IMG/VR virus record: IMGVR_UViG_3300049988_000118
Location: 1-64,000 of that record
Direction: 5' to 3' (one strand)
From: a virus
Lineage: Duplodnaviria; Caudoviricetes
Length of the DNA: 64,000 nt
Shown here piece by piece: positions 1 through 64,000 of the stretch (position 1 is the first letter of the stretch; each line of letters opens with the position of its first letter). Below the pieces are notes generated by a model. The model worked only from the letters and a program-made list of their open reading frames with translations, had not been told where the DNA came from and did no database searches. Made by a program: the position numbers and the translations under genes.

Positions 1-467
1 CCGCTCAACGGGCTGTCGTAGTCCGGCGGCTCGCCCGTGCTGAACGACCACGGCTCGCACGCGTCTTCCAGGGACACCCCCGTCGCAACCGGCCCTTCGA
101 CGGCGGGTTGCGGGCTGGCGAGGGCGGCGCGGCCCTTAGCGATGGCGGCCCATCCGGCGCGGAGAATACGCCAGTTCGTCGGGCTGACCGGCCAGTCGAT
201 GTGCGGGGCGCGGAGCTGTTCGCGCATGACGGCCCACTCGGCCATCACCGCCTCTTCGGCGGCTTTCAGTTCGTCCTCCCGCAGGCCCGCACCCTCAGCG
301 GGCATTAGGATCTCTGCGGCGGCGTTGAGGGTGATGAGATTGGATCGACTAGCACGCGCGGGGTCGGCGTTTGATGGTGGGATCACCATCGCCTTCACCA
401 GCGCATCCGCCAGCCGCTTTCCAGCCGCCGTGAGAGCAATCGGGTGGGGTGCTTGGGTGCTGGTCAT
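1..467 (-). CDS. Hypothetical phage protein, partial (runs off left edge)
   Basis: ATG at 467 just after the stop of 469..705; the frame appears open to the window edge (hand translation). Confidence 0.45.
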   Translation of the reverse strand, partial: MTSTQAPHPIALTAAGKRLADALVKAMVIPPSNADPARASRSNLITLNAAAEILMPAEGAGLREDELKAAEEAVMAEWAVMREQLRAPHIDWPVSPTNWRILRAGWAAIAKGRAALASPQPAVEGPVATGVSLEDACEPWSFSTGEPPDYDSPLS

Positions 468-468
468 C

Positions 469-705
469 TCAATGCCCTCCCTGCTTCACGGCGAAGCGCT
501 CGCGGATGATGTTGCGGATGTCGGCGGCGATGGCGTCGGCCATGCTCACGGCGGCGTCTTCGGACATGCCCGGAAGCGCTAGGATGGCGTCCGCCGTCAG
601 CATCTCGACAGTGGCGACCACGTCGGGAATGTTCTTGTCGGCAAAGGTGCGGTTGCAGCGCTGGCGCAGGATCTGAGCGCGGCTCATGTTGGCTTCGAAG
701 GTCAT
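469..705 (-). CDS. Hypothetical phage protein
   Basis: 78-aa ORF in a translationally coupled leftward operon (ATGA overlaps). Confidence 0.6.
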   Translation of the reverse strand: MTFEANMSRAQILRQRCNRTFADKNIPDVVATVEMLTADAILALPGMSEDAAVSMADAIAADIRNIIRERFAVKQGGH

Positions 706-1160
706 GCCGAGACCTCCGAACGCTGTGCCTGACGAAGCAGGCTGACGATCTCATCGGGGAGGCGTCGCTCCGCTGCCTTGGGCGCAACCCAAGCCGCCTT
801 CGTCACCGGCTCCGGCGCATCCCAGTCCACCACCACTTTGCCCGTGCGCAGGTATTCGGAGCGCATGTGCTTGAGGGTGCGGATGGCGCGGGAGAGGGGG
901 TAGGCTTTGTTGCGGTCGGTTTCATTCTGCCAGCCGGGCGGGCGCATGATCCCCTCAACGGCATCGTCGTTTAGCCAGAGACCAAGAAAGCCGCGAACGC
1001 TATGCCGCCCAGTCGTCAAAATCCTCGAATAACCTGCAATACAACAAGCCGTCCCGCAGGGGTGATCAGTCTTGTGGACATATTTCATATTGAAATCAGC
1101 TTCCGGCACACCCTCCAGATGAGAGATCAGACGGTCCAAGTTCTGAATGTTGAGGCTCAT
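702..1160 (-). CDS. Hypothetical phage protein (contains CGTACCIAG motif)
   Basis: Start MSLNIQ overlaps the upstream stop (ATGA at 1157-1160). Confidence 0.65.
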   Translation of the reverse strand: MSLNIQNLDRLISHLEGVPEADFNMKYVHKTDHPCGTACCIAGYSRILTTGRHSVRGFLGLWLNDDAVEGIMRPPGWQNETDRNKAYPLSRAIRTLKHMRSEYLRTGKVVVDWDAPEPVTKAAWVAPKAAERRLPDEIVSLLRQAQRSEVSA

Positions 1161-1624
1161 GACTGGAACTCCCTGCGGGCAACCGGGGGCTTGGGTTCGG
1201 AAATTCGGATCAGATCGACGCGCGCCTCGCGCATCATCGTCTCTGCGGCAGCGAACTCTTCGGCGGGCATCGAGGTAGTGCCGTCGCCGCAGACGATGCG
1301 AACAATGCCGGCCTGGATCAGCGTGCGGGCGCAGGCCGCGCACGGCGCGTGGGTCGCATAGACGTGACAGCCAGCCGTGCGGATGCCGTAGTGCGCGGCC
1401 TTGGAGATCAGGTTCGCTTCGGCGTGGGCGGCAAAGAGGTACTTCGCCGGCCGCTCGCGCCGCTCCGCGCTGTCCTCAACCCCGCTCGGCGGGCCATTGT
1501 AGGCGGTCAGCAGGACGGACCGGCCGTCCGACCCGACCAGGGCAGCACCGACCTGTGTGCTGTCCTTCGACTTCGTGGCCGCGTGGCGGGCGAAGCCGAG
1601 GTGGTAGGTGGTCCAGTCGGTCAT
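1157..1624 (-). CDS. dCMP deaminase family protein
   Basis: Zn-deaminase motifs HAEANL and PCAAC; N-terminal SKD..TQVGA and YNG motifs typical of dCMP deaminases. Confidence 0.9.
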   Translation of the reverse strand: MTDWTTYHLGFARHAATKSKDSTQVGAALVGSDGRSVLLTAYNGPPSGVEDSAERRERPAKYLFAAHAEANLISKAAHYGIRTAGCHVYATHAPCAACARTLIQAGIVRIVCGDGTTSMPAEEFAAAETMMREARVDLIRISEPKPPVARREFQS

Positions 1625-1734
1625 GCCGTCACCGCCAGCCAAAAGGCGACGAGGGGCACGCCTGCGATGATCAGGGCGCCGAGCACCATGAGGGTGCGGC
1701 CGGTGAGGTCGATGGCGGCGTCGGGGGTGCCCAT
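1621..1734 (-). CDS. Small single-TM protein (37 aa)
   Basis: Fills the gap with ATGA overlaps at both ends; hydrophobic stretch LMVLGALIIAGVPLVAFWL. Confidence 0.5.
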   Translation of the reverse strand: MGTPDAAIDLTGRTLMVLGALIIAGVPLVAFWLAVTA

Positions 1735-1973
1735 CACGCGGCCTCGCGCAAACGAGGGGCGGATGCCGCCAAGGCGGCGTCGAGGCGGTCTACGAGTGTG
1801 CGAATAGCGGCGGCGTCTTCACGAACGCGGGCGACCATCGCATCGGTCGGCTCGGCCAGCGGTAGGTTGCGCTCAATGAACGATGTGGCCGACTGCGTGG
1901 CGTGGAACGCCTGCGTCAGGGCGCTGGAGGCCGCGAGAAGCTGGCCGGTGGCGAGCATGGCTGCTGACATCAC
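1734..1973 (-). CDS. Hypothetical phage protein
   Basis: Coupled ORF in the leftward operon. Confidence 0.55.
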   Translation of the reverse strand: MMSAAMLATGQLLAASSALTQAFHATQSATSFIERNLPLAEPTDAMVARVREDAAAIRTLVDRLDAALAASAPRLREAA

Positions 1974-2455
1974 CCAGCCCTCCGGCCAAGCAGATCGCCA
2001 GCCGTCAGCTCATGCTCTTCGGCATCGGTCTTGGCGCTCAGATCCGTCGCGGTGAGGCGGTGAAGGGTCGTCCGCATGGCGGTGCCCATGTCGTCGACGC
2101 TCAGGAGGTCGAGGCCGTCTTCGGTGTCGAGGAGAACGTCCTGAGTGGCGGCGAGCTGAGCTTCGGCCTGCATGACGCGGGCACGGACGGCGTCGATGGT
2201 GCGGACATCGAGGCCGCGAAGGTTGCGGCGGGCCAGGCGCTCAATGATGTCGGCCTGGTCGATCAGGGCGTCGGTGAGGACACGCAGCGCTGCGTTCTGC
2301 CGGCCGATCTGGTCGTCCAGCTTGGACTGGTCGGTGACGGGCTGGATCGGCGTGACGAAGGCCGTGCTGTAGCGCGGCGGCAGCCCGCGGTTGGCGTCGT
2401 TGCGGAGGGCCGCTTCGATGACGAGGTCGGGTGGGGAGTAGGGGGAGAAGACCAT
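1970..2455 (-). CDS. Hypothetical phage protein (coiled-coil)
   Basis: 161-aa ORF overlapping the next start. Confidence 0.6.
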   Translation of the reverse strand: MVFSPYSPPDLVIEAALRNDANRGLPPRYSTAFVTPIQPVTDQSKLDDQIGRQNAALRVLTDALIDQADIIERLARRNLRGLDVRTIDAVRARVMQAEAQLAATQDVLLDTEDGLDLLSVDDMGTAMRTTLHRLTATDLSAKTDAEEHELTAGDLLGRRAG

Positions 2456-2457
2456 GA

Positions 2458-2664
2458 TCAGGCGGCCTTCTCGAAGCGGGCAGAGGAGCGGCAGGGAAGC
2501 GCGTCAAAGTCGGCATAGAGGGCAGCGACTTCGGTCGATTTGCAGGGCTTAACCGGGCCGCTTGTCACCCGGAGGTTGGAGCCGCCGCAAAGGCGGCAGG
2601 GCTTCGGATTTGAGGTGGGGTTCTGGGTACGCACTTGCGGCTCCATCGGCTGGCGATGGGGCAA
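2458..2664 (-). CDS. Small hypothetical protein (CxxC)
   Basis: First ORF downstream of the leftward operator/promoter; true start uncertain. Confidence 0.4.
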   Translation of the reverse strand: MPHRQPMEPQVRTQNPTSNPKPCRLCGGSNLRVTSGPVKPCKSTEVAALYADFDALPCRSSARFEKAA

Positions 2665-2669
2665 ACAAT

Positions 2670-2716
2670 ATACACAGTTTGGGGATACGCAAGACCGAAG
2701 TTCACAATCTGTGTAT
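2670..2716. promoter_or_regulatory. Two 17-bp repressor operators (OL-like)
   Basis: ATACACAGTTTGGGGAT (2670-2686) and GTTCACAATCTGTGTAT (2700-2716) match the sites at 3328-3344 and 3379-3395. Confidence 0.7.
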
Positions 2717-2796
2717 TTTTTGAACGCCCGATATCTCCAGGGCGGAGATTCGCCTTGCAGAATTGTTCGCTTTTTGTTCTCCTGCTGTGAGGGGAG

Positions 2797-3027
2797 ATGA
2801 GTATGTCGCCAAGCGAAGTGCAGGACGGGAAGCTGAGCGAACGCGACCTCCGGGCATTGGCCATGGAACTTGCGCTGCAGTTGCCACGGGATGAGGCGGA
2901 CGCTCAGCGGGTGCTGGATTTGATGCGGGCCGGGTACGAGTATTTTCTTACCGAATACAAGCGGCCGAACGCCGAAGCGGCGGGCGTGATCAGGCCGAAG
3001 TTTTCTCGGCGCCGCGGCGGCGGTTAA
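2797..3027 (+). CDS. Hypothetical protein convergent with the repressor
   Basis: 76-aa ORF with upstream GGGGAG. Confidence 0.55.
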   Translation: MSMSPSEVQDGKLSERDLRALAMELALQLPRDEADAQRVLDLMRAGYEYFLTEYKRPNAEAAGVIRPKFSRRRGGG

Positions 3028-3319
3028 CGCGCGTCCCTGGATCTGGTGTCCTCAAAAGCCGCTCCTGGGTATCTGGAGGCATGCCGTAGAGGCTGCCATC
3101 CATGATCCAGTCGCGAGTAATGCCGTGAAGGTTCTTCAGCTTCAGCATCACAGGATCGCTCGGAGGGCTTCGGCCTTTCTCGTAGTGATTCCACGTGTTC
3201 GTTGACACCTGGCAGCGCCCAGCAGCCACGACCTGCGTCTCAAAATACGCTTTCCGCAGCGTGCGCACGCGGGAGGCGATTTCTTCTTTGCGATCAGCGG
3301 GTAGGGACACCTGGGGCAT
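2990..3319 (-). CDS. XRE-family HTH prophage repressor (CI-like)
   Basis: RVRTLRKAYFETQVVAAGRCQVSTNTWNHYEKGRSPP HTH followed by HGITRDWIMDG; divergent from a Cro-like gene. Confidence 0.85.
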   Translation of the reverse strand: MPQVSLPADRKEEIASRVRTLRKAYFETQVVAAGRCQVSTNTWNHYEKGRSPPSDPVMLKLKNLHGITRDWIMDGSLYGMPPDTQERLLRTPDPGTRVNRRRGAEKTSA

Positions 3320-3327
3320 GGCGGCAT

Positions 3328-3395
3328 ATTCACATGCTGTGTATCCGCCATCCATGAAGTTCGTGTGCATCTTGCAATATCCCCAATCTGTGTAT
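3328..3395. promoter_or_regulatory. Two 17-bp repressor operators (OR-like) between CI-like and Cro-like genes
   Basis: ATTCACATGCTGTGTAT (3328-3344) and ATCCCCAATCTGTGTAT (3379-3395). Confidence 0.7.
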
Positions 3396-3406
3396 ATTGC
3401 AGAGGT

Positions 3407-3655
3407 ATGGACCCCCTGGCGACCACCTCCGAAATAATCGACGTTCTCGGCGGGACCGCCGCTGTTGCGCGCCTGACAGGCCGCACCATGCAGGCTGTTT
3501 CGAATTGGCGAGATCGCGGCCTCTTCACTGCGGCCGCCTACGAGCCAATCACTCGGGCGCTGTCGGGCATTGGTCGGAGCGCGCATCCGGGAGTCTGGAA
3601 GTCCGTGCCGCCCTCGGCGCTTACGGAATTTCGACAGACTGGAGCCCACGCATGA
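3407..3655 (+). CDS. Cro-like / CarD-YdaS-type HTH regulator
   Basis: IIDVLGGTAAVARLTGRTMQAVSNWRDRG HTH; divergent from the repressor. Confidence 0.85.
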   Translation: MDPLATTSEIIDVLGGTAAVARLTGRTMQAVSNWRDRGLFTAAAYEPITRALSGIGRSAHPGVWKSVPPSALTEFRQTGAHA

Positions 3656-4245
3656 CCGCCCCGCTCCCCGTTCGCGAATACGCCAACGAAGCCGAGATGA
3701 AGGCGCGGTACGCCGAGATCCGGCGCAACACCTGGGCGCCTCGACACGTCGAGCCGAAGCCGCCGGCCTACGTGGTCCGCGAGCGCTTCATCCCCGTGGC
3801 ACTCATGGAGCCGACGCCGGAAGAGGTGGCGGCCAACGCGCTCATCGCTCTCGAAAAGCGCGCCGCATTCCTTCGCGATGCACGCCTCGCCGACCTTGAT
3901 GCGATGCATTTCCGCCCCGTCAGTCTTCTGATCCTTCGCATTGTCAGCGAGGTGACTGGTTTCGAGCAAGACGCGCTCTGTAGCGATAGCCGGGTTGCCC
4001 GTCTGGTGCGCGCCCGTCAGATCGCGATGTTCCTGATGGTGCGGGCCAAGGCGTCCCTGCCTTCCGTCGGACGAGCCCTCGGTCATCGAGACCACACCAC
4101 CGTCCTCCATGGTGCTCGCAAGGCTCGGGCTGTGGCCCGCCTTCTCGGCGTCTCCCATCACCCCGATGCCGTCGAGGTCACGCAGCGCCTGTGGGCCAAG
4201 GAATGGCCGCGCGTCACACGTCTCATGATGAGGGACGCGTCGTGA
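3652..4245 (+). CDS. Protein with DnaA C-terminal DNA-binding domain
   Basis: RVARLVRARQIAMFL...SLPSVGRALGHRDHTTVLHGARK is the Bac_DnaA_C signature. Confidence 0.85.
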   Translation: MTAPLPVREYANEAEMKARYAEIRRNTWAPRHVEPKPPAYVVRERFIPVALMEPTPEEVAANALIALEKRAAFLRDARLADLDAMHFRPVSLLILRIVSEVTGFEQDALCSDSRVARLVRARQIAMFLMVRAKASLPSVGRALGHRDHTTVLHGARKARAVARLLGVSHHPDAVEVTQRLWAKEWPRVTRLMMRDAS

Positions 4246-4369
4246 TTTCCCTCTCTCAAAAAGAAGCGCGGGTTCCGGTGCCAGCCGGTCCCCGCTCTGA
4301 TCTTCCTCGCATTGCCTGCCAGGGCTCTGCGAGCCTCGTCTTCACCCCTGCCAGGGGGATTTGATCGCC

Positions 4370-4816
4370 ATGACTGCCTTCGCTCTCAACGCCTCCTTGG
4401 TCACCAACTCCGCTCCTTCGATGTCCTCAACATCGGAGAAACGGTCGATGAAGTCTCATCCTGCCAGGATTCAAACTCACCCTGTCGCGCATGAGGTTGA
4501 ATCGCGCGAGCGACAGTCCCTCGGCGAGCGGGTCGTGACGTTCCTGCGGACGCGGCACCCTATGAAGACGGCCGACAACGTAGCGGCCGACACCGGCATC
4601 CCGGTCAACACGGTCAAGACGTGGCTCAACCGGGCCTCGGCACCGGACGGTGATGGCTACACCAAGCTTTGGGTCGCCTACGGCCCCGAGTTCCTCGCGG
4701 CGCTGCCCGACAAGCCGCCGGCCTGGCTGCAAGACATTCGGCGCGCCCAAGAGGCAGCGCATCTGAAGGCTGAGATCGCAGCCTTGACCACCAAGTTGGC
4801 AGGAGTGCGTACGTGA
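4370..4816 (+). CDS. Putative phage transcriptional regulator (HTH, CII position)
   Basis: KTADNVAADTGIPVNTVKTWLNRASAP HTH; position after Cro. Confidence 0.6.
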   Translation: MTAFALNASLVTNSAPSMSSTSEKRSMKSHPARIQTHPVAHEVESRERQSLGERVVTFLRTRHPMKTADNVAADTGIPVNTVKTWLNRASAPDGDGYTKLWVAYGPEFLAALPDKPPAWLQDIRRAQEAAHLKAEIAALTTKLAGVRT

Positions 4817-4937
4817 CCCAGGCCCGCAAGAGCTTCTACGGCATCTGTGCCGATATCTGCCGGGCCCTCGGGCGTCAGTCCCTCGTCGTTCCGCGCGCGT
4901 TCGACCGCGTCGCCGACTGGTGTGCGGAGCGTGCGCG

Positions 4938-5486
4938 ATGAGCGAGACCTGCATCCTCGCGTGCGACCCGGGTCTGACCGGCGCCATCGCATTCTACTTC
5001 CCCTCGACGCCCGAGCGCGTGTCCGTGGACGACATGCCGGTCGTGGATGGCGAGGTCGAGCCGGCCAGCATCATCCGTCGGATCCGGCAGATGGGTCCGA
5101 CCGTCGCCATCGTCGAGCGCGTCGGCCCGATGCCGCGTGACGGCGCGGTGCAGGCCTTCCGGTTCGGTGCAGCCTACGCCGTCGCGAAGACGGCCGTGGC
5201 CGCCGAGAACGTCCCCTATCACCTCGTCACGCCCGCAGCCTGGAAGAAGCACTTCCGGCTGGCCGGTGGCCCCGAGGGCAAGGAACAGGCGCGCGCGTTG
5301 GCGTTGCAGCTGTTTCCGGCCTCGGCCGAGCGCTTCGCGCGCAAGAAGGACCATGGGCGCGCCGAAGCGGCGCTCCTGGCCCGGTACTGCGCCGAGAAGC
5401 TCATCACCCTTTCCACGGCCGCGGTGCGGTCGGGATGCGCCAGTGACGGGGAGGTCGCGACGCCGGCCTCCCCCGATCTGACCTAA
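4938..5486 (+). CDS. RuvC-like Holliday junction resolvase
   Basis: ILACDPGLTGA, VAIVERV, AWKKHF and DHGRAEAALLA motifs. Confidence 0.85.
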   Translation: MSETCILACDPGLTGAIAFYFPSTPERVSVDDMPVVDGEVEPASIIRRIRQMGPTVAIVERVGPMPRDGAVQAFRFGAAYAVAKTAVAAENVPYHLVTPAAWKKHFRLAGGPEGKEQARALALQLFPASAERFARKKDHGRAEAALLARYCAEKLITLSTAAVRSGCASDGEVATPASPDLT

Positions 5487-5603
5487 GCGAACACCGAGGG
5501 GCACCCGGAGCACCGCCGACGGGCGGTCAGGTCGCCATCCCTGTCTTGTTCCGGGTGCCCCCGGGCCTTCCCAAGACATGGCGATCAAACAGGAGAGAGA
5601 ACG

Positions 5604-6407
5604 ATGGCAGTTTCCTGGAATGCGTTGACACAGAAGCGGGCCCCCAAGCCCCCGCTCATCGAGATTTACGGCCCTGAAAAGGCCGGCAAGACCACCCTGG
5701 CCTCCGAGTTTCCGAACCCGGTGTTCCTCCAGACGGAGGAAGGCGACGGCATTCTGGAGCTCGCCAGTATGGGCAAGATCGAGAGCTTCGCCGAGCTCAT
5801 GGAAGCCATCGGCATGCTCTACGAGAAGCCGCACAACTTCGGGACCGTCGTCCTCGACAGCGTCACGGCGCTCCAGCCCCTCATCTGGGCCGAGACAGGG
5901 GACCGTGGCGACGACAAGGGCAACAAGAAGAAGCGCATCGAGGACTTCGGCTACGGCAAGGGCTACATCTACGCGCTCGCCGTTTGGCAGGAAGTGTTGG
6001 ACGGGCTGAACGCCCTGCGCCGTGACCGCGGCATGACCGTGCTTCTCATTGCGCACTCGAAGATCGAGCGCTTCGACGATCCCGAGACCGTCGGCTACTC
6101 GCGCTACGAAATCGACCTGCACGACAAGGCCCGCGACTTCCTCAAGCGCGAGGCGGACGTCGTTCTGCTTCTGAAGCCGGACGTCACCGTGAAGTCCGAA
6201 GAGAGCGGCTTCAACAAGACCCGGGCCATCGGTCAGGGCGGCCGGTCGGTGTGGATGCACGCCACTTCGCGCCCGGCTTACGCTGCGGGCAACCGCTACG
6301 GGATCCCCGAAAAGACGCTCTACACCCCCGGCGAGGGCTATGCTGCGCTCGCTCCGTTCTTCCCCCACAATGCCGCGGCTGACGCCGCGAAGCTCGCAGC
6401 GGAGTAA
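5604..6407 (+). CDS. AAA_24 / Sak4-like ATPase (recombination)
   Basis: Walker A GPEKAGKTT, Walker B VVLDSVT, LIAHS motif. Confidence 0.85.
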   Translation: MAVSWNALTQKRAPKPPLIEIYGPEKAGKTTLASEFPNPVFLQTEEGDGILELASMGKIESFAELMEAIGMLYEKPHNFGTVVLDSVTALQPLIWAETGDRGDDKGNKKKRIEDFGYGKGYIYALAVWQEVLDGLNALRRDRGMTVLLIAHSKIERFDDPETVGYSRYEIDLHDKARDFLKREADVVLLLKPDVTVKSEESGFNKTRAIGQGGRSVWMHATSRPAYAAGNRYGIPEKTLYTPGEGYAALAPFFPHNAAADAAKLAAE

Positions 6408-6413
6408 GCAATC

Positions 6414-6980
6414 ATGGCATTCCTCGGAAACACCTTCGACCCGTCCGAAGTCCCCCAGGACGACCGCAGCTTCGAGCCCATGCCGGCCGGCGATTACAAC
6501 GTCCAGATCGTCGAGAGCGAGGTAGTTTCGACCAAGACCGGCGGCGAGATGCTGAAACTCACCCTAGAGGTGCTCGACGGCCAGTACGCGAACCGGAAGG
6601 TCTGGGACAACCTCAACATCCGCAACGCGAACGCGACCGCCCAGGGCATCGCGCATCGGACGCTCGCCGACATCTGCTCGGCCTGCGGCATCGGTCCGAT
6701 CCAGGACAGCGACGACCTGCACTTCAAGCCGATCGTCGCCACGCTGAAGATCGAGCCCGAGCGCACCGTCGGGGACAAGACCTACGACGCCCGCAACGGG
6801 GTGAAGCGCTACAAGGCCCGCAACGGCGCCGCAGGCGCCCCGGATGGCAAGGCCCCGGCACAGCGGGCTACGGCACCTGCTGCCCAGGCTGCGCGCGGCG
6901 CCACCGGGGCACGCCCTTGGAACAACCCGCAGGGCGCCGCGGCGGCCCGTGCCGACATGGACGACGACATCCCGTTCTAG
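6414..6980 (+). CDS. DUF669-type ssDNA-binding protein
   Basis: PMPAGDYNVQIVESE...LKLTLEVLDG; acidic SSB tail MDDDIPF. Confidence 0.8.
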   Translation: MAFLGNTFDPSEVPQDDRSFEPMPAGDYNVQIVESEVVSTKTGGEMLKLTLEVLDGQYANRKVWDNLNIRNANATAQGIAHRTLADICSACGIGPIQDSDDLHFKPIVATLKIEPERTVGDKTYDARNGVKRYKARNGAAGAPDGKAPAQRATAPAAQAARGATGARPWNNPQGAAAARADMDDDIPF

Positions 6981-7115
6981 GCCTGCCGGGCGGCCGGCGC
7001 CGTCCCTGGAAGTTCGAGCCGGCCGCCCTCGTCCCCATCAAGCCCTTTTCAGAGCCGTTCGGAGAACCCGTTCCATGGCACAGGACACCTATGCCGTCAC
7101 GATGCACGAGGCGCA

Positions 7116-8075
7116 GTGATGGCAGCGCTCCCCCCACCTATCTCACACACCGCGCTCGCCATCGACGAGGCCTACGTGAAGGCCGCGCGCGACGGCGACA
7201 GCATGGGCGTGTCCATGTCGCAGGTCATCGAGCCGTGCGATCGAAAGCTCTGGTACGCCTTCCACTGGGCGGCGCCCCTAGAGACCGCTACGGGCAAACG
7301 GCAGCGCATCTTCGAGACCGGCAACCTCTACGAGCGCCGATTGCTCGACATGCTCCGCATGATCGGCTGCGACGTGGTCGAGATCGACGAGACCACCGGT
7401 AAGCAGTTCCGGGTCGAGCTCGCAAGCGGCCACGTTCGCGGCAAGATGGACGGCGTGGTCACGGGGCTCCCAGAGGCGCCCGCCACGGCGCACGTCGTGG
7501 AGTGCAAGTCGGCCAACGACAAGTCCTACAAGGCGATCCTGAAGGGCCCGATCCGAGAGACGAAGCCGGAGCACTACGCGCAGCTCCAACTCTATCTCCA
7601 CGCCACGGGCGAGCGCCGCGGCCTCTACATGCTCGCCAACAAGAACACCGACGAGCTCCACGTCGAGCGCGTCGAGTACGATCCGGTGTTCTGCCTCGGC
7701 GTCGTGGCGCGCATCGAGCGGATCGTGAGCGCGCAGCAACCGCCGGCCCGGCTGTTCGACGATCCGACGAGCAAGGCCGCGTTCGCCTGCCAGTTCTGCC
7801 CGGCGCGCGCGATTTGCCACGAGGGGGCATTCCCCCGTCAGAATTGCCGAACCTGCCTGGAGAGCGAGGCGCATGACGGTCCGCGCTGGGTTTGTCGACT
7901 GCGCAACCGCACGCTGTCCTACAATGATCAGCAGGCCGGGTGTGCTGCGCACCGCTACATCCCGGCGCTCGTTCCGGGTGAACAGGTCGACGCGGATCCG
8001 GATACCCGGACCATCACCTACCGCCTGCCCGACGGCGGGACATGGGTCGATGGCGGCGAGGGGAGGGCGGCATGA
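7116..8075 (+). CDS. Cas4-like / PD-(D/E)XK exonuclease
   Basis: CDRKLWY, GKMDG, VECKS, QLQLY and C-terminal CQFC...C cluster. Confidence 0.8.
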   Translation: MMAALPPPISHTALAIDEAYVKAARDGDSMGVSMSQVIEPCDRKLWYAFHWAAPLETATGKRQRIFETGNLYERRLLDMLRMIGCDVVEIDETTGKQFRVELASGHVRGKMDGVVTGLPEAPATAHVVECKSANDKSYKAILKGPIRETKPEHYAQLQLYLHATGERRGLYMLANKNTDELHVERVEYDPVFCLGVVARIERIVSAQQPPARLFDDPTSKAAFACQFCPARAICHEGAFPRQNCRTCLESEAHDGPRWVCRLRNRTLSYNDQQAGCAAHRYIPALVPGEQVDADPDTRTITYRLPDGGTWVDGGEGRAA

Positions 8076-8806
8076 CCCATCGCATTGAACATCTCGCCGA
8101 AGGCGTGACGCTGCATCTGGGCGACTGCCGGGAGATCCTGCCGACGATTGAGGGCGTCGATCTGGTGATGACCGACCCGCCCTATAGCGACAACACACAC
8201 GCGATGGCGAAGACGAACAAAGGTGCGGGCCACGGCACCAAATTGGTCACGTTCGGCGCCTTGTCGGATGCGGATTTCGTAGCGGTCGCAGAAGCCTGCC
8301 TAGCGGCCTCCGGTGGCTGGCTGGTGATGACCTGCGACTATCGTCACGCAGCCTTGCTCTACAGCGACAAGCGCTTCGTCCGCTTGGGCGTTTGGGTCAA
8401 GCCGAACCCCATGCCTCAGATCAGCGCCGACCGGCCTGGGCAGGGCTTTGAGACGGTCGCCATTCTGCACTCTGGCAAGCGTCCGAAAGCCTGGAACCGT
8501 GGTGGCGGCTCGGGTGTGTGGACCTACCCGGTGATGAATGGCGCCGAGGTCCCAACGCAGAAGCCTCTGCCGCTCCTATCCTCCCTGGTTTCCGACTTCA
8601 GCATGCCCGGCGAACTGATAGCGGACCCTTTCATGGGCTCCGGCACCACGGGCGTTGCTGCCGTGAAATCGGGCCGTCACTTCGTCGGCATTGAAGCCAA
8701 CGAGACGCACTTCGACGTGGCTCGCAAGCGCATTTCGGATGCTCTCCGGCGACCAGACCTCTTTGTGGCCCAGCGGTGTGCCGTCGTGCAGGAGGCGTTC
8801 CTATGA
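8072..8806 (+). CDS. Orphan N6-adenine/N4-cytosine DNA methyltransferase
   Basis: Catalytic DPPY, PTQKP, and SAM-binding DPFMGSGTTG. Confidence 0.92.
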   Translation: MTHRIEHLAEGVTLHLGDCREILPTIEGVDLVMTDPPYSDNTHAMAKTNKGAGHGTKLVTFGALSDADFVAVAEACLAASGGWLVMTCDYRHAALLYSDKRFVRLGVWVKPNPMPQISADRPGQGFETVAILHSGKRPKAWNRGGGSGVWTYPVMNGAEVPTQKPLPLLSSLVSDFSMPGELIADPFMGSGTTGVAAVKSGRHFVGIEANETHFDVARKRISDALRRPDLFVAQRCAVVQEAFL

Positions 8807-9132
8807 CCCTCAAAATCTACAGCGTGAAGTCGAATGCGCGGCGAGACGCGCGTAAGCTCGGCCTCGACCCCTTGTCAGTTGTGGCCGAGGGCGGCGGATA
8901 CATTATCGGAGCCCTGCGGGTCGCCCAGGATGCACAACTCGGCGGCAAGCAAGCCGCCCTGCGCGATTTGCTCGCGGCCGGCTGGAAGACCTTGCCGGAG
9001 CTCGCCGCGGCCCTCGCTTGGCAGCCTCACACCGTGCGCGGCGTCATCAGCCGAATTGGCAAATCCCCTGGACTCGTCGTCGAGCGCAAACGCGAGGCAG
9101 GTGTGCCCTCGTACCGGGTGGTGCGGTCATGA
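8803..9132 (+). CDS. DUF3489-like winged-helix protein
   Basis: LAWQPHTVRGVIS motif. Confidence 0.7.
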   Translation: MTLKIYSVKSNARRDARKLGLDPLSVVAEGGGYIIGALRVAQDAQLGGKQAALRDLLAAGWKTLPELAAALAWQPHTVRGVISRIGKSPGLVVERKREAGVPSYRVVRS

Positions 9133-9269
9133 TCTCCTACTTCCACTATGTCCGCCACCAAGACGTGCCGGTCTACAAAACTGCCGGCTGGCGCTTCGCC
9201 ACCGACCTCGGCCCGACACACGGCGCCTATGCCGTGCTGATGATCTGGACGGGGGAGGGCGTGCCATGA
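9129..9269 (+). CDS. Small hypothetical phage protein
   Basis: ATGA-coupled 46-aa ORF. Confidence 0.55.
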   Translation: MISYFHYVRHQDVPVYKTAGWRFATDLGPTHGAYAVLMIWTGEGVP

Positions 9270-9421
9270 CCGAGCAAAAGCAAGCCGTCATCCGCGACGT
9301 GATCCTGCTCCTTCAGGCGGCCATCTGCGCGAATAGCGATGACGAGGCGGACAGTGCGTTTGCCCTCATTGTCGAGCGCATTGATGCCGACTTCGACAAG
9401 GCGGAGGCGCAGCCATGCTGA
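9266..9421 (+). CDS. Small hypothetical phage protein
   Basis: Coupled ORF with GGAG RBS. Confidence 0.5.
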   Translation: MTEQKQAVIRDVILLLQAAICANSDDEADSAFALIVERIDADFDKAEAQPC

Positions 9422-11064
9422 GCCTCCGCGACTACCAGCGCGCCTCCCTCGATGCCCTCTACGGCCATTGGGGGGCAGGGGGGCGCAACGGCCTCATCGT
9501 GCTGCCCACGGGTGCTGGCAAGGCGCTCGTTATCGCAGCGCTCATCCGTGAACTCCTAGAGCTCTACCCCGATATGCGGGTGGCGTGCGTCACGCACAGC
9601 CGCGAGCTCATCGCCCAGAACTGCAAGGAGCTCCTGGGCTACTGGCCTGGGGCTCCAGCCGGCATCTACTCCGCCGGATTGGGACGTCGCGACACGCGCT
9701 CGCGGATCCTGTTCTGCGGGATCCAGAGCGTGTTCAACAAGGTGGCCCAGCTCGGCGGCTTCGACCTCGTGATCGTAGACGAAGCCCACCTCATCCCGCG
9801 GTCATCCGAGACGAGCTACGGACGGTTCTTCCGCGACCTCCAGGACAAGACCCCGGACATGCGGGTGGTGGGGCTCACGGCCACGCCGTATCGCCTCGAT
9901 AGCGGACGCCTGGACGAGGGCGAAGGCCGCATTTTCGACCGGATCGTCTACGAGGCCAACGTCGGCGACCTGATCCGAGAGGGCTATCTTTCCCCACTCG
10001 TCAGCAAGGCGACGGCGACCGCCCTCGACACCACGGGTGTCCCGAAGCGCGGAGGCGACTTCGTCGCCGGGGCTTTGGAAGCGGCCGTCGACATTGACGC
10101 GATCACGCAGTCGGCCGTCGACGAGATGGTGCATTTCGGCGAGCTCAGGCGCTCTTGGCTCGCGTTCTGCGCCGGCGTGAAGCACGCGGGCCACGTCCGC
10201 GACGCGATCCGGGCACGGGGGCTGACGTGCGAGGTCGTGTCGGGGGAGACCCCGAGCGGGGAGCGCGACCGCATCATCACGGCGTTCCGCGCCGGCCGGA
10301 TCCGTTGCCTGACCTCCGTGGGGGTGCTTTCGACCGGCTTCAACGTGCCGAGCGTGGATCTCGTTTCCCTGTTGCGCCCAACGGCGAGCACCGGCCTGTA
10401 CGTCCAGCAGGTCGGGCGCGCGCTCCGGCGGAGCCCGGGCAAAGAAGACGCCCTGATCCTCGACTATGCGGGCCTCGTGAAGACGCATGGCCCTATCGAC
10501 GCCATCACGGCCAAGGGCAAGCCCAAGGCGCTGAAGGCGAAGGACGGCGAGGACGAGCCGCGCGCCAAGGAATGCCCGGACTGCCAGAGCCTTGTCGCGC
10601 TCAATACTCGGACCTGCGTGACCTGCGGGCACGAATGGAGCTCCGAAGACACCGGCCCGAAGCACGAGGCCGTGGCTGACGCCGAGCATGCCATTCTCTC
10701 GGGCGGGGGTCCTGCTTGGCTCGACGTCTCCGGCGTCACCTTCGCCCGCCACCGCAAGATCGGCGGGACGGACAGCCTACGCGCCGAGTTCCACTGCGGG
10801 ATCGCGACCCATCGGGTGTGGTGCTGCCTGGAGCACGACGGTGGAGCTCGCAACAAGGCCCATGGCTGGTGGCGCCGCATGGGCGGCGGTGAGCCGCCCC
10901 TCACCGTCGAAGACGGCTTGGCCCGCGCCGACGTCGAGCTCGTCTGGCCTCACGCCATTCAGGTCCGCCAGACCGGCAAGTTCTTCGAGGTGGTCGGCTA
11001 TCGGTTCGCGGCCGGAGACGGTTGGTCGAGCCGAGCTGTCCTGAACGTGGAGGAGGCGGCGTGA
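9415..11064 (+). CDS. SF2 DEAD/DEAH-box helicase (RadD/YejH-like) with C-terminal Zn ribbon
   Basis: PTGAGKA, IVDEAH, GLTATP, QQVGRALR motifs; CPDC..CVTC. Confidence 0.93.
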   Translation: MLSLRDYQRASLDALYGHWGAGGRNGLIVLPTGAGKALVIAALIRELLELYPDMRVACVTHSRELIAQNCKELLGYWPGAPAGIYSAGLGRRDTRSRILFCGIQSVFNKVAQLGGFDLVIVDEAHLIPRSSETSYGRFFRDLQDKTPDMRVVGLTATPYRLDSGRLDEGEGRIFDRIVYEANVGDLIREGYLSPLVSKATATALDTTGVPKRGGDFVAGALEAAVDIDAITQSAVDEMVHFGELRRSWLAFCAGVKHAGHVRDAIRARGLTCEVVSGETPSGERDRIITAFRAGRIRCLTSVGVLSTGFNVPSVDLVSLLRPTASTGLYVQQVGRALRRSPGKEDALILDYAGLVKTHGPIDAITAKGKPKALKAKDGEDEPRAKECPDCQSLVALNTRTCVTCGHEWSSEDTGPKHEAVADAEHAILSGGGPAWLDVSGVTFARHRKIGGTDSLRAEFHCGIATHRVWCCLEHDGGARNKAHGWWRRMGGGEPPLTVEDGLARADVELVWPHAIQVRQTGKFFEVVGYRFAAGDGWSSRAVLNVEEAA

Positions 11065-11432
11065 AGCGCCTTCAACCCGAGAAGCCGGGCTCCCCAGCCT
11101 ATCGCCAGATCTGGCGCATCGTGGACGGCGCCGTAGCTTCGGCCTTTGCCGCTCACCCTGATTACGTAGCCTCGAATAAGCGCCTGCGGACCGTGCGCAA
11201 CAGCATCGTCAAGCGGGTCGTCGGGGCGGTCACGAGCCATGCCGAGCAATCGGCACGGGTGCGGTCCGGGTCCAGCCCGGCGCACGAAAGGCCGGCGGTG
11301 GCGCTAACCGCCGCCGTGGGAGGCATCCGCGAAATGTCTCCCGACGACTGCCGCTGCTTCACGGTGGTCGTAGCCGGGGAGGTGGTCCAGCCCTCCCCGG
11401 CGCCATCACTCGGCGAAGGGATATTGCCATGA
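11061..11432 (+). CDS. Hypothetical phage protein
   Basis: GTG start overlapping the helicase stop. Confidence 0.55.
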   Translation: MKRLQPEKPGSPAYRQIWRIVDGAVASAFAAHPDYVASNKRLRTVRNSIVKRVVGAVTSHAEQSARVRSGSSPAHERPAVALTAAVGGIREMSPDDCRCFTVVVAGEVVQPSPAPSLGEGILP

Positions 11433-11818
11433 GCAACGTGATTGACCTGTTTTCCGAACGCGAGAAGCGAAAAGCCGAACCGGCGCACGACGAGTTTCAG
11501 TTCACCGTTGATGTCTACGCCAACACCGAAGGCGACGTGTCCGGCAAGCTCTTCAATGTTGAAATCTTCGACGGCGTGTCGGACGCGGATCGTTTCCGCA
11601 TGATGGCCACTCGCCTCGAAGCGCTCGCGGTCATCTGCCACGACAAAGCAACCCATCTGGAGCCTGACGAAGACGGCTTCACACTGGCACGGATCAAGGT
11701 GTTTGAGAGCAGCCGCGTGCGGGCTTGGTACAGCGACAAGATCGAAGGCGCCGAAAGCATCCAGTGGATGGAGCGCCGATTAGATGACGCCAAGAGCATC
11801 ATTGCTCCCCCGGCATGA
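11429..11818 (+). CDS. Hypothetical phage protein
   Basis: Coupled 129-aa ORF. Confidence 0.6.
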   Translation: MSNVIDLFSEREKRKAEPAHDEFQFTVDVYANTEGDVSGKLFNVEIFDGVSDADRFRMMATRLEALAVICHDKATHLEPDEDGFTLARIKVFESSRVRAWYSDKIEGAESIQWMERRLDDAKSIIAPPA

Positions 11819-12219
11819 CCTTTCACCTCGACAACCCCGAGTCCTGCTTTCTCTGCCGACGCAGAGCGGACGGCCTCGGGGTCCTCAAAGGCAACCACGT
11901 CGGATGGCTGTGCCAGCAGTGCACCGATGGTGGCTACGGAATGAAAGCCATAGCGATGCGTGCCAGAGCATTCAACGAATATGAAACCCGAGCTCTCCAG
12001 GCGGCGGGGAACGCCGCAGGGGGCTACCTCGACCAGATCGGGCAGACCGACCTAGCGACGCTGGACCCGGCGAATTGGGATGTGTTCTGCCGCGTCCTCG
12101 TGGAGGAATTTGGCGAAGCCATCCGACGGGAGGTGGGGGTCGGTGTGATCCGTGTTCCGGAGGATCCAGGGGCAGCACCCCTTGAGCACGAAGAGGTTTT
12201 TGACGCCGAGGTGCTGTGA
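11815..12219 (+). CDS. Hypothetical Zn-finger protein upstream of primase
   Basis: CFLC...CQQC. Confidence 0.6.
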   Translation: MTFHLDNPESCFLCRRRADGLGVLKGNHVGWLCQQCTDGGYGMKAIAMRARAFNEYETRALQAAGNAAGGYLDQIGQTDLATLDPANWDVFCRVLVEEFGEAIRREVGVGVIRVPEDPGAAPLEHEEVFDAEVL

Positions 12220-14618
12220 TGGCGAACCTCGGCTTTCCCTTTGACCCCGATGCCGTCGCGCGCCCATGCGCGTTTTCCGACTTGCCCGACATTCCGGCGA
12301 TCCAACGTTTGAAGAGCCGCCCGCAATGGGTGAGCTGGAAGTACGTCCAGCGCGAAGCGCACACCAAGCCCACAAAGCCACTCTACCAGCCTGCCAGCGG
12401 CATGCCGGCGAGCCACAGCAATCCATCGCACTGGGCGAGCTACGATGCGGCCGTGGCGCGGTCCGTGCGCTCGCGCATGAACGGCGTCGGGTACGTTCTG
12501 AGCTCCGATGATGACCTCACGGGCTACGACCTCGACAACTGCCGGGATCCGGACACGGGCGATATCGAGGCCTGGGCGCAGGCGATCGTCGATCTGGCCG
12601 AAACCTATTGCGAGGTGTCGCCGTCCGAGACCGGGTTGCGGCTCATCGCCGAGGGCAAGGTCGAAGCTGCCATCAAGCGTGATCCCGCAAGCGTCGAGGT
12701 CTACGGGGTCAGCCGTTACCTCACCATCACGGGCTGGCATCTGCCGGGCACGCCGACGGAAATCCGGCCAGCGCCGAAGACCCTTGCCGCCCTGAAGGCC
12801 CGCGTGGCCGAGTTCGACGCGGCCCTCGCCGCGGAGCGCGCTACCGGGTCCGAAGCCGGCATGACCGTTCCGAGCTCGGGTGAAGCGCTCGCGACGCACG
12901 TCCCGCAGGCGTCGGATGGAGGTTCGCCGTTCTTCCGCAACGTGAATTCCGCCGCGCTGGCGAGCCTGCACACCTGGGTGCCGTCGATCTTCGGCGCGGC
13001 TGCCCGCTTTCAGCCTTCGACGGGGGCGTTCCGCGTCTCGTCCAAGGCACTCGGACGCAATCTTCAGGAAGACCTCTCCATCGCGCCGACCGGCATCCGG
13101 GATTGGGGCGTGGGCGACATGGGCGACGCGCGCGGTGGAGCTCGCACGCCTATCGACCTCGTCATCACGTTCGGGTTCGAGCGGGAAGCGAAGGACGCTG
13201 CATTCTGGCTGTGCAATCGCCTGAGCAAGGATCCGGCCTCGTTCGGCTACGTCGATCGTGAAGCCGTGGGGGCCGAAGCCGCTACCAGCATCCTCGCCCG
13301 CAAGGTCGTCGAGGCCGAGGATGGGACGTTGGCGGACGCTGAGACGGGCGAGGTCATCGAGGCCCCTAGCCCCGAGCTCGGCGAGCTCCCGTCTCACCTT
13401 GCGACCCCGCCCGGACTTCTCGGCGAGGTAGCGGACTGGATCTGCGACACGGCTAGGCGCCCGCAACGCTCGCTCGCCATCGGGGCTGCCCTGTCGATCA
13501 TCGGGACGCTCGCGGGCCGCCATATCGCCGGGCCGACAGGGTCGGGGACGCATCTCTATGTCGTGGGGCTGGCGCCGACAGGCGCCGGAAAAGACCACGC
13601 CATGCAGCAGATCCTGACCGCCATGACGGGCGCTGGTTGCGCCCACTTCATCGGGCCGGGCCAGTTCATTTCGATGCCGGCCGTCATCAACTTTCTCGTG
13701 CGCGCGCCGCTTAGCATCTGCGCCATGGACGAGTTCGGATCCTTCCTGAAGCGCATCAACTCCCGCAAGGCGTCGAGTTTCGAGGGCGCGATCTCCGGCA
13801 TCATGCGGACGGCCTGGGGATCGTCGTTCAAGCCGATGCCGACGCCTGAATGGGCCGGTAAGCCGTCGGAGGTCATCATGGCGCCGGCCATGTCGATCTA
13901 CGGCGTGTCGACGGCCGACGAGTTCTACGGGGCCATGGAAGGCGGCGATAGCACGAACGGCGTTCTGAACCGCCTTCTCGTCATCGAGACCCGCAAGCGG
14001 CCGCAGGACCGCCCGCCAAAGCGACAGGAACACACGCTGACGCCGGAGCTCGAAGATCGGCTAAAGGCGGTCGTGAACCGCGGGGGGGCGATGGCCTTCG
14101 CCCAACTTCAACAGTTCGACCGGCCCCCGGCCATTCATCGTGTGCCGTGGGGTGCGGGGGCTGAAGCCGCGTTCGCCGCTATGGTCGAGGAAATCCACAC
14201 GATCTGCGACGGCGACGTGATGGCCCAAGCCTTCTTCGCACGCGCCGCAGAGACGGCTGTTCGTATCGCGACCATCCTTGCCATCGGCATCAATCCGGAC
14301 CGGCCAGTGCTGACGCTGGAGGCGTTCGAGTGGGCGCGCGGGTTCTCGATGTGGTGCGCCAGAAACCTGCAACGCGGCGGCACGGAGCACATCGCGGACA
14401 GCGAAAACCAATCCGCGGCAAACGCCGTCAGGCGGGCCGTGCGCGAGGCTGGAGGACGCATGAAGCACCGGGATCTGTTGCGTCGGCTCAACCACCGGAT
14501 CAAGAACCGAGACCTCATCGACATCGTGAAGGCCCTCGTCGAGGCCGAGCAAATCACGGTCGAAAAGGTGGTGCCTGAGGGGGGCGGGCCACCGACAACG
14601 TGGTACAGCCTATGCTAA
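12219..14618 (+). CDS. Prophage primase-polymerase with C-terminal DUF3987-type ATPase/helicase
   Basis: N-terminal AEP motifs (DLDNC, EVSPSETGLR, YLTITG); Walker A GLAPTGAGKD; MDEFG. Confidence 0.85.
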   Translation: MANLGFPFDPDAVARPCAFSDLPDIPAIQRLKSRPQWVSWKYVQREAHTKPTKPLYQPASGMPASHSNPSHWASYDAAVARSVRSRMNGVGYVLSSDDDLTGYDLDNCRDPDTGDIEAWAQAIVDLAETYCEVSPSETGLRLIAEGKVEAAIKRDPASVEVYGVSRYLTITGWHLPGTPTEIRPAPKTLAALKARVAEFDAALAAERATGSEAGMTVPSSGEALATHVPQASDGGSPFFRNVNSAALASLHTWVPSIFGAAARFQPSTGAFRVSSKALGRNLQEDLSIAPTGIRDWGVGDMGDARGGARTPIDLVITFGFEREAKDAAFWLCNRLSKDPASFGYVDREAVGAEAATSILARKVVEAEDGTLADAETGEVIEAPSPELGELPSHLATPPGLLGEVADWICDTARRPQRSLAIGAALSIIGTLAGRHIAGPTGSGTHLYVVGLAPTGAGKDHAMQQILTAMTGAGCAHFIGPGQFISMPAVINFLVRAPLSICAMDEFGSFLKRINSRKASSFEGAISGIMRTAWGSSFKPMPTPEWAGKPSEVIMAPAMSIYGVSTADEFYGAMEGGDSTNGVLNRLLVIETRKRPQDRPPKRQEHTLTPELEDRLKAVVNRGGAMAFAQLQQFDRPPAIHRVPWGAGAEAAFAAMVEEIHTICDGDVMAQAFFARAAETAVRIATILAIGINPDRPVLTLEAFEWARGFSMWCARNLQRGGTEHIADSENQSAANAVRRAVREAGGRMKHRDLLRRLNHRIKNRDLIDIVKALVEAEQITVEKVVPEGGGPPTTWYSLC

Positions 14619-15133
14619 ACGAAAACGTCCCACGCCGTCGAAAACCCAAGCTTTTTGGTGATGGCAAAAATATTACAACTCAAAACCCCAACGTCTTTAC
14701 AGACGTCTGGAACTTTTCTGTTGGATCTTTTCCGGCTAGGTTGTGACGTCTCTCCTGTCACTACACATCTATTCGAGGGTGAGGCAAGACAATATGAAAT
14801 TAGAAACGGATCTTGCCCGATATTATCTATCTCTATGTCACTTAAATTCGGGGCATATCCCTTGCTGACAACCATTTGAACATGAGTCAAGTTTGCCTCC
14901 TCATCTAGAAGCAACTTATTTTTTACCTCTGAACTTTGTATCCAATCGTAAAGTTTGTCCTTATCACTATTTCCAGTACCTCCTTTGACTTCTTCGAAGG
15001 TTTCTATGGGCATCTTTATTTTGCCTGCGTCAGCATAATGGACAACCCAAGTCCAAAACTCTGGGACTCGCTCAATTGGATAATAAGTATTGTGAGCGGT
15101 AATAAGCGTATTGGCATCAAGAAGATACAACAC
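14615..15133 (-). CDS. DUF4411 family PIN-like protein
   Basis: YLLDANTLI N-terminus, DPFLIS, VVTGE, KVPDVC; low GC. Confidence 0.8.
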   Translation of the reverse strand: MLYLLDANTLITAHNTYYPIERVPEFWTWVVHYADAGKIKMPIETFEEVKGGTGNSDKDKLYDWIQSSEVKNKLLLDEEANLTHVQMVVSKGYAPNLSDIEIDNIGQDPFLISYCLASPSNRCVVTGETSQPSRKRSNRKVPDVCKDVGVLSCNIFAITKKLGFSTAWDVFV

Positions 15134-16321
15134 TTAGGCAGCACTCCTCGATATTAACGCATCAACGTTTCTTGCTTTAACTCCAAGTATCTTAGCGGCT
15201 CGCGTTGGTGTTATATTTCCCCCATCGAGGTTTCTTTTTACAAGAGCCAATAGTGGTGAGCCGAGCTTATGCCGTTTCACCACGTAATAATCTGGCCCAC
15301 TCTTTGACCTCGACTCTTTTGACTTAATTGCCGCTCTTTCTTGAAGGTATTCTTCACGAAAGTTTTTTGAGACAGATCTCCACGCTACGCCCGAGATAGT
15401 CTTGTTAAGATAGAGACGATAAGCTATGGCCGATCGACTAACATTCAAGCCATTAGCAATTTCATTAATCGCCAGAATAATCTCATCAATAGTGGTCAGA
15501 TTTCTGCTCGATATTTTACCAACTTCTTCTTCCGCAACAAGAACAAGACTTGCAACATTATTGCAAAATTGCTCCAGTTTGCCATCAGCAAAAGCGTTGC
15601 TGATGCCGGTAGCTCCCAGCATAAGGTGAGCGATCTCATGAAGAAGAGTAAATGACCAAGCCGATTTTGCATCCTGGTCGTTTATTACAATGAACGGCGC
15701 AATCGGGTCGGCAATTGCTATTCCACGAAACACCTCTGGATCTATCGAACTATGGTGCGATCCTAGATTTCCGATCAGTAGTACAAATATTCCAGCGGCC
15801 TCCGCCTGACTACGAACATATCTGAAAGCTTCTTCAACACCACGCCGCTTCCTGAATTCCTGTTTATCAAATCCAATAGTATCTATTAGAAAAGCAGATG
15901 CCGATTTAGGGCCAATGTCTATATCAATACAGCCGACAAAACTAAGCGGAGGAGTTTCTTCATCTTCCAGAATCGCACGAACGCCAGCCTGCCGTGCCCT
16001 CACGTCGCGCAAAAGCGCGTCAATGGCTGCAGCGCTCTCAGCCCTGCGATCGTCAGGCAAGCTTCGAAAGTCTTCGCCACGATCGGCTCGTGCCGGTGGC
16101 TCGGGGAGGTAGAATGTAAGGAGAGGGCGCCGGTAGGCTTTTGACATGGCCAGGAGCATTGGCCGTGTCGGCTCGTCGACGCCGGTCTCGAGCAGGCCGA
16201 GCCGGGTGACGGCACTCACGTATTTCGTATCACGCAGGCCGACTTTCGGCGCAGCCTGCTCCAGCGTGAGCCCTGAGGTCTCACGGGCCCATAGCAGGAT
16301 CGCTGGGTTCACTCGGGTCAT
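15134..16321 (-). CDS. XRE-HTH + ImmA/IrrE (COG2856) Zn metallopeptidase
   Basis: N-terminal HTH (WARETSGLTLEQAA); FTLLHEIAH and EQFCN motifs; low GC. Confidence 0.9.
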   Translation of the reverse strand: MTRVNPAILLWARETSGLTLEQAAPKVGLRDTKYVSAVTRLGLLETGVDEPTRPMLLAMSKAYRRPLLTFYLPEPPARADRGEDFRSLPDDRRAESAAAIDALLRDVRARQAGVRAILEDEETPPLSFVGCIDIDIGPKSASAFLIDTIGFDKQEFRKRRGVEEAFRYVRSQAEAAGIFVLLIGNLGSHHSSIDPEVFRGIAIADPIAPFIVINDQDAKSAWSFTLLHEIAHLMLGATGISNAFADGKLEQFCNNVASLVLVAEEEVGKISSRNLTTIDEIILAINEIANGLNVSRSAIAYRLYLNKTISGVAWRSVSKNFREEYLQERAAIKSKESRSKSGPDYYVVKRHKLGSPLLALVKRNLDGGNITPTRAAKILGVKARNVDALISRSAA

Positions 16322-16424
16322 GCTCTTTTCATGCCCTAAAACGATCGTTTGCGCGACACCGCGATGCGCCACAGTTTGTAGATGAGCATGGAACCATGAA
16401 CGCTCCGTTCTGGTGCCGCTTCGG

Positions 16425-16688
16425 CTGACAGGACCACTGTCAGGAATGGTCGTTTGTCAGGATGACAAACGACGGTCACTTGGCTCGTATGAGGCCAGCC
16501 ACCCCAAAAATCGTGAGCGTTTGTCCGTTTGTCAGGCGTTCGTCAGGTCGAACCTGACAGTGCTAAACCATTGATTTATATCTTATATATATTCGTTTGT
16601 CATTTGTCAGTTAGAGAGAGGTAGCATACACACCCTTGTATGTAAGGGGTGTAGGGGGTAGAGAATACGCGTGCGCGCCTGACAAACG
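16425..16688. other. Putative prophage replication origin (TTTGTCAG iterons, AT-rich tract)
   Basis: About 9 copies of (CG)TTTGTCAG/CTGACA in both orientations; AT-rich 16565-16593; downstream of primase. Confidence 0.65.
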
Positions 16689-16698
16689 GGGTTCGGCC

Positions 16699-17052
16699 AT
16701 GCTGACGGAAGCCTTCAAGCATATCGATCTCAAGGAGATCGCCGCCCGGGTCGAGCCGAGCGTGCAGAGGGTTTCGGCGCGCGGTCGGACTTACGTGAAG
16801 ACTGAGCCTGGAATGGCGGACTACGCGACGGTCGTGACGGGCTACGCCCTGGCCGAGATCTGGAAGGCCGACCCAGAGAAGGCGGTGCGGATGCCCGAGG
16901 TGGAGCCAACCCTGAAACAGTGGCTTGGGCCCGAGGCCGTGATACGCCTTGCGGCCGCGCTTAAGCGTCTGGCCCGAATCGGGCAGATCAAACTGGATTT
17001 TGACCGCGATGGCGTCACTGTACGCCCAGGTTCAGCATGGATTGAGACATGA
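16699..17052 (+). CDS. Hypothetical phage protein
   Basis: 117-aa ORF coupled to the next gene. Confidence 0.55.
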   Translation: MLTEAFKHIDLKEIAARVEPSVQRVSARGRTYVKTEPGMADYATVVTGYALAEIWKADPEKAVRMPEVEPTLKQWLGPEAVIRLAAALKRLARIGQIKLDFDRDGVTVRPGSAWIET

Positions 17053-17303
17053 CGCAGACATACAATCTACGGTTCACGGTTGTCGTTGACAGCATTGCAG
17101 TCATCGCCCGCGATGGCACTGCTATGGCTCGCGGTCTAGCCGACAAGGCCAAAGAGAACGGAATGGACATCGGAGAGCCGCGCTATGCCGGAGCATCTCC
17201 TAAAATCGGTTATGCAGAAGCATACTATGATTGCTTCAACATTGATCCCGATTCTGCCATGTGGCTTCGGATGATGACGAGCGCGTCGGATATTTTGAGG
17301 TAG
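17049..17303 (+). CDS. Hypothetical protein
   Basis: 84-aa ORF, ATGA overlap. Confidence 0.55.
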   Translation: MTQTYNLRFTVVVDSIAVIARDGTAMARGLADKAKENGMDIGEPRYAGASPKIGYAEAYYDCFNIDPDSAMWLRMMTSASDILR

Positions 17304-17409
17304 GTCAAAGATATCGGGGGTACGCCTTGCCTCCGCCGCCCACCTCGCTATTCTCGGATCCGCGCATACCCGACTGTTACCGCGGCGACCCCGAGAGAGG
17401 CCGCCGAGG

Positions 17410-17592
17410 ATGTTTGAAACCGAACAGCACGAGCGCAACGCTCGCGCCTACTGCCGGAGTATCGGTGCCGACCCCGACGAGTGGGTCGAGGGCGTCGACG
17501 AGCTTCGCTTCGGCACGCGCGAACGCATGTCCTGCCCCCGTTGGCGCTGGTACGTCGGCGCCTCCGCCCCGCGCCTCCAAGCGGAGGGCTGA
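17410..17592 (+). CDS. Small hypothetical phage protein
   Basis: 60-aa ORF with GAGG RBS. Confidence 0.5.
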   Translation: MFETEQHERNARAYCRSIGADPDEWVEGVDELRFGTRERMSCPRWRWYVGASAPRLQAEG

Positions 17593-17595
17593 CCC

Positions 17596-18399
17596 ATGGG
17601 TGCGAAGCTCAACGGCCTGCGCCGACTGCCCCTGAACGACAACCTGCCGAAGCTCCAGCGTGGCTTGGACGAGATCCCGATCCCGGCCGAGGATTTTCGT
17701 CGGCCCCCGATGATCGAGCGGGAGACGGGCTTCCGCTGGTACTGCCTCGTCACAGGCGCGATGGGCGAGTACCGCTGCGCCGAGGGTCTGTCCGATCTCG
17801 GCATCGCCAGTTACGTCCCGACGGAGACGAAGTGGGTGTTTCGCACTCGGGGCCGTGAGCGGCGGCGTGAGCAGGTTCAGTCCCCACTGTTTCGCGCCTA
17901 CGTGTTTGCCCGGCTGTCGCACGCCTTCGTTGAGGCAGAGGGCACGTTCGAGCGCCGCCTGGTGCTGGGCCCCGACTGGACGCCGATCTACGAGCGCGAC
18001 GCCTTCCTGAAGAATCCACTCGGCATCCTCGGGGTGATGAGCAACTACGGCACCCCATCGCCGATGCCGCTGCGCGATGCGCACGCAGCCCGCTCAGGCC
18101 TGTCGGACCTCGCAGACGACGAACGGGCAGGCTGGTTCGACGAACGGCGCGTGGCGGCCCTCGTTGCCGGAAAGAACGCCAAGCCGCGCCCGGTGGTGAT
18201 GAAAGGTGAGGAAGTGCGCCTTACGGCTGGCCCGCTCGCGAGCTTCCAGGGGGTTGCCGAGAACGACAACGACAAGACCGGGGTGCGCGTGTCGGTGGAG
18301 ATCTTTGGCCGCTCTACACCCGTCTTCGTGCCGATCGCGGATCTCGAGAACCTGACGCGGCCGAATGCGAAAGCTGATGTCGCCGTGCGAAGGGCTTGA
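17596..18399 (+). CDS. NusG/RfaH-family late antiterminator
   Basis: NGN domain (WYCLVT...SPLFRAYVFAR) and KOW (GEEVRLTAGPLASFQG...VSVEIFGRSTPV); located before the late genes. Confidence 0.88.
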   Translation: MGAKLNGLRRLPLNDNLPKLQRGLDEIPIPAEDFRRPPMIERETGFRWYCLVTGAMGEYRCAEGLSDLGIASYVPTETKWVFRTRGRERRREQVQSPLFRAYVFARLSHAFVEAEGTFERRLVLGPDWTPIYERDAFLKNPLGILGVMSNYGTPSPMPLRDAHAARSGLSDLADDERAGWFDERRVAALVAGKNAKPRPVVMKGEEVRLTAGPLASFQGVAENDNDKTGVRVSVEIFGRSTPVFVPIADLENLTRPNAKADVAVRRA

Positions 18400-18516
18400 G
18401 TTTCTAAACGTTGTCGCGAAAGCCGCTTTTGCCCTCGTGGCCTTATGCCATTTCCCTTGGCACCAGACCGACTAGGTTGGTGGTGGTATAGATGTGGCGA
18501 AGGAGGCCAGTGGATC

Positions 18517-18735
18517 ATGGACCTTGATGAAAAACTTGACGGCCGAGACGTCCGCGATGCGATAGAGGAGGCCATCGAGAACTGGGCATACGGCTACAAC
18601 GATAAATTTCTAGCGCGCATCAAGGGTGATGATGCGGATGTGACTGCGATCAGATTGCGCGGGGAGTTGTCCAATCGCATCGTCATCGCGATCAAAAGCG
18701 TTTTGAAAGATCAAAACAGCGCCAATTCGGATTGA
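18517..18735 (+). CDS. Small hypothetical protein (moron-like)
   Basis: 72-aa ORF, lower GC, AGGAGG upstream. Confidence 0.5.
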   Translation: MDLDEKLDGRDVRDAIEEAIENWAYGYNDKFLARIKGDDADVTAIRLRGELSNRIVIAIKSVLKDQNSANSD

Positions 18736-18759
18736 CACGCCATAGTCTGCCTCTACTAT
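18732..18759 (+). promoter_or_regulatory. Sigma70-type promoter, candidate late promoter
   Basis: TTGACA (18732-18737) - 16 bp - TACTAT (18754-18759), upstream of the packaging operon. Confidence 0.65.
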
Positions 18760-18926
18760 GCGCCTTGCGTCGGATAGAGGCGGCCTATCTTGAGGGCGCC
18801 ACCATGAGGGTGAAACCCCGCCCCGATGCGAGAACGGATGTGGCCCTACACAGGCGCCTGCCGCTTCTCACGACGGGAAAGTTGTCCCAAAACGGTAGCA
18901 GCTAGACCTGCACGGCCTTACGATAC

Positions 18927-19145
18927 TCAGTCTGCCATGACCGGCTCAGGTTCGGGCAGCTCCTCACGCTTCATCCACAGTATGCCGGCGGGCGAATGGA
19001 TGGCGTGCACGATCTGACCCTCAGCGATCTTGGCTTTGGCAGCCGCAAGAGCGTCGTCCGATGTCTTGAATTCGCCGCGATGCCAATCGCCTGTCGCCTC
19101 GTTCGAGCTGTCGCCCCAAAGAAGAACCCACATCGCTTCCTCCAT
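18927..19145 (-). CDS. Small hypothetical protein
   Basis: 72-aa antisense ORF in the late leader. Confidence 0.5.
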   Translation of the reverse strand: MEEAMWVLLWGDSSNEATGDWHRGEFKTSDDALAAAKAKIAEGQIVHAIHSPAGILWMKREELPEPEPVMAD

Positions 19146-19281
19146 TGCTGGAGTAGTAGCGGTTCACGGGCCCGTGAGGTTCCAACGAGCGGCACATGCC
19201 GCCCATGCCAGTCAGCTGTGCCGACGCTCATCCCCTATTCACCCCGCCGCACCCCGGTGGGCTTTGTCATCCGAGGCCATC

Positions 19282-19863
19282 ATGACCGGCCTGACGTTCT
19301 CTGGCGGTGGTGTGCTCCAGCGCTTTGCAGGTCAGCTCGACGAGCTCGGTGCCCGCGCCCCTGTCGCCCTGGCCCGCGCCCTCAACCACACTGGCGCCAA
19401 GGCCAAGACAGCGGTTATCCGAAACCTCGTCGTTCAGACCGGACTGAAGCGCTCGACCATCGTGCGCGCGGTCCGGACGAACAGGGCCGCAGGACCGTCT
19501 GGCCTCACCAGCTACGGCGGCAGCCTCACCTACACGCTGACGACCACTGGCGGTGATATCAGCCTCAAGTTCTTCGGAGCGAAGGAGACCAAAGCTGGCG
19601 TCTCGGCTGCACCTCGTGGGCGCCGTCAGGTCTTCTCCGGCACGTTCACAAAGGGCGGTCGCTTCCCGAACCGTAGGGGGTCGGTCAGCGGCGGCCACGT
19701 GTTCAGCAACATCGGCGGCCGTGCTGTCCGGTTCGAGAACTCCGGCGTGGTCATCCCCGACGAGATGATCCAGGGCGCTACGGCCGCGGCCTTCGACAAG
19801 ATTATGGGGGACGAGCTTGAGGCTCGCATCGCCCACGACATCGGCACGTTCCTCGGTGGGTAG
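19282..19863 (+). CDS. Lambda gpZ-like minor tail protein
   Basis: ALARALNHTGAKAKTAVIRNLVVQTGLKRSTIVRAV pattern typical of Minor_tail_Z. Confidence 0.65.
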   Translation: MTGLTFSGGGVLQRFAGQLDELGARAPVALARALNHTGAKAKTAVIRNLVVQTGLKRSTIVRAVRTNRAAGPSGLTSYGGSLTYTLTTTGGDISLKFFGAKETKAGVSAAPRGRRQVFSGTFTKGGRFPNRRGSVSGGHVFSNIGGRAVRFENSGVVIPDEMIQGATAAAFDKIMGDELEARIAHDIGTFLGG

Positions 19864-19964
19864 GCCCTCCGACCCCGCCCCGCATGCTGCGCCTCACTAC
19901 CGCAGCGCACAATGGGTCCTCCGGAGACACCCCACCCCTCTGCGGGCAGAGTTGCTCCCGACTT
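19844..19964 (+). repeat. Prophage cos region (cosQ-like GGGTCCT + cosN-like dyad); copy 1 of a 121-bp exact repeat
   Basis: GGGTCCT at 19914-19920, 17 bp before the dyad CTCTGC-GG-GCAGAG (19938-19951), just upstream of terS; identical to 29454-29574. Confidence 0.85.
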
Positions 19965-20009
19965 CTGCCTCCCTGCAGGTCCGAAATTATAGGTGAACGA
20001 GCGAACGAA

Positions 20010-20621
20010 ATGGCCGAACTCATCAGCCTGAGCGAGCTGGCTCGGCGCCTCGGCCGGGCCAAGTCCGGCCTCCACAAGCTCGCGGCCAACGGGCAGATTC
20101 CGAAGGGGGGCGACGGCAAGTTCGACGAGGCGGCCGTGCGCGAGGCGCTCGCCGCCAACACCGATCCGTCCCGCCAATCGGAGCCGTTCACGACTGTTCA
20201 CGGAACAGAGAACGCTGAGAACGGTGAACGCCCGGCCGCGCTGGCCGCCGTCGTTGCCCAAGCCACCGTCGAGGCTCACCTCGCCACCACCCGCGTCCGC
20301 GAGATCCTGGCGGCCGAGGGCGTTGTCATCGCCGCCGACGAGCCGCTCACATTCAACCATGCCCGGACCGCCGAGAAGATCGTCCAGACCTGGGAGCGCG
20401 ACCGAGCGCATGCCGAGGCCGCCGGCCGGATGATCGACGCAGCGGTCGCAGAGCGTCGATGGGCAGACGAGATGGTGAAGTTCAGGGCTCGGCTTCTCGC
20501 GATCGCGGGCAAGGTCGCGATGCAGCTGTCCCACCTCACCCCGCACGAGGTGCAGGCAATCGACCAGGTGGTGCGGGATACGATGACGGACGCGGCGGGG
20601 GACGATGACGACGCTGCTTGA
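20010..20621 (+). CDS. terS: Terminase small subunit (Nu1-like)
   Basis: N-terminal wHTH (ISLSELARRLGRAKSGLHKLAANGQIP), coiled coil, overlaps terL. Confidence 0.85.
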   Translation: MAELISLSELARRLGRAKSGLHKLAANGQIPKGGDGKFDEAAVREALAANTDPSRQSEPFTTVHGTENAENGERPAALAAVVAQATVEAHLATTRVREILAAEGVVIAADEPLTFNHARTAEKIVQTWERDRAHAEAAGRMIDAAVAERRWADEMVKFRARLLAIAGKVAMQLSHLTPHEVQAIDQVVRDTMTDAAGDDDDAA

Positions 20622-22506
20622 CCGCACCGTCGCCTTAGCGCTCCGCAAGGTCCGTCCCCCGCCCCGCCTGCCCCTGTCGCAATGGATCGAGGCCGGCAAG
20701 AAGAAGGGCCTGTGCCTGCCGGAGGGACTGGTCGCCGACCCCGGCCCCGTCCGTCTCTGGGCGTTCCAGCGAGAGATTGCCGACGCCATCGGCGATCCGA
20801 CCATCCCGCGGGTGACCGTCAAGAAATGCGTCCGCGTCGGCTACACCACCATCCTGGTCGGTGCGATTGCGGGCCACGTCGTCAACGAGCCGGCGCCGAT
20901 CATGGTGCTGCTGCCCACCGACGACAGCTGCCGCGACTTCGTGGTGTCCGACCTCGAGCCGATCTTCGATTCGAGCGCGGTCGTTGCCGGCATCCTCGCG
21001 ACAGATGCGGACGAGACCGGCCGCAACACGATGATGTACCGCCGCTTCCCCGGCGGCTCGCTCAAGATCAAGGCTGCCCGGTCGCCGCGCAACCTTCGGG
21101 CTCACACGGTCCGCGTCCTGCTGATCGACGAAGAGGATGCGATCGAGGTCACGGCGGAGGGCGACGCCCTCACGCTGGCGATCAACCGGACGCTGACCTT
21201 CTCCAACCGCAAGATCGTCCGCGGCTCGACCCCGAAGGACGAAGACACCTCGACGATCTGCCGGGAGTACGATGCCAGCGACCGCCGGATCTATGAGATC
21301 CAGTGCGTCGAATGCGAGAAGTTCGCCGAGCCGAAATGGTCCCACATGGAGTGGGACAAGGAGAAGGACGCCCAGGGTCGGACGATCCGCCATCTGACCG
21401 AGACCGCGAAGTGGGCCTGCCCGAACTGTGGGGTGATGATCCCGGAGCGGCGCAAGGCCGAGATGGTCACGAAGGGCCGATGGCGCGCAACCCGTCCGGA
21501 GGTGAAGGGCCACGCTGGCTTCGCCCTGTCGGCTCTGATCTCGCCTCACGTCAACGCGTCCTGGTCGGAATTGGCGGCCGAGTACGTGGCGGCCTCCGGT
21601 CAGCCGGATCTGCTGCGCACCTTCCACAACACGAAGCTGGGCGAGGGCTGGTCCGAGAGCGTCGACCAGACCACCGCCGATGCGCTGGCCGACCGGGTCG
21701 AGGCCTTCGGTCTCAACATTGAGGTGCCGGACCCGAACGCGCCGGGCGGCAAGCGGATCCTGACAATTCCCGAGGCGGTCCTGCTCATAACCGCCGGCGT
21801 CGACGTCCAGCCGGACCGCCTCGAAATCTCGATCTACGGCTGGGACCGCGATGGCGTCGCCTATGCGCTCGGCCACTTCGTCCTCTGGGGCAACACGCTG
21901 GAGGGTTTTGTCTGGCGCGAGCTCGACGAGTTGCTGCTCCAGCGCTGGGTTCACCCGTTCAGCGGCAAGATCGGCATCGAAGTTACCTGCGTCGATTCCG
22001 GCGACGGCGGCACGACGGAGGCGGTCTACGGATTCTGCTGGCCAAAGCTGAAGCGCGGAGTCCTGCCAATCAAGGGCATGGGCGGACGCCGGGCGATCAT
22101 CGAAGCGTCCAAGGGCACGGTCTCGGGCGGCGCGCTCGGCGGTAAGGGCCGGCTTTGGATCGTTGGCGTCGACGAGGTGAAGCAGATCCTCCTAACCAAG
22201 TTCTCCCGGTATCCGGATCAGGTCCGGTTCTCGGAAAGCCTGCCGCTGTCGTGGTTCTCGCAGCTGACGTCCGAGCGTCGCATCGTAAAGCGCGTAGGTG
22301 GCCGACCGGTGCGGAAGTTCGAGCGGCTGAAGGGTGAGGCCGCCGAAGCGCTTGACGCCACTGTCTACGCTTTCGCCGCCCGCTACGTCCTGCCGCCGAT
22401 CGATTTTGATGCACGCGAGAAGCGCCTTCGTGATCCTAGCTTTGCGCCGCTCGCGCCGACTGCGCCGCCACGTGACGTGCGTCGATCTAAGTACATGGAG
22501 CGCTGA
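20605..22506 (+). CDS. terL: Terminase large subunit, lambda GpA family
   Basis: VTVKKCVRVGYT, LIDEED, RGSTPK, CVEC..CPNC, TAGVDVQPDRLE. Confidence 0.95.
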   Translation: MTTLLDRTVALALRKVRPPPRLPLSQWIEAGKKKGLCLPEGLVADPGPVRLWAFQREIADAIGDPTIPRVTVKKCVRVGYTTILVGAIAGHVVNEPAPIMVLLPTDDSCRDFVVSDLEPIFDSSAVVAGILATDADETGRNTMMYRRFPGGSLKIKAARSPRNLRAHTVRVLLIDEEDAIEVTAEGDALTLAINRTLTFSNRKIVRGSTPKDEDTSTICREYDASDRRIYEIQCVECEKFAEPKWSHMEWDKEKDAQGRTIRHLTETAKWACPNCGVMIPERRKAEMVTKGRWRATRPEVKGHAGFALSALISPHVNASWSELAAEYVAASGQPDLLRTFHNTKLGEGWSESVDQTTADALADRVEAFGLNIEVPDPNAPGGKRILTIPEAVLLITAGVDVQPDRLEISIYGWDRDGVAYALGHFVLWGNTLEGFVWRELDELLLQRWVHPFSGKIGIEVTCVDSGDGGTTEAVYGFCWPKLKRGVLPIKGMGGRRAIIEASKGTVSGGALGGKGRLWIVGVDEVKQILLTKFSRYPDQVRFSESLPLSWFSQLTSERRIVKRVGGRPVRKFERLKGEAAEALDATVYAFAARYVLPPIDFDAREKRLRDPSFAPLAPTAPPRDVRRSKYMER

Positions 22507-22508
22507 GC

Positions 22509-22763
22509 ATGGCCGGCACTGTGAAGACGCCGGCCGAGATCCGGGCGGACAAGCTCGCCGAGATCGAGCGCATCAACCGGAACCTCACTCGGGGCATCAA
22601 GAAGGTCCGGGAAGAGGATCGCGAGATCGAGCACGTAGATCCGAAATACCTCATCCGCCGGCGCGACGAGCTTCTCGCCGAGACGGGCGGCGCCAACGAG
22701 ACCGGGCCCGAACTAACGGCCCGCGTGCGGCAGGTCCGCATGATCGGGCGAAAGGGATACTGA
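22509..22763 (+). CDS. gpW-like head-tail joining protein
   Basis: Small protein between terL and portal; GIKKVREEDREIEH pattern. Confidence 0.7.
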   Translation: MAGTVKTPAEIRADKLAEIERINRNLTRGIKKVREEDREIEHVDPKYLIRRRDELLAETGGANETGPELTARVRQVRMIGRKGY

Positions 22764-23931
22764 TGGGCCTTCTCAGCCGGATGTTCGGCGGCGCCAAGCG
22801 AGGTGCCGCGCGCGCCTTCTTCGCCCCAGGCTTCGGCTACGAGGGGGCACGCTTTTCGCGCCGGCTTCGCAGCTGGCTGCCGGAGCGCGCCAGCATCAAC
22901 GCGCTGCAGGCGCAGGGCGGCGAGCTTCTCCGCGCCCGCGCCCGCCAGCTGGTGCGCGACAACGCCCTGGCCGCGTCCGCGATCGACACGTGGGTCGGCT
23001 CCGTCGTGGGCGACGGCATCACGCCGTCTCCGACGATCGACGACAAGGCCCTGAAGACGGCCATCAAGGAGGCGTGGCTACGCTGGACCGACGAGGCCGA
23101 TGCCGACGGCCTGACGGATTTCTACGGCCTGCAGGCCCTCGTCGCCCGGTCGATGTTCACCGGTGGCGAGTGCTTCGTCCGGTTTCGGCCTCGCCGGATC
23201 GAGGACGGGTTCAGCGTTCCGCTGCAGCTTCAGATCTACGAGGCCGAGCAGCTGCCGCTGTCCTTCAACGTGCAGCGCTCGGACATCGGCAACGAGATTC
23301 GACACGGCATCGAGTTCGACCGGATCGGCCGGCGCCTCGCCTACCACTTCCTGAAGGTCCGGCCCGGCGACGGCGCCTATGCCTACGGCCTGGAGAATGG
23401 CGATCGCGTGCGCGTGGCGGCTTCCGAGGTCATGCACATCTACCGCCCCCTGGAGGCTGGACAGATCCGAGGGCAGACGCAGCTCGCCGCCGCGATGGTG
23501 CGGATGCACCTGCTCGACAGCTACGATGACGCCGAGCTCGACCGGAAGCGCGTCGCTGCGATGTTCGCAGGCTTCATCAAGAAGAACGCCATCGGCGACC
23601 CGCTCCCGGTCCCGGCCGGGTCCGACGCCTTCGGCGGTTTCGGTGGCGTGGGGGATCAGCCGCCTCCGATGGAGATCGAGCAGACCGTCGCCGACATGGA
23701 ACCGGGCACGATGAACGTGCTCAACCCCGGCGAGGAGATCACGTTCTCGAACCCGGCCGACGTCGGCGGCTCCTACGAAGCCTTCATGTATCGGAACCTG
23801 CTCGCCATCGCGGCGGGGTGTGGCGTTCCCTACGCGGCCATGACCGGCGACCCGAGCAAGGGCAACTTCTCGTCCCAGCGCAGCATCGAGCTCGAATACA
23901 AGCGCCGGGTCTCGCAGTTCCAACATCAGAC
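22763..23931 (+). pseudogene. Lambda-family portal protein, 5' part (interrupted by the satellite)
   Basis: LRARARQLVRDNALA, GECFVR, HGIEFD, QIRG, GNFSSQR motifs; the frame ends at a premature TAA (23957-23959) inside the insert. Confidence 0.95.
23922..23931 (+). repeat. attL core AACATCAGAC
   Basis: Direct repeat with 41812-41821 exactly at the portal breakpoint. Confidence 0.92.
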
Positions 23932-23967
23932 TATGTGCTTTGGGCTAAGCCCTTCGTAAATAACGAG

Positions 23968-23993
23968 AAAGCCGCTTTCGGGCGGCTTTTTCT
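23968..23993 (+). terminator. Rho-independent terminator just inside attL
   Basis: AAAGCCGC-TTTCGG-GCGGCTTT followed by TTCT. Confidence 0.75.
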
Positions 23994-24061
23994 GTGGGCG
24001 CGCGGGTGGCCTGAGAAGTCTGCCTAAGTCGTTGAAGTCCCATGAGGACCGGCGGCGCCAC

Positions 24062-24102
24062 GCGACATGCGCGCGACATTCGATGCGACAACGAACGCGA
24101 CA
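24062..24102 (+). promoter_or_regulatory. Four GCGACA repeats (candidate integrase arm or Xis sites)
   Basis: Copies at 24062, 24073, 24085 and 24097; the same hexamer occurs at 41722 and 41744 near attR. Confidence 0.55.
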
Positions 24103-24116
24103 AAATCGGAGGGCCT

Positions 24117-24329
24117 ATGTCCATGCACCCTGAGCAGGATTTGCTCTACGGCGTCCCTGCCATTGCGACTTTCCTCGGCATCCGGCCACGTCAGGCCAAG
24201 CACCGAGTTGCAACGGGCGAGATCCCCTCGTTCCGCATTGGGGAATCCATCTGCGCTCGCCGCTCAACTCTGACGGCGTGGCTTGCCGAGCGCGAGGCCG
24301 AGGCCCAGCGGAGCCGGTCCAATGCCTGA
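24117..24329 (+). CDS. AlpA/excisionase-like HTH protein
   Basis: LLYGVPAIATFLGIRPRQAKHRVATGEIPSFRIG...LTAWL; first gene inside attL. Confidence 0.8.
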   Translation: MSMHPEQDLLYGVPAIATFLGIRPRQAKHRVATGEIPSFRIGESICARRSTLTAWLAEREAEAQRSRSNA

Positions 24330-24645
24330 CATCGCCAACACCAGCCTGTCCCCGGTCACGGCCAACCCGACCGCCCACCGCAACACTGATGTCGCGCGCT
24401 TCGTCTGCCAGATCGGCGGCATCCGTCTCACGGGTGTCCGGCTGATGCGGATGCCCAACGGCGGCCACTTTGCCCAGCCGCAGTTGCGAACGAAGGGCAG
24501 GGGCACCCCGTCCGTCGGTACGACGATCACCGACCCGAACCTCATGAGCGCCATCACCTACGCGGCGCTCGCCCGCCTCTCCACGACGGACACCGACACG
24601 GCCGACGAAGGCCACAGGCACCGTGCCGTCCGCCGCCGGACTTAA
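24322..24645 (+). CDS. Hypothetical protein, weakly SpoVG-like
   Basis: GIRLTGVRLMRMPNGGHFAQP resembles the SpoVG beta strands. Confidence 0.45.
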   Translation: MPDIANTSLSPVTANPTAHRNTDVARFVCQIGGIRLTGVRLMRMPNGGHFAQPQLRTKGRGTPSVGTTITDPNLMSAITYAALARLSTTDTDTADEGHRHRAVRRRT

Positions 24646-24934
24646 CCCCGACCGCCGAGCCGATCTCGCCGACGAGATCGCCGACCTCCGGCACCGGCTG
24701 GCCTGCATCGAGGCCGAACTAGGCTTAGGCTCGCCAGGATTGGCCCAGGACGGGCGAGACCCGTTCGCCGAGGGCCATCTCACCTTGCAGCGAGCCGCGG
24801 GCGCCTGGGGCGTCACCGACGAGGCGGCGCGGAAGAGGGCGCTTCGTCTCGCATCGCTGGGGATGGCCGAGCGGCGCCGGCCCGGCGGCTGGCGGATCTC
24901 GACAGCCGGTGTACGGTTCTATCTCGGAGGGTGA
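24623..24934 (+). CDS. Hypothetical HTH protein
   Basis: LTLQRAAGAWGVTDEAARKRA HTH-like segment. Confidence 0.55.
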   Translation: MPSAAGLNPDRRADLADEIADLRHRLACIEAELGLGSPGLAQDGRDPFAEGHLTLQRAAGAWGVTDEAARKRALRLASLGMAERRRPGGWRISTAGVRFYLGG

Positions 24935-24937
24935 CCC

Positions 24938-25444
24938 ATGCCGGACTATTCAGCGGAGATCGGCCGGGTGCTGGCCGAGCGCGACGGCGTGGATCCGCAC
25001 GGGGACATCGCCGTGATGACCCGGGCGCTGATGAAGCGATTCCCCGGCGTCACCACCGAGATGATCTTGCGCGGTTGGGAGATCGCACGGGAGATCATCG
25101 CCACCGACGCCAGGATGGCACCGAGCGTCCGGAAGGTGCCGGTGGTGTTCGGGGAGCCGACCTTGGCTTGGCGTTGCACGGAGCTGGATCGGCTGTGGCT
25201 GAGCGCCAACGGCCGCGCCTACTTCATCCGCCCCGCGCTTGAAAACGAGACCTGGACCCTCGGAAAAAGCCTCCCCGCCGGCATGACCGCTCTTGCAATC
25301 GTCCGGGGCACCGATGGGTCGACGATCGCCTTCGCGTGCCGCGACCCCAGCGCGCTGACCGAAGCCTCGGACGATGCCCTTGCCGGCGTGTTCGATGACG
25401 AGATCGACGCGGCCGTCGAGCGGACCGCGCGCGGGCCGGAATGA
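24938..25444 (+). CDS. Hypothetical protein
   Basis: 168-aa ORF with GGAGG RBS. Confidence 0.6.
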   Translation: MPDYSAEIGRVLAERDGVDPHGDIAVMTRALMKRFPGVTTEMILRGWEIAREIIATDARMAPSVRKVPVVFGEPTLAWRCTELDRLWLSANGRAYFIRPALENETWTLGKSLPAGMTALAIVRGTDGSTIAFACRDPSALTEASDDALAGVFDDEIDAAVERTARGPE

Positions 25445-25557
25445 TGGCTCGCGCACGTCAGCGGGCAGGAGAATGGCCCGCCGGAGCTGGCGATAGGTTT
25501 TAGCCCCGGCAGGTAGCGGGTGCGGGGGAAAGCACTCTTGCGGTGATTCCGAGACAG

Positions 25558-25992
25558 CTAGACGGCCGTACCGTCGAACCACGCCAGGACGCGTCCTTCC
25601 AGCAACCCGCGGAAGAGTTCGTAATCACTTGAGGCATATTTCGGCCCGCGACCGGAGGATCTTCCGTTGATCCATGGGTCTTCAGTGCCAATACTGTTTT
25701 CCCACAATCCAAATGCGAAGGCGGTCTGCTTGCAATTTGGGTCGGTCAACGTAACCGTTACGGTAATGCAGCCGCTTACGCCCTCGGCGCGGGCACTCGT
25801 ATATTTCAGATTGCTCGTCTCTGTCGGGTCGCTCGCCGAGATAGCATCAGCCATAGCATTCAGATCATTGAAGATAAAATGATACTTCTGCATTATATGA
25901 GCTTCGAGGCCGGCGCGAGCGACTGGCTCGAATCTGTTAATGTACCGCGCAATACTTGTTCGAAACTCTGAGTAATCCCGCTCGTTAGCCAT
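25558..25992 (-). CDS. Hypothetical cargo protein (low GC)
   Basis: Antisense, AT-richer than its flanks; AAGGAG RBS before MANER. Confidence 0.6.
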   Translation of the reverse strand: MANERDYSEFRTSIARYINRFEPVARAGLEAHIMQKYHFIFNDLNAMADAISASDPTETSNLKYTSARAEGVSGCITVTVTLTDPNCKQTAFAFGLWENSIGTEDPWINGRSSGRGPKYASSDYELFRGLLEGRVLAWFDGTAV

Positions 25993-26058
25993 ACTCACTC
26001 CTTCGGCGCCGGCACCCATACCGCGCTCTGCTTCCCATTCATATCGGAGCATCTCAGC

Positions 26059-26457
26059 ATGCCGAAGTCGAGACGCCGCCCGCAAGCGGCCGATTCCGCG
26101 CGCCTGCCCGTCGTCCCCGAGGACTTCGAGGCGGTGACTGAGGCGGATCGCCGGTTCTTCCTACGGTATCCGCAGCGGTCCTATCGGGTTCGGCATACAA
26201 GCCGGGCAGAGATAGACCAGGGCGCACGCGCCGGCAGTGCGTTCGAGGCGCCTTACGCCAAGTTCCGCTGGTTCACCGCGATCCGACAGGTGGCGCCGGG
26301 GTGTCGGCTGCGTGTGTATCTCCAGGCGCCCGCGCTGTGCGAGACGGACATACCGGAAGCACTGGCGGCCGATATCTACCATCGGTTCGAGGGGCAAAGC
26401 GCTCGCGACACGACAATTCTTATGATGGATGCCCTGAGAAAGGCGGGCGCCCTATGA
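26059..26457 (+). CDS. Hypothetical protein upstream of satellite primase
   Basis: 132-aa ORF, ATGA-coupled to the primase. Confidence 0.6.
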   Translation: MPKSRRRPQAADSARLPVVPEDFEAVTEADRRFFLRYPQRSYRVRHTSRAEIDQGARAGSAFEAPYAKFRWFTAIRQVAPGCRLRVYLQAPALCETDIPEALAADIYHRFEGQSARDTTILMMDALRKAGAL

Positions 26458-28751
26458 CGACCGCCGCCGCGGGTGAGCGCCCGCCGAAACCCGCCTATCA
26501 GCCCTTCACCGGCCTGCCGGACTTGCCGGCGCTGTGCGAGATGCGCGCCCGGCCTCAGTGGCTTGCCTGGGACTACGTGTGGCGCCCGGAAAAGGCGAAG
26601 TGGGACAAGCCCCCAATGAACGCCCGGACGGGCGGGGCCGGCTCGTCAACCGACGCCTCGACGTGGTCCACCTATGACCAGGCCGCGGCGCGTGCCTCTC
26701 GTGAGGGGCTGCCAGGCGTCGGCTACGTCCTGTCGCCGGAGGTCGAGGACAGCGGTGTCGACCTCGACAAGTGCCGCGATCCCGAGACGGGTATACTTCA
26801 GGCATGGGCGCAGGTGGCCGTCGATTTCGCCGAGACCTACACCGAGGTGTCGCCGTCCGGTCGCGGGCTGCGCTTCTTCGTCAAGGGGTTAGTCGACGGT
26901 CGCAAGATCGATGCGGCCCAAGTGGAGATCTACACCAAGGGCCGATACCTGACCGTCACCGGGCAGCATATCCCTGGCACGCCCACGGAGATTCGGGAGG
27001 CGCCCCGGCTCATCGCCTACCTTCAGGAGCGCGCCGACCAGTTCCGAGAGGTCGAGCGTGCCGCCGCTGATCGCGCCCGAGAGAACGAGCGCAAGAAGGC
27101 CGAGAAGCATGCCGCCCGCGAGCCCCGCCCTGAGCCGGGCCCGACAGTCAGCGAGCGGGCCTCGGCGAGCGCTCGGCAGCGTGGTCCGCGCGAGGGCGGC
27201 GACTTCTGGCGAACCGTCAACGACCGCGCCCTTGCGAACCTTGGCGCATGGGTCCCGAGCGTGTTCCCCGGCGCCCGTTGGCAGGCTGGCACAGGCGCCT
27301 ACCGCGTTGAGCAAAGCGCGCTTGGCGAGGGCTACGAGGAAGACCTGTCCCTGCACCCGGACGGCATTCGGGACTTTGGCAGCGGTGACATGGGAGACTC
27401 GCGCGACGGCGCGCGGACGCCGATCGACGTGGTGGAAGCCTACCTGCCGGCGAGCGACGCCGCGGCGGCGGCCATGTGGCTGTGCGATCGGCTCGGCATC
27501 CGGCCCGAGGACATCGGGTGGCGTGGCGGGCGTAACGAGGGTGCGGAGCGCCCGCGGTACGAGGGGCCCCAATCCGATCCGGGCCCCACCGCCGAGTCGC
27601 CGCCGGCATTCCGGGCGCGTCCGTTCGTGTGGAAGGACCCGCACACCCTGCCGATGCGCGAATGGCTTCTCGGCCGGCACCTGATCCGAAAATACACGAG
27701 CGCCACCGTCTCGCCGGGTGGCCTGGGCAAGTCGTCCATCATCATCGTGGACGCGCTGGCCCTCGTGACGGGTCGCAACCTCATCGGACACCAGCCGCAT
27801 GGACGTCACCGGGCGATGATCTGGAACGGCGAAGACCCGATGGACGAATTGCAGAAGCGCATCACGGCGGCCTGCCTCTATTTCGAGATCGACCGGACCG
27901 AGATCGAGGGGCGCTTGTTCGTCAACTCCGGACGCGACGACCCGATCACGGTGGCGAGAATGCACAGGGGTGACGTGGTGATTGCCGTGCCGGTGGTGGA
28001 CGCTCTTAAGGCGACCATCTTGGCGAACGAGATCGACGTCGTGTTCGTGGACCCGTTCGTGTCCTGCCATGAGGTGACGGAGAACGACAACAACGCCATT
28101 GATCGTGTGGCGAAGCTGTGGGGCCGGATCGCAGGCGAAACGAATTGCAGCATCGAGCTCGTCCACCATTCGCGGAAAACCGGCGGCGCCGAGATCACCG
28201 TCGAGGACGCGCGCGGCGCCGTGGCTTTGCTCGCCGCGGTTCGCTCGGCCCGGACCCTCAACGGCATGCAAAGGGACGAGGCTGAGAAGTGGGGTATTAC
28301 GGATCGCGGGCTGTATTTCCGAGTGGACAACGGCAAGGCAAATCTCGCCCCGCCGCCGTCTGAAGGCTCGGCGTGGTTCAAGAAGCAATCCGTTTCCCTC
28401 GGCAACGGCGGCAGCGTTGGGAGCATCGTGCTCGACGGTGACAGCGTTGGCGTGGTGGCAGCGTGGGAGCCGCCGAACCCAATGGATGGCGTGTCAGTCG
28501 ATGATCTGAGAAAAGCTCAGGCAGCGACAAGGGAAGGCCGCTGGCGCGAGAACTCACAGGCTCGCGACTGGATCGGCAAGCCGATCGCCTACGCCCTCAG
28601 GCTCGACGCAGACAACAAGGCCGACCGCGCCCGCATCAAAGGGATGCTCGCCGTCTGGATGAAGACTGGCATGTTCGTGGCCGTCACCGGCAAGGACGAC
28701 AAGGCGATGGACCGGACCTTCATTGAGGTTGGCGAGAGCGCAGTCGACTGA
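26454..28751 (+). CDS. Satellite primase-polymerase fused to AAA_25 (RepA/DnaB-like) helicase
   Basis: AEP motifs (DLDKC, EVSPSGRGLR, YLTVTG); Walker A SPGGLGKS, VFVDP, LVHHSRK. Confidence 0.88.
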   Translation: MTTAAAGERPPKPAYQPFTGLPDLPALCEMRARPQWLAWDYVWRPEKAKWDKPPMNARTGGAGSSTDASTWSTYDQAAARASREGLPGVGYVLSPEVEDSGVDLDKCRDPETGILQAWAQVAVDFAETYTEVSPSGRGLRFFVKGLVDGRKIDAAQVEIYTKGRYLTVTGQHIPGTPTEIREAPRLIAYLQERADQFREVERAAADRARENERKKAEKHAAREPRPEPGPTVSERASASARQRGPREGGDFWRTVNDRALANLGAWVPSVFPGARWQAGTGAYRVEQSALGEGYEEDLSLHPDGIRDFGSGDMGDSRDGARTPIDVVEAYLPASDAAAAAMWLCDRLGIRPEDIGWRGGRNEGAERPRYEGPQSDPGPTAESPPAFRARPFVWKDPHTLPMREWLLGRHLIRKYTSATVSPGGLGKSSIIIVDALALVTGRNLIGHQPHGRHRAMIWNGEDPMDELQKRITAACLYFEIDRTEIEGRLFVNSGRDDPITVARMHRGDVVIAVPVVDALKATILANEIDVVFVDPFVSCHEVTENDNNAIDRVAKLWGRIAGETNCSIELVHHSRKTGGAEITVEDARGAVALLAAVRSARTLNGMQRDEAEKWGITDRGLYFRVDNGKANLAPPPSEGSAWFKKQSVSLGNGGSVGSIVLDGDSVGVVAAWEPPNPMDGVSVDDLRKAQAATREGRWRENSQARDWIGKPIAYALRLDADNKADRARIKGMLAVWMKTGMFVAVTGKDDKAMDRTFIEVGESAVD

Positions 28752-28753
28752 GC

Positions 28754-28879
28754 TTCCACACCCGAGGTTCGGGCCTTCGCGCGTCCACACCCCACCCCAC
28801 ACCCCTATAGGGGTGGTGGTGTGGAATGGAGTTTCCACACTTCCACACCATTCCACACCACGCCTCGCAAGGTGTGGGA
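28754..28879. other. Putative satellite replication origin (TTCCACAC iterons + 14-bp palindrome)
   Basis: About 8 CCACAC/GTGTGG copies and the perfect palindrome ACCCCTATAGGGGT (28801-28814) directly after the primase stop. Confidence 0.65.
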
Positions 28880-28996
28880 GGCGACGACACGGCATGCTGT
28901 CACGATGGCCCTAATGCACGTGGTCGGGGACGATGCGGCTTGATGCATCCCGGGCGACCTGCGGTGTCACCCGGGATACCTGGTTCGTGAGCGGCG

Positions 28997-29365
28997 CTAG
29001 ACCCGATTGAACTCGCGTGCGTGCAAGTTGCTACCCGCGCGCACCATCGTCACGTTGAGCCGCTTGAAGCACGCCAGGAAGTCGGCGAGCGACAGGGGAA
29101 CGTCGACAGCGACCAGATCGATCGGCCCGTCCTGAGGCATGGCCTTCGTGGCCTCGTCGTAGCTGTTGCCCAGGGCATAGTGGGCCGTCAGCTTAGTGGA
29201 CCCGTCTACCTCGCTCTGCCAGAGGTCGAAGGCCACGAGGAAGCGGCCGGCAGGGGCAAGCCCGCGGGCAGCGAGCGTCGCCCCCAAGTCATCGACGGCG
29301 GCATTGTCGGCCGCGGCCGAGCCCTCCCAATCGCCGTACTGCGTCTCAGCCTGCAAGCGCTCCAT
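28997..29365 (-). CDS. Hypothetical cargo protein
   Basis: Antisense ORF with GGAG RBS; acidic, globular-looking. Confidence 0.55.
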   Translation of the reverse strand: MERLQAETQYGDWEGSAAADNAAVDDLGATLAARGLAPAGRFLVAFDLWQSEVDGSTKLTAHYALGNSYDEATKAMPQDGPIDLVAVDVPLSLADFLACFKRLNVTMVRAGSNLHAREFNRV

Positions 29366-29453
29366 GACCATGCTCCGTACAACCGTGGGCGGACGGCATA
29401 CGACCAAGCGGAGGCCGGGCCTAGGGGCCAAGCGGCGATCGTCACGGAGACCC

Positions 29454-29574
29454 GCACGTTCCTCGGTGGGTAGGCCCTCCGACCCCGCCCCGCATGCTGC
29501 GCCTCACTACCGCAGCGCACAATGGGTCCTCCGGAGACACCCCACCCCTCTGCGGGCAGAGTTGCTCCCGACTT
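29454..29574 (+). repeat. Satellite copy of the prophage cos region (121 bp, 100% identical to 19844-19964)
   Basis: Base-by-base identity at offset 9610; GGGTCCT at 29524-29530, dyad at 29548-29561; upstream of the satellite terS. Confidence 0.9.
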
Positions 29575-29656
29575 TCGGCTCTCTGCAAGTTTGCCAAAAA
29601 TAGGGGGGGCCGCTTCTTTTCGGTCCCTCGAAGCCTCGCTCCCGATGGAGAAACCG

Positions 29657-30175
29657 ATGAACGAGACCGCTTCGAACGCCGAGATGATGGAGCTGTTCGG
29701 GGTCTCAGACCGGACCGTCGCGAAGCACGCCGCCAGCGGGATATTCGTGCGTGTTGGCCGCGGCCAGTACGACGTGAAGGCCTCGATCCGCACCTACGCT
29801 GAGCACCTCCGCAGCGCCGCATCCGGGCGGCCCAGCACCAACGAAGAGCTGCGAGCCGAGAAGATTCGACTGACCGCCGCCCAAGCTGACCGCGCAGAGA
29901 TGGACCGGGACGCCGAGGCCGAGGTGATGGTCAACGTGAAGGAATTCGACGACGCGTGGGGCCATGAAATCGTCAAGCTTCGGCAGGGGTTTCTCGGCTT
30001 GGCAAATAAGATCGCGGAGGCTCACCCCCACTTCACGCGCCACGAGATCCACACCATCGACGAAGTGATCCGCGCGATGATGGAGCGGGTTGCCGACGAT
30101 GCCGATACACGCCTGGAAATCGCTCAGGCCAAAGAAGACAAGGGCGGAAAGTCGCGGCGCCGGTCCCGCCGCTGA
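29657..30175 (+). CDS. terS: Satellite terminase small subunit (Nu1-like)
   Basis: wHTH (MMELFGVSDRTVAKHAASG...GQYD), ELRAEKIRLTAAQADRAEM coil; C-terminus aligns with prophage TerS. Confidence 0.88.
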   Translation: MNETASNAEMMELFGVSDRTVAKHAASGIFVRVGRGQYDVKASIRTYAEHLRSAASGRPSTNEELRAEKIRLTAAQADRAEMDRDAEAEVMVNVKEFDDAWGHEIVKLRQGFLGLANKIAEAHPHFTRHEIHTIDEVIRAMMERVADDADTRLEIAQAKEDKGGKSRRRSRR

Positions 30176-30276
30176 ACGCGTAATTCGATTTAATGGTTGG
30201 TTTTGGTTGGTTTTCCCCGGTCCAAAGTTGGTTTTCTCTCGTTGAATTAGGCCCTCGTCCGCCGGACACTTCCGGC

Positions 30277-30624
30277 ATGACAACCGCCAGCTTCCCCCGC
30301 TTCAGCACAACGCTGGACCACGAGACGGCCCGCGCCGTCACCCTCGCCGCCGCCGAACGGATGCAGAGTCGCGCCGACTTCATTCGTGACGCGGTGGCCC
30401 ACGAACTGAGCGTCCGACAGGCCGCCGCCGACGCCGTGCGATCCGAGGTCGAGCGCCAGGGAGCCGCCGCCCGCCGCCTCACCGCCGCACTGGATCGGGG
30501 GCCGGGTGCAACCTCCCGTCTCACCGCCTCGCGCGTCGCCGCGCTCGCCCGGCCGGCCGCGCACACCATCCCCAACATCTCCACCCTCGACGCGGCCGAA
30601 GCCGCCGGAAAGGCATGCCCATGA
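30277..30624 (+). CDS. Ribbon-helix-helix (CopG-like) protein
   Basis: RFSTTLDHETARAVTLAAAERMQSRADFIRDAV fits the RHH pattern. Confidence 0.6.
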   Translation: MTTASFPRFSTTLDHETARAVTLAAAERMQSRADFIRDAVAHELSVRQAAADAVRSEVERQGAAARRLTAALDRGPGATSRLTASRVAALARPAAHTIPNISTLDAAEAAGKACP

Positions 30625-31706
30625 AATCGCCGACGAAGCTGCTCAAGGCCACCGCCACGGCGTTCGGCCTTGCCCGTAAGGCCACCGACGCCGAGGTCAT
30701 CGAGGCTGCAATCGCGGAGGCACGCACGGCCATTGCGGAGGGCGAGCGCGACGGGGCCGAGGCCCAAGCGCGCTACGACGAATCCCTGCTCGCCGATGAC
30801 GGCGACCCGGCCTTGATGCTCAACGCGATCCAGGCCGCCAAGATCAAGCGGGACCGCGGCGAGGCCCAGGTGGCCACCCTCACCGTGCGCCTGAACGATG
30901 TGCGGGAGGCCAGCGAGCAAGAACGCCGCGGCGCGATCTATCGGGATGCGGAGGCAAAAGCCGAAGCCGCCCGCGTTGCCCTGGTTCAGGAATACCCCGC
31001 CATCGCCCGACAGATGCATGGGCTACTCCGGCTTCTGGCCGAAGCCGAGATCAGGGTAGCGCAGGCGAACGCGGACCTACCGCACGGGGCCGCGCCCATC
31101 GCTTCGCCCGAGTGGCAGGTTCGGTATCCCGGGGCCAACCTGCCGCCGCTGCCGGCCCCAACGATGGTGAAGCTTTGGGCGCCCATGGGTGGAAGCGAGC
31201 CCGTGCCGGAGGAAGACCAGCAACGGGTTCGCCCGATGCCCGGTCGAGCGGAGTGGGTCGGCGCCCTCCGGCGTGATGACGGCTCCACGCTGGAGTGTCA
31301 TCGCCGTACCTTTCGGAAGTCGCTGGAATACGAGAAGCCCCACGGGGATTGGGGCACCAATCTGGCCGGGTCCGTGTGCCTGCCGGCCCTGTATCCCTTC
31401 ACCCCGCCCGTGTGGCCGCAGAACCTCATCAACGGCAAGACATTCGACCGATCTGCTGATGTTGCGCTGTCGACCTTGGATGATGTTGAGCCCCTGAGCG
31501 CGGCAGTCTGGCGACGAGCGGAGGCGATTTTGAAGGTCGTCACCCGCTTCCGGGAGGAGGGCCGCCCCCTCAACGTAGTGGACGACGGAGCACCGCGCGT
31601 ACCGCGCCACCAGCCTGTCACGGATCTCGCCCTTCGCCACCAGCCTGTCACGGATCTCGCCCTTTACGACGAGGATGACGGCGAAGCGGAGGGCGAGGCA
31701 GCATGA
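30621..31706 (+). CDS. Helical coiled-coil protein of unknown function
   Basis: Ala/Glu-rich heptads in the N-terminal half; coupled to its neighbours. Confidence 0.65.
   Translation: MKSPTKLLKATATAFGLARKATDAEVIEAAIAEARTAIAEGERDGAEAQARYDESLLADDGDPALMLNAIQAAKIKRDRGEAQVATLTVRLNDVREASEQERRGAIYRDAEAKAEAARVALVQEYPAIARQMHGLLRLLAEAEIRVAQANADLPHGAAPIASPEWQVRYPGANLPPLPAPTMVKLWAPMGGSEPVPEEDQQRVRPMPGRAEWVGALRRDDGSTLECHRRTFRKSLEYEKPHGDWGTNLAGSVCLPALYPFTPPVWPQNLINGKTFDRSADVALSTLDDVEPLSAAVWRRAEAILKVVTRFREEGRPLNVVDDGAPRVPRHQPVTDLALRHQPVTDLALYDEDDGEAEGEAA
31605..31664 (+). repeat. In-frame 30-bp tandem duplication (RHQPVTDLAL x2)
   Basis: CGCCACCAGCCTGTCACGGATCTCGCCCTT twice. Confidence 0.9.
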
Positions 31707-31966
31707 TGCGCGTCGTGCCGAAAGTCGATGGCGCCGAAGACGAACGGCGGGCGGCCAAGCGCCAACGGCTCACCGAAACCCTGGCCCTGCCGGAAGCGCA
31801 GGGCAGGGGCAACCTCCTCCCCTTCGCCCTGGCGTGCCGTTTCGATCTTCCCATGGCCCGCGTGAAGCAAGCCCTGGTCGACGCACCCGAGATGACCGAC
31901 CCGAACGAAGTTGCCGAGTGGGCGGAGGCATACCCCGTCCGCTCAAAACTGGAGATCGTGAAATGA
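31703..31966 (+). CDS. Hypothetical protein
   Basis: 87-aa coupled ORF. Confidence 0.55.
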   Translation: MMRVVPKVDGAEDERRAAKRQRLTETLALPEAQGRGNLLPFALACRFDLPMARVKQALVDAPEMTDPNEVAEWAEAYPVRSKLEIVK

Positions 31967-33219
31967 ACGACTACGATGGCCGCCGCCTGATCTGCGAAGG
32001 TGCCTTGGTCCTCTATGGTGACGTGGGCGAGGCCGGATGGGCGGACGTCGATGGCTTCACCGCCTCCGATGTGCTGTTCGCGCTCGCGGAGATCGGCGCA
32101 GACCGTGACGTGACGGTGCGGATCAACTCTGGCGGCGGCAATGCCTTCGAGGGCCTCGCCATCCACGCGATCCTCTCGGCGCACCGCGGCAAGATCACCA
32201 CCGTAGTCGAGGGCATCGCCGCGTCCGCCGCCTCCATCATCGCGATGGCGGGGAAGGACCGGATCGTCGCGCCCGGGTCGCTCATGATGATCCACGACCC
32301 GTCGGGCCTGACGGTCGGCACGGCGGACGATCACGACGACACCGCCGCCATGCTGCGCACCCTGTCGGATGCGCTTGCGACCGTCTACGCGACCGCCACC
32401 GGCCGAGCGAAGGCCGTCATCCTGGAGGAGATGAAGGCCGAGACGTGGCTCGACGCCGACGAATCCCTTGCCCGGCGGTACGCCACGGCGATCGGAACCG
32501 CCCCCGCCTCGACCGCCATGCTCCCGTTTCCGTTCGGAGCCTATGCGAAGGCACCCGCCCACCTCGTCGCCCTTGCGGAAACGAAGGGGTGGAGCGCCCG
32601 CCAGTTCACCGCCTCGCACGCCCTGGGCAAGTCGCGTTCCGAGCGCCACGCCGCTGCACCGCGCTCCTTCGATAAGGCGGCCACCGCGTCGGCGCCTGAC
32701 GCCATCGCCCAGACGTGCGCTCTTGCCGGGTGCCCGGAGAGGGCCGCCGAGTTCATTGCGGCTGGGGCGTCGTCGGCCGACGTAGCGAAGCAGCTGCTAG
32801 CGGAAGCGGTGACCGGCACGGCCACCCAGGGCGCGAGCCAGAACCGTCTGTCTCGCGCCGATTCGGCGTCGGTCGCGACCCTGTGTCTCGACGCGAGCAT
32901 TCCCGAGATGACGCCGACCATCCTCGCCCGAGCCACCACCGTGGATCAGGCCAAGGCGCTGATCCAGACCGGCACCGAAATGAAGGACGTCGTGACCCTG
33001 GCGCGCCGGCACTGCCCGAGCGTGCCCGAGGATTTGGCGGTCACAGCGTTCGCCGCCGGAAAGACGGTCAAGCAGGTCCGCGACGAGGCCGTGAACCTGA
33101 TGGCGGAAGAGGGCGACCGAACCGAAGTCCAGGGGAGCCGCCACCCCGCCGCGATCAATTCCGGCCCCGGGGCGGCGAAGCGGAACATGCTGGCCCAACT
33201 CGCGCGGGCCACCCGCTGA
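31963..33219 (+). CDS. Satellite ClpP-type head maturation protease fused to scaffold domain
   Basis: RINSGGG, GIAASAASIIAMAG (Ser), MIHDP (His), ETW; paralog of 42203..43411. Confidence 0.9.
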   Translation: MNDYDGRRLICEGALVLYGDVGEAGWADVDGFTASDVLFALAEIGADRDVTVRINSGGGNAFEGLAIHAILSAHRGKITTVVEGIAASAASIIAMAGKDRIVAPGSLMMIHDPSGLTVGTADDHDDTAAMLRTLSDALATVYATATGRAKAVILEEMKAETWLDADESLARRYATAIGTAPASTAMLPFPFGAYAKAPAHLVALAETKGWSARQFTASHALGKSRSERHAAAPRSFDKAATASAPDAIAQTCALAGCPERAAEFIAAGASSADVAKQLLAEAVTGTATQGASQNRLSRADSASVATLCLDASIPEMTPTILARATTVDQAKALIQTGTEMKDVVTLARRHCPSVPEDLAVTAFAAGKTVKQVRDEAVNLMAEEGDRTEVQGSRHPAAINSGPGAAKRNMLAQLARATR

Positions 33220-33410
33220 TGGCCCTGGCAACCTCCGCCCTCCGCGTCCGCATCGTGGACACCCCGTCGGCCGGCGCTCTCCTCGACCTCGCCGACCGCT
33301 TGCGCCGACTCGCCCCGTCGCCCCGCGATCCGGAGCGCTTCCACGTCGAGAAGTCCGAGATTGAGGGCGAACTGCGCCGGCTCGCCCTGCCGCCCGCCCG
33401 GAGATCCTAA
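33219..33410 (+). CDS. Small hypothetical protein
   Basis: TGATG overlap; 63 aa. Confidence 0.55.
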   Translation: MALATSALRVRIVDTPSAGALLDLADRLRRLAPSPRDPERFHVEKSEIEGELRRLALPPARRS

Positions 33411-33413
33411 ACA

Positions 33414-33851
33414 ATGCCCAAAAGCTCCACTCGGAAGCGCGCCCCTGCCGCGCGGTCCCCCGCCCCGGACCTCCCGCCGCCGCGCTTCGTCATGCCGGTG
33501 CCGGATCATACCGTTCCGCTGATCCACCCGGTCGAGTACGCCGGCCGAACCTTCGCCAGCATCACCCGTCGACGCCCGTCTAGCGCCGTGCTGGGCCGGT
33601 GGTTCGAGCAGTTCACCGAGGGCGCGGCGGTCCCGGGCGACACGAATCTCAACGTGCCGATTTTCGTCGACGAGGCCGGCGACCTCGTACCGGATGCGGT
33701 GCTCGGCTTTCTCGACGACGATGACCGGCAGGTCGTGTTCGAGGATGCTGACCGTTTTTTTCCCAAGCGGCTCGCGGTTGCCCTGGAAGCTCTGACGCAG
33801 GACTCAGCCCCTTCGTCTGGCGAACCTGCCGAGCCGACATCATCCGCTTGA
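33414..33851 (+). CDS. Satellite tail assembly chaperone (TAC)
   Basis: Aligns with prophage TAC (L..P.E..G......RR; PIF.D..G..PD.....LDDDD; F.P.R); lies directly before a TMP. Confidence 0.8.
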   Translation: MPKSSTRKRAPAARSPAPDLPPPRFVMPVPDHTVPLIHPVEYAGRTFASITRRRPSSAVLGRWFEQFTEGAAVPGDTNLNVPIFVDEAGDLVPDAVLGFLDDDDRQVVFEDADRFFPKRLAVALEALTQDSAPSSGEPAEPTSSA

Positions 33852-33943
33852 TAGGGGGCTCGCGGGCTGAGCTCGACGCCATGACCTGGGGCGAGTTCAC
33901 CCGCGAGTGGTTCGAAGCCAAACGCGTTTCTGAGGGCCGCTGA
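33755..33943 (+). other. -1 programmed frameshift (T TTT TTT) and gpE'/gpT-like extension of satellite TAC
   Basis: The -1 frame is open from the slippery site to TGA 33941-33943 and encodes RADIIRLIGGSRAELDAMTWGEFTREW. Confidence 0.8.
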
Positions 33944-33944
33944 G

Positions 33945-36635
33945 ATGTCGACACGCACCGCAACCCTGATCGCCAACTTGGTCGATCAGGTCTCAGGTCC
34001 GGCCAAGGGCATGGCCGGCGCCCTGAAAAGCACCGCATCCGCCCTCGATGCACTGAAGGCCAAGGCCGGCAAGATCGACGCCTTCAAGCAGGCGAGCAAG
34101 TCGCTGGACGACGCCGCGCAGAAGTTCAGGCTGGCGCAGCAGAACGTGCGCAAGATCAAGGCCGAGATGGAGGCCGGCGGCGACGGCGCCAAAAAGCTCG
34201 GGAGCGCGCTGAAGGGCGCCGAGCGCAACGCCGATGCGGCGCGGGCCGCGTTCAAGAATCAGGGGCAGGAGGTCCGCGCGTTGCGCACCGCCCTGGAGCA
34301 GGCCGGCGTGCCGCTCAACGCGCTCGCCGCGCACGAGCGCCAGTTGCAGACCCAGATCAACCACACCACCGAGGCGCTCAAGCGACGGAAGAAGGCGCTT
34401 GCGGATGTTGGCGCCGGGGCGCCGGCGAGCCGGATGGGGCCAGCCGCAGGCGGGCACGGGCCTCAAGCAGGGCGCGGGGGCGGTGGCACGGGCGCCGCCG
34501 GGAGCGCCGTAGTGGGCGCCGGCGTGGCGCGCTTCGGCGTGGCAGCGGCCGGAATCGGTGGGGGTGCCTACATCATCGGCGATCAGATCCGCCGGGCTGC
34601 GAAGTCGTCGATAGATTTCGAGCGCAGCATGATCGAGGTCGGCAAGGCCACCGACGCATCAGGGGCCGATCTCGAAAAATACTCCGAGGGCATCCTGGCG
34701 CTGGCCCGCGCCACCGGCAAGACGAAGGAAGACCTCGCCTCGATGCTCTCCTCGGCGGGCTTTGCCGGCCGCCCGAAGGAGGAGCTAATGAACTTCACCG
34801 AGTACGCGGCGAAAGCGACCGTGGCTTGGGGCACGAGCGCCGAAGACACCGGCCAGGCGTTGGCCGAGATCGGCAACATCTACGACGCGAATCAGAAGCG
34901 CATCGAGGAGATCGGCGACGCGATCAACACGATGGCGGACAGCTCGGCATCGAAGGAATCCGACCTACTCGACTTCATGCGTCGGGCGGGTGCCTCGTCG
35001 AAGCAGGCCGGCATCTCAGCCGAGCATATGCTGGCGTTCGGCGCCTCGATGAAGGAAGTGGGCGTCCGGACCGACGTGGCCGCCACCGGCTTCGAGGCAC
35101 TCCTGAACGTGATGAAGCTCGGCGAGGAGTTTTCGAAGAAAGCAGGCGAAGGTCTGAAGGATCTCGGCGTCAACTCCACCAAGATGCGCAAGGCGTTCGT
35201 CGCCAAGCCGGTCGAGACGATGCTTGGCCTGCTGGAAAAGATCAACAAGGTCGCGGACCCGCTCAAGAAAGCGGAGATTATGACCAACCTTTTTGGCAAG
35301 GAATATCAGGACGACATCGCCAAGATGCTCAACGCCTTGCCGAAGGTGAACAAGTACATCGGCATCATGAGCGATCAGGCGAAGATTGCCGCCGGTGGCG
35401 TCCGGTTCCAGTTCGGTCAGAACCTCGACAAGGACGTGTCGAAGATCGACCGGGCCACGCAATCCATCGACGTTCTCTACAAGCGCATCGGCGACCCGAT
35501 CAAGATCCAGATCGGCGGCATCTCCGAGCAGGTCAATACGCTCGTCGACAGCCTGGAAAAGGGCGACACGATCCTTCAGCGCCTGGTGAAGCGCCTCAAC
35601 GGCGGCGAAGCTGGCAAGCCGATCGAGCTGCCCGAAATGAATGGCGAAGGCGGCCTGGAAAAATGGTTCGAGGAAAAGCTGCCCTGGCTGAGCGGCAAGA
35701 AGTGGAACGACGAGGTCGACAAGCGGATCGGCAAGACCGGCGCTGACACGGACCGGATGAACCGCGAGGACGCCGACGGGCGGCGCGCCGCGGCCGAGCG
35801 GGAGGTGCTCGACCGCCCGGCCGACATCGAGACGAAGATCCAGCGCCAGCGCCGCGCACAGGATCAGGCCCGGCGGGAAGCGGTCGGGGCTACGGGGATG
35901 CGGCGCTCGCTGGCGGTGGAGCAGATCGGCAAGTCCGACGCCGAGGTGAAGCGCTTGGAGGGCGAGCTTGCCAAGGCTTGGGAGGCGATCGGAGCCCTTC
36001 GCGCTCAGCACAAGCGGGACAAGGGGGCGTTCAGCGTCGACGGTCCGGCTGCGAAGGACGTGGAGACCATCGGCCCGGGCCGCTTCGGGCTTGGCCTACA
36101 CGGCACGGACGTGCTGCCCTCGCGCCGGGTGCCGCTACCGCCGCCGCGACCCGCAGGGCTGACGCCCGGCGCAGAAATCACCATGCCGGAGATCAAGGTC
36201 GAGGTGGACACCTCCGGCTTCGATGAGGCCAGCCGCAAGGCCGATGAACTCGGTGCGCGGACCATCGCGCCGAAGGGCGACGGCGCCGGCTTGGCCCCCA
36301 TCGGGACAGCGGCCGACGAGGCCAAGGCGAAGCTCTCTGAAATCAATGCCACCACCGTCACACCGAAGGGAGATGCCGCAGGGCTCGCGCCGCTCGGGAC
36401 GGCCGCCGACGAAGCCAAGGCAAAGCTTTCGGCCCTCGCCGGGGTGAGCGTCGCGCCGACCGTCGACGCCTCATCCATCGCGGCGGCAGAAACCGCAGTA
36501 GATCGCCTCCTGGCGAAAATCGCCCGGGTCGGCCCAGCCCTGAAAGGCGCCAACGGGGCTGTTGCCTCGGGTGTCGTCCGTTCCGGCAACGTCGCCCAGC
36601 GCCTCCAGAACACTTTCACCGACAAGGGGATGTGA
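33945..36635 (+). CDS. Satellite tail tape measure protein (TP901-type core)
   Basis: AAKSSIDFERSMIEVGK...LALARATG core; N- and C-termini match the prophage TMP. Confidence 0.9.
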   Translation: MSTRTATLIANLVDQVSGPAKGMAGALKSTASALDALKAKAGKIDAFKQASKSLDDAAQKFRLAQQNVRKIKAEMEAGGDGAKKLGSALKGAERNADAARAAFKNQGQEVRALRTALEQAGVPLNALAAHERQLQTQINHTTEALKRRKKALADVGAGAPASRMGPAAGGHGPQAGRGGGGTGAAGSAVVGAGVARFGVAAAGIGGGAYIIGDQIRRAAKSSIDFERSMIEVGKATDASGADLEKYSEGILALARATGKTKEDLASMLSSAGFAGRPKEELMNFTEYAAKATVAWGTSAEDTGQALAEIGNIYDANQKRIEEIGDAINTMADSSASKESDLLDFMRRAGASSKQAGISAEHMLAFGASMKEVGVRTDVAATGFEALLNVMKLGEEFSKKAGEGLKDLGVNSTKMRKAFVAKPVETMLGLLEKINKVADPLKKAEIMTNLFGKEYQDDIAKMLNALPKVNKYIGIMSDQAKIAAGGVRFQFGQNLDKDVSKIDRATQSIDVLYKRIGDPIKIQIGGISEQVNTLVDSLEKGDTILQRLVKRLNGGEAGKPIELPEMNGEGGLEKWFEEKLPWLSGKKWNDEVDKRIGKTGADTDRMNREDADGRRAAAEREVLDRPADIETKIQRQRRAQDQARREAVGATGMRRSLAVEQIGKSDAEVKRLEGELAKAWEAIGALRAQHKRDKGAFSVDGPAAKDVETIGPGRFGLGLHGTDVLPSRRVPLPPPRPAGLTPGAEITMPEIKVEVDTSGFDEASRKADELGARTIAPKGDGAGLAPIGTAADEAKAKLSEINATTVTPKGDAAGLAPLGTAADEAKAKLSALAGVSVAPTVDASSIAAAETAVDRLLAKIARVGPALKGANGAVASGVVRSGNVAQRLQNTFTDKGM

Positions 36636-36693
36636 CGACGGCAGTCGGCCGCGCAGAGACGGTCAGTAAATGGCTTGTGACGATCTGGGCAGC

Positions 36694-37038
36694 CTACCGC
36701 GCGTCCACGATGCGACAGGACGCGGCGCCGAGAGTTTTCCCGTCCGCCTCGGCGATGCCGATGAAGTTCCGGCCTGTGACGGTAGCGCCCGGTTTGATGT
36801 TGCGGATAACCGAGGCCGCTTCACCCACGGGAGACCCGCCCGGACTTGCTACGGAGCAACTGACCTCGGCGACCTCCACCCGCGCCGAGCCGGCATTCCT
36901 CACCTGAATCACGGTCTCGACGGTCTCGCCGATGGCGCGCGGGCGTCCGGCCGTGACCGAGAGGTCATCCGCCATCCCCGCCGCGTGTGCGGCGTACGAT
37001 GACACGATCAGAGCGAGGGCGAGCAGGGCAGGGCGCAT
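36694..37038 (-). CDS. Secreted Ig-like hypothetical protein (FxLYD-like)
   Basis: Signal peptide MRPALLALALIVSSYAAHA; beta-rich with Cys pair. Confidence 0.6.
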   Translation of the reverse strand: MRPALLALALIVSSYAAHAAGMADDLSVTAGRPRAIGETVETVIQVRNAGSARVEVAEVSCSVASPGGSPVGEAASVIRNIKPGATVTGRNFIGIAEADGKTLGAASCRIVDAR

Positions 37039-37081
37039 GCCGGCAAGATAGCCGCCGGGGTGCAGTTGTCGAGACTAGCCC

Positions 37082-37234
37082 TCAACCGCGTACGGCATGC
37101 TGTTCACCCGCCGGGGCAGGCCGCTCGGCATGTGGATGCTTCCGGTTGAATCGGTACTTCAGCAGCGCGAAAAAACCGCCGCCTCCGACCACTGCCAAGC
37201 CGAGAGCGGACCATAGGAGCAGGGTAGGTGTCAC
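37082..37234 (-). CDS. Small single-TM protein (50 aa)
   Basis: GTG start overlapping the upstream GGAG; LLLWSALGLAVVGGGGFFALLKYR. Confidence 0.5.
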   Translation of the reverse strand: MTPTLLLWSALGLAVVGGGGFFALLKYRFNRKHPHAERPAPAGEQHAVRG

Positions 37235-37237
37235 GGA

Positions 37238-37609
37238 TCACTCCTCTGATTGCATCACAAGGAAATTTAGAACGTACGGGAAGATATGGAAGCCCAAAGA
37301 AATAACACACCATTGAACCGCGTTTCCGTCCAGAACCGCATCCGCGTCCCGAACGAACGGCACGATCGCCGCTGCCCCTAGAATGCCGGCCGCGAGAGTG
37401 TTGCAGAGCGCGTTGAAGTGCTTGAGGCACTCATTGATGCGCTTGGCGTCAAGCTTCCGCAATGCTGGGTTATCAGACGATGGCGGCGGTTTTCCTGAAC
37501 CAAAACTTGGAGAATTTATTTTTCGAGCCAGTGCCTCTGCTTCACCTTCAGCGAAGCTGTCAATCGATCGAAGGGGTGTTGTGCTTTTCTTAATGGCGCC
37601 AGTCATCAA
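37238..37609 (-). CDS. Two-TM membrane protein (cargo)
   Basis: Hydrophobic segments TLAAGILGAAAIVPFV and WCVISLGFHIFPYVLNFLV. Confidence 0.6.
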   Translation of the reverse strand: MMTGAIKKSTTPLRSIDSFAEGEAEALARKINSPSFGSGKPPPSSDNPALRKLDAKRINECLKHFNALCNTLAAGILGAAAIVPFVRDADAVLDGNAVQWCVISLGFHIFPYVLNFLVMQSEE

Positions 37610-37974
37610 CGTGACTGCCTTAAGATATTATAATTCATCAAATAAATCTCTCCCTTCGACGATCTAAAGGACATGATCACGAAGGATAGATAAAACTTGT
37701 GCGTTTCATCTTGAGCAAAGCTTTGGGTAATTCGCGCTCCGGTCGAGATTATATTGTCTCGACTTCGACGATGCACAAGAGATAGTATTTGATCATCGTC
37801 CAATTGAATTGTGGTTTCGGTATCCGTGCTTTCGTCGATACTCAACTTAAATCTGAATCGATATTCAGGATCGTCGTCGAAGGGCATCATAACGATGGTT
37901 TCTTCGGCGCCAAGAATAATTGAGCCTGAATGAATCAGCTCTCTTTTTCCGACTATGGCAGTGGGCCGAGTCAT
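37606..37974 (-). CDS. Hypothetical cargo protein (low GC)
   Basis: AT-rich ORF coupled to 37238..37609. Confidence 0.55.
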   Translation of the reverse strand: MTRPTAIVGKRELIHSGSIILGAEETIVMMPFDDDPEYRFRFKLSIDESTDTETTIQLDDDQILSLVHRRSRDNIISTGARITQSFAQDETHKFYLSFVIMSFRSSKGEIYLMNYNILRQSR

Positions 37975-38445
37975 ATGCAGATCCCAAGCGCGATCGGTGG
38001 GCAAGCCGCACACGGCTCGATCCAAGCGCTGTGCCTCTACCCTACGCGCACGACGAAACCCCCATCGCCTTGCAGGGCGTGGGGTTGTCGTGTCATGATG
38101 AACGTAGAGCCTGAGAACTCTCGCGACGGTCCCTTGCAGGGGATAGCGTCGCATCCTGTGACGGAAGCCCAACACCTTGCAGGGTGATGTGCCCCGTAAT
38201 GAACGTGCTCACCTCCCGGTGAGCGCGACCGGCTCACTATGCCGGGAGTGCGGCGACACGGTCAAGCAGAAATGCTCGACTGCGATACAAGAGCCCTTCG
38301 GGGTAAAGGTCGCCGCGCACGTTCTCACAGGCGTGTTCTCAGCCTCCCGGCGCCAGCACCGCATGCTGGCGTGGCCGAAAGCCCCTGAGAAGGCTCGAGG
38401 CCCCGGCCCTGAGAAGCCGGTTCGTACCTGTGAGAACCGAGATCC

Positions 38446-39135
38446 ATGACCACCACACAGACCCGCACGGCGCCTTCCCGGCGCGTGCCGCCGGCTGCCC
38501 GTCAGCCCGGCCCGGTGACGCTCGCCATACGCGCGCTGCGCCCGAACGAAGCCCCCACCTGGGAACAGCGTCAACGGGAGATCGATGCGGAGGAGCGGGC
38601 CACCCTGCGCGCCCTTCGCAAGCGCGTCGCTCAAGCCGTGTCGGACGGCATCGATTTCCTTGACGCAACCGGCAGGGATCCGGACCTCGATGCGGACTAC
38701 ACGACCACTGAGCGCGCCCCGGACGGCGGCCTACACACCGTCGGCCGCAGCACCGATGACGAGCCGAGCCTATGTGGCATCGGCGGCCACTTCGCGTTCG
38801 GGCATCAGCACGAGTTCCCGCAGACGGGTGGCGGCTGCGGTGAAAACGCCCACGACCTTGAGGGTGAGGACGAGCACGGGAGCGACTGCGACCGTGGGGA
38901 GGATTCGCTAGGCTCGCTCGGGGGCACCGCAAATGCTGTCGGCCACTCCCAACTGAATTGGGCGGGCGGCGGTGCGAACGATCTGGAGGCCGTGGACGAG
39001 GACGGCGGCGATATCCAAGACGCCCCTCACGATGGTGACGAGCGCGAGGACGGCGACGACAACGGCATCGGCGACCTTGAAGGCTTGCACGAACAGTTCG
39101 CCGGCACCCGGTACGCCTTCGCTGGTGCCGTATGA
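38446..39135 (+). CDS. Acidic Asp/Gly-rich hypothetical protein
   Basis: 229-aa ORF with DEPSL and DDNGIGD acidic motifs. Confidence 0.65.
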   Translation: MTTTQTRTAPSRRVPPAARQPGPVTLAIRALRPNEAPTWEQRQREIDAEERATLRALRKRVAQAVSDGIDFLDATGRDPDLDADYTTTERAPDGGLHTVGRSTDDEPSLCGIGGHFAFGHQHEFPQTGGGCGENAHDLEGEDEHGSDCDRGEDSLGSLGGTANAVGHSQLNWAGGGANDLEAVDEDGGDIQDAPHDGDEREDGDDNGIGDLEGLHEQFAGTRYAFAGAV

Positions 39136-39593
39136 GCGCCCCCGCATCGCGCCGGGGATTCCTCTCCGGTCTCGCCGTCCTGCCGTCTCTCACGGTAGTG
39201 GCAACTGCCGCTGCAAGCCCCGACGCGCCGTTACTTGATTTGGCGCCGCGCCTTGTCCCGCTGCTGGACCGATACGACCGGCTTTGGGCGGCGCAGGGTG
39301 GCACCTACGAGGCCGGCATCGCTGAAGTGCAGCGAGCAACGAGGAGAGGGGCATCTTGGGGGGAGGCACAATCGGCTTCTCCCTTGTGGCGGAAGTACAT
39401 GAGCGCCAGGGCGCCGGCCGATCGCATAGGGGACATAATCGACCCTCTGATTGAACCTTTATGGGATCATCGCGCGGTCACCGTGCCGGGCCTGTTACTC
39501 AAAGCCAGGATCGCCGCGACCTTCGATAGCTGGGAAGGCGACGTCTTCGATGACGTTCGCGCCATGGTGAAGGCAGGTACTCTCCTGACTTAA
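39132..39593 (+). CDS. Hypothetical protein with Tat-like N-terminus
   Basis: SRRGFL motif followed by a hydrophobic stretch. Confidence 0.6.
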   Translation: MSAPASRRGFLSGLAVLPSLTVVATAAASPDAPLLDLAPRLVPLLDRYDRLWAAQGGTYEAGIAEVQRATRRGASWGEAQSASPLWRKYMSARAPADRIGDIIDPLIEPLWDHRAVTVPGLLLKARIAATFDSWEGDVFDDVRAMVKAGTLLT

Positions 39594-39748
39594 CCCCCGG
39601 CCCGGCCGCCCGCACGGACGCCTCAGATCTGAGGGCGCGGTGCCGTACCGCGCCAATCCGGAGCCCGGCCGGGCCTCACGAACGCCGCTCGCGCAATCCC
39701 GCGCGGGCGGCATTCGCCGTACCGCACGGCGCAATTCGTGAGGATGCC

Positions 39749-40537
39749 ATGACCACGACACCCACGGTCCACATCACCGACGGCAAACCCATGGCGGACA
39801 GCCGTGAGATCGCCGCCACTTTCGGCCGGCAGCACAAAGACGTGCTCCGAGCCTATCGAGAGCTCGCATGCTCCGCGGATTTCAGGCAGCGCAATTTTGC
39901 GCCGTTTCATTCCAAGGACTTAAGCGGGTCCACCCTCTCCCACGTCCTGATGACCAAGAACGGGTTCGCCTTCCTCGTCCTCGGCTTCACCGGCGCGCCG
40001 GCCGCCGTCTTCAAGGAGGCGTACATCGAGCGGTTCGACGCGATGGAGGAGGCGCTACGGGGCAAGGCGATCCTGGCCGTTCCGACCACCTTCGCCGAGG
40101 CCCTACAGCTTGCCGCCGACAACCAACGGCAGGTTGAAGCGCAGGCCGCACAGATCGCCGTCCTGGCCCCACGCAGCGAGGCCCTGGCGACCATCGCCGA
40201 CGGGGAGGGGACGTTCTGCATCCGCGACGCGGCCAAGATGCTTCAGGTCACGGAAAGCGGCCTGACGGCCTACCTGTCGGGCAACGACTGGATCTATCGA
40301 CGCGAGCCCGGCGGGCCATGGGTGGCGACCGCCCGGCGGTTCGGACAGGGCTGGATCACCACGAAGGTGATTCCGGTCGAGGTCGGCAACGGCAAGGTCT
40401 GGAACAAGCCGCAGGCCCGCATCACGAGCGCCGGCTTGACGGTCCTGGCGATGCGCTTGGGCAAGCCCGTGCCGGCGGGCCTCGCAGCATCGGCCCCGCT
40501 CATCGAACACGCGGCTCGGCCGCAGGGAGGACACTGA
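39749..40537 (+). CDS. rha: Rha-family regulator fused to antirepressor KilAC/ANT domain
   Basis: DSREIAATFGRQHKDVLR, MTKNGFAFLVLGFTG, YIERFDAME; C-terminal FCIRDAAKMLQ...WIYRR. Confidence 0.88.
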   Translation: MTTTPTVHITDGKPMADSREIAATFGRQHKDVLRAYRELACSADFRQRNFAPFHSKDLSGSTLSHVLMTKNGFAFLVLGFTGAPAAVFKEAYIERFDAMEEALRGKAILAVPTTFAEALQLAADNQRQVEAQAAQIAVLAPRSEALATIADGEGTFCIRDAAKMLQVTESGLTAYLSGNDWIYRREPGGPWVATARRFGQGWITTKVIPVEVGNGKVWNKPQARITSAGLTVLAMRLGKPVPAGLAASAPLIEHAARPQGGH

Positions 40538-40538
40538 G

Positions 40539-41741
40539 ATGGCGAGCGTCAGGAAGCTCAAGAAGGATGACCCCGCGTCTCCATGGATCGTTGAATACAC
40601 GGACCCGTCGACGGGCAAGCGGGTGCGCAAGACCCCTAAGTCGGGACTGAAAAAGGACGCCGATGCCCTGCGTCGGAAGATCGAGGCGGAGATCGATGGA
40701 GGCATTCACACCGCCCCTTCGACCTCGCCCACGATCGCTGACCTGGGCGACACCTTCGTTCGGAACGCGGCGGAGCGCCTATCGGACGGCCGGATCGGGC
40801 GAAGCCGTTATGCCATCATCGTCTACACGGTGGAGAATTGCCTAAAACCGCACCTTGGTCGCATGAAGCTTTGTGGCCTGAAGCGCGAGGACGTGGAGGG
40901 CTGGTATAACTGGCTGCGCAAGGAAAAGAAGCTTGCCCCGGTCACGTCGAAAGGGCGGGTCATCATTTTCCAGATGATCGAGGACTTTGCGGTCCGCCGG
41001 TCATGGACGAAGCTGACGCCGGTGCGCGACTACCTCAAGGATCTCACCGGCATCCGGCAATCACGTGTGCGGACCTTCAGCGCGGAGCAGGCCGCGCAGG
41101 TGCTCGCGACTGCCGCCCATCGAGCCCCCGGCTTCAAGCTGCGGGCGCACGCCTACACCGAATGCATGGTTAACCTCGCGGCTTGCTGTGGCCTCCGGTA
41201 CGGGGAGATCCTGGGATTGTCCCTCGATGACGTGTTCTTCGATGACCGGCGCCTCTACATCCGGCACAGCCTCACGGACTGGGACGAGTTAAAGGGGCCG
41301 AAGACAGTCGCCGGCGTCCGCAACATTCCTTTGCCGCAGCACGTCGCTGACATGCTCACGGCCTGGATCGCCAACGGCTACGTGGCGAACGAGCGCCGGT
41401 TGCTGTTCCGGACATCATCGGGCGGCATCATCAGTGCCGCGAGCTTCCACAAGGCGACGTGGGGGCCGTTGCTGATCCGTGCAGGGCTCGGCGAAGGGAA
41501 GCGTTTCCACTTCCACGCCCTGCGCCATTTCGCGTCGAGCTGGATGATCGCGAACGGCCTGCCCGTGACCGACGTGGCGCGCCTCATGGGGCACAGCCAT
41601 TTCGACACGACGCTCCAGGTCTACGCGCACCCGGTCATCGCGAACCACCGGCACCAGGAGGCTTTCGACCGGATGGCGAGCAATCTGAAGCTGGAATTGC
41701 CTGCGCCAGGGGAGACCTCGCGCGACATGGCGCCGGCCTGA
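40539..41741 (+). CDS. int: Tyrosine recombinase/integrase of the satellite
   Basis: Catalytic residues GLRYGE (R), GPKT (K), HALRH, MGH, QVYAH (Y); ends 70 bp from attR. Confidence 0.95.
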   Translation: MASVRKLKKDDPASPWIVEYTDPSTGKRVRKTPKSGLKKDADALRRKIEAEIDGGIHTAPSTSPTIADLGDTFVRNAAERLSDGRIGRSRYAIIVYTVENCLKPHLGRMKLCGLKREDVEGWYNWLRKEKKLAPVTSKGRVIIFQMIEDFAVRRSWTKLTPVRDYLKDLTGIRQSRVRTFSAEQAAQVLATAAHRAPGFKLRAHAYTECMVNLAACCGLRYGEILGLSLDDVFFDDRRLYIRHSLTDWDELKGPKTVAGVRNIPLPQHVADMLTAWIANGYVANERRLLFRTSSGGIISAASFHKATWGPLLIRAGLGEGKRFHFHALRHFASSWMIANGLPVTDVARLMGHSHFDTTLQVYAHPVIANHRHQEAFDRMASNLKLELPAPGETSRDMAPA

Positions 41742-41811
41742 ACGCGACATAAATGCGGATGCGGCTGGACGCATCCAGCGTTTTCAATGACTTAGCACAT
41801 GGGTAAGAGTT

Positions 41812-41821
41812 AACATCAGAC
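41812..41821 (+). repeat. attR core AACATCAGAC
   Basis: Direct repeat with 23922-23931. Confidence 0.92.
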
Positions 41822-42188
41822 GCTCGTGTTCCAACTGTGCCGGCCGGTCTGGGCGCGCTGGATCGCGACCGCCGCGCTTGCCGGCTCCATCCCGGGGCTG
41901 ACGCCGGCGACCTTCGCCCGCAATCGCGCGGCGCTTTCGACGGTGAAGTGGCAGCCCCCGAAGTGGGACTGGGTCGATCCGCTAAAAGACCTCAAGGCCG
42001 ACGAGCTCGCGATCAAGATGGGCATCCTGCCCAGGTCGGACGCGATCGAGGCCCGCGGCGGCGACGCCGAAGAGGTCGATGCGCGGCGCAAGGAAGACCA
42101 GGACCGCGCCAACAGCCTCGAGCTTCGGCTCGACGGCGGCACGGTCGACGATCCGAACCCGGTCACCGACGCCGCTGACGCGGCCTGA
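41822..42188 (+). pseudogene. Portal protein, 3' part
   Basis: LVFQLCRPVWARW...WQPPKWDWVDPLKD..AD...IKMGILPRSD is a lambda-portal C-terminus, in frame with the 5' part after excision. Confidence 0.95.
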
Positions 42189-42202
42189 ACGGACACCCCA
42201 TC

Positions 42203-43411
42203 ATGGATTATGGCTACGGCTCCGGCCGCGACCTCTTGGTCGATGGCTGCCTCGTGCTTCACGGCATGGTCGGCGGTGACTTCTGGGACGAGGGCTTCAC
42301 CTCGACCGACGTCATCCGCGCGCTCGCCGTCCTCGGCCGCAACGCCGACGTGACGGTGCGGATCAACTCCGGTGGCGGCATCGCCACCGAGGGCTCGGCG
42401 ATCCACGCCATCCTCACGGCCCACAAGGGCCGCGTCACCACCGTCGTCGAGGGCATCGCCGCGTCCGCCGCCTCCATCATCGCGATGGCCGGCGACGAGC
42501 GCGTCATGGCGATGGGCGCCCTGATGATGATCCACGATCCGTCGGGCCTGACCATGGGCACGGCCGAGGACCACCTCGACACCGCCCAGGCGCTTGAGGT
42601 GATCGCGGCGTCGATGGCGTCGATATACGCCGAGGCCACCAAGCGGCCCGTCGAAGAGATCCGTGCCGAGATGTCGGCCGAGACGTGGCTGACGGCCGAA
42701 GAGGCCATCGCCAAGGGCTATTCCGATCGCGTCGGCGCCGCCAACGACGACGAGCCCGCACCCTTCCCCTTCCGCTCCTACGCACACGCCCCTGAGCGCT
42801 TCGTCGCCATGGCGGATGCCCGGGGCTGGAGCGGGCGAAAGCCCGTCACCCCGCGAGCCCCTGCGCTCGCGTCCACCCATCCCACCAAGGAGGCACCCAT
42901 GCCGGGTTCCGACACCACGGCTGCGGGCGCTTCCGCGGCCGACACCACGGCCAACACCGACAACGTCGTCCAGCTCGACGAGGCCCGCGCCGCCGGCCGC
43001 GCCGAGGCCCTCGCCACCGCCGTGCCGCGCGCGGCGGCCTCCGAGATCGCCAAGCTGTGCCTCGACGGCGGCGTGGCGGAGATGACCGCTTCGCTCCTCG
43101 CCGAGGGCGCCTCGGTCGAGCAGGCCAAGGGCCGCATCCAGGCGGCCGGCCAGATCAAGGAGCTCGTCGCCCTGGCGCGCCGCTCCAACCCGCAGATCCC
43201 CGAGGTTTTCGCCTCGACCATGCTGTCCGAGGGCAAGACCCTCGACCAGGCCCGCGCGGCGCTCTTCGACCAGATGGTCGCCCGCGACGAGGAGACCACG
43301 GTCACCTCACACCAGCCCTCGACCCGCCAGGGGCCCGCCGGGCCCGCCGCGGCGAAGGCGAACATGCGCGCTCAGCTCGAGCGGTCCGGCCTCATTAAGA
43401 AGGGAGCCTGA
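42203..43411 (+). CDS. Prophage ClpP-type head maturation protease-scaffold
   Basis: RINSGGG, SAAS, MIHDP, ETW; located after the portal. Confidence 0.92.
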   Translation: MDYGYGSGRDLLVDGCLVLHGMVGGDFWDEGFTSTDVIRALAVLGRNADVTVRINSGGGIATEGSAIHAILTAHKGRVTTVVEGIAASAASIIAMAGDERVMAMGALMMIHDPSGLTMGTAEDHLDTAQALEVIAASMASIYAEATKRPVEEIRAEMSAETWLTAEEAIAKGYSDRVGAANDDEPAPFPFRSYAHAPERFVAMADARGWSGRKPVTPRAPALASTHPTKEAPMPGSDTTAAGASAADTTANTDNVVQLDEARAAGRAEALATAVPRAAASEIAKLCLDGGVAEMTASLLAEGASVEQAKGRIQAAGQIKELVALARRSNPQIPEVFASTMLSEGKTLDQARAALFDQMVARDEETTVTSHQPSTRQGPAGPAAAKANMRAQLERSGLIKKGA

Positions 43412-43413
43412 AC

Positions 43414-43797
43414 ATGGCACTGACCCTGAACAGCCCCGTCTATGTGGCGGACTGGCTGAAGTACGAATCCCCCAGCTACCATTCGCGGGACACCGCCACC
43501 ATTGCCTCGGGTAGCGGGGTGCTGGTCTCTGGCACCGTGCTGGCCAAGGTCACGGCGACCGGCAAGTACGTGCCCGCCGCGGCCACGGGTGCCGATGGCT
43601 CCCAGACCGCCGTCGCTTGCCTTATCACCCCCGTCGACGCGACCAGCGCCGACGTCAAGGCGGTGATCCTCACCCGCCACGCCGACGTGAGCCACGCCGG
43701 CATCACCTATGGCCCCACCATCACCGATGCAACGAAGCGCGCGACTGTTCAGACACAGCTCGCTGCGGTGGGCATCGTCACGCGTGAAGGAGCGTAA
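43414..43797 (+). CDS. Head decoration protein (lambda gpD-like)
   Basis: GTVLAKVTATGKYVP...DGSQTAVACL; located between protease and capsid. Confidence 0.88.
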   Translation: MALTLNSPVYVADWLKYESPSYHSRDTATIASGSGVLVSGTVLAKVTATGKYVPAAATGADGSQTAVACLITPVDATSADVKAVILTRHADVSHAGITYGPTITDATKRATVQTQLAAVGIVTREGA

Positions 43798-43800
43798 CCG

Positions 43801-44847
43801 ATGCCCGAGATCCTCGACATCTTCAACGACGCCGCGTTCAGCGCCGTCTCGCTGACGGACACCGTCAATATCGTCCCGAACACCTACGGGCGGATCAACG
43901 AACTCGGCCTGTTCCAGAACGAGCCCGTGAGCACCACGTCGGTGGCGATCGACATCGCCAACGGCGTGCTCAACCTGCTGCCGATGCGCCCCCGCGGCGG
44001 GCCGGCCAGCGTTGGCACCCGTGAGCGCCAGAACCTCCAGGCGTTCGTAGTCCCGCACATCCCGCACGACGACAGCGTCCTGGCGCTCGACGTGCAGAAC
44101 ATGCTGGCCCGGGCCCCGCAGCTCGGCCTGGAATCGGTGATCGGCGCGGTGAACCGCAAGCTCATCACCATGCGCCGGAAGCATGCGATCACCCTGGAGA
44201 ACCTCCGCATGGGGGCGCTCAAGGGCCGGATCCTCGACTACGACGGCACCGTCGTGATCGACCTGTTTGCCCGCTTCGGCGTCACCGAGAAGACGATCGA
44301 CTTCGCTCTCGGCACGCCCGGCACGGACGTCGGCGGCAAGCTCCGTGAGCTTTCGGGCTACATGGAAGACAGCCTGATGGGCGACACCATGACGGGCGTC
44401 CATGGCTTCGCGTCGCCCACGTGGTTCGCGAAGTACATCGCCCACGCCAGCGTCAAGGACGCCTTCAAGTTCTACACCTCGACGCAGGACCCGAATCGCC
44501 AGGATGTGCGGCGCGGCTTCACCTACCAGGGCGTGACCATCGAGGAGTACCGCGGCTCGGCGACCTACCTCAATGCTGACGGCACCACCTCGACCGTGAC
44601 CCGCTTCATCCCCGATGGCGACGTGCGGTTTTTCCCCATCGGTACTGGCGAGACCTTCGTCAACTGGTGGGCCCCACCGGACTTCGTCGACGAGGTCAAC
44701 ACGGCCCCGGGCCTCGAAGCCCAGGTCTTCGTCGCTCCCCTCGAGCGGATGAAGTTCGGCAAGGGCGTGGACGTCCACACCGAGTCCAACCCGCTCCCCC
44801 TCTGCAAGCGCCCGAACCTACTGGTTCGCGGCTTCTCCTCGAACTGA
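43801..44847 (+). CDS. Major capsid protein, lambda gpE family
   Basis: VPHIPHDDSV, TLENLRMGALKG, FTYQGVTIEEY, ESNPLPLCKRP. Confidence 0.93.
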   Translation: MPEILDIFNDAAFSAVSLTDTVNIVPNTYGRINELGLFQNEPVSTTSVAIDIANGVLNLLPMRPRGGPASVGTRERQNLQAFVVPHIPHDDSVLALDVQNMLARAPQLGLESVIGAVNRKLITMRRKHAITLENLRMGALKGRILDYDGTVVIDLFARFGVTEKTIDFALGTPGTDVGGKLRELSGYMEDSLMGDTMTGVHGFASPTWFAKYIAHASVKDAFKFYTSTQDPNRQDVRRGFTYQGVTIEEYRGSATYLNADGTTSTVTRFIPDGDVRFFPIGTGETFVNWWAPPDFVDEVNTAPGLEAQVFVAPLERMKFGKGVDVHTESNPLPLCKRPNLLVRGFSSN

Positions 44848-44858
44848 CGGAGGCCGAC

Positions 44859-45080
44859 ATGGCACTGATCAAGGAAAAGGGCGGCAAGGACGAGGACGCC
44901 GTGCCCATGGACTTCGGGCAGGCTCAGTCCGCGCTCGCTACGGGCAAGTACGTCGAGGTCCTGCCGGAAGGCGCCGAGGCCGGCCCGGAGATCCACGGCG
45001 GCGTCTGGGGCAACGAGCCCGTGGACGCGAAGGCCGAGGATGTGAAGGCCAAGGCCGACGCCGGACACAAGGGCAAGTAG
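44859..45080 (+). CDS. Small hypothetical head-region protein
   Basis: GGAGG RBS; immediately after the capsid gene. Confidence 0.6.
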   Translation: MALIKEKGGKDEDAVPMDFGQAQSALATGKYVEVLPEGAEAGPEIHGGVWGNEPVDAKAEDVKAKADAGHKGK

Positions 45081-45087
45081 CCCGCAC

Positions 45088-45501
45088 GTGTCCGTCTTTA
45101 ACGACGTCGACGACGACATGCAGGATGCCCTCGACGACGCGTTCGGCGAGGGCATCCGCATCATCCCGCAGGGTGAGCGGGGCTGGCGCGGGCAGGGTGG
45201 TATCGACCCCAATCGCCCGGTCCGGGACATTCAGGGCCGGTATCGCTCGACACCGACCACCTCCGAGATGGAGGGCAACCGCGAGGGCTCGCGCTTCCAG
45301 AGCATGAGCCGGATCTCGACCCGGTCGCATGCCCTGCGGATCTCCCCGGCTGAGATCACAGCGCTGGGCTATGCACCGATCGCCGGCGACACCGTCACTC
45401 TCACCACCCGCATCGACCAACCGACGTTCACCGTCACTTCCGTCGGCCTGCGCGATAGCGGGGAGACGCAGCTCGAACTCGTCTCCGGAGCGGTCGCATG
45501 A
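45088..45501 (+). CDS. Head-tail joining/closure protein (FII-like)
   Basis: Position; AGDTVT...FTVTSV pattern. Confidence 0.6.
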   Translation: MSVFNDVDDDMQDALDDAFGEGIRIIPQGERGWRGQGGIDPNRPVRDIQGRYRSTPTTSEMEGNREGSRFQSMSRISTRSHALRISPAEITALGYAPIAGDTVTLTTRIDQPTFTVTSVGLRDSGETQLELVSGAVA

Positions 45502-46289
45502 GCCTCGTCGCCTACGCGATCCGAACCTGCCTCGGAGCGGCCTTGGTGAACCGGACCCTCGCCGAGGGCCGGGTCTACGATTCCGCCGTCCAGGCCATTG
45601 ACGAGATGATCAAGCCGGGCGTGAAGCCCTTCATTGTCATCTCGACGGACGACGAGGAATACGACCTCCAGGGCTGGCAGCTTCTCGACGCCAGCCGCGC
45701 CGTCAACGTCGTCATTGAGATCGCCGTCGGCGGCATCACGGCGGTCGACCTCCCGGCCGAGGAGGGCGGGGGTCAGGCGATGCGCCTCGACATTCCCCAC
45801 ACCGACGAGGGCCTCGAGACCTCGCTCAACATGATCGGCCGGCAGGTCTTCCGTGAGATCCTCGTCGGCGGCCCATGGTCGGACCTGCTGCGCAGCATCG
45901 TCTTCATGCCGAAGAAGATGACCGTCCGCCGGGGCGCCAACGCCGAAGGTGGCGTGCGCTTCGCGGCGCGCCAGTACGTCATCACGGCCGACACCATCGC
46001 CGAGCCGGACTTCGGCATCGAGGCCGAGGGGCATTTCGCGCGCCTGCTGGACATGATGCGCGCCGATCCGCGCCTCGCCGGCGACGTCCCGCTCCTTGAG
46101 ACCATGATCGTCGGCGACGTTCTCCCGGACTGGCGCCGCATACAGGCCGATCTCGGCCTCACAGACGCGTCCTACCTCGCCCTGGGCCTCGGCCCGCTGT
46201 TCCGGGAGGTCGGCGAGCCGCTGGCCCAGCGCTTCACCCTTCGCGGCCAGAGCCGCGCCACCGTCGTCGAGGCCGAGCTTACGCCGTGA
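45498..46289 (+). CDS. Putative tail completion/terminator protein
   Basis: NRTLAEGRVYDS, FIVISTD pattern; neck position. Confidence 0.55.
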   Translation: MSLVAYAIRTCLGAALVNRTLAEGRVYDSAVQAIDEMIKPGVKPFIVISTDDEEYDLQGWQLLDASRAVNVVIEIAVGGITAVDLPAEEGGGQAMRLDIPHTDEGLETSLNMIGRQVFREILVGGPWSDLLRSIVFMPKKMTVRRGANAEGGVRFAARQYVITADTIAEPDFGIEAEGHFARLLDMMRADPRLAGDVPLLETMIVGDVLPDWRRIQADLGLTDASYLALGLGPLFREVGEPLAQRFTLRGQSRATVVEAELTP

Positions 46290-46885
46290 GCGACTTCGAC
46301 GATCTCCTCCGGGCTCACCTGAAGCTGCAGCACACCGTCGAGGAGCTGCGCCACCAGGCGGCCACCATGCTGCGCGTCGGCACCATCAAGGAGGTCGACG
46401 GCAAGAAGGGCTACCAGGTCGAATTCGGCAACGATGACGACGGAAAGCCCCTCCCGAGCGCGTGGTTTCCGCATCCCGAGCAGGGCGGCGCCTTCAAGAC
46501 GTGGCGGCCCCTGACCAAGGGGCAGATCGTTCACGTGTTCGCCCCGGGCGGCGACCAGCGTCAGGCGCACATCATTCCGAAGGGCGGCTTCTCCGACGAG
46601 AACCCGCAGCCGTCCGAGAAGCTCGATGAGAACGTCGAGACCTACGGCAAGGTGCGCACGACTTGGAGCGCGGACGGCACGAAGAAAGAAGTCGGCGACA
46701 AGGTCTCGGTCACCACCACGACCGAGAGCAGCACCGTCAAGACCGAGAACGCCGGGCACGTCACCGGCAAGGACAACGTCGTCGCGTCCGCCGGAGCCAG
46801 CACCCACACCGTCGACCCAAAGCGGGTCGTCGCCGATGCGTCGCTGTTCCGGGCGACGCGCAAGGTCATCCTGGCGAGCGGCTGA
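46286..46885 (+). CDS. Baseplate assembly protein V (spike)
   Basis: LRVGTIKEVD, WRPLTKGQIVHVFAPGGD OB fold, beta-helix C-terminus. Confidence 0.85.
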   Translation: MSDFDDLLRAHLKLQHTVEELRHQAATMLRVGTIKEVDGKKGYQVEFGNDDDGKPLPSAWFPHPEQGGAFKTWRPLTKGQIVHVFAPGGDQRQAHIIPKGGFSDENPQPSEKLDENVETYGKVRTTWSADGTKKEVGDKVSVTTTTESSTVKTENAGHVTGKDNVVASAGASTHTVDPKRVVADASLFRATRKVILASG

Positions 46886-46888
46886 ACC

Positions 46889-47662
46889 ATGCCTATCGAG
46901 CTGCCCGCCGTCCTTAAGTTGCTCAACGGCAACCCGCTGATGAAGGTCAAGCAGGTCATCGGCGAGCACCTGCCCCTCACCAAGTCGCTCGACGGCGGAG
47001 CCGGCCTCGATGGGCTGGTGTCGAAGGTCATGTCTGGCGGTCTTGCATCCGTAATCCCGAACCCGATGGCGGCCATCACCGGCCAGCTTCAAGGCGTCCT
47101 CGGCAGCGCGGCGGGCCAGATCACCGGCTCGCTGGGCGAGGGCGGGGCCGGCTTGGTTTCGGCCCTCACCGGCGCGGGCGGTCTCGGCGGCGCCGTATCC
47201 GGCCTCGCCTCGGCCGGCAACGGCTTGCTCAGCGCCTCCGGCATCCTCTCCGTCGTCGGGCACGCCGGTGTCGCCGACATGGCTGGCGCCGCCCTGCCGG
47301 GTGGTCTCGGCATCGCCACCGTCCTCGGCCCGCTCAACGCCGATGCGGCGGTCGGCGGCATTACGCAGTGGGTGCCCTCAATGGTCGCTCAGGTCATCAA
47401 CGGCACCCTGCCGGTGGACACCGCCATCGCTCAGGTCGAGGCGCATACCGCGACCCTGACCGGCATCACCAGCGCCAGCGCGACGGCGCTCGCGACCGTC
47501 GAGGCCATGGCGCCCAACCTCGCGGCGGTCTCCACCGTGGCGGCCGCCCTGGTCGCTGCGCCCGCCGAGATCCGCGCCGTCTTCGAACGGGCCATCGCCC
47601 CCGAGGATCTTGCGACGATGCGCGCGTCCGTCGCCGGCCACTCCGCCGAACCCCAAGACTGA
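46889..47662 (+). CDS. Gly/Ala-rich hypothetical baseplate-region protein
   Basis: 257-aa ORF between gpV and gpW. Confidence 0.6.
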   Translation: MPIELPAVLKLLNGNPLMKVKQVIGEHLPLTKSLDGGAGLDGLVSKVMSGGLASVIPNPMAAITGQLQGVLGSAAGQITGSLGEGGAGLVSALTGAGGLGGAVSGLASAGNGLLSASGILSVVGHAGVADMAGAALPGGLGIATVLGPLNADAAVGGITQWVPSMVAQVINGTLPVDTAIAQVEAHTATLTGITSASATALATVEAMAPNLAAVSTVAAALVAAPAEIRAVFERAIAPEDLATMRASVAGHSAEPQD

Positions 47663-47676
47663 TCGGGAGACCCCCC

Positions 47677-47946
47677 ATGTCGAAGAAGACCTACCGGGTT
47701 GGCGAAGGCGCCAACTTCGAAGCACTCCCCCGTGGCACCAAGGTCGGCGACGAGATCCGGCTGAGCCCGGCCGCCGCGATGTACGAGGTCGACATGGGCC
47801 GCATCATCGACGTCGAAGCCGAGGCAGCTGCCGCCAGCGAGCCCCACGCCGCCGAAACCGACGGCATCGAGAAGACGCCCGTCGAGGGCGATACCCTCGC
47901 CGTCCCCGAGGACGAGGCCATCGCGTCGAAGTCCCGGCGCCGCTGA
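47677..47946 (+). CDS. Small hypothetical protein
   Basis: GGAG RBS; 89 aa. Confidence 0.55.
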   Translation: MSKKTYRVGEGANFEALPRGTKVGDEIRLSPAAAMYEVDMGRIIDVEAEAAAASEPHAAETDGIEKTPVEGDTLAVPEDEAIASKSRRR

Positions 47947-47949
47947 TCC

Positions 47950-48360
47950 ATGACCTCGCACGGCCTCGACCGGTTCACCGGGCGCCATCTGTCTGGTTGG
48001 GCGCACGTGCTGCAATCGGTCGACGTCATCTTCGAGACGGAGATCGGCAGCCGCATGATGCTCCGGCACTTCGGCGGCGGCCTGCGGCGCATGCTCGGCC
48101 GTCGGATCACGCCGGACGTCCTGGCCCTGGCCGCTTCGATCTTCGCGCTGTCGATCGCGATCTGGGAGCCGCGCCTGCGCGTCGTGCGCGTGGTGGTGGC
48201 GCCCTCGGTCGAAGAGGTCCGGCAGGGCACCGTCTCCTTCATCATGCAGGTCGCCTACCGGCCGAACGGCCACCGCGGCGATCCCACCGAGGAGGTCGCC
48301 TACATCGGCGTCGGGTTCGATGACGCCGGCGACCTCACCACCATGGCGGTGCCGGCATGA
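47950..48360 (+). CDS. Baseplate wedge gpW/gp25 family
   Basis: GLDRFTGRHL, QSVDVIFETEIGSRMMLRHFG, WEPRL. Confidence 0.9.
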   Translation: MTSHGLDRFTGRHLSGWAHVLQSVDVIFETEIGSRMMLRHFGGGLRRMLGRRITPDVLALAASIFALSIAIWEPRLRVVRVVVAPSVEEVRQGTVSFIMQVAYRPNGHRGDPTEEVAYIGVGFDDAGDLTTMAVPA

Positions 48361-49223
48361 GCACGACCCTCACCGACCTGCAGAACCTGCCTGCGCCGAA
48401 CCTCCTTCAGCCGGTCGATCACGCCGCTGCGCTCGCCGCCCGCCTTGACCGCCTCGTCGCGCTGCTGACCGAGGCCGGCATCCCGTTCGACGTCGAGAAC
48501 CTGAAGACCGACCCCCTCGTCATCACCGAGGAGGCCGGCGCCTACCGTGACACGCTCCAGGCCCAGGCGATCAACGACGCGGCCCGCCAGCTGCTCGTCG
48601 CCTTCGCCCGCGGGACCAACCTCGACCACCGCGGCGCCGGTGTCTCCACCCCGCGCCTGCCGGCCGAGACCGACGACCACTACCGCGAGCGCATCGCCAA
48701 CGCCCTGGAGCGCCCGTCCACTGCCGGATCCGCCGCGGGCTACCGCGAGCATGCCAAGGCCGCCGACCCGGACGTGTTCGATGTCGCCATCGTGCGTCCC
48801 GGCCCGCCCCGGGTCAGGGTCTACGTGCTCGGGTACGCCGGCGCGCCTACATCCGCGACGCTGGCCGCCGTCACCGCCGCCGTGTCCGCCGAGGATGTGC
48901 GCCCGATGAACGACGTGGTTGAGGTCCTGGCGGCCGACGTCGTCGCGATCACGGTCACCGGCACCTACGACCTCTATCCCGGCGCCGACGCGGGCAGCGT
49001 GAAGGCGGCGGGTGATGCCGGAATCGCCGCGTACTTCACCCGGCACTTCGCGCTCGGTCACGACATCACCCTCCCGGGCGTCATCGCCGCCGGCACCGTG
49101 GCCGGCGTGAAGAGCTTCCGGCCGCTCCTCGACGGTTCGGCCGACGACATCGTCCTCGATGGCACCCAGGCGCCGATCCTCGGCACGCTCGCCACCACCG
49201 TGAGCCCGATCCGCGATGTCTGA
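48357..49223 (+). CDS. Baseplate J family protein
   Basis: LPAPNLLQ, ARGTNLDH, ETDDHYRERI, TAGSAAGY, VRPMND. Confidence 0.92.
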   Translation: MSTTLTDLQNLPAPNLLQPVDHAAALAARLDRLVALLTEAGIPFDVENLKTDPLVITEEAGAYRDTLQAQAINDAARQLLVAFARGTNLDHRGAGVSTPRLPAETDDHYRERIANALERPSTAGSAAGYREHAKAADPDVFDVAIVRPGPPRVRVYVLGYAGAPTSATLAAVTAAVSAEDVRPMNDVVEVLAADVVAITVTGTYDLYPGADAGSVKAAGDAGIAAYFTRHFALGHDITLPGVIAAGTVAGVKSFRPLLDGSADDIVLDGTQAPILGTLATTVSPIRDV

Positions 49224-50373
49224 GGCCGTCGCCCACCTTCTCCCGCCGGAGAGTTCGACGCCGCTCGAGCGCGCGCTGTCGGTCATCGATGGCGAGCGCC
49301 TAGCGCTTTACCCCCCGGCCCGGCTTCTCGACGTCCTCGACCCAGCCACGTGCCCGGCGGCCTTCCTCCCAGCCCTGGCCTACGAGAGTTCGGTCGAGGA
49401 GGAATGGCATCTCGCGACGACCGAGGCGCAGCAGCGCGCGCTGATCGCCAACGCCTACGCCCTGAACACGAAGAAAGGCACGCCGTTCGCGATCAAGCGC
49501 GGGCTCGCCGTCATCGGTTATCCGGGTGTCACCCTGGTGGAGGGCTTCCCCGCCCTCGCGCACGACGCGGCGATCCTGAAGCGCAACGGCCGGGTCAGCT
49601 ACAATTCGGACGGCCGCTGGGCGCTGTTCGATGTCCGTGTGCCCCTGACGGGCGACCAGGCCTTCGACGACCCCGAGCGCCTGCGCGTCCTGCGCGGCAT
49701 CGAGATCTGGCAGCGCGCCGCCTGCTACCTGCGCGCCCTCAGCCTCACCACCATCCTCACCGTCATCCGCCCGGAGGCGGCCAGCGCCCTCCTGCGCGCG
49801 CATGTCGGGCTCCACCTCACCACCCGCCGCGACACGCCGCGCGACGGTCGCTTCCGGCGGGCCGGCCTGCGCCGCATTCGATACGACGGCGCGGTCGCGC
49901 ATGATGGCGCGCCGATTCGCGACGGCGCCGCGCTGCCCCTGGCCGGCGACGTTCTGCGCTTTGGCGTCCAGCAGATTGATCCGCGCTTCGGCGTCCACCT
50001 TCAGGTGACGCAGGCGCGCCCGGCGTCGATCCGATTCGATGCCGCCATCCGCCGCGATGGCAGCCTCCCCCGGGGCTACACCGGCGCGCTGATGCGCCGG
50101 CATCGTCGATCCGACCTCGGCGGGTTCTCGGTGGTCGCCCTGCGGCCGACCCTGCGCGATGGCTCGGCCCTCTTCGGCGGCGCCCTCCAGCGCGGCACAG
50201 GCGTGCCGGCGGCGTCCACCGACCTGCGCATGCATCGCCTGCTGCGCCACGACGGCAAGCGGCTCCGCAGCGGCCAGACCTACGACGGGATCGCGGCGCG
50301 TGCCGGCGCCCTCCACCGCGACACGGCCCCCCGCTTCACGGCCACCGGCCGCATCACCGCGAGCGTCCCATGA
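49216..50373 (+). CDS. P2 gpI-like tail protein
   Basis: LLPPESSTPLERAL, DPATCPAAFLPALA, KKGTPFAIKRGL. Confidence 0.88.
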   Translation: MSEAVAHLLPPESSTPLERALSVIDGERLALYPPARLLDVLDPATCPAAFLPALAYESSVEEEWHLATTEAQQRALIANAYALNTKKGTPFAIKRGLAVIGYPGVTLVEGFPALAHDAAILKRNGRVSYNSDGRWALFDVRVPLTGDQAFDDPERLRVLRGIEIWQRAACYLRALSLTTILTVIRPEAASALLRAHVGLHLTTRRDTPRDGRFRRAGLRRIRYDGAVAHDGAPIRDGAALPLAGDVLRFGVQQIDPRFGVHLQVTQARPASIRFDAAIRRDGSLPRGYTGALMRRHRRSDLGGFSVVALRPTLRDGSALFGGALQRGTGVPAASTDLRMHRLLRHDGKRLRSGQTYDGIAARAGALHRDTAPRFTATGRITASVP

Positions 50374-50720
50374 TCTACCGCGCCTATTACGACGCCCTGC
50401 GCCGGCTCCTCGGGGACGGCAACCTCGCCAAGCAGGTGACGCACATCGGCTTCGGCTCGTCGGCCGCTTCGCCGAACGCCGAGGTCTCCACGCTCACCAC
50501 CCCGGTGCTGACCCCGATCGCCGCCGTCGTTCACCACCCCACCGACACGCGCCGGACGGCCTTCCACTTCCTGCTGCCCCTCGACGAAGGCGTGGGCCTG
50601 ACCATCCGCGAGATCGGACTTCTCACCGCCGACGGCACCCTCGTCTACCGCGAGGTCCGGGCGCCCATCACGAAGACCGCCGACATGGAGTTCGGCGACG
50701 TCCTCAACCTTCAGGTCTGA
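50370..50720 (+). CDS. Baseplate-proximal tail fibre base protein
   Basis: HIGFGS, IREIGLLTADGTL, PITKT motifs typical of fibre N-termini. Confidence 0.7.
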   Translation: MIYRAYYDALRRLLGDGNLAKQVTHIGFGSSAASPNAEVSTLTTPVLTPIAAVVHHPTDTRRTAFHFLLPLDEGVGLTIREIGLLTADGTLVYREVRAPITKTADMEFGDVLNLQV

Positions 50721-50733
50721 CGAGGAACCCATC

Positions 50734-53700
50734 ATGGATTACCTGCCCCCCGTGTCCGATCCGGCGTTCCGCGATGTGTCGATCCTCGGCGTCGACGAGC
50801 CCGTGCTCGGCGGATTCGACGGCGTCGACAACCGGCCCCACCGTGAGCTCGCCGAACGCGACGACTTCCTGCTGGCCAAGGCCAAGGGCCAGGACGAGCT
50901 GATCAAGCTGCTCAAGGCGCAGGTCGACAGCCTGAACCTGAACTCGTCCTCGGCCGTCCGCACCGCCGTTCTGCTCAACTGGCTCTACGGCGACGCCTCG
51001 CCGAGCTTCGAGTTGTGGGGGGCCGGCTTCTCCTGGCGGGACATCGCCCCCATCGCCATCACGGCCACGGTCGCCGGCGACGACACGGTCGACGTGGTCT
51101 CCACCGCCGGCCTGATCCAGGGCCGGACCTACTGCATCGTCAACCCGGCCGGCGTGCAGCTGGAGACCGTCAAGGTCTCCGTGATCCTCACCGCCACCCG
51201 CTTCCGGGCCGAACTCAACCTCGCGAACTCTCTCAATGCCCAGAGCGGCGCCGTCGTCGCCCGCACCGCCGCCCAGGTCCTCGACGGCTACGCCGTCTTC
51301 AGCCACGGCGACCACTTCTACAGCCGCGTCATCGATGAGCTGCGCGCGCAGACCAGCGGCCAGCTCGTGCTGCGCCGCTCGGCCGACGGCATCGGCACCT
51401 TCGCCGTCTCCTACCGCGCCGCCGGCTCGGAGGCCTGGGCGCTCGCGCCGCTGGCCAGCACCGCGTCCCGCGCCGCCAACACCCGCGACGAGACCTTCAC
51501 CATCGGCATCGGCGGCCGGATCGAGCTGCGCATCGTCTACACCGCCCCGGCCGGCAACCTCACCGCCACCGATCGCGTCGAGCACATGGCCCTCCTGCCA
51601 CCGTCGCGCGCAGACGCGGCCTCGGCCGTGTCGCGCCCGTCGAACGTCTCCCCGGCGGATCAGGCGGCCAACGTCGGCCAGACCCCGACCCTGACCGGCT
51701 CGGCCTTCCTGAGCCTCTACGGCCTCGCCCAGGCCGGTGCCGAGTTCCGAGTGTCGCGTAACCCGTCGATGTCGGACCTGGTGTTCAACTCGTCGACGGA
51801 TTTCCTCGCGGCGTGGCTCGCCGTGTCGGGCCAGTCGACGTCGTTCGCCGACCTCGTCGCCACCGGCCCAAAGGCTTTCACCGCCATCGCCAACGCCGTG
51901 TCGATCCGGACCACGGATGGCGGCCTGACCTGGGCCACGGGCACCGTCACGGGCGACCTGCGCCGGGTCCATGCCGACCCCGCCGCCAACCTGCTCGCGG
52001 CCGTTGGCGCATCCGGCGCGATTCGCACCTCGGCCGACCTCGGCCTGAGCTACACCACCCGCACCCCGGCCAACTCCTACACCGGCACCTTCGCGGGCGT
52101 GTTCGTGCGCGGCGCCTTCGTCACCGTGGTCGGCGACGCCGGTACGATCCAGCGCTCGATCAACGGCGGCGCCATCTTCAACGCCGTGACCCAGGCGGCC
52201 GCCTACGCCGGCACATTCACGGATCTCGCCGGCGACGCCAACGGCAACCTCATCGCCGTGGGCTCGGCCGGCGAGATCCAGACGTCCAGCAACGACGGCC
52301 AGACGTGGACCCACCGCAACAGCCCGGGCGGCTACGCGGGGGCCTATCAGGCCGTCTCCATGGATGACCTCGGCAACGCCGTCGCGGTCGGCGCCAACGG
52401 CGCGGTCCACACCTCGGCCGACTATGGCGCGACCTGGACCGCCCGGGCGGCGGCCGGGGCCTTCGCCGGCACGTTCTACGGCGTTGCGATCCGGGGCAAG
52501 CGCGTGGTCGTCGTCGGCACCGGCGGCGAGATCCAGACCTCGAACGACCTTGGCGCGACGTGGGTCAAGCGGGCGGCCGGCGGTGGCGCCACGGCGCAGA
52601 TCAACGCGGTGGCGCTCGATGCCAACGCCTATGGCCTCGCCGTCGGTGCTGCTGGCCTCGTCCAGCGCACCAACCGCGTCGACAGCGCCACCACCACGTA
52701 CACCGTTCCGGCCGGGACCGACTTCCTCCAGACCAACGCCGTCTACTGGTGGCAGGTCCGGTATCAGGACACGGCGGGGGCCTACTCGCCGTGGTCGGTG
52801 CCGACCGCCTTCGCCACCATGGCGGTGTTCAACTACGTCGCCGCCCCGTCCAATCTGTCGCCGGCCGCCGGGGACACCGGCGTGTCGCTCCTGCCGACCC
52901 TCCAGTCCTCGGCCTTCGCCTTCGTCGGCGCGGCCGACACGCACAGCCGGAGCCAGTGGCAGATCGCGAGCGCCGCGAGCTTCGCCTCGGTGTTCTACGA
53001 CAGCGGCGAGGTCACCGATCTCACCGCGCACACCGTCGCGTCGAACGGCCTCCTGGCCTCGCAGGCGACCTACTTCTGGCGCGTCCGGCACAAGGGCACG
53101 AACAACGGCTACGGCGCCTGGTCGGAGCCGACGAGCTTCACGGCGCAGGCCCGGCCGAGCAAGCCCGCGATCACGGCGCCGACGGACGGCGCCACGGGCG
53201 TCGCTCTGGCACCGACGCTCACCAGCTCGGCGTTCTCCATGCCGGGCGGCGGCACCCATAGCCGTTCGCAGTGGCAGGTGTCCCAGCTGTCATCGTTCGC
53301 CTCCGTCTTCCACGACAGCGGCGACGTGACCAGCCTGACGGCCTACACCCTGCCGGCCGGCACCCTCGCGCTCAAGACGACGTACTATGCCCGGGTCCGG
53401 CACAAGGAGACCGGCGGCACTTACAGCGCTTGGTCGAACGTGGTCGGGTTCACCACGATCCAGGCGGCACAGGTCGCGGACCTTTTCAACGCCAACGTCC
53501 GCAACGGTACAGGCGGCGTCGCCAGCATCTACACTGGCGTCGATCTGACCTCGGCTGGCGGGCTCATCATCTCGGCGAACCGCATTCCGCCCTCGACCAT
53601 CGCTAACGGCCCCAACTCGATCGTGGCTGTCGACACGGTGCGGGGCATCGCCCCGCTCGGGACCAACACGTCCATCCTCGACCTGACGTACACGAACCCC

Positions 53701-54426
53701 GAGCAGTCCAACGCAGACTTCCTCGGTAGCCTTACGGCTACGGGCTTTTCGGCCGGCTCCATCGCCAGCATGAACGGCAAGCCGTACCTCGATCTGACCT
53801 TCAAGCAGGCCCCCAAGTTCTTCAAGGTAGTGCAGGTCAACCACGTGGCAGGGACGGCCGATGCCGTCGATCTGTCGAGCCTCGGGACCCCAGGGTTCAT
53901 CCTGGCCCGCAGCCGAAACTTCGGCTTCGCGGAGCAGGTCGAGGCGACGTGGTACGCGTGGCACCGTGGTCTCGCCACTGGCGAGACGATCCCCTTCGCC
54001 GACGGCGGCGTGAAGCAGAACAACAACCTGTTGCGCGTGAACGCCGGCACGCTCGTGCTGAGCGCCAGCCTCCCGACCGGGAACTACATGGTCTACGGCT
54101 GGGCTCATGATCCGGACGACGCGACCGGCATCGTGAAGTGCCTGAGCTTCTCGACCAACGCGTCGGGCGCTGCCGCCGTCCCGACGGGGTGGGGCAACAA
54201 TGCCCAGCTCGCCCTGATCAAGCGCGTCAACGGCGGGAATATCGAGCTGTTCGACACGGCTCGCTCTCCCGGCTTCACCGGGCAGGACAAGTCGCTCCGG
54301 TTCTACCAGGGCGAGCCCGAGTTCAGCAGCGACCGTCTCAGCATCGGCGCCGACGGCATCCTGAACGTGCAGAACACCCAGCCGAGCAGCGATTTTATCG
54401 CGATGTTCGTCCGGGCGGCCTCCTGA
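50734..54426 (+). CDS. Tail fibre / receptor-binding protein (FN3-like repeats + BNR beta-propeller)
   Basis: N-terminal NRPHRELAERDDFL anchor; repeated S.D.G.TW (BNR) units; three P.N.SP...W.VR..WS modules. Confidence 0.85.
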   Translation: MDYLPPVSDPAFRDVSILGVDEPVLGGFDGVDNRPHRELAERDDFLLAKAKGQDELIKLLKAQVDSLNLNSSSAVRTAVLLNWLYGDASPSFELWGAGFSWRDIAPIAITATVAGDDTVDVVSTAGLIQGRTYCIVNPAGVQLETVKVSVILTATRFRAELNLANSLNAQSGAVVARTAAQVLDGYAVFSHGDHFYSRVIDELRAQTSGQLVLRRSADGIGTFAVSYRAAGSEAWALAPLASTASRAANTRDETFTIGIGGRIELRIVYTAPAGNLTATDRVEHMALLPPSRADAASAVSRPSNVSPADQAANVGQTPTLTGSAFLSLYGLAQAGAEFRVSRNPSMSDLVFNSSTDFLAAWLAVSGQSTSFADLVATGPKAFTAIANAVSIRTTDGGLTWATGTVTGDLRRVHADPAANLLAAVGASGAIRTSADLGLSYTTRTPANSYTGTFAGVFVRGAFVTVVGDAGTIQRSINGGAIFNAVTQAAAYAGTFTDLAGDANGNLIAVGSAGEIQTSSNDGQTWTHRNSPGGYAGAYQAVSMDDLGNAVAVGANGAVHTSADYGATWTARAAAGAFAGTFYGVAIRGKRVVVVGTGGEIQTSNDLGATWVKRAAGGGATAQINAVALDANAYGLAVGAAGLVQRTNRVDSATTTYTVPAGTDFLQTNAVYWWQVRYQDTAGAYSPWSVPTAFATMAVFNYVAAPSNLSPAAGDTGVSLLPTLQSSAFAFVGAADTHSRSQWQIASAASFASVFYDSGEVTDLTAHTVASNGLLASQATYFWRVRHKGTNNGYGAWSEPTSFTAQARPSKPAITAPTDGATGVALAPTLTSSAFSMPGGGTHSRSQWQVSQLSSFASVFHDSGDVTSLTAYTLPAGTLALKTTYYARVRHKETGGTYSAWSNVVGFTTIQAAQVADLFNANVRNGTGGVASIYTGVDLTSAGGLIISANRIPPSTIANGPNSIVAVDTVRGIAPLGTNTSILDLTYTNPEQSNADFLGSLTATGFSAGSIASMNGKPYLDLTFKQAPKFFKVVQVNHVAGTADAVDLSSLGTPGFILARSRNFGFAEQVEATWYAWHRGLATGETIPFADGGVKQNNNLLRVNAGTLVLSASLPTGNYMVYGWAHDPDDATGIVKCLSFSTNASGAAAVPTGWGNNAQLALIKRVNGGNIELFDTARSPGFTGQDKSLRFYQGEPEFSSDRLSIGADGILNVQNTQPSSDFIAMFVRAAS

Positions 54427-54460
54427 CCCTCATGACGAGCAACAGAGAAGGACGGATCGC

Positions 54461-55066
54461 ATGAGCGACGGCATGTACTATCTGGCGACGCTGGCCAACC
54501 CGGCGCCGCAGGCGCTCCCGCCGGTGTTCGCGGGGCGCTACGACCTGCGCGCCCTCGACGACAACGCGCTGGCGCGCATCGCCTGGGTCCGGGCGGCGCC
54601 CCCGACCGTCGACCCCGACTTCGAGCGGGTCGCGGTCGCGTTCGCCGAGGGTGAGGACGGCTGGCAGGCAACCTACAGCGTCGTGCCGGTCGACCTGCCC
54701 CAGGCGCTCGACAACGCCTTCCGGCTGCTCGCCACGCGCGCGTGGATGGCCGAGGTCGGCGGAATGACCTTCAACGGCGCCACCATCCCGACCGACCGCG
54801 AGGTGACGCAGCCCCGCGCGATCAGCGTCGGCATCGCCGCTCAGAACGATCCGGACCTCACCGTCACCAACTGGAAGCTCGCTCCGGGCGTGTTCCTCAC
54901 CCTCGACAATGCTCGGCTGATCGAACTCGGCAAAGCCATGTCCGCCCACGTCCAGGCCCGGTTCGACCGCGAGGCCGCGATCACCAAGCTCCTGCAGGCC
55001 AAGAAGAAGACCGAGAGCATCAGCGCGACCCTCGCCGAAGAGCTCGACAAGGGCTGGCCGGCCTAA
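54461..55066 (+). CDS. DUF4376-type tail fibre assembly protein
   Basis: EVGGMTFNG..IPTDR, NWKLAPGVFLTLD, HVQARFDREA. Confidence 0.75.
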   Translation: MSDGMYYLATLANPAPQALPPVFAGRYDLRALDDNALARIAWVRAAPPTVDPDFERVAVAFAEGEDGWQATYSVVPVDLPQALDNAFRLLATRAWMAEVGGMTFNGATIPTDREVTQPRAISVGIAAQNDPDLTVTNWKLAPGVFLTLDNARLIELGKAMSAHVQARFDREAAITKLLQAKKKTESISATLAEELDKGWPA

Positions 55067-55156
55067 GGCCGCCCGACACCACCACGCTCAACCCGCGATC
55101 CCTCTCGTCTCCCCTGCCGCTTCGCCGGTGGGGTCTCTCACCGTGGAGACAGCATC

Positions 55157-56416
55157 ATGACCTCCGGCGTCACCTTCGGCACCATCGACCAGCGGTTCGC
55201 AGACGAGCCGCTGCCCACCGGCCCGGTGGACTTCTCCAAGATCGCCTTCGTCTCGACCTCGACGGGCGCGGACGCGGCCAAGTTCCCCCCGGGTGAGCCC
55301 GTGCGGTTCACCTCGTCCGACGTGTCCTTCACCTCGAAGCTCGGCACCGGCTACCTCGCCGACGCCGTGCGCGGCGTGAACGCCCAGATCGCCCCCGGCG
55401 GGCAGGCGGCCGACATCACCGTGATCCGCGTCGAGGAAGGGGTCTCCGCGACCCCGGCGACGAAACTCGAGCAGACGATGGCCAACGTCATCGCCGGGCT
55501 CAGCACCCTCAAGCGCGTGCCGTCCCGCATCAACGCCACCCCGCGCCTCGTCGGCACCCCGGGCTATACCGCCCAGACGCTCGGCTCCGACGCCAACCCG
55601 GTGATCGCGGCCCTGCCGGAGACCTTGGCGGCCCTGCTCGCCATCGCGGTGGTCGACGTGGACGACACCAGCCGCGACGGCGCCATCGAGGCGCGCGAGG
55701 CCATCGGCTCCGACCGCATCATGCCGGTCGGCGTGGCCGCGCGCGTGTTCGACGTGGACGGCACCACGGTGCTGACCCGGCCCATGGCCTCGCGCATCCT
55801 CGGCCTCATCAACCGGGTCGATTTCCAGAACGGCGGCAAGCCGTTCGAGCCCTTCGCCAACCGCCAGATCTTCGGCCTGGTGAACACCAGCCGCGCCATC
55901 GAGTTCGACCTGCGCGACGGTTCGGTCGAGGGCCAGCAGCTGCTCGCCTCCGAGGTGTCGATCGTCGTGCGCGGTGAGACCGACGTCGACGGCGCCATCG
56001 CCGACGGCGGGTTCGTCTTCATCGGCACCGACAACGGCGCTTCCGACGGCGACCTCTGGCAGCAGATCCACCAGGTGCGCGGCGCCGACATCATCGACGT
56101 CGAGCACATGCGTCTGACCCGGCAGTTCCTGGGCCGTAAGATCTCGGCCGGCAACGCCGAGGCCTGGATCAACTCGCTCCGGTTCAACCTGCGCGACCAC
56201 AAGGCCGACACCGACATCCTCGGCTACAAGACCGAGTTCAAGCCGGACCAGAACAGCCCCGAGGAAGTGCGAGCCGGCCGCCTCACCATCGACCTCGGCA
56301 TCGAGACGGCGCCGGTCTTCCGCGTCGCGAAGCGCAACGTGCGCCGCTACCGCCAGGCCGTGAACGACCTCGTGGCCGACATCGCCGCCCGCATCAACGC
56401 GTCCTCCATCCTCTGA
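55157..56416 (+). CDS. Contractile tail sheath protein
   Basis: PRLVGTPG, ASRILGL, FANRQIFG, ILGY, PEEVRAGRLTID. Confidence 0.92.
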   Translation: MTSGVTFGTIDQRFADEPLPTGPVDFSKIAFVSTSTGADAAKFPPGEPVRFTSSDVSFTSKLGTGYLADAVRGVNAQIAPGGQAADITVIRVEEGVSATPATKLEQTMANVIAGLSTLKRVPSRINATPRLVGTPGYTAQTLGSDANPVIAALPETLAALLAIAVVDVDDTSRDGAIEAREAIGSDRIMPVGVAARVFDVDGTTVLTRPMASRILGLINRVDFQNGGKPFEPFANRQIFGLVNTSRAIEFDLRDGSVEGQQLLASEVSIVVRGETDVDGAIADGGFVFIGTDNGASDGDLWQQIHQVRGADIIDVEHMRLTRQFLGRKISAGNAEAWINSLRFNLRDHKADTDILGYKTEFKPDQNSPEEVRAGRLTIDLGIETAPVFRVAKRNVRRYRQAVNDLVADIAARINASSIL

Positions 56417-56463
56417 TCGGCCGCCGCGCCGCCTCTCATCCCTCGCGCTGAAGGAACGCCGTC

Positions 56464-56997
56464 ATGGCTGCCCAGTACCCCTACATCATGGAAGCGATCG
56501 ACGTGCGCCGGGCGACCCAGCCCGACAGCTCGCGGCGCCGGATCATCAAGTCGATGGCGCTGCCCGCGCTGACCCGCGTCACGGCGGAGATGATGTCGGG
56601 CGGATCGATCGCGAAGCTCAACCTGAGCTTCCCTCAGATCGAGGCGCTCGAGCCGAAGTTCTCCACCTTCGGCCCCGACCTCGACGTGCTGAAGAACTTC
56701 GGCCTCACCCCCGGCAACGCGATGGACCGGTGGGTCTTCGCCGGATCGATGCGTATCCGCAAAAGCCAGGACCCTGTGCCGGTCCGGGCGACCATCGAGG
56801 GCGTCGTCAACGCTTGGGAGCCCGACGAGAACACGCCCACGGAGCTGATGGGCTGCAACCACACCCTGGCCGAGGTGACACACTACGAGCTCGTCATCGA
56901 CGGTGTGGAAATGTTCTACTTCGACGACGACGAGAACGAGGCCCGGTCGAACGGCAAGTCGTGGTTCGCAGCCACCCGCCGGGCCCTGGGCATCTGA
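56464..56997 (+). CDS. Major tail tube protein (P2 FII family)
   Basis: LPALTRVT, IEALEPKF, VRATIEG, HYELVIDGVEMFYFD. Confidence 0.9.
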   Translation: MAAQYPYIMEAIDVRRATQPDSSRRRIIKSMALPALTRVTAEMMSGGSIAKLNLSFPQIEALEPKFSTFGPDLDVLKNFGLTPGNAMDRWVFAGSMRIRKSQDPVPVRATIEGVVNAWEPDENTPTELMGCNHTLAEVTHYELVIDGVEMFYFDDDENEARSNGKSWFAATRRALGI

Positions 56998-57675
56998 TCA
57001 GCCGCGGGGCGGCCGCCACCCGGCCGCCTTCGCCTCGTCCTCCGAACAAAACATCCGCTCGCCGGACTTCTCGCTGATCCGGGTCCGCTCGTAATCGCGG
57101 GTTCCGGGTACGTGATAGATCTTGTCGCCCTTCGCCGAGATATTGCCCTTAATGGCGCAGCCGCCGGCCGCGACCGCTGCCGGCGCCGTGTCTTCGCCGC
57201 CCGATCGCTTCGCCTTGCGATAGTCGCTGGGCTCCTGGAACGTCCCCGCCCAGATCCCGCGCTTCGTCGCCTTGGCGGTGGTCTCGGCCGCAACGTAGTC
57301 GGTGGAGTATCGCCGGTAGGCGATGGCGTGCCCCTGGGCGACCATCCAGGCGTTCAAGTCTTCGCTGCCCTTCCGGCATACCGCGACGGTCCGGCCATAG
57401 CGGTCGGTGTCGCGCGGCTCGCACGAGATCGGGGATTCGCCGATGCGGTCGGACAGGGCCAGCGCCGCGGCCTGGCCGCATCGGTAGTCCTTGCCCGCCG
57501 CGTCCTGGCAGGTCTGAGCGCTCTCCGGTGCGTCGATGCCGTGGAGGCGGATGCGGGTGTTCCGGATCACCACCGTGTCGCCATCGGTGACGCTGGCGCG
57601 GCCGACGATGGGTTCGGCGGCAAGGGCGGGCGTGGCGATCAGGAGGAGGGCGAAAAGGCCACGCACTCCGATCAC
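56998..57675 (-). CDS. Secreted thermonuclease (SNase family) with C-terminal IKGNI domain
   Basis: Signal peptide; DGDT, IRLHGIDAPE, DRYGR, RGIWAG; GTG start overlaps the upstream TGA. Confidence 0.92.
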   Translation of the reverse strand: MIGVRGLFALLLIATPALAAEPIVGRASVTDGDTVVIRNTRIRLHGIDAPESAQTCQDAAGKDYRCGQAAALALSDRIGESPISCEPRDTDRYGRTVAVCRKGSEDLNAWMVAQGHAIAYRRYSTDYVAAETTAKATKRGIWAGTFQEPSDYRKAKRSGGEDTAPAAVAAGGCAIKGNISAKGDKIYHVPGTRDYERTRISEKSGERMFCSEDEAKAAGWRPPRG

Positions 57676-57857
57676 TTGCCGGAGCACTTCGTTTTCGAAG
57701 AGCTGAGCGAGCCGTCGTTGCAGAGGTACTTGTCGCCTTGGCAGGCTTTGACGCCGCCCTTCTTCTGCGAGCACGGATAGTTGCGAGCTTCCGCCGTGGT
57801 CCCAACCGTGAGAAGTGCGCCGGCCCCGACGAGGGCCAGCGTGAGAGCGCGAATCAT
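57672..57857 (-). CDS. Small secreted Cys-rich protein
   Basis: Signal peptide; PCSQKKGGVKAC..KYLCNDGSLS..KTKC. Confidence 0.7.
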   Translation of the reverse strand: MIRALTLALVGAGALLTVGTTAEARNYPCSQKKGGVKACQGDKYLCNDGSLSSSKTKCSGK

Positions 57858-57966
57858 TCTGTTGTTCCTCCCGTGGTTGCAGAGGATGTGCAGAGGCGAG
57901 GTGAGGACGCAAGCTCAGGATAGATCGCAAATTGTCCGTTCGGCACTCCGAGAGGTAAGCCGCGGC

Positions 57967-58449
57967 CTACTCAACGCTGAACCATATGCCGGCCACTCCT
58001 TGCGGCATCAGTTTGTAGGTTGCACCGTCCAGAATAACTTGCGTTTTTCGCCCTTCTTTGAGGCCGCGGAGAAGTTCGCGAAAAGCTTGCCCTCTTTCTT
58101 CTTTACTTGCGCTGGGCGACCAAGCGAGAATTGAAACTACTACGGCTTCAGTGAAGTAAACTGGATCTGAGTTTTTTGCGAGCATGATCGTAAGATCGCT
58201 CGCTTTTGAAAGATCTGCGGTATCGGACGCAGCAACCGCGCCTAACTGTCCGGTCAATGAGATTGTACAAACTCGGGCCTTATCAGAAGAGCATTCTCTA
58301 AGAACCATCCGTGATTTAAATCCACCCTTCTCGGCCGCCTTGTTATAGGCTTCGTGCGCCTTTTCGATGCTTCCTAACGATACAGCGCCGGCTTCAATTG
58401 GAGCCATGGCGACCAGGGCAACAACTGCGAGCTTGAAAATGGACACCAC
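57967..58449 (-). CDS. Secreted hypothetical protein (low GC moron)
   Basis: Signal peptide MVSIFKLAVVALVAMAPIEAGA. Confidence 0.6.
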   Translation of the reverse strand: MVSIFKLAVVALVAMAPIEAGAVSLGSIEKAHEAYNKAAEKGGFKSRMVLRECSSDKARVCTISLTGQLGAVAASDTADLSKASDLTIMLAKNSDPVYFTEAVVVSILAWSPSASKEERGQAFRELLRGLKEGRKTQVILDGATYKLMPQGVAGIWFSVE

Positions 58450-58822
58450 GTCTCAATCTCCCCGTTATGTGAACGACAAGCCTCGCCACGCGACGATTAC
58501 GCTCGACTGGCCCATCGAGTTCGAGGGGACCACATACACCGAGATCGGGTTGCGGCGCCTGACCGCCGGCGAGGTTGCGGCGTTCATGGACACCGCGCGC
58601 GCGAAGGTCGAGGCCGACCCCGAAGCAAACCCCCGCGCGCCCATTTTCATCGACGCCGACGGTGAGCCCATCCCGGATGGTCTGTTCGATGCCCTCGACG
58701 ACGACGACGGCTTCAAGCTGGACGGGGCAGCGAAGGATTTTTTGCCCCGCCGATTCCAGGCGGTTCCAAGGGTGAGCGATTCCACCCCGATGGATGGCAG
58801 CGATACCGAGCCGACATCCTGA
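58439..58822 (+). CDS. Prophage tail assembly chaperone
   Basis: TITLDWPIEFEGTTYTEIGLRRLTAG; upstream of TMP; exact start uncertain. Confidence 0.85.
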   Translation: MDTTSQSPRYVNDKPRHATITLDWPIEFEGTTYTEIGLRRLTAGEVAAFMDTARAKVEADPEANPRAPIFIDADGEPIPDGLFDALDDDDGFKLDGAAKDFLPRRFQAVPRVSDSTPMDGSDTEPTS

Positions 58823-58920
58823 AGCAGATCGGCGGTACCCGGGCAGAGCTTATGGCGATGCCTTGGTCCGAGTTTTTCGACGAGTGGGTGATCGCGCGCG
58901 CGATGGCCCGGGGGCGCTAA
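58738..58920 (+). other. -1 programmed frameshift (T TTT TTG) and gpE'-like extension
   Basis: P2-type slippery heptamer; -1 frame open to TAA 58918-58920, encoding RADILKQIGGTRAELMAMPWSEFFDEW. Confidence 0.85.
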
Positions 58921-58923
58921 TCG

Positions 58924-61830
58924 ATGGCCAACCGTACCGCGACCCTCACCGCGCGTCTTATCGACGACATCAGCGGCCCTGCCAAAGGGGCTGCCGGTGC
59001 GCTGAAGGGGCTCGGTGCGTCCGCCGGCGAACTGAACAAGCTCGGCGCAGCCAACCCGAAGCTTGGGAAGCTGCTGGCCGATCTCGAAAGGCTGAAAGCC
59101 GCTCAGAAGGGCATCGGCGATTATCGGGATGCCGGTCGGTCGTGGATGGATCTGGGCAAGCGGCTGCGCTCGACCCAGGACGAAATCAAGCAGACCCTCA
59201 CGGCCCTCGACCAAGCGAAGAAGAAAGCCGCGTCCTTCGACGGGGTGAAGGGGTTCGCTCGCGGTGGCGCCATCGCCAAGGAGATGGCCGACGCCCGTAA
59301 GGAGGTCGTCCGCCTCGAGAGCACCTACAAGAACCTCCAGCGCGACGCTGCCGGCGTTGCGGCCGCCTTCGAGAAGCAGGGGCAGGCGACCCGCGGACTG
59401 AAGGCTGGCCTGCTGGAAGCGGGCGTTTCGCTCAAGAGCCTGCGTACCGCCGAATCCGGGGTGAAGGCCGCGATCGACGCGACCACTTCGTCGATCGAGC
59501 GGCAGGCCAACGCCATCCGGCAGAACGCCGCTGCTACGGATCGGATGCGGGAGAGCGCACGGGCGCAGCTTCGTGCCGCCGTTGAGAGCGGAAAGGCCCA
59601 GCGCCGCGAGCGCCAGGAGGCGCAGGCCGCCGCCGTCAAGGCGCGGGAGCACGCCACGCTGGAGCACCAGGCTCTACGGGACCGGCGCTTGGGCGCTGTC
59701 GGCGCCACCGCTGGAATCGTGGGGGGCTACAAGGCCAAGGAGTTCGGGGTCAACGCGATCAACCAAGCCGCCGACATGGACATCGCTGTCCGCAAACAGC
59801 GGATCGCGACCGACGTCACGGAGGCCATGCAGAACCGGTTGCTGATCCCGCAGGCCAAGCGGATCGGCCAGGACACCCAGTATTCGAACATCGACATCGT
59901 CAAGGCGCAGACCGCGACGATGCAGAGCCTGCCCTTCAACGATGCCGACCTAAAAGCTGAGATCGGCGCCGGCATCATCGGCGAGGTGAAAAACTACGCG
60001 CAGATCATGGAAGCGGACATGACGCGCTCGGCCGAGGGCCTGCGGTCGTTTTTGCAGACTACGAACAAGGACATCTCATCGAAGGAAAAGGCCATCGCCG
60101 AGGCCACGCGCGGCACCAACCTGTTGGTGAAGATGGCCAAGCGGGGCGGCATGTCGGACGACGACGTGCAGGCCTTCGTGAAGTTCGGGTTTCCGACCGC
60201 CACCCAGGCAGGGTTCACCGACACCACCACTGCGGCCCTCGGATCGGTCGGCCGACGCGGTGGCTTGCGCGGTGATGAGCTCGGCGTGTTCGTGCGTGCC
60301 GCGGCCTCGAAGCTCATCGCACCAACTCAGAAAGGTCGCGAGGCCGAGATCGCGGCCGGCATTGATCGCGACAAGTACACGCGTATGCCGGGCGGTCTCA
60401 GCACCGACACGCTGGAGAAGTTTCAGAAAAACCGCTTCGGCAAGTCCTTCAGCGATGATCAGCGCGCGCGGATCACCGGCATCATTCAGAACGAGGATAC
60501 AGGTCTCCCCGAACGGGAAGACTTCATTACGCAAATCTCGGCTATCGTATCCGAGAGCTTTGATAAGACGAAGAAGGGAAAAACCAAAGCCCAGGATGCC
60601 CAGAAGATAGCTAAAATGGTTGGCGACTTCTACAAGATGTCGGTTGAAAGTACCGATATCGAAGGCCTGCTGCGAGAGCATCTTGCCAACCCCCGCATGA
60701 CGCCCGCCCTCCGGAACGCGTTCTGGACGGACAAGCACGGCGGCAAGATGGGCGTCATCGCCAACAAGTCCGACCAGCTGCGCGAGGATAAGGCGGAACT
60801 GGACCACGTGACCCAAGATCCCGGGTTCGCCGCGCGCAAGGCGGTCGAGATCATGGCCGGCATGGGCGGTTCGCTGAACCAGCTGAAGGGCGCGGTCGAG
60901 ACGCTCACCCTGTCGTTTGGTGAAGCGAACTCCAGCATCGCCAAGAGCGGCTTCGACAAGCTCTCGGGTGTCGCCGAGGCCCTCACTGCGCTGCCGGATG
61001 GAGCGAAACAGGCAGCAACGGCGCTCGCGGCCGTTGGGGCGACCTACGGCGCCGTGAAGGGCGTTCAAGGCTTCCTCGGCGGCTTCGGCCTTGCCGCGTC
61101 CGCGACGGCGCTCGACGGCTCGGCTGCCGCCCTGACGGCCGCTGCCGTGAAGCTCGGGGCAACCGGCGGCCTGCCGGACGTGCCGGGCGGGGCGAGCAAG
61201 GGCGGCAAGGCCGGCCGGTTCGGAAAGCTCGGGGGCCTGGGCTTCATCGGTGCCGCCGGTCTTGGCGTCGGCGCAGTCGCGCTCGCGGCCGATTTGCTCG
61301 ACCAGAACGATCCTCACGCCAATCGCGCGAACGGGTATCGCGGCGGGCGGGGCCGGCCGAACCTACAGTCCTACCCCTCATCGTGGGGTGCGGGAGGTAC
61401 GAACGTTTCGGCCGGCATGGGCGTCCCGGGTGGCGGCTACTCCACCAATCGGCCCAAGACTTGGAACGAGACGCTCTTCGGCGGGACGGCCACCTTCCGC
61501 GGCGGCCGCGATCCCACGAAGGTCGACCTGCCGATTCCGGCCAGCATGGGCAACGCCACGCCGAAAGTGGACGTGTCGTCGGTCGAAGCGGTGAAGCCGA
61601 AGGCGGATGAGGCCAAGGCGGCAATTGAGGGTCTCAACGTCACCGCAACGCCCAACATCGTTGCCACGTCCATCATGGCCGCCAACGCCGCCGTGCTGGA
61701 GCTGCTCGGCAATCTCAACCGCGTCCCTGGCGCGGTTGCAGCTGGCGTGGCGGCAGCAACGGCCGGCGCAGCGAAAACCGGCAACGTCGCACAGCGCCTC
61801 CAGAACGCGCGCACCGACACGGGGATGTAG
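58924..61830 (+). CDS. Prophage tail tape measure protein
   Basis: 968 aa, Ala-rich coiled coil, located after TAC and before gpU. Confidence 0.92.
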   Translation: MANRTATLTARLIDDISGPAKGAAGALKGLGASAGELNKLGAANPKLGKLLADLERLKAAQKGIGDYRDAGRSWMDLGKRLRSTQDEIKQTLTALDQAKKKAASFDGVKGFARGGAIAKEMADARKEVVRLESTYKNLQRDAAGVAAAFEKQGQATRGLKAGLLEAGVSLKSLRTAESGVKAAIDATTSSIERQANAIRQNAAATDRMRESARAQLRAAVESGKAQRRERQEAQAAAVKAREHATLEHQALRDRRLGAVGATAGIVGGYKAKEFGVNAINQAADMDIAVRKQRIATDVTEAMQNRLLIPQAKRIGQDTQYSNIDIVKAQTATMQSLPFNDADLKAEIGAGIIGEVKNYAQIMEADMTRSAEGLRSFLQTTNKDISSKEKAIAEATRGTNLLVKMAKRGGMSDDDVQAFVKFGFPTATQAGFTDTTTAALGSVGRRGGLRGDELGVFVRAAASKLIAPTQKGREAEIAAGIDRDKYTRMPGGLSTDTLEKFQKNRFGKSFSDDQRARITGIIQNEDTGLPEREDFITQISAIVSESFDKTKKGKTKAQDAQKIAKMVGDFYKMSVESTDIEGLLREHLANPRMTPALRNAFWTDKHGGKMGVIANKSDQLREDKAELDHVTQDPGFAARKAVEIMAGMGGSLNQLKGAVETLTLSFGEANSSIAKSGFDKLSGVAEALTALPDGAKQAATALAAVGATYGAVKGVQGFLGGFGLAASATALDGSAAALTAAAVKLGATGGLPDVPGGASKGGKAGRFGKLGGLGFIGAAGLGVGAVALAADLLDQNDPHANRANGYRGGRGRPNLQSYPSSWGAGGTNVSAGMGVPGGGYSTNRPKTWNETLFGGTATFRGGRDPTKVDLPIPASMGNATPKVDVSSVEAVKPKADEAKAAIEGLNVTATPNIVATSIMAANAAVLELLGNLNRVPGAVAAGVAAATAGAAKTGNVAQRLQNARTDTGM

Positions 61831-61833
61831 CGG

Positions 61834-62280
61834 ATGCTGTTCATCGTCGGCCCGCTGGTCATCTCCCGGCGTCCCTACAACATCGAGGAGTGGGACCGGG
61901 AGACGAACGCCTCGTGGGCGAAGCAGGATCTCCTCGACCGCCGGCCCGACCGTCAGTTCACCGGTGAGGGCGACGAGACACTCAACCTTTCCGGCACCCT
62001 GTACCCGTTCAACCGGAACGCCCTCGCCGGCCTGTCGAGCCTGGAGCTCGCGGAATCGCTGTGCCGCGCGGGCCAGCCCGTGTTCGTCACCCGGGGCGAC
62101 GGTCAGGTTTTCGGCTTCTACGCGATCGAGAGCGTGAAGCAGAGCAACAGCGCCATCGGTCCGCAGACCGGGGGCGTCGGCCAGGCGATCAAGCACGAGC
62201 TGAAGCTGGTCCCCGTGGGCCAGCCCAGCGCCACCGTCGGCGCCAACATGCTGTCCGACCTCATCAGCCTCTTCGGGTAG
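61834..62280 (+). CDS. P2 gpU-like tail protein
   Basis: QFTGEGDETLNLSGTLYP, GQVFGFYAIESV. Confidence 0.88.
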   Translation: MLFIVGPLVISRRPYNIEEWDRETNASWAKQDLLDRRPDRQFTGEGDETLNLSGTLYPFNRNALAGLSSLELAESLCRAGQPVFVTRGDGQVFGFYAIESVKQSNSAIGPQTGGVGQAIKHELKLVPVGQPSATVGANMLSDLISLFG

Positions 62281-62287
62281 CAGCGCC

Positions 62288-62527
62288 ATGGCCACGCCGA
62301 TCACGGTCAAGCGGGACTACCTGACGGTCGAGCTACTGCTATGGCAGCACGGCAAGCGCCGCGGCGCGACCTCGGCCCGACTGTCGGAGACCCTGGAGAT
62401 GAATCCGGGCCTCGCCGCCCTCGGCCCGTACCTGCCGCTCGGTACCGTGGTGGTGATCCCCGACCTGCCGCCGATCTCTGACCGCACCGCTATGGCGCCG
62501 GCGGCCGTGTCCCTGTTCGACGACTGA
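62288..62527 (+). CDS. P2 gpX-like tail protein
   Basis: TLEMNPGLAALGPYLPLGTVVVIPD...VSLFD. Confidence 0.88.
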   Translation: MATPITVKRDYLTVELLLWQHGKRRGATSARLSETLEMNPGLAALGPYLPLGTVVVIPDLPPISDRTAMAPAAVSLFDD

Positions 62528-62534
62528 GGCCGCG

Positions 62535-63578
62535 ATGCCCCTGACCGTTCCCTGGTCCATCTCCATCGCCGGCAAGCCCGCGACGAGTGCGTTCAACCCC
62601 TACGTCGTGGAGATCGAGGTCACCGACGGCTCGGGCGAGGACGGAGATTCCGCCCGGATCACCCTGCGCGACGATGGCCGGATCATCATGCCCCGCAAGG
62701 GAGCCGAGATCACCATCAGCATCATGGGGCAGCAGGTCTTCACCGGTATCCTGAAATCGCCCCGCTGCACCACCGCCAAGGGCCAGGGCGGGCTGATGAT
62801 GCTCAACGCCACCGGCCACGACACCGAGGGCAAGGGCAAAGAGGGGCAGCGGTTCGTCAAGGAGGACGGCACCCTCGAGGAGTACCTCACCGGGCTCGGC
62901 AAGAAGGCCGGGTTCACGGTGAAAATCGACCCGGCCCTGGCGAAGATCAAGCGCACCCTCTGGGCCTCGGACGGACGCTCGTTCCTCCACCACGCCCAGC
63001 AGCTCGCCACCGAAAACGGCGCCACCCTCAAGATCTCAGGCAAGAAGGCGGTGATCGCCAAGCGCGGGGCCGGGATGACGCCGTCGGGCAAGGCGCTCCC
63101 GACGATCCGGGCGACGGCTGGCGTGAACCTGATCTCGGCCGACATCGAGCCGTTCGAGGCCAGCGCGGTCTACCGCGACGTGCGGTTCTCGTTCTTCGAC
63201 CGGAAGAAGGCGAAGTTCGAGGAGGAGAAGGCCGACATCCGGACTGGTACTGGCGCCTCCGGAGGAGCCACGGCGGTCCTGCGGGGCAAGGCGGCCGACA
63301 AGCAGGACGCCAAGGACCGGAGCGAGGGACGGAAGAACGAGGCCGAGCGCGACAAAGGCGGCGGCTCCGTTGAGATCCAGATCGAGCCCCTGGCCAAGGC
63401 CGAGGGCACCTGCATCCTCGCGGGCGTGAGGGCCGGCATCGGTGGCAGCTACCGGATCGAGAGCGCGACCCACACCCTGCGCGCGGCCGAGAGCGGTGGT
63501 GCGAGCACGAAGCTCACGCTGAAGCAGCCCGACGACAAAGCCGGCAAGGACGACCGCAAGGCCGGCGACACCGAATAG
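62535..63578 (+). CDS. P2 gpD-like late control / baseplate hub protein
   Basis: IEVTDGSGEDGDSARITL, FLHHAQQLA..GATLKISG, YRIESATH. Confidence 0.88.
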   Translation: MPLTVPWSISIAGKPATSAFNPYVVEIEVTDGSGEDGDSARITLRDDGRIIMPRKGAEITISIMGQQVFTGILKSPRCTTAKGQGGLMMLNATGHDTEGKGKEGQRFVKEDGTLEEYLTGLGKKAGFTVKIDPALAKIKRTLWASDGRSFLHHAQQLATENGATLKISGKKAVIAKRGAGMTPSGKALPTIRATAGVNLISADIEPFEASAVYRDVRFSFFDRKKAKFEEEKADIRTGTGASGGATAVLRGKAADKQDAKDRSEGRKNEAERDKGGGSVEIQIEPLAKAEGTCILAGVRAGIGGSYRIESATHTLRAAESGGASTKLTLKQPDDKAGKDDRKAGDTE

Positions 63579-63589
63579 GACTGCGCAGC

Positions 63590-63955
63590 ATGACGGCTTC
63601 CCCCGCGCCCCTCCAGGTGCCGCAGCGCGACGTCGCGATCTGGCGCGGCGACGACGACCCGCCCCTCGTCTGGGAATTCGGCGATACCTCGACGCCTGAC
63701 ATTCTGCAGGGCTCGACGTTCCTGCTCATCGTCCAATCAACGGGCTACGAGGTGGCCCTCCGATCGGAAGATCCGGCCTCCACCCTCACCGTCGACGTTG
63801 CGGCTCGAACCGTGACCTGGGCCTACACACAAGCGGAGTCGGCCGCGCTCCCTCAGGGACCGGCCCGATACGAGCTGAAACGGATCATCGCGGGCAAGAC
63901 GCGCACCTGGGTTTGGGGCGCGCTCAGGGTCATGTCGGGGTTGCTCCATGCCTGA
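63590..63955 (+). CDS. Hypothetical phage structural protein (BppU-like Ig fold)
   Basis: AIWRGDD..LVWEF...ARYELK...G.LRV pattern. Confidence 0.55.
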   Translation: MTASPAPLQVPQRDVAIWRGDDDPPLVWEFGDTSTPDILQGSTFLLIVQSTGYEVALRSEDPASTLTVDVAARTVTWAYTQAESAALPQGPARYELKRIIAGKTRTWVWGALRVMSGLLHA

Positions 63956-64000
63956 GTTTCCGGCGGTTCGGGTTCCTGCGATCTCGTGCGTGGCGGCCAC

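Follow-up and report, generated by a model that had tools for sequence, protein, structure and literature searches.

A chaperone and tape measure cassette in a Methylobacterium phage satellite and its possible role in hybrid helper tails

The locus described here raises the question of why a mobile element devoid of tail structural genes encodes a tail assembly chaperone and a tape measure protein (TMP), when the prophage in which it resides retains its own intact chaperone and TMP pair. The window is a 64,000-nt stretch (positions 1 to 64,000 of the IMG/VR record IMGVR_UViG_3300049988_000118), to which all coordinates refer. It contains a Methylobacterium prophage (the helper), whose head is lambda-type and whose contractile tail is P2-type, and, inside the helper portal gene, a 17.9-kb element (23932-41811; the satellite). 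The first demonstration that satellites rebuild the tails of their helpers dates from 2026 and concerns a single Vibrio system, in which the helper is lytic. The concept is already published (2025-26) for the Vibrio PLE satellites (PMC12987554) and the mycobacterial EPIPs (PMC12822802). In the present case, a temperate helper and its satellite occur together naturally on a single 74-kb record, in a genus that is non-pathogenic and tractable; there are also relatives in which the chaperone-TMP cassette was swapped several times with its place in the operon kept, and a mosaic pattern that yields a concrete, cheap hypothesis on how a foreign TMP is accepted by the baseplate.

The satellite, its insertion site and its morphogenesis operon

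The left end of the satellite is marked by a 10-nt attachment core (Table 1), and an identical direct repeat at 41812-41821 forms attR at the right end. When 23931 was joined to 41822, the portal reading frame stayed open to about 42188. Contigs from two other studies carried the uninterrupted site with the satellite absent (junctions 23921>41812 and 23931>41829). The satellite is thus a discrete integrative element, having an integrase, att repeats, and the same site empty elsewhere.

Table 1. Coordinates of satellite and helper features in the window
Feature	Position	Strand	Details
attL core AACATCAGAC	23922..23931	+	Satellite left end, within the helper portal gene
Satellite small terminase	29522..30175	+	PHROG 57, E 2.4e-25; opens the morphogenesis operon ending in the TMP gene
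Satellite 363-aa protein, function unassigned	30615..31706	+	Signature gene of the satellite family; homologs 35-38% identical, same position in L006, L008 and L020
Satellite S49/ClpP-type protease-scaffold	31963..33219	+	45% identical to the helper copy (42203-43411)
Satellite tail assembly chaperone, zero-frame product, gpE-like, 145 aa	33414..33851	+	32% identical to the helper chaperone, E 2e-16
Slippery heptamer T TTT TTT for −1 programmed frameshift	33755..33761	+	Register X XXY YYZ of ORF 33414-33851
−1 frame extension (E' part, 60 aa)	33761..33943	+	Predicted fused product 176 aa; stop 33941-33943, TMP ATG 33945
Satellite TMP, 896 aa	33945..36635	+	PF10145, 2.6e-31; PHROG 28, 7.5e-67
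Satellite TMP 3' patch, last 17 codons	36583..36633	+	88% nucleotide identity to the helper TMP 3' end (61778-61828)
Satellite tyrosine integrase	40539..41741	+	PHROG 1, E 2.9e-55; adjoins attR (41812-41821)
Helper sheath	55157..56416	+	86% identical to L010 sheath
Helper tail tube protein	56464..56997	+	85% identical to phage L010 tube
Helper tail assembly chaperone	58367..58920	+	Start 58367 or 58442; PF10109; slip site 58738-58744; −1 extension to 58920
Helper TMP, 968 aa, intact	58924..61830	+	PF10145, 2.6e-10
Helper gpU and gpD hub	61834..63578	+	gpU 61834-62280, gpD 62535-63578; PHROGs 76 and 52; type co-varies with the TMP C-terminal tail

The morphogenesis operon has the order small terminase, family protein of about 330 aa (363 aa here), chaperone, and TMP, and no terminator-like sites were found on the + strand within 29000-38600. 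At the nucleotide level, the satellite and helper shared only five matches, one of which is the TMP 3' patch. The satellite segment 29454-29574 is 121 nt identical to helper 19844-19964, the DNA upstream of and overlapping the helper small-terminase start, which had earlier been read as cos. This copied segment and the helper-matched TMP tail are the only, and indirect, hints that the helper may mobilize the satellite in its particles.

All helper ORFs were compared with the element by tblastn, and no homolog of any other helper tail protein was detected in 23932-41811. PHROG and Pfam searches of all sizeable ORFs, together with the helper tblastn, recovered no gene for a major capsid protein, portal, large terminase, tube, sheath or baseplate, the parts required to build a virion autonomously. 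As far as these scans can show, the chaperone and TMP are the only tail genes of the satellite, and its initial description as tail-less holds. Since no major capsid protein, portal or connector is encoded in 23932-41811, the satellite does not classify as a cf-PICI; cf-PICIs have their own capsid, portal, and connectors, whereas the Methylobacterium satellite has the protease-scaffold, small terminase, and ~330-aa protein instead. The accessory ORFs (36632-39593, 24115-25444, and 25558-26085) had no Pfam, PHROGs or PADLOC match, and these searches pointed to none of them as a candidate inhibitor of the helper TMP. A search for a near-identical sister element using the region 36694-38684 gave only partial matches of 68-95% identity (68-81% for the longer ones).

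The chaperone, its frameshift and the tape measure protein

The helper chaperone matched PF10109 (Phage_TAC_7) with 34.3 bits (cutoff 25), and the satellite chaperone had no Pfam or PHROG match; by sequence comparison, it is tied to this family only through the helper copy. Its homologs in L006 and L008, both sister satellites, had 84-90% identity, and that of the phage L010 had 61%.

The slip sites and open −1 frames initially reported for both chaperones were confirmed. The satellite heptamer opens onto 60 codons of the −1 frame, and the helper T TTT TTG onto a homologous extension of 58 codons (stop 58918-58920). The two extensions align, and a core RADI..-GG-RAEL-W-E-EW is invariant in seven elements. 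The same T TTT TTT is present in L006, L008, and L010, and T TTT TTG in the sister satellite L020 as well as in the helper. Six runs of at least six T occur on the + strand of the window (about one is expected per 64 kb at the window composition), two of which are the satellite and helper slip sites. The RNA 3' of the slip sites folded no better than shuffled sequences (z −1.0 to −1.8) when a stimulatory structure was sought, and the folds differed between satellite and helper. By likeness to lambda gpGT, the −1 extension may recruit the tube. Co-variation of the extension with the tube was considered and found unsupported, because L048 has a 71%-identical tube and a different extension.

The chaperone lies directly upstream of the TMP gene in the satellite, and the same order was seen in 10 related loci. 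The order chaperone, then TMP, is that of P2 (E, E+E', T) and lambda (G/GT, H); the slip sites are of the same type (T TTT TTG in P2), and the −1 extension likewise stops just ahead of the TMP start. PF10109, matched by the helper chaperone, is the family of P2 gpE. The difference from P2 is that the element holding the satellite pair has none of the other FETUD tail operon genes.

The initially reported TMP lengths (896 aa for the satellite and 968 aa for the helper) and the pattern of shared ends around divergent cores were reproduced. The two proteins are identical at 15 of the 22 N-terminal residues and 13 of the last 16, and the core has 16-26% identity in 50-residue bins. The satellite TMP is closest to those of two tail-less elements (91% and 85% identity; P0001 and P0002), and is 65% identical to a TMP from a complete P2-like tail module (P0003). 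The TMP of L010, which has a complete module (tube-chaperone-TMP-gpU-gpX-gpD), gives 65% identity. The tail of L010 is mosaic: the tube and sheath are helper-like (85% and 86%), yet the chaperone (61%) and TMP (65%) are of the satellite type. Selection on the cassette, postulated at the outset, was borne out across three satellites, in which dN/dS was 0.11-0.15 for the TMP at a dS of about 0.4, indicating purifying selection, and 0.20-0.41 for the chaperone.

A peptide-pattern scan of IMG/VR with the TMP gave no relative, and a scan of genome contigs with the TMP alignment gave seven loci only, mostly distant matches to the core. No close full-length relative was found among species genomes, of which 401 were searched at the family level and 146 at the genus level. 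The close relatives of the TMP stem from metagenome assemblies.

In the helper, the chaperone and TMP genes adjoin a reverse-strand cluster of lower GC content (56998-58449) that encodes three secreted proteins, including an SNase-like nuclease.

The satellite family and the co-variation of TMP ends with the helper hub

The operon was found again in tail-less elements of Methylobacterium, at least a dozen of them, whose replication modules differ. Among the four whose TMPs are 91%, 85%, 57%, and 54% identical to that of the satellite, three have an integrase gene and the fourth record is cut off close to its end; their replication modules are DnaB+DUF1376, VapE, and PrimPol+D5, with that of P0013 unassigned. 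Homologs of the ~330-aa signature protein fall into about 40 protein clusters, and all source names given are Methylobacterium. The protein is present in 19 of 146 Methylobacterium species genomes; a scan of IMG/VR gave one locus, and a JGI metagenome scan gave no match. The 21 loci examined for this gene (20 from species genomes and one IMG/VR contig) had no homolog of sheath, tube, gpU or gpD within 10 kb. A long TMP-like ORF lies just downstream of the gene in at least 10 of the 21; in six of these, a chaperone of the frameshift type runs up to the TMP start. Some elements carry a replacement cassette of another type, at a constant position in the operon. Judged from these sequences, the cassette is a conserved trait of the satellite family and is under purifying selection; it is dispensable within the family, since one member (L023) lacks it. 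The sister satellites are integrated at chromosomal sites, outside prophages. A 95-aa protein conserved in sister satellites was considered as a relative of the protease-scaffold and proved unrelated.

Comparison of five phages and four satellites revealed a relation that is new in this analysis: in these alignments, the last 17 TMP residues follow the gpU/gpD type of the helper, not the TMP core. The satellite TMP shares 13 of these 17 residues with its resident helper. The phages L048 and L049 have TMP cores merely 25-28% identical to that of the helper, whereas 16 of their last 17 residues are the same, and their gpU and gpD are 87-88% and 80-95% identical to those of the helper. In L010, where gpU and gpD are 65% and 66% identical to the helper proteins, the TMP tail differs. 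The sister satellites L006 and L020 have other tails and match the L010 type at 11 of 17 residues. The reciprocal mosaic is seen in L024, with a helper-type core and an L008-type tail. On this alignment evidence, TMP cores and C-terminal tails recombine independently, and the mosaic pattern suggests that chaperone and TMP core are inherited together by type, and that the last ~17 residues go with the gpU/gpD hub. Such a docking code, if true, would explain the acceptance of a foreign tape measure by the baseplate, and would bear on tail assembly generally and on the engineering of tails of chosen length or cargo.

Hybrid tails, competing explanations and known systems

The chaperone-TMP cassette of the satellite probably leads to helper-built tails that contain the satellite TMP. 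Upon helper induction, the satellite chaperone (the 145-aa product plus the 176-aa −1 fusion) would coat the satellite TMP, whose last ~17 residues would dock into the helper gpU/gpD hub. The helper tube and sheath would then polymerize around it, giving tails of helper make with the satellite TMP inside. The cassette is selected and conserved and its ends fit helper parts, the TMP C-terminal tail co-varying with gpU/gpD and matching the resident helper, which makes chimeric tails on helper baseplates, as initially proposed, appear the best reading. Incorporation of the satellite TMP into particles is inferred from the Vibrio PLE satellites.

That the chaperone and TMP are functionless leftovers of a deleted tail operon in a decayed prophage is effectively refuted. 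Each satellite morphogenesis gene does have a diverged helper homolog, and the cassette is missing from L023, but ORFs of 845-1325 aa and slip sites are intact in a dozen elements at differing genomic sites, the TMP dN/dS is low (see above), the cassette holds its place in the operon even after replacement by another type, and the satellite has precise insertion boundaries. It is also very improbable that tail length itself is the selected trait, with a tail shorter by about 10 nm being required by the satellite. The initial annotation had derived such shortening from the arithmetic of a single pair (896 vs 968 aa), and PLE11 tails are measurably shorter (PMC12987554). However, the family satellite TMPs have 845, 848, 890, 896, 933, 954, 963, 1113, 1145, 1152, and 1325 aa, as against 836-968 aa for phage TMPs of the same type, and satellite-type TMPs in phages (836-886 aa) are in the range of the satellite copies of that type, with no conserved direction. 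Because satellite TMP lengths show no trend, the ~10 nm shortening is probably incidental.

Interference alone, in which the satellite TMP and chaperone would hijack or poison helper baseplates and cut the helper titer, with satellite transfer needing neither, is rather unlikely. It would suit the cassette's duplication of a function already present in the helper, and satellites often disturb helper assembly (PMC11364771, PMC12987554). Against it, the helper-matched ends, the full-length selected TMP, and the working chaperone architecture predict functional tails and not dead ends; in PLEs, loss of the satellite TMP lowers satellite transduction (PMC12987554). A more credible, though still unlikely, alternative is a bypass of entry or exclusion, in which the alternative TMP core would let satellite particles deliver DNA into helper lysogens past a prophage- or host-encoded block. 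With its attachment site inside the helper portal gene, the satellite must reach helper-carrying cells, the only ones that contain this site. The core is the divergent part of the TMP, the docking ends being kept. Among phages on the same gpU/gpD chassis, the chaperone and TMP core are of three unrelated types (WH, L048, and L010 type), a pattern that diversifying pressure on the core would produce. The secreted-protein cluster beside the helper chaperone and TMP genes, including the SNase-like nuclease, would suit a block of this kind, although its proteins have no assigned role. TMP-targeting exclusion proteins exist elsewhere, Ltp of TP-J34 being one. HK97 gp15 is another, as cited in PMC11364771. 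Weighing against the bypass, no exclusion gene was identified, and the sister satellites occupy chromosomal sites and not prophages; it is also compatible with hybrid tails and does not exclude them. If the bypass were true, a portable code in the last ~17 TMP residues would decide which gpU/gpD hub the TMP can use, and the core would be the arms-race part.

For hybrid tails, the most favored benefit is evasion of something acting on the helper-type TMP core, which may be an inhibitor of tail assembly made by the satellite itself, or a factor for exclusion or defence that operates when DNA enters the cell; competitive takeover of baseplates ranks next, and tail length is the least likely. The initial annotation had offered escape from an anti-TMP interference factor, which is possible, but unsupported as stated, as no such factor was found.

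P4, too, integrates, has a primase, and exploits a helper whose tail is P2-type. It is not known to encode a tail protein, redirects capsid size by Sid, and uses P2 tails unmodified; the Methylobacterium satellite, by contrast, carries a chaperone and a TMP.

The closest functional parallel is found in the PLE satellites of Vibrio cholerae and its phage ICP1. Their genes include those for a TMP, a chaperone, and a hub protein; PLE satellites put their own TMP into virions and have tails 10 nm shorter (Mathur, Boyd et al., Nature 2026, PMC12987554). As described there for PLE11, PLE4, and PLE1, both systems comprise a satellite without tube, sheath or fibres, with its own TMP and chaperone, and a contractile-tail helper; the TMP core is about 20-30% identical to that of the helper, and the TMP is shorter, by 95 aa in PLE and 72 aa here. 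The same source reports that Rta of PLE11 blocks the helper TMP. Neither an Rta-like inhibitor nor a hub gene was recognized in the Methylobacterium satellite. ICP1 is lytic, whereas here the host is alphaproteobacterial and the helper, whose tail is P2-type, is a temperate prophage. The predicted chaperone −1 frameshift is conserved here, and the accessible sections of PMC12987554 make no mention of one for PLE. Particle composition was demonstrated for PLE in that work and is predicted for the Methylobacterium satellite; a TMP C-terminal tail that follows the helper hub type is shown for the latter. As the host, helper type, and gene content differ, the Methylobacterium satellite is PLE-like in its working, but not a PLE member.

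A TMP is also encoded by the EPIP satellites found in Mycolicibacterium aichiense (bioRxiv Dec 2025, PMC12822802), and the authors tie it to altered tail length. Compared by gene content, EPIPs share the satellite-encoded TMP and small terminase, but differ in the serine integrase, the head-tail adaptor genes, and the non-contractile helper tails, which become longer and variable (PMC12822802). Predicted tmp genes also occur in satellite-like islands outside Vibrio cholerae.

Satellite element within the helper prophage

The window represents the first 64 kb of a virus contig of 73,988 nt in IMG/VR. One helper prophage was recovered from it by PHROG and Pfam scans, including baseplate and fibre genes of the P2 type. 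The helper portal gene was split by a 17.9-kb element, the satellite (23932-41811), with the 10-mer direct repeat AACATCAGAC at both ends. With the two flanks joined, the reading frame of the portal gene continues as far as about 42188, and contigs of two other studies contained an uninterrupted portal junction (23921 to 41812 with a 10-nt overlap; 23931 to 41829). The satellite is thus a discrete insertion. Methylobacterium was the source name of the closest relatives of its tape measure protein (TMP).

Genes and repeats of the helper prophage and the satellite (basis of assignment or other details in the last column)
Element	Feature	Position	Details
Helper	Primase	12216-14618	PHROG/Pfam
Helper	Small terminase	19884-20621	PHROG/Pfam
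Helper	Large terminase	20605-22506	PHROG/Pfam
Helper	Lambda-type portal	to 23931	PHROG/Pfam
Satellite	Direct repeat	23922-23931
Satellite	Primase	26301-28751
Satellite	Small terminase	29522-30175	exact 121-nt copy of helper DNA ahead of gene
Satellite	Ribbon-helix-helix (RHH) protein
Satellite	363-aa protein	30615-31706	member of the ~330-aa signature family
Satellite	Protease-scaffold	31963-33219	45% identity to helper protease-scaffold
Satellite	Tail chaperone	33414-33851
Satellite	TMP	33945-36635
Satellite	Small ORFs		no assigned function
Satellite	Rha/Ant-type regulator
Satellite	Integrase	40539-41741
Satellite	Direct repeat	41812-41821
Helper	Protease-scaffold	42203-43411	PHROG/Pfam
Helper	Major capsid protein	43801-44847	PHROG/Pfam
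Helper	Sheath	55157-56416	PHROG/Pfam
Helper	Tube	56464-56997	PHROG/Pfam
Helper	SNase-family nuclease	within 56998-57930	minus strand; PF00565 at 8.9e-15
Helper	61-aa Cys-rich protein	57672-57857	minus strand
Helper	160-aa protein	57967-58449	minus strand
Helper	Tail chaperone	to 58822	PHROG/Pfam
Helper	TMP	58924-61830	PHROG/Pfam
Helper	gpU	61834-62280	PHROG/Pfam
Helper	gpD	62535-63578	PHROG/Pfam

When every helper ORF was compared with the element by tblastn, only the primase, the terminase/cos patch, the protease-scaffold, the chaperone extension, and the TMP ends were helper-like. No further helper tail genes were found in this search, and the description of the element as otherwise tail-less was borne out.

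The satellite chaperone slip site consists of seven T (33755-33761; register X XXY YYZ), and the -1 frame continues for 60 codons to a stop two bases ahead of the TMP ATG. The helper slip site is T TTT TTG (58738-58744), with a -1 extension of 58 codons. The plus strand of the window (66% G+C) holds only six runs of at least six T, and two of them are these slip sites. The chaperones were 32% identical (E 2e-16), and the -1 extensions contained an invariant core common to seven elements. The TMPs (satellite, 896 aa; helper, 968 aa) were alike only at their ends, with 15/22 residues identical at the N-terminus and 44% identity across the C-terminal 91 residues (13/16 for the final 16); 50-residue bins of the core gave 16-26%. 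The slip sites, the homologous extensions, and the shared TMP ends had been noticed in the initial annotation and were confirmed here.

Several smaller features were also observed. The 363-aa gene carries, near its 3' end, a perfect 30-nt tandem duplication (31605-31664), one copy of which was absent from another study's contig, an in-frame length polymorphism. The segment 38046-38440, with no gene assigned and upstream of the ORF at 38446, was 68-81% identical to many Methylobacterium species genomes, and a ~70-nt segment around 37004-37074 matched dozens of genomes at 74-95%; a conserved element with a regulatory or RNA role, and a small repeat, are possible explanations. The helper primase is followed by a minus-strand insert (14615-16372; ~50% G+C vs ~66% around it), whose two gene products match PHROG 2439 (an HTH/metallopeptidase-like regulator) and PHROG 11126 (172 aa).

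The chaperone and TMP cassette in related elements

The contexts of TMP homologs fell into two classes. Tail-less contexts were P0001 (91% to the satellite TMP; DnaB and DUF1376 replication module, integrase), P0002 (85%; VapE replication module, integrase), P0013 (57%; small integrase island adjoining lon/clpX), and P0012 (54%; PrimPol and D5), whose record ends nearby and does not include an integrase. Complete tail modules were P2-like in P0003 (65%) and P0010 (57%), and Mu-like in P0014 (53%). The operon order, read from the DNA of P0001, P0002, and P0012 (P0013 was available as a gene list only), was HTH_17 regulator, small terminase, small gene, ~330-aa protein, one to three small genes, chaperone, and TMP.

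The ~330-aa protein serves well as a signature of the satellite family. It formed about 40 protein clusters, with Methylobacterium as every source name given, and was present in 19/146 Methylobacterium species genomes. Twenty loci from species genomes and one from IMG/VR (L022) were compared. Sheath, tube, gpU, or gpD homologs were found within 10 kb of the signature gene in none of the 21 loci, and a long TMP-like ORF lay 0.6-2.5 kb downstream in at least 10, six of which had a slip site (T TTT TTY/G) and a -1 extension of 51-66 codons that stops where the long ORF begins. The TMP was present in five of the six strongest loci. The exception, L023 (G448:C11), ends after the small gene and is either a cassette-less family member or a truncated copy. 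It was syntenic with the sister satellite L006 over the small terminase, the ~330-aa gene, and a 95-aa gene, and a metallo-beta-lactamase-fold gene stood in place of the chaperone and TMP.

At least three unrelated types of TMP N-terminus (the satellite's own, a P2 type like that of phage L019, and a Mu-like type) occurred in the same operon slot, which shows that the cassette was replaced repeatedly while its position was retained. Among the three closest satellites, dN/dS was 0.11-0.15 for the TMP (dS about 0.4) and 0.20-0.41 for the chaperone, in agreement with the earlier proposal that the cassette is under selection. The recurrence of the operon in tail-less elements and the low TMP dN/dS led to rejection of the cassette as debris; it is a trait of the family.

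A related tail-less element occurs twice on a single contig (L030 and L031; G410:C3, 1-32990), at a distance of 19.4 kb. In each copy, a pair of neighbouring genes of the ~330-aa family is present together with a chaperone of the frameshift type and a TMP-like ORF of 1325 aa. A contig of an isolate-like run (X3, record 18), compared with 33174-38684, contains a sister element with an accessory region (36694-38684) ~98.5% identical and a chaperone/TMP region that is diverged (~79% in the core) and ~1.6 kb longer; the backbone is otherwise nearly identical, and an exchange of the tail cassette seems likely. TMPs of related satellites at L026:3942-7283 and L032:11327-13564 bear transglycosylase-like or SLT domains, and the TMP in the window has none.

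The TMP C-terminus and the helper hub

In phage L010, the tube and sheath were 85% and 86% identical to those of the helper, and the chaperone and TMP 61% and 65% identical to those of the satellite, which argues that a cassette of the satellite's type is functional on such a tail. The satellite TMP was 84-100% identical to those of the sister satellites L006 and L008 up to about residue 750 (for L008, identity was already 56% from there) and 18-32% over the last ~100 residues. This drop shows that the C-terminus was exchanged. The last 51 nt of the gene were 88% identical to the helper TMP 3' end, one of only five satellite-helper matches at the nucleotide level. Phages L048 and L049 were found by scanning IMG/VR for the back-translated TMP-tail motif.

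TMP tail (last ~17 residues), hub-side proteins, and TMP core compared with the helper
Genome	Tail	gpU	gpD	TMP core
Phage L048	16/17	88%	80%	28%
Phage L049	16/17	87%	95%	25%
Phage L010	0/17 (aligned from end)	65%	66%	27%
Phage L019	1/17	38%	42%	27%
Satellite	13/17	helper's own	helper's own	16-26%

Since 16/17 tails accompanied similar gpU and gpD despite 25-28% cores, the tail seems to track the hub proteins and not the core among the few genomes compared. The tails of sister satellites L006 and L020 were 11/17 identical to the L010 type. L024 was a reciprocal mosaic: its chaperone (40%) and core (42%) were of the helper type, and its C-terminal 60 residues were almost identical to those of L008. 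The cassette probably fits the helper through its helper-matched TMP tail.

The chaperone type went with the TMP core type. In lambda, the chaperone gpG binds the core of the TMP gpH, and the pattern fits such binding. Recruitment of the helper tube by the -1 extension would be only an analogy with lambda gpGT; the L048 tube was 71% identical, yet its -1 extension was different. At L048:1197-1600, a third chaperone type with slip site C CCT TTC and an unrelated -1 extension was observed on a helper-type gpU/gpD chassis. Among phages with the same hub, the module of chaperone and TMP core is hypervariable.

Possible roles of the cassette

Vibrio PLE satellites were shown to carry genes for a TMP and a chaperone, in some cases with one for a hub protein as well (Mathur, Boyd and colleagues, Nature 2026, PMC12987554). 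The TMP in PLE11 virions is that of the PLE and not that of ICP1, which is blocked by Rta of PLE11; the tails are 10 nm shorter, with a TMP length difference of 95 aa. The study also mentions tmp genes predicted in unrelated satellites. Mycolicibacterium EPIP satellites also encode a TMP (PMC12822802). The idea of tail reprogramming in the initial annotation thus corresponds to the published PLE mechanism, apparently met again in a new lineage. The present analysis adds a candidate docking tail at the TMP C-terminus that matches the helper, and a helper and satellite that occur naturally together on a single record.

The observation in the initial annotation was confirmed, and its interpretation was supported in part only. 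Shorter tails, predicted there, are unlikely to be the point of the cassette: TMPs of the satellite family ranged from 845 to 1325 aa, and those of the window type overlapped in length between satellites (845-896 aa) and phages (836-886 aa). Complementation of a helper defect was ruled out because the helper's own cassette is intact. Evasion of something acting on the helper-type TMP core is favoured. The evaded factor could be a PLE11-like inhibitor made by the satellite, or a block to entry into helper lysogens. No inhibitor of the helper TMP was found among the satellite accessory ORFs with Pfam, PHROGs, and PADLOC. The entry block is attractive because the satellite attachment site lies within the helper portal gene. 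Raised alongside it is a reverse-strand cluster of lower GC (56998-58449) between the helper tube and chaperone genes, whose three ORFs have signal-peptide-like N-termini and are possible lysogenic-conversion or exclusion cargo.
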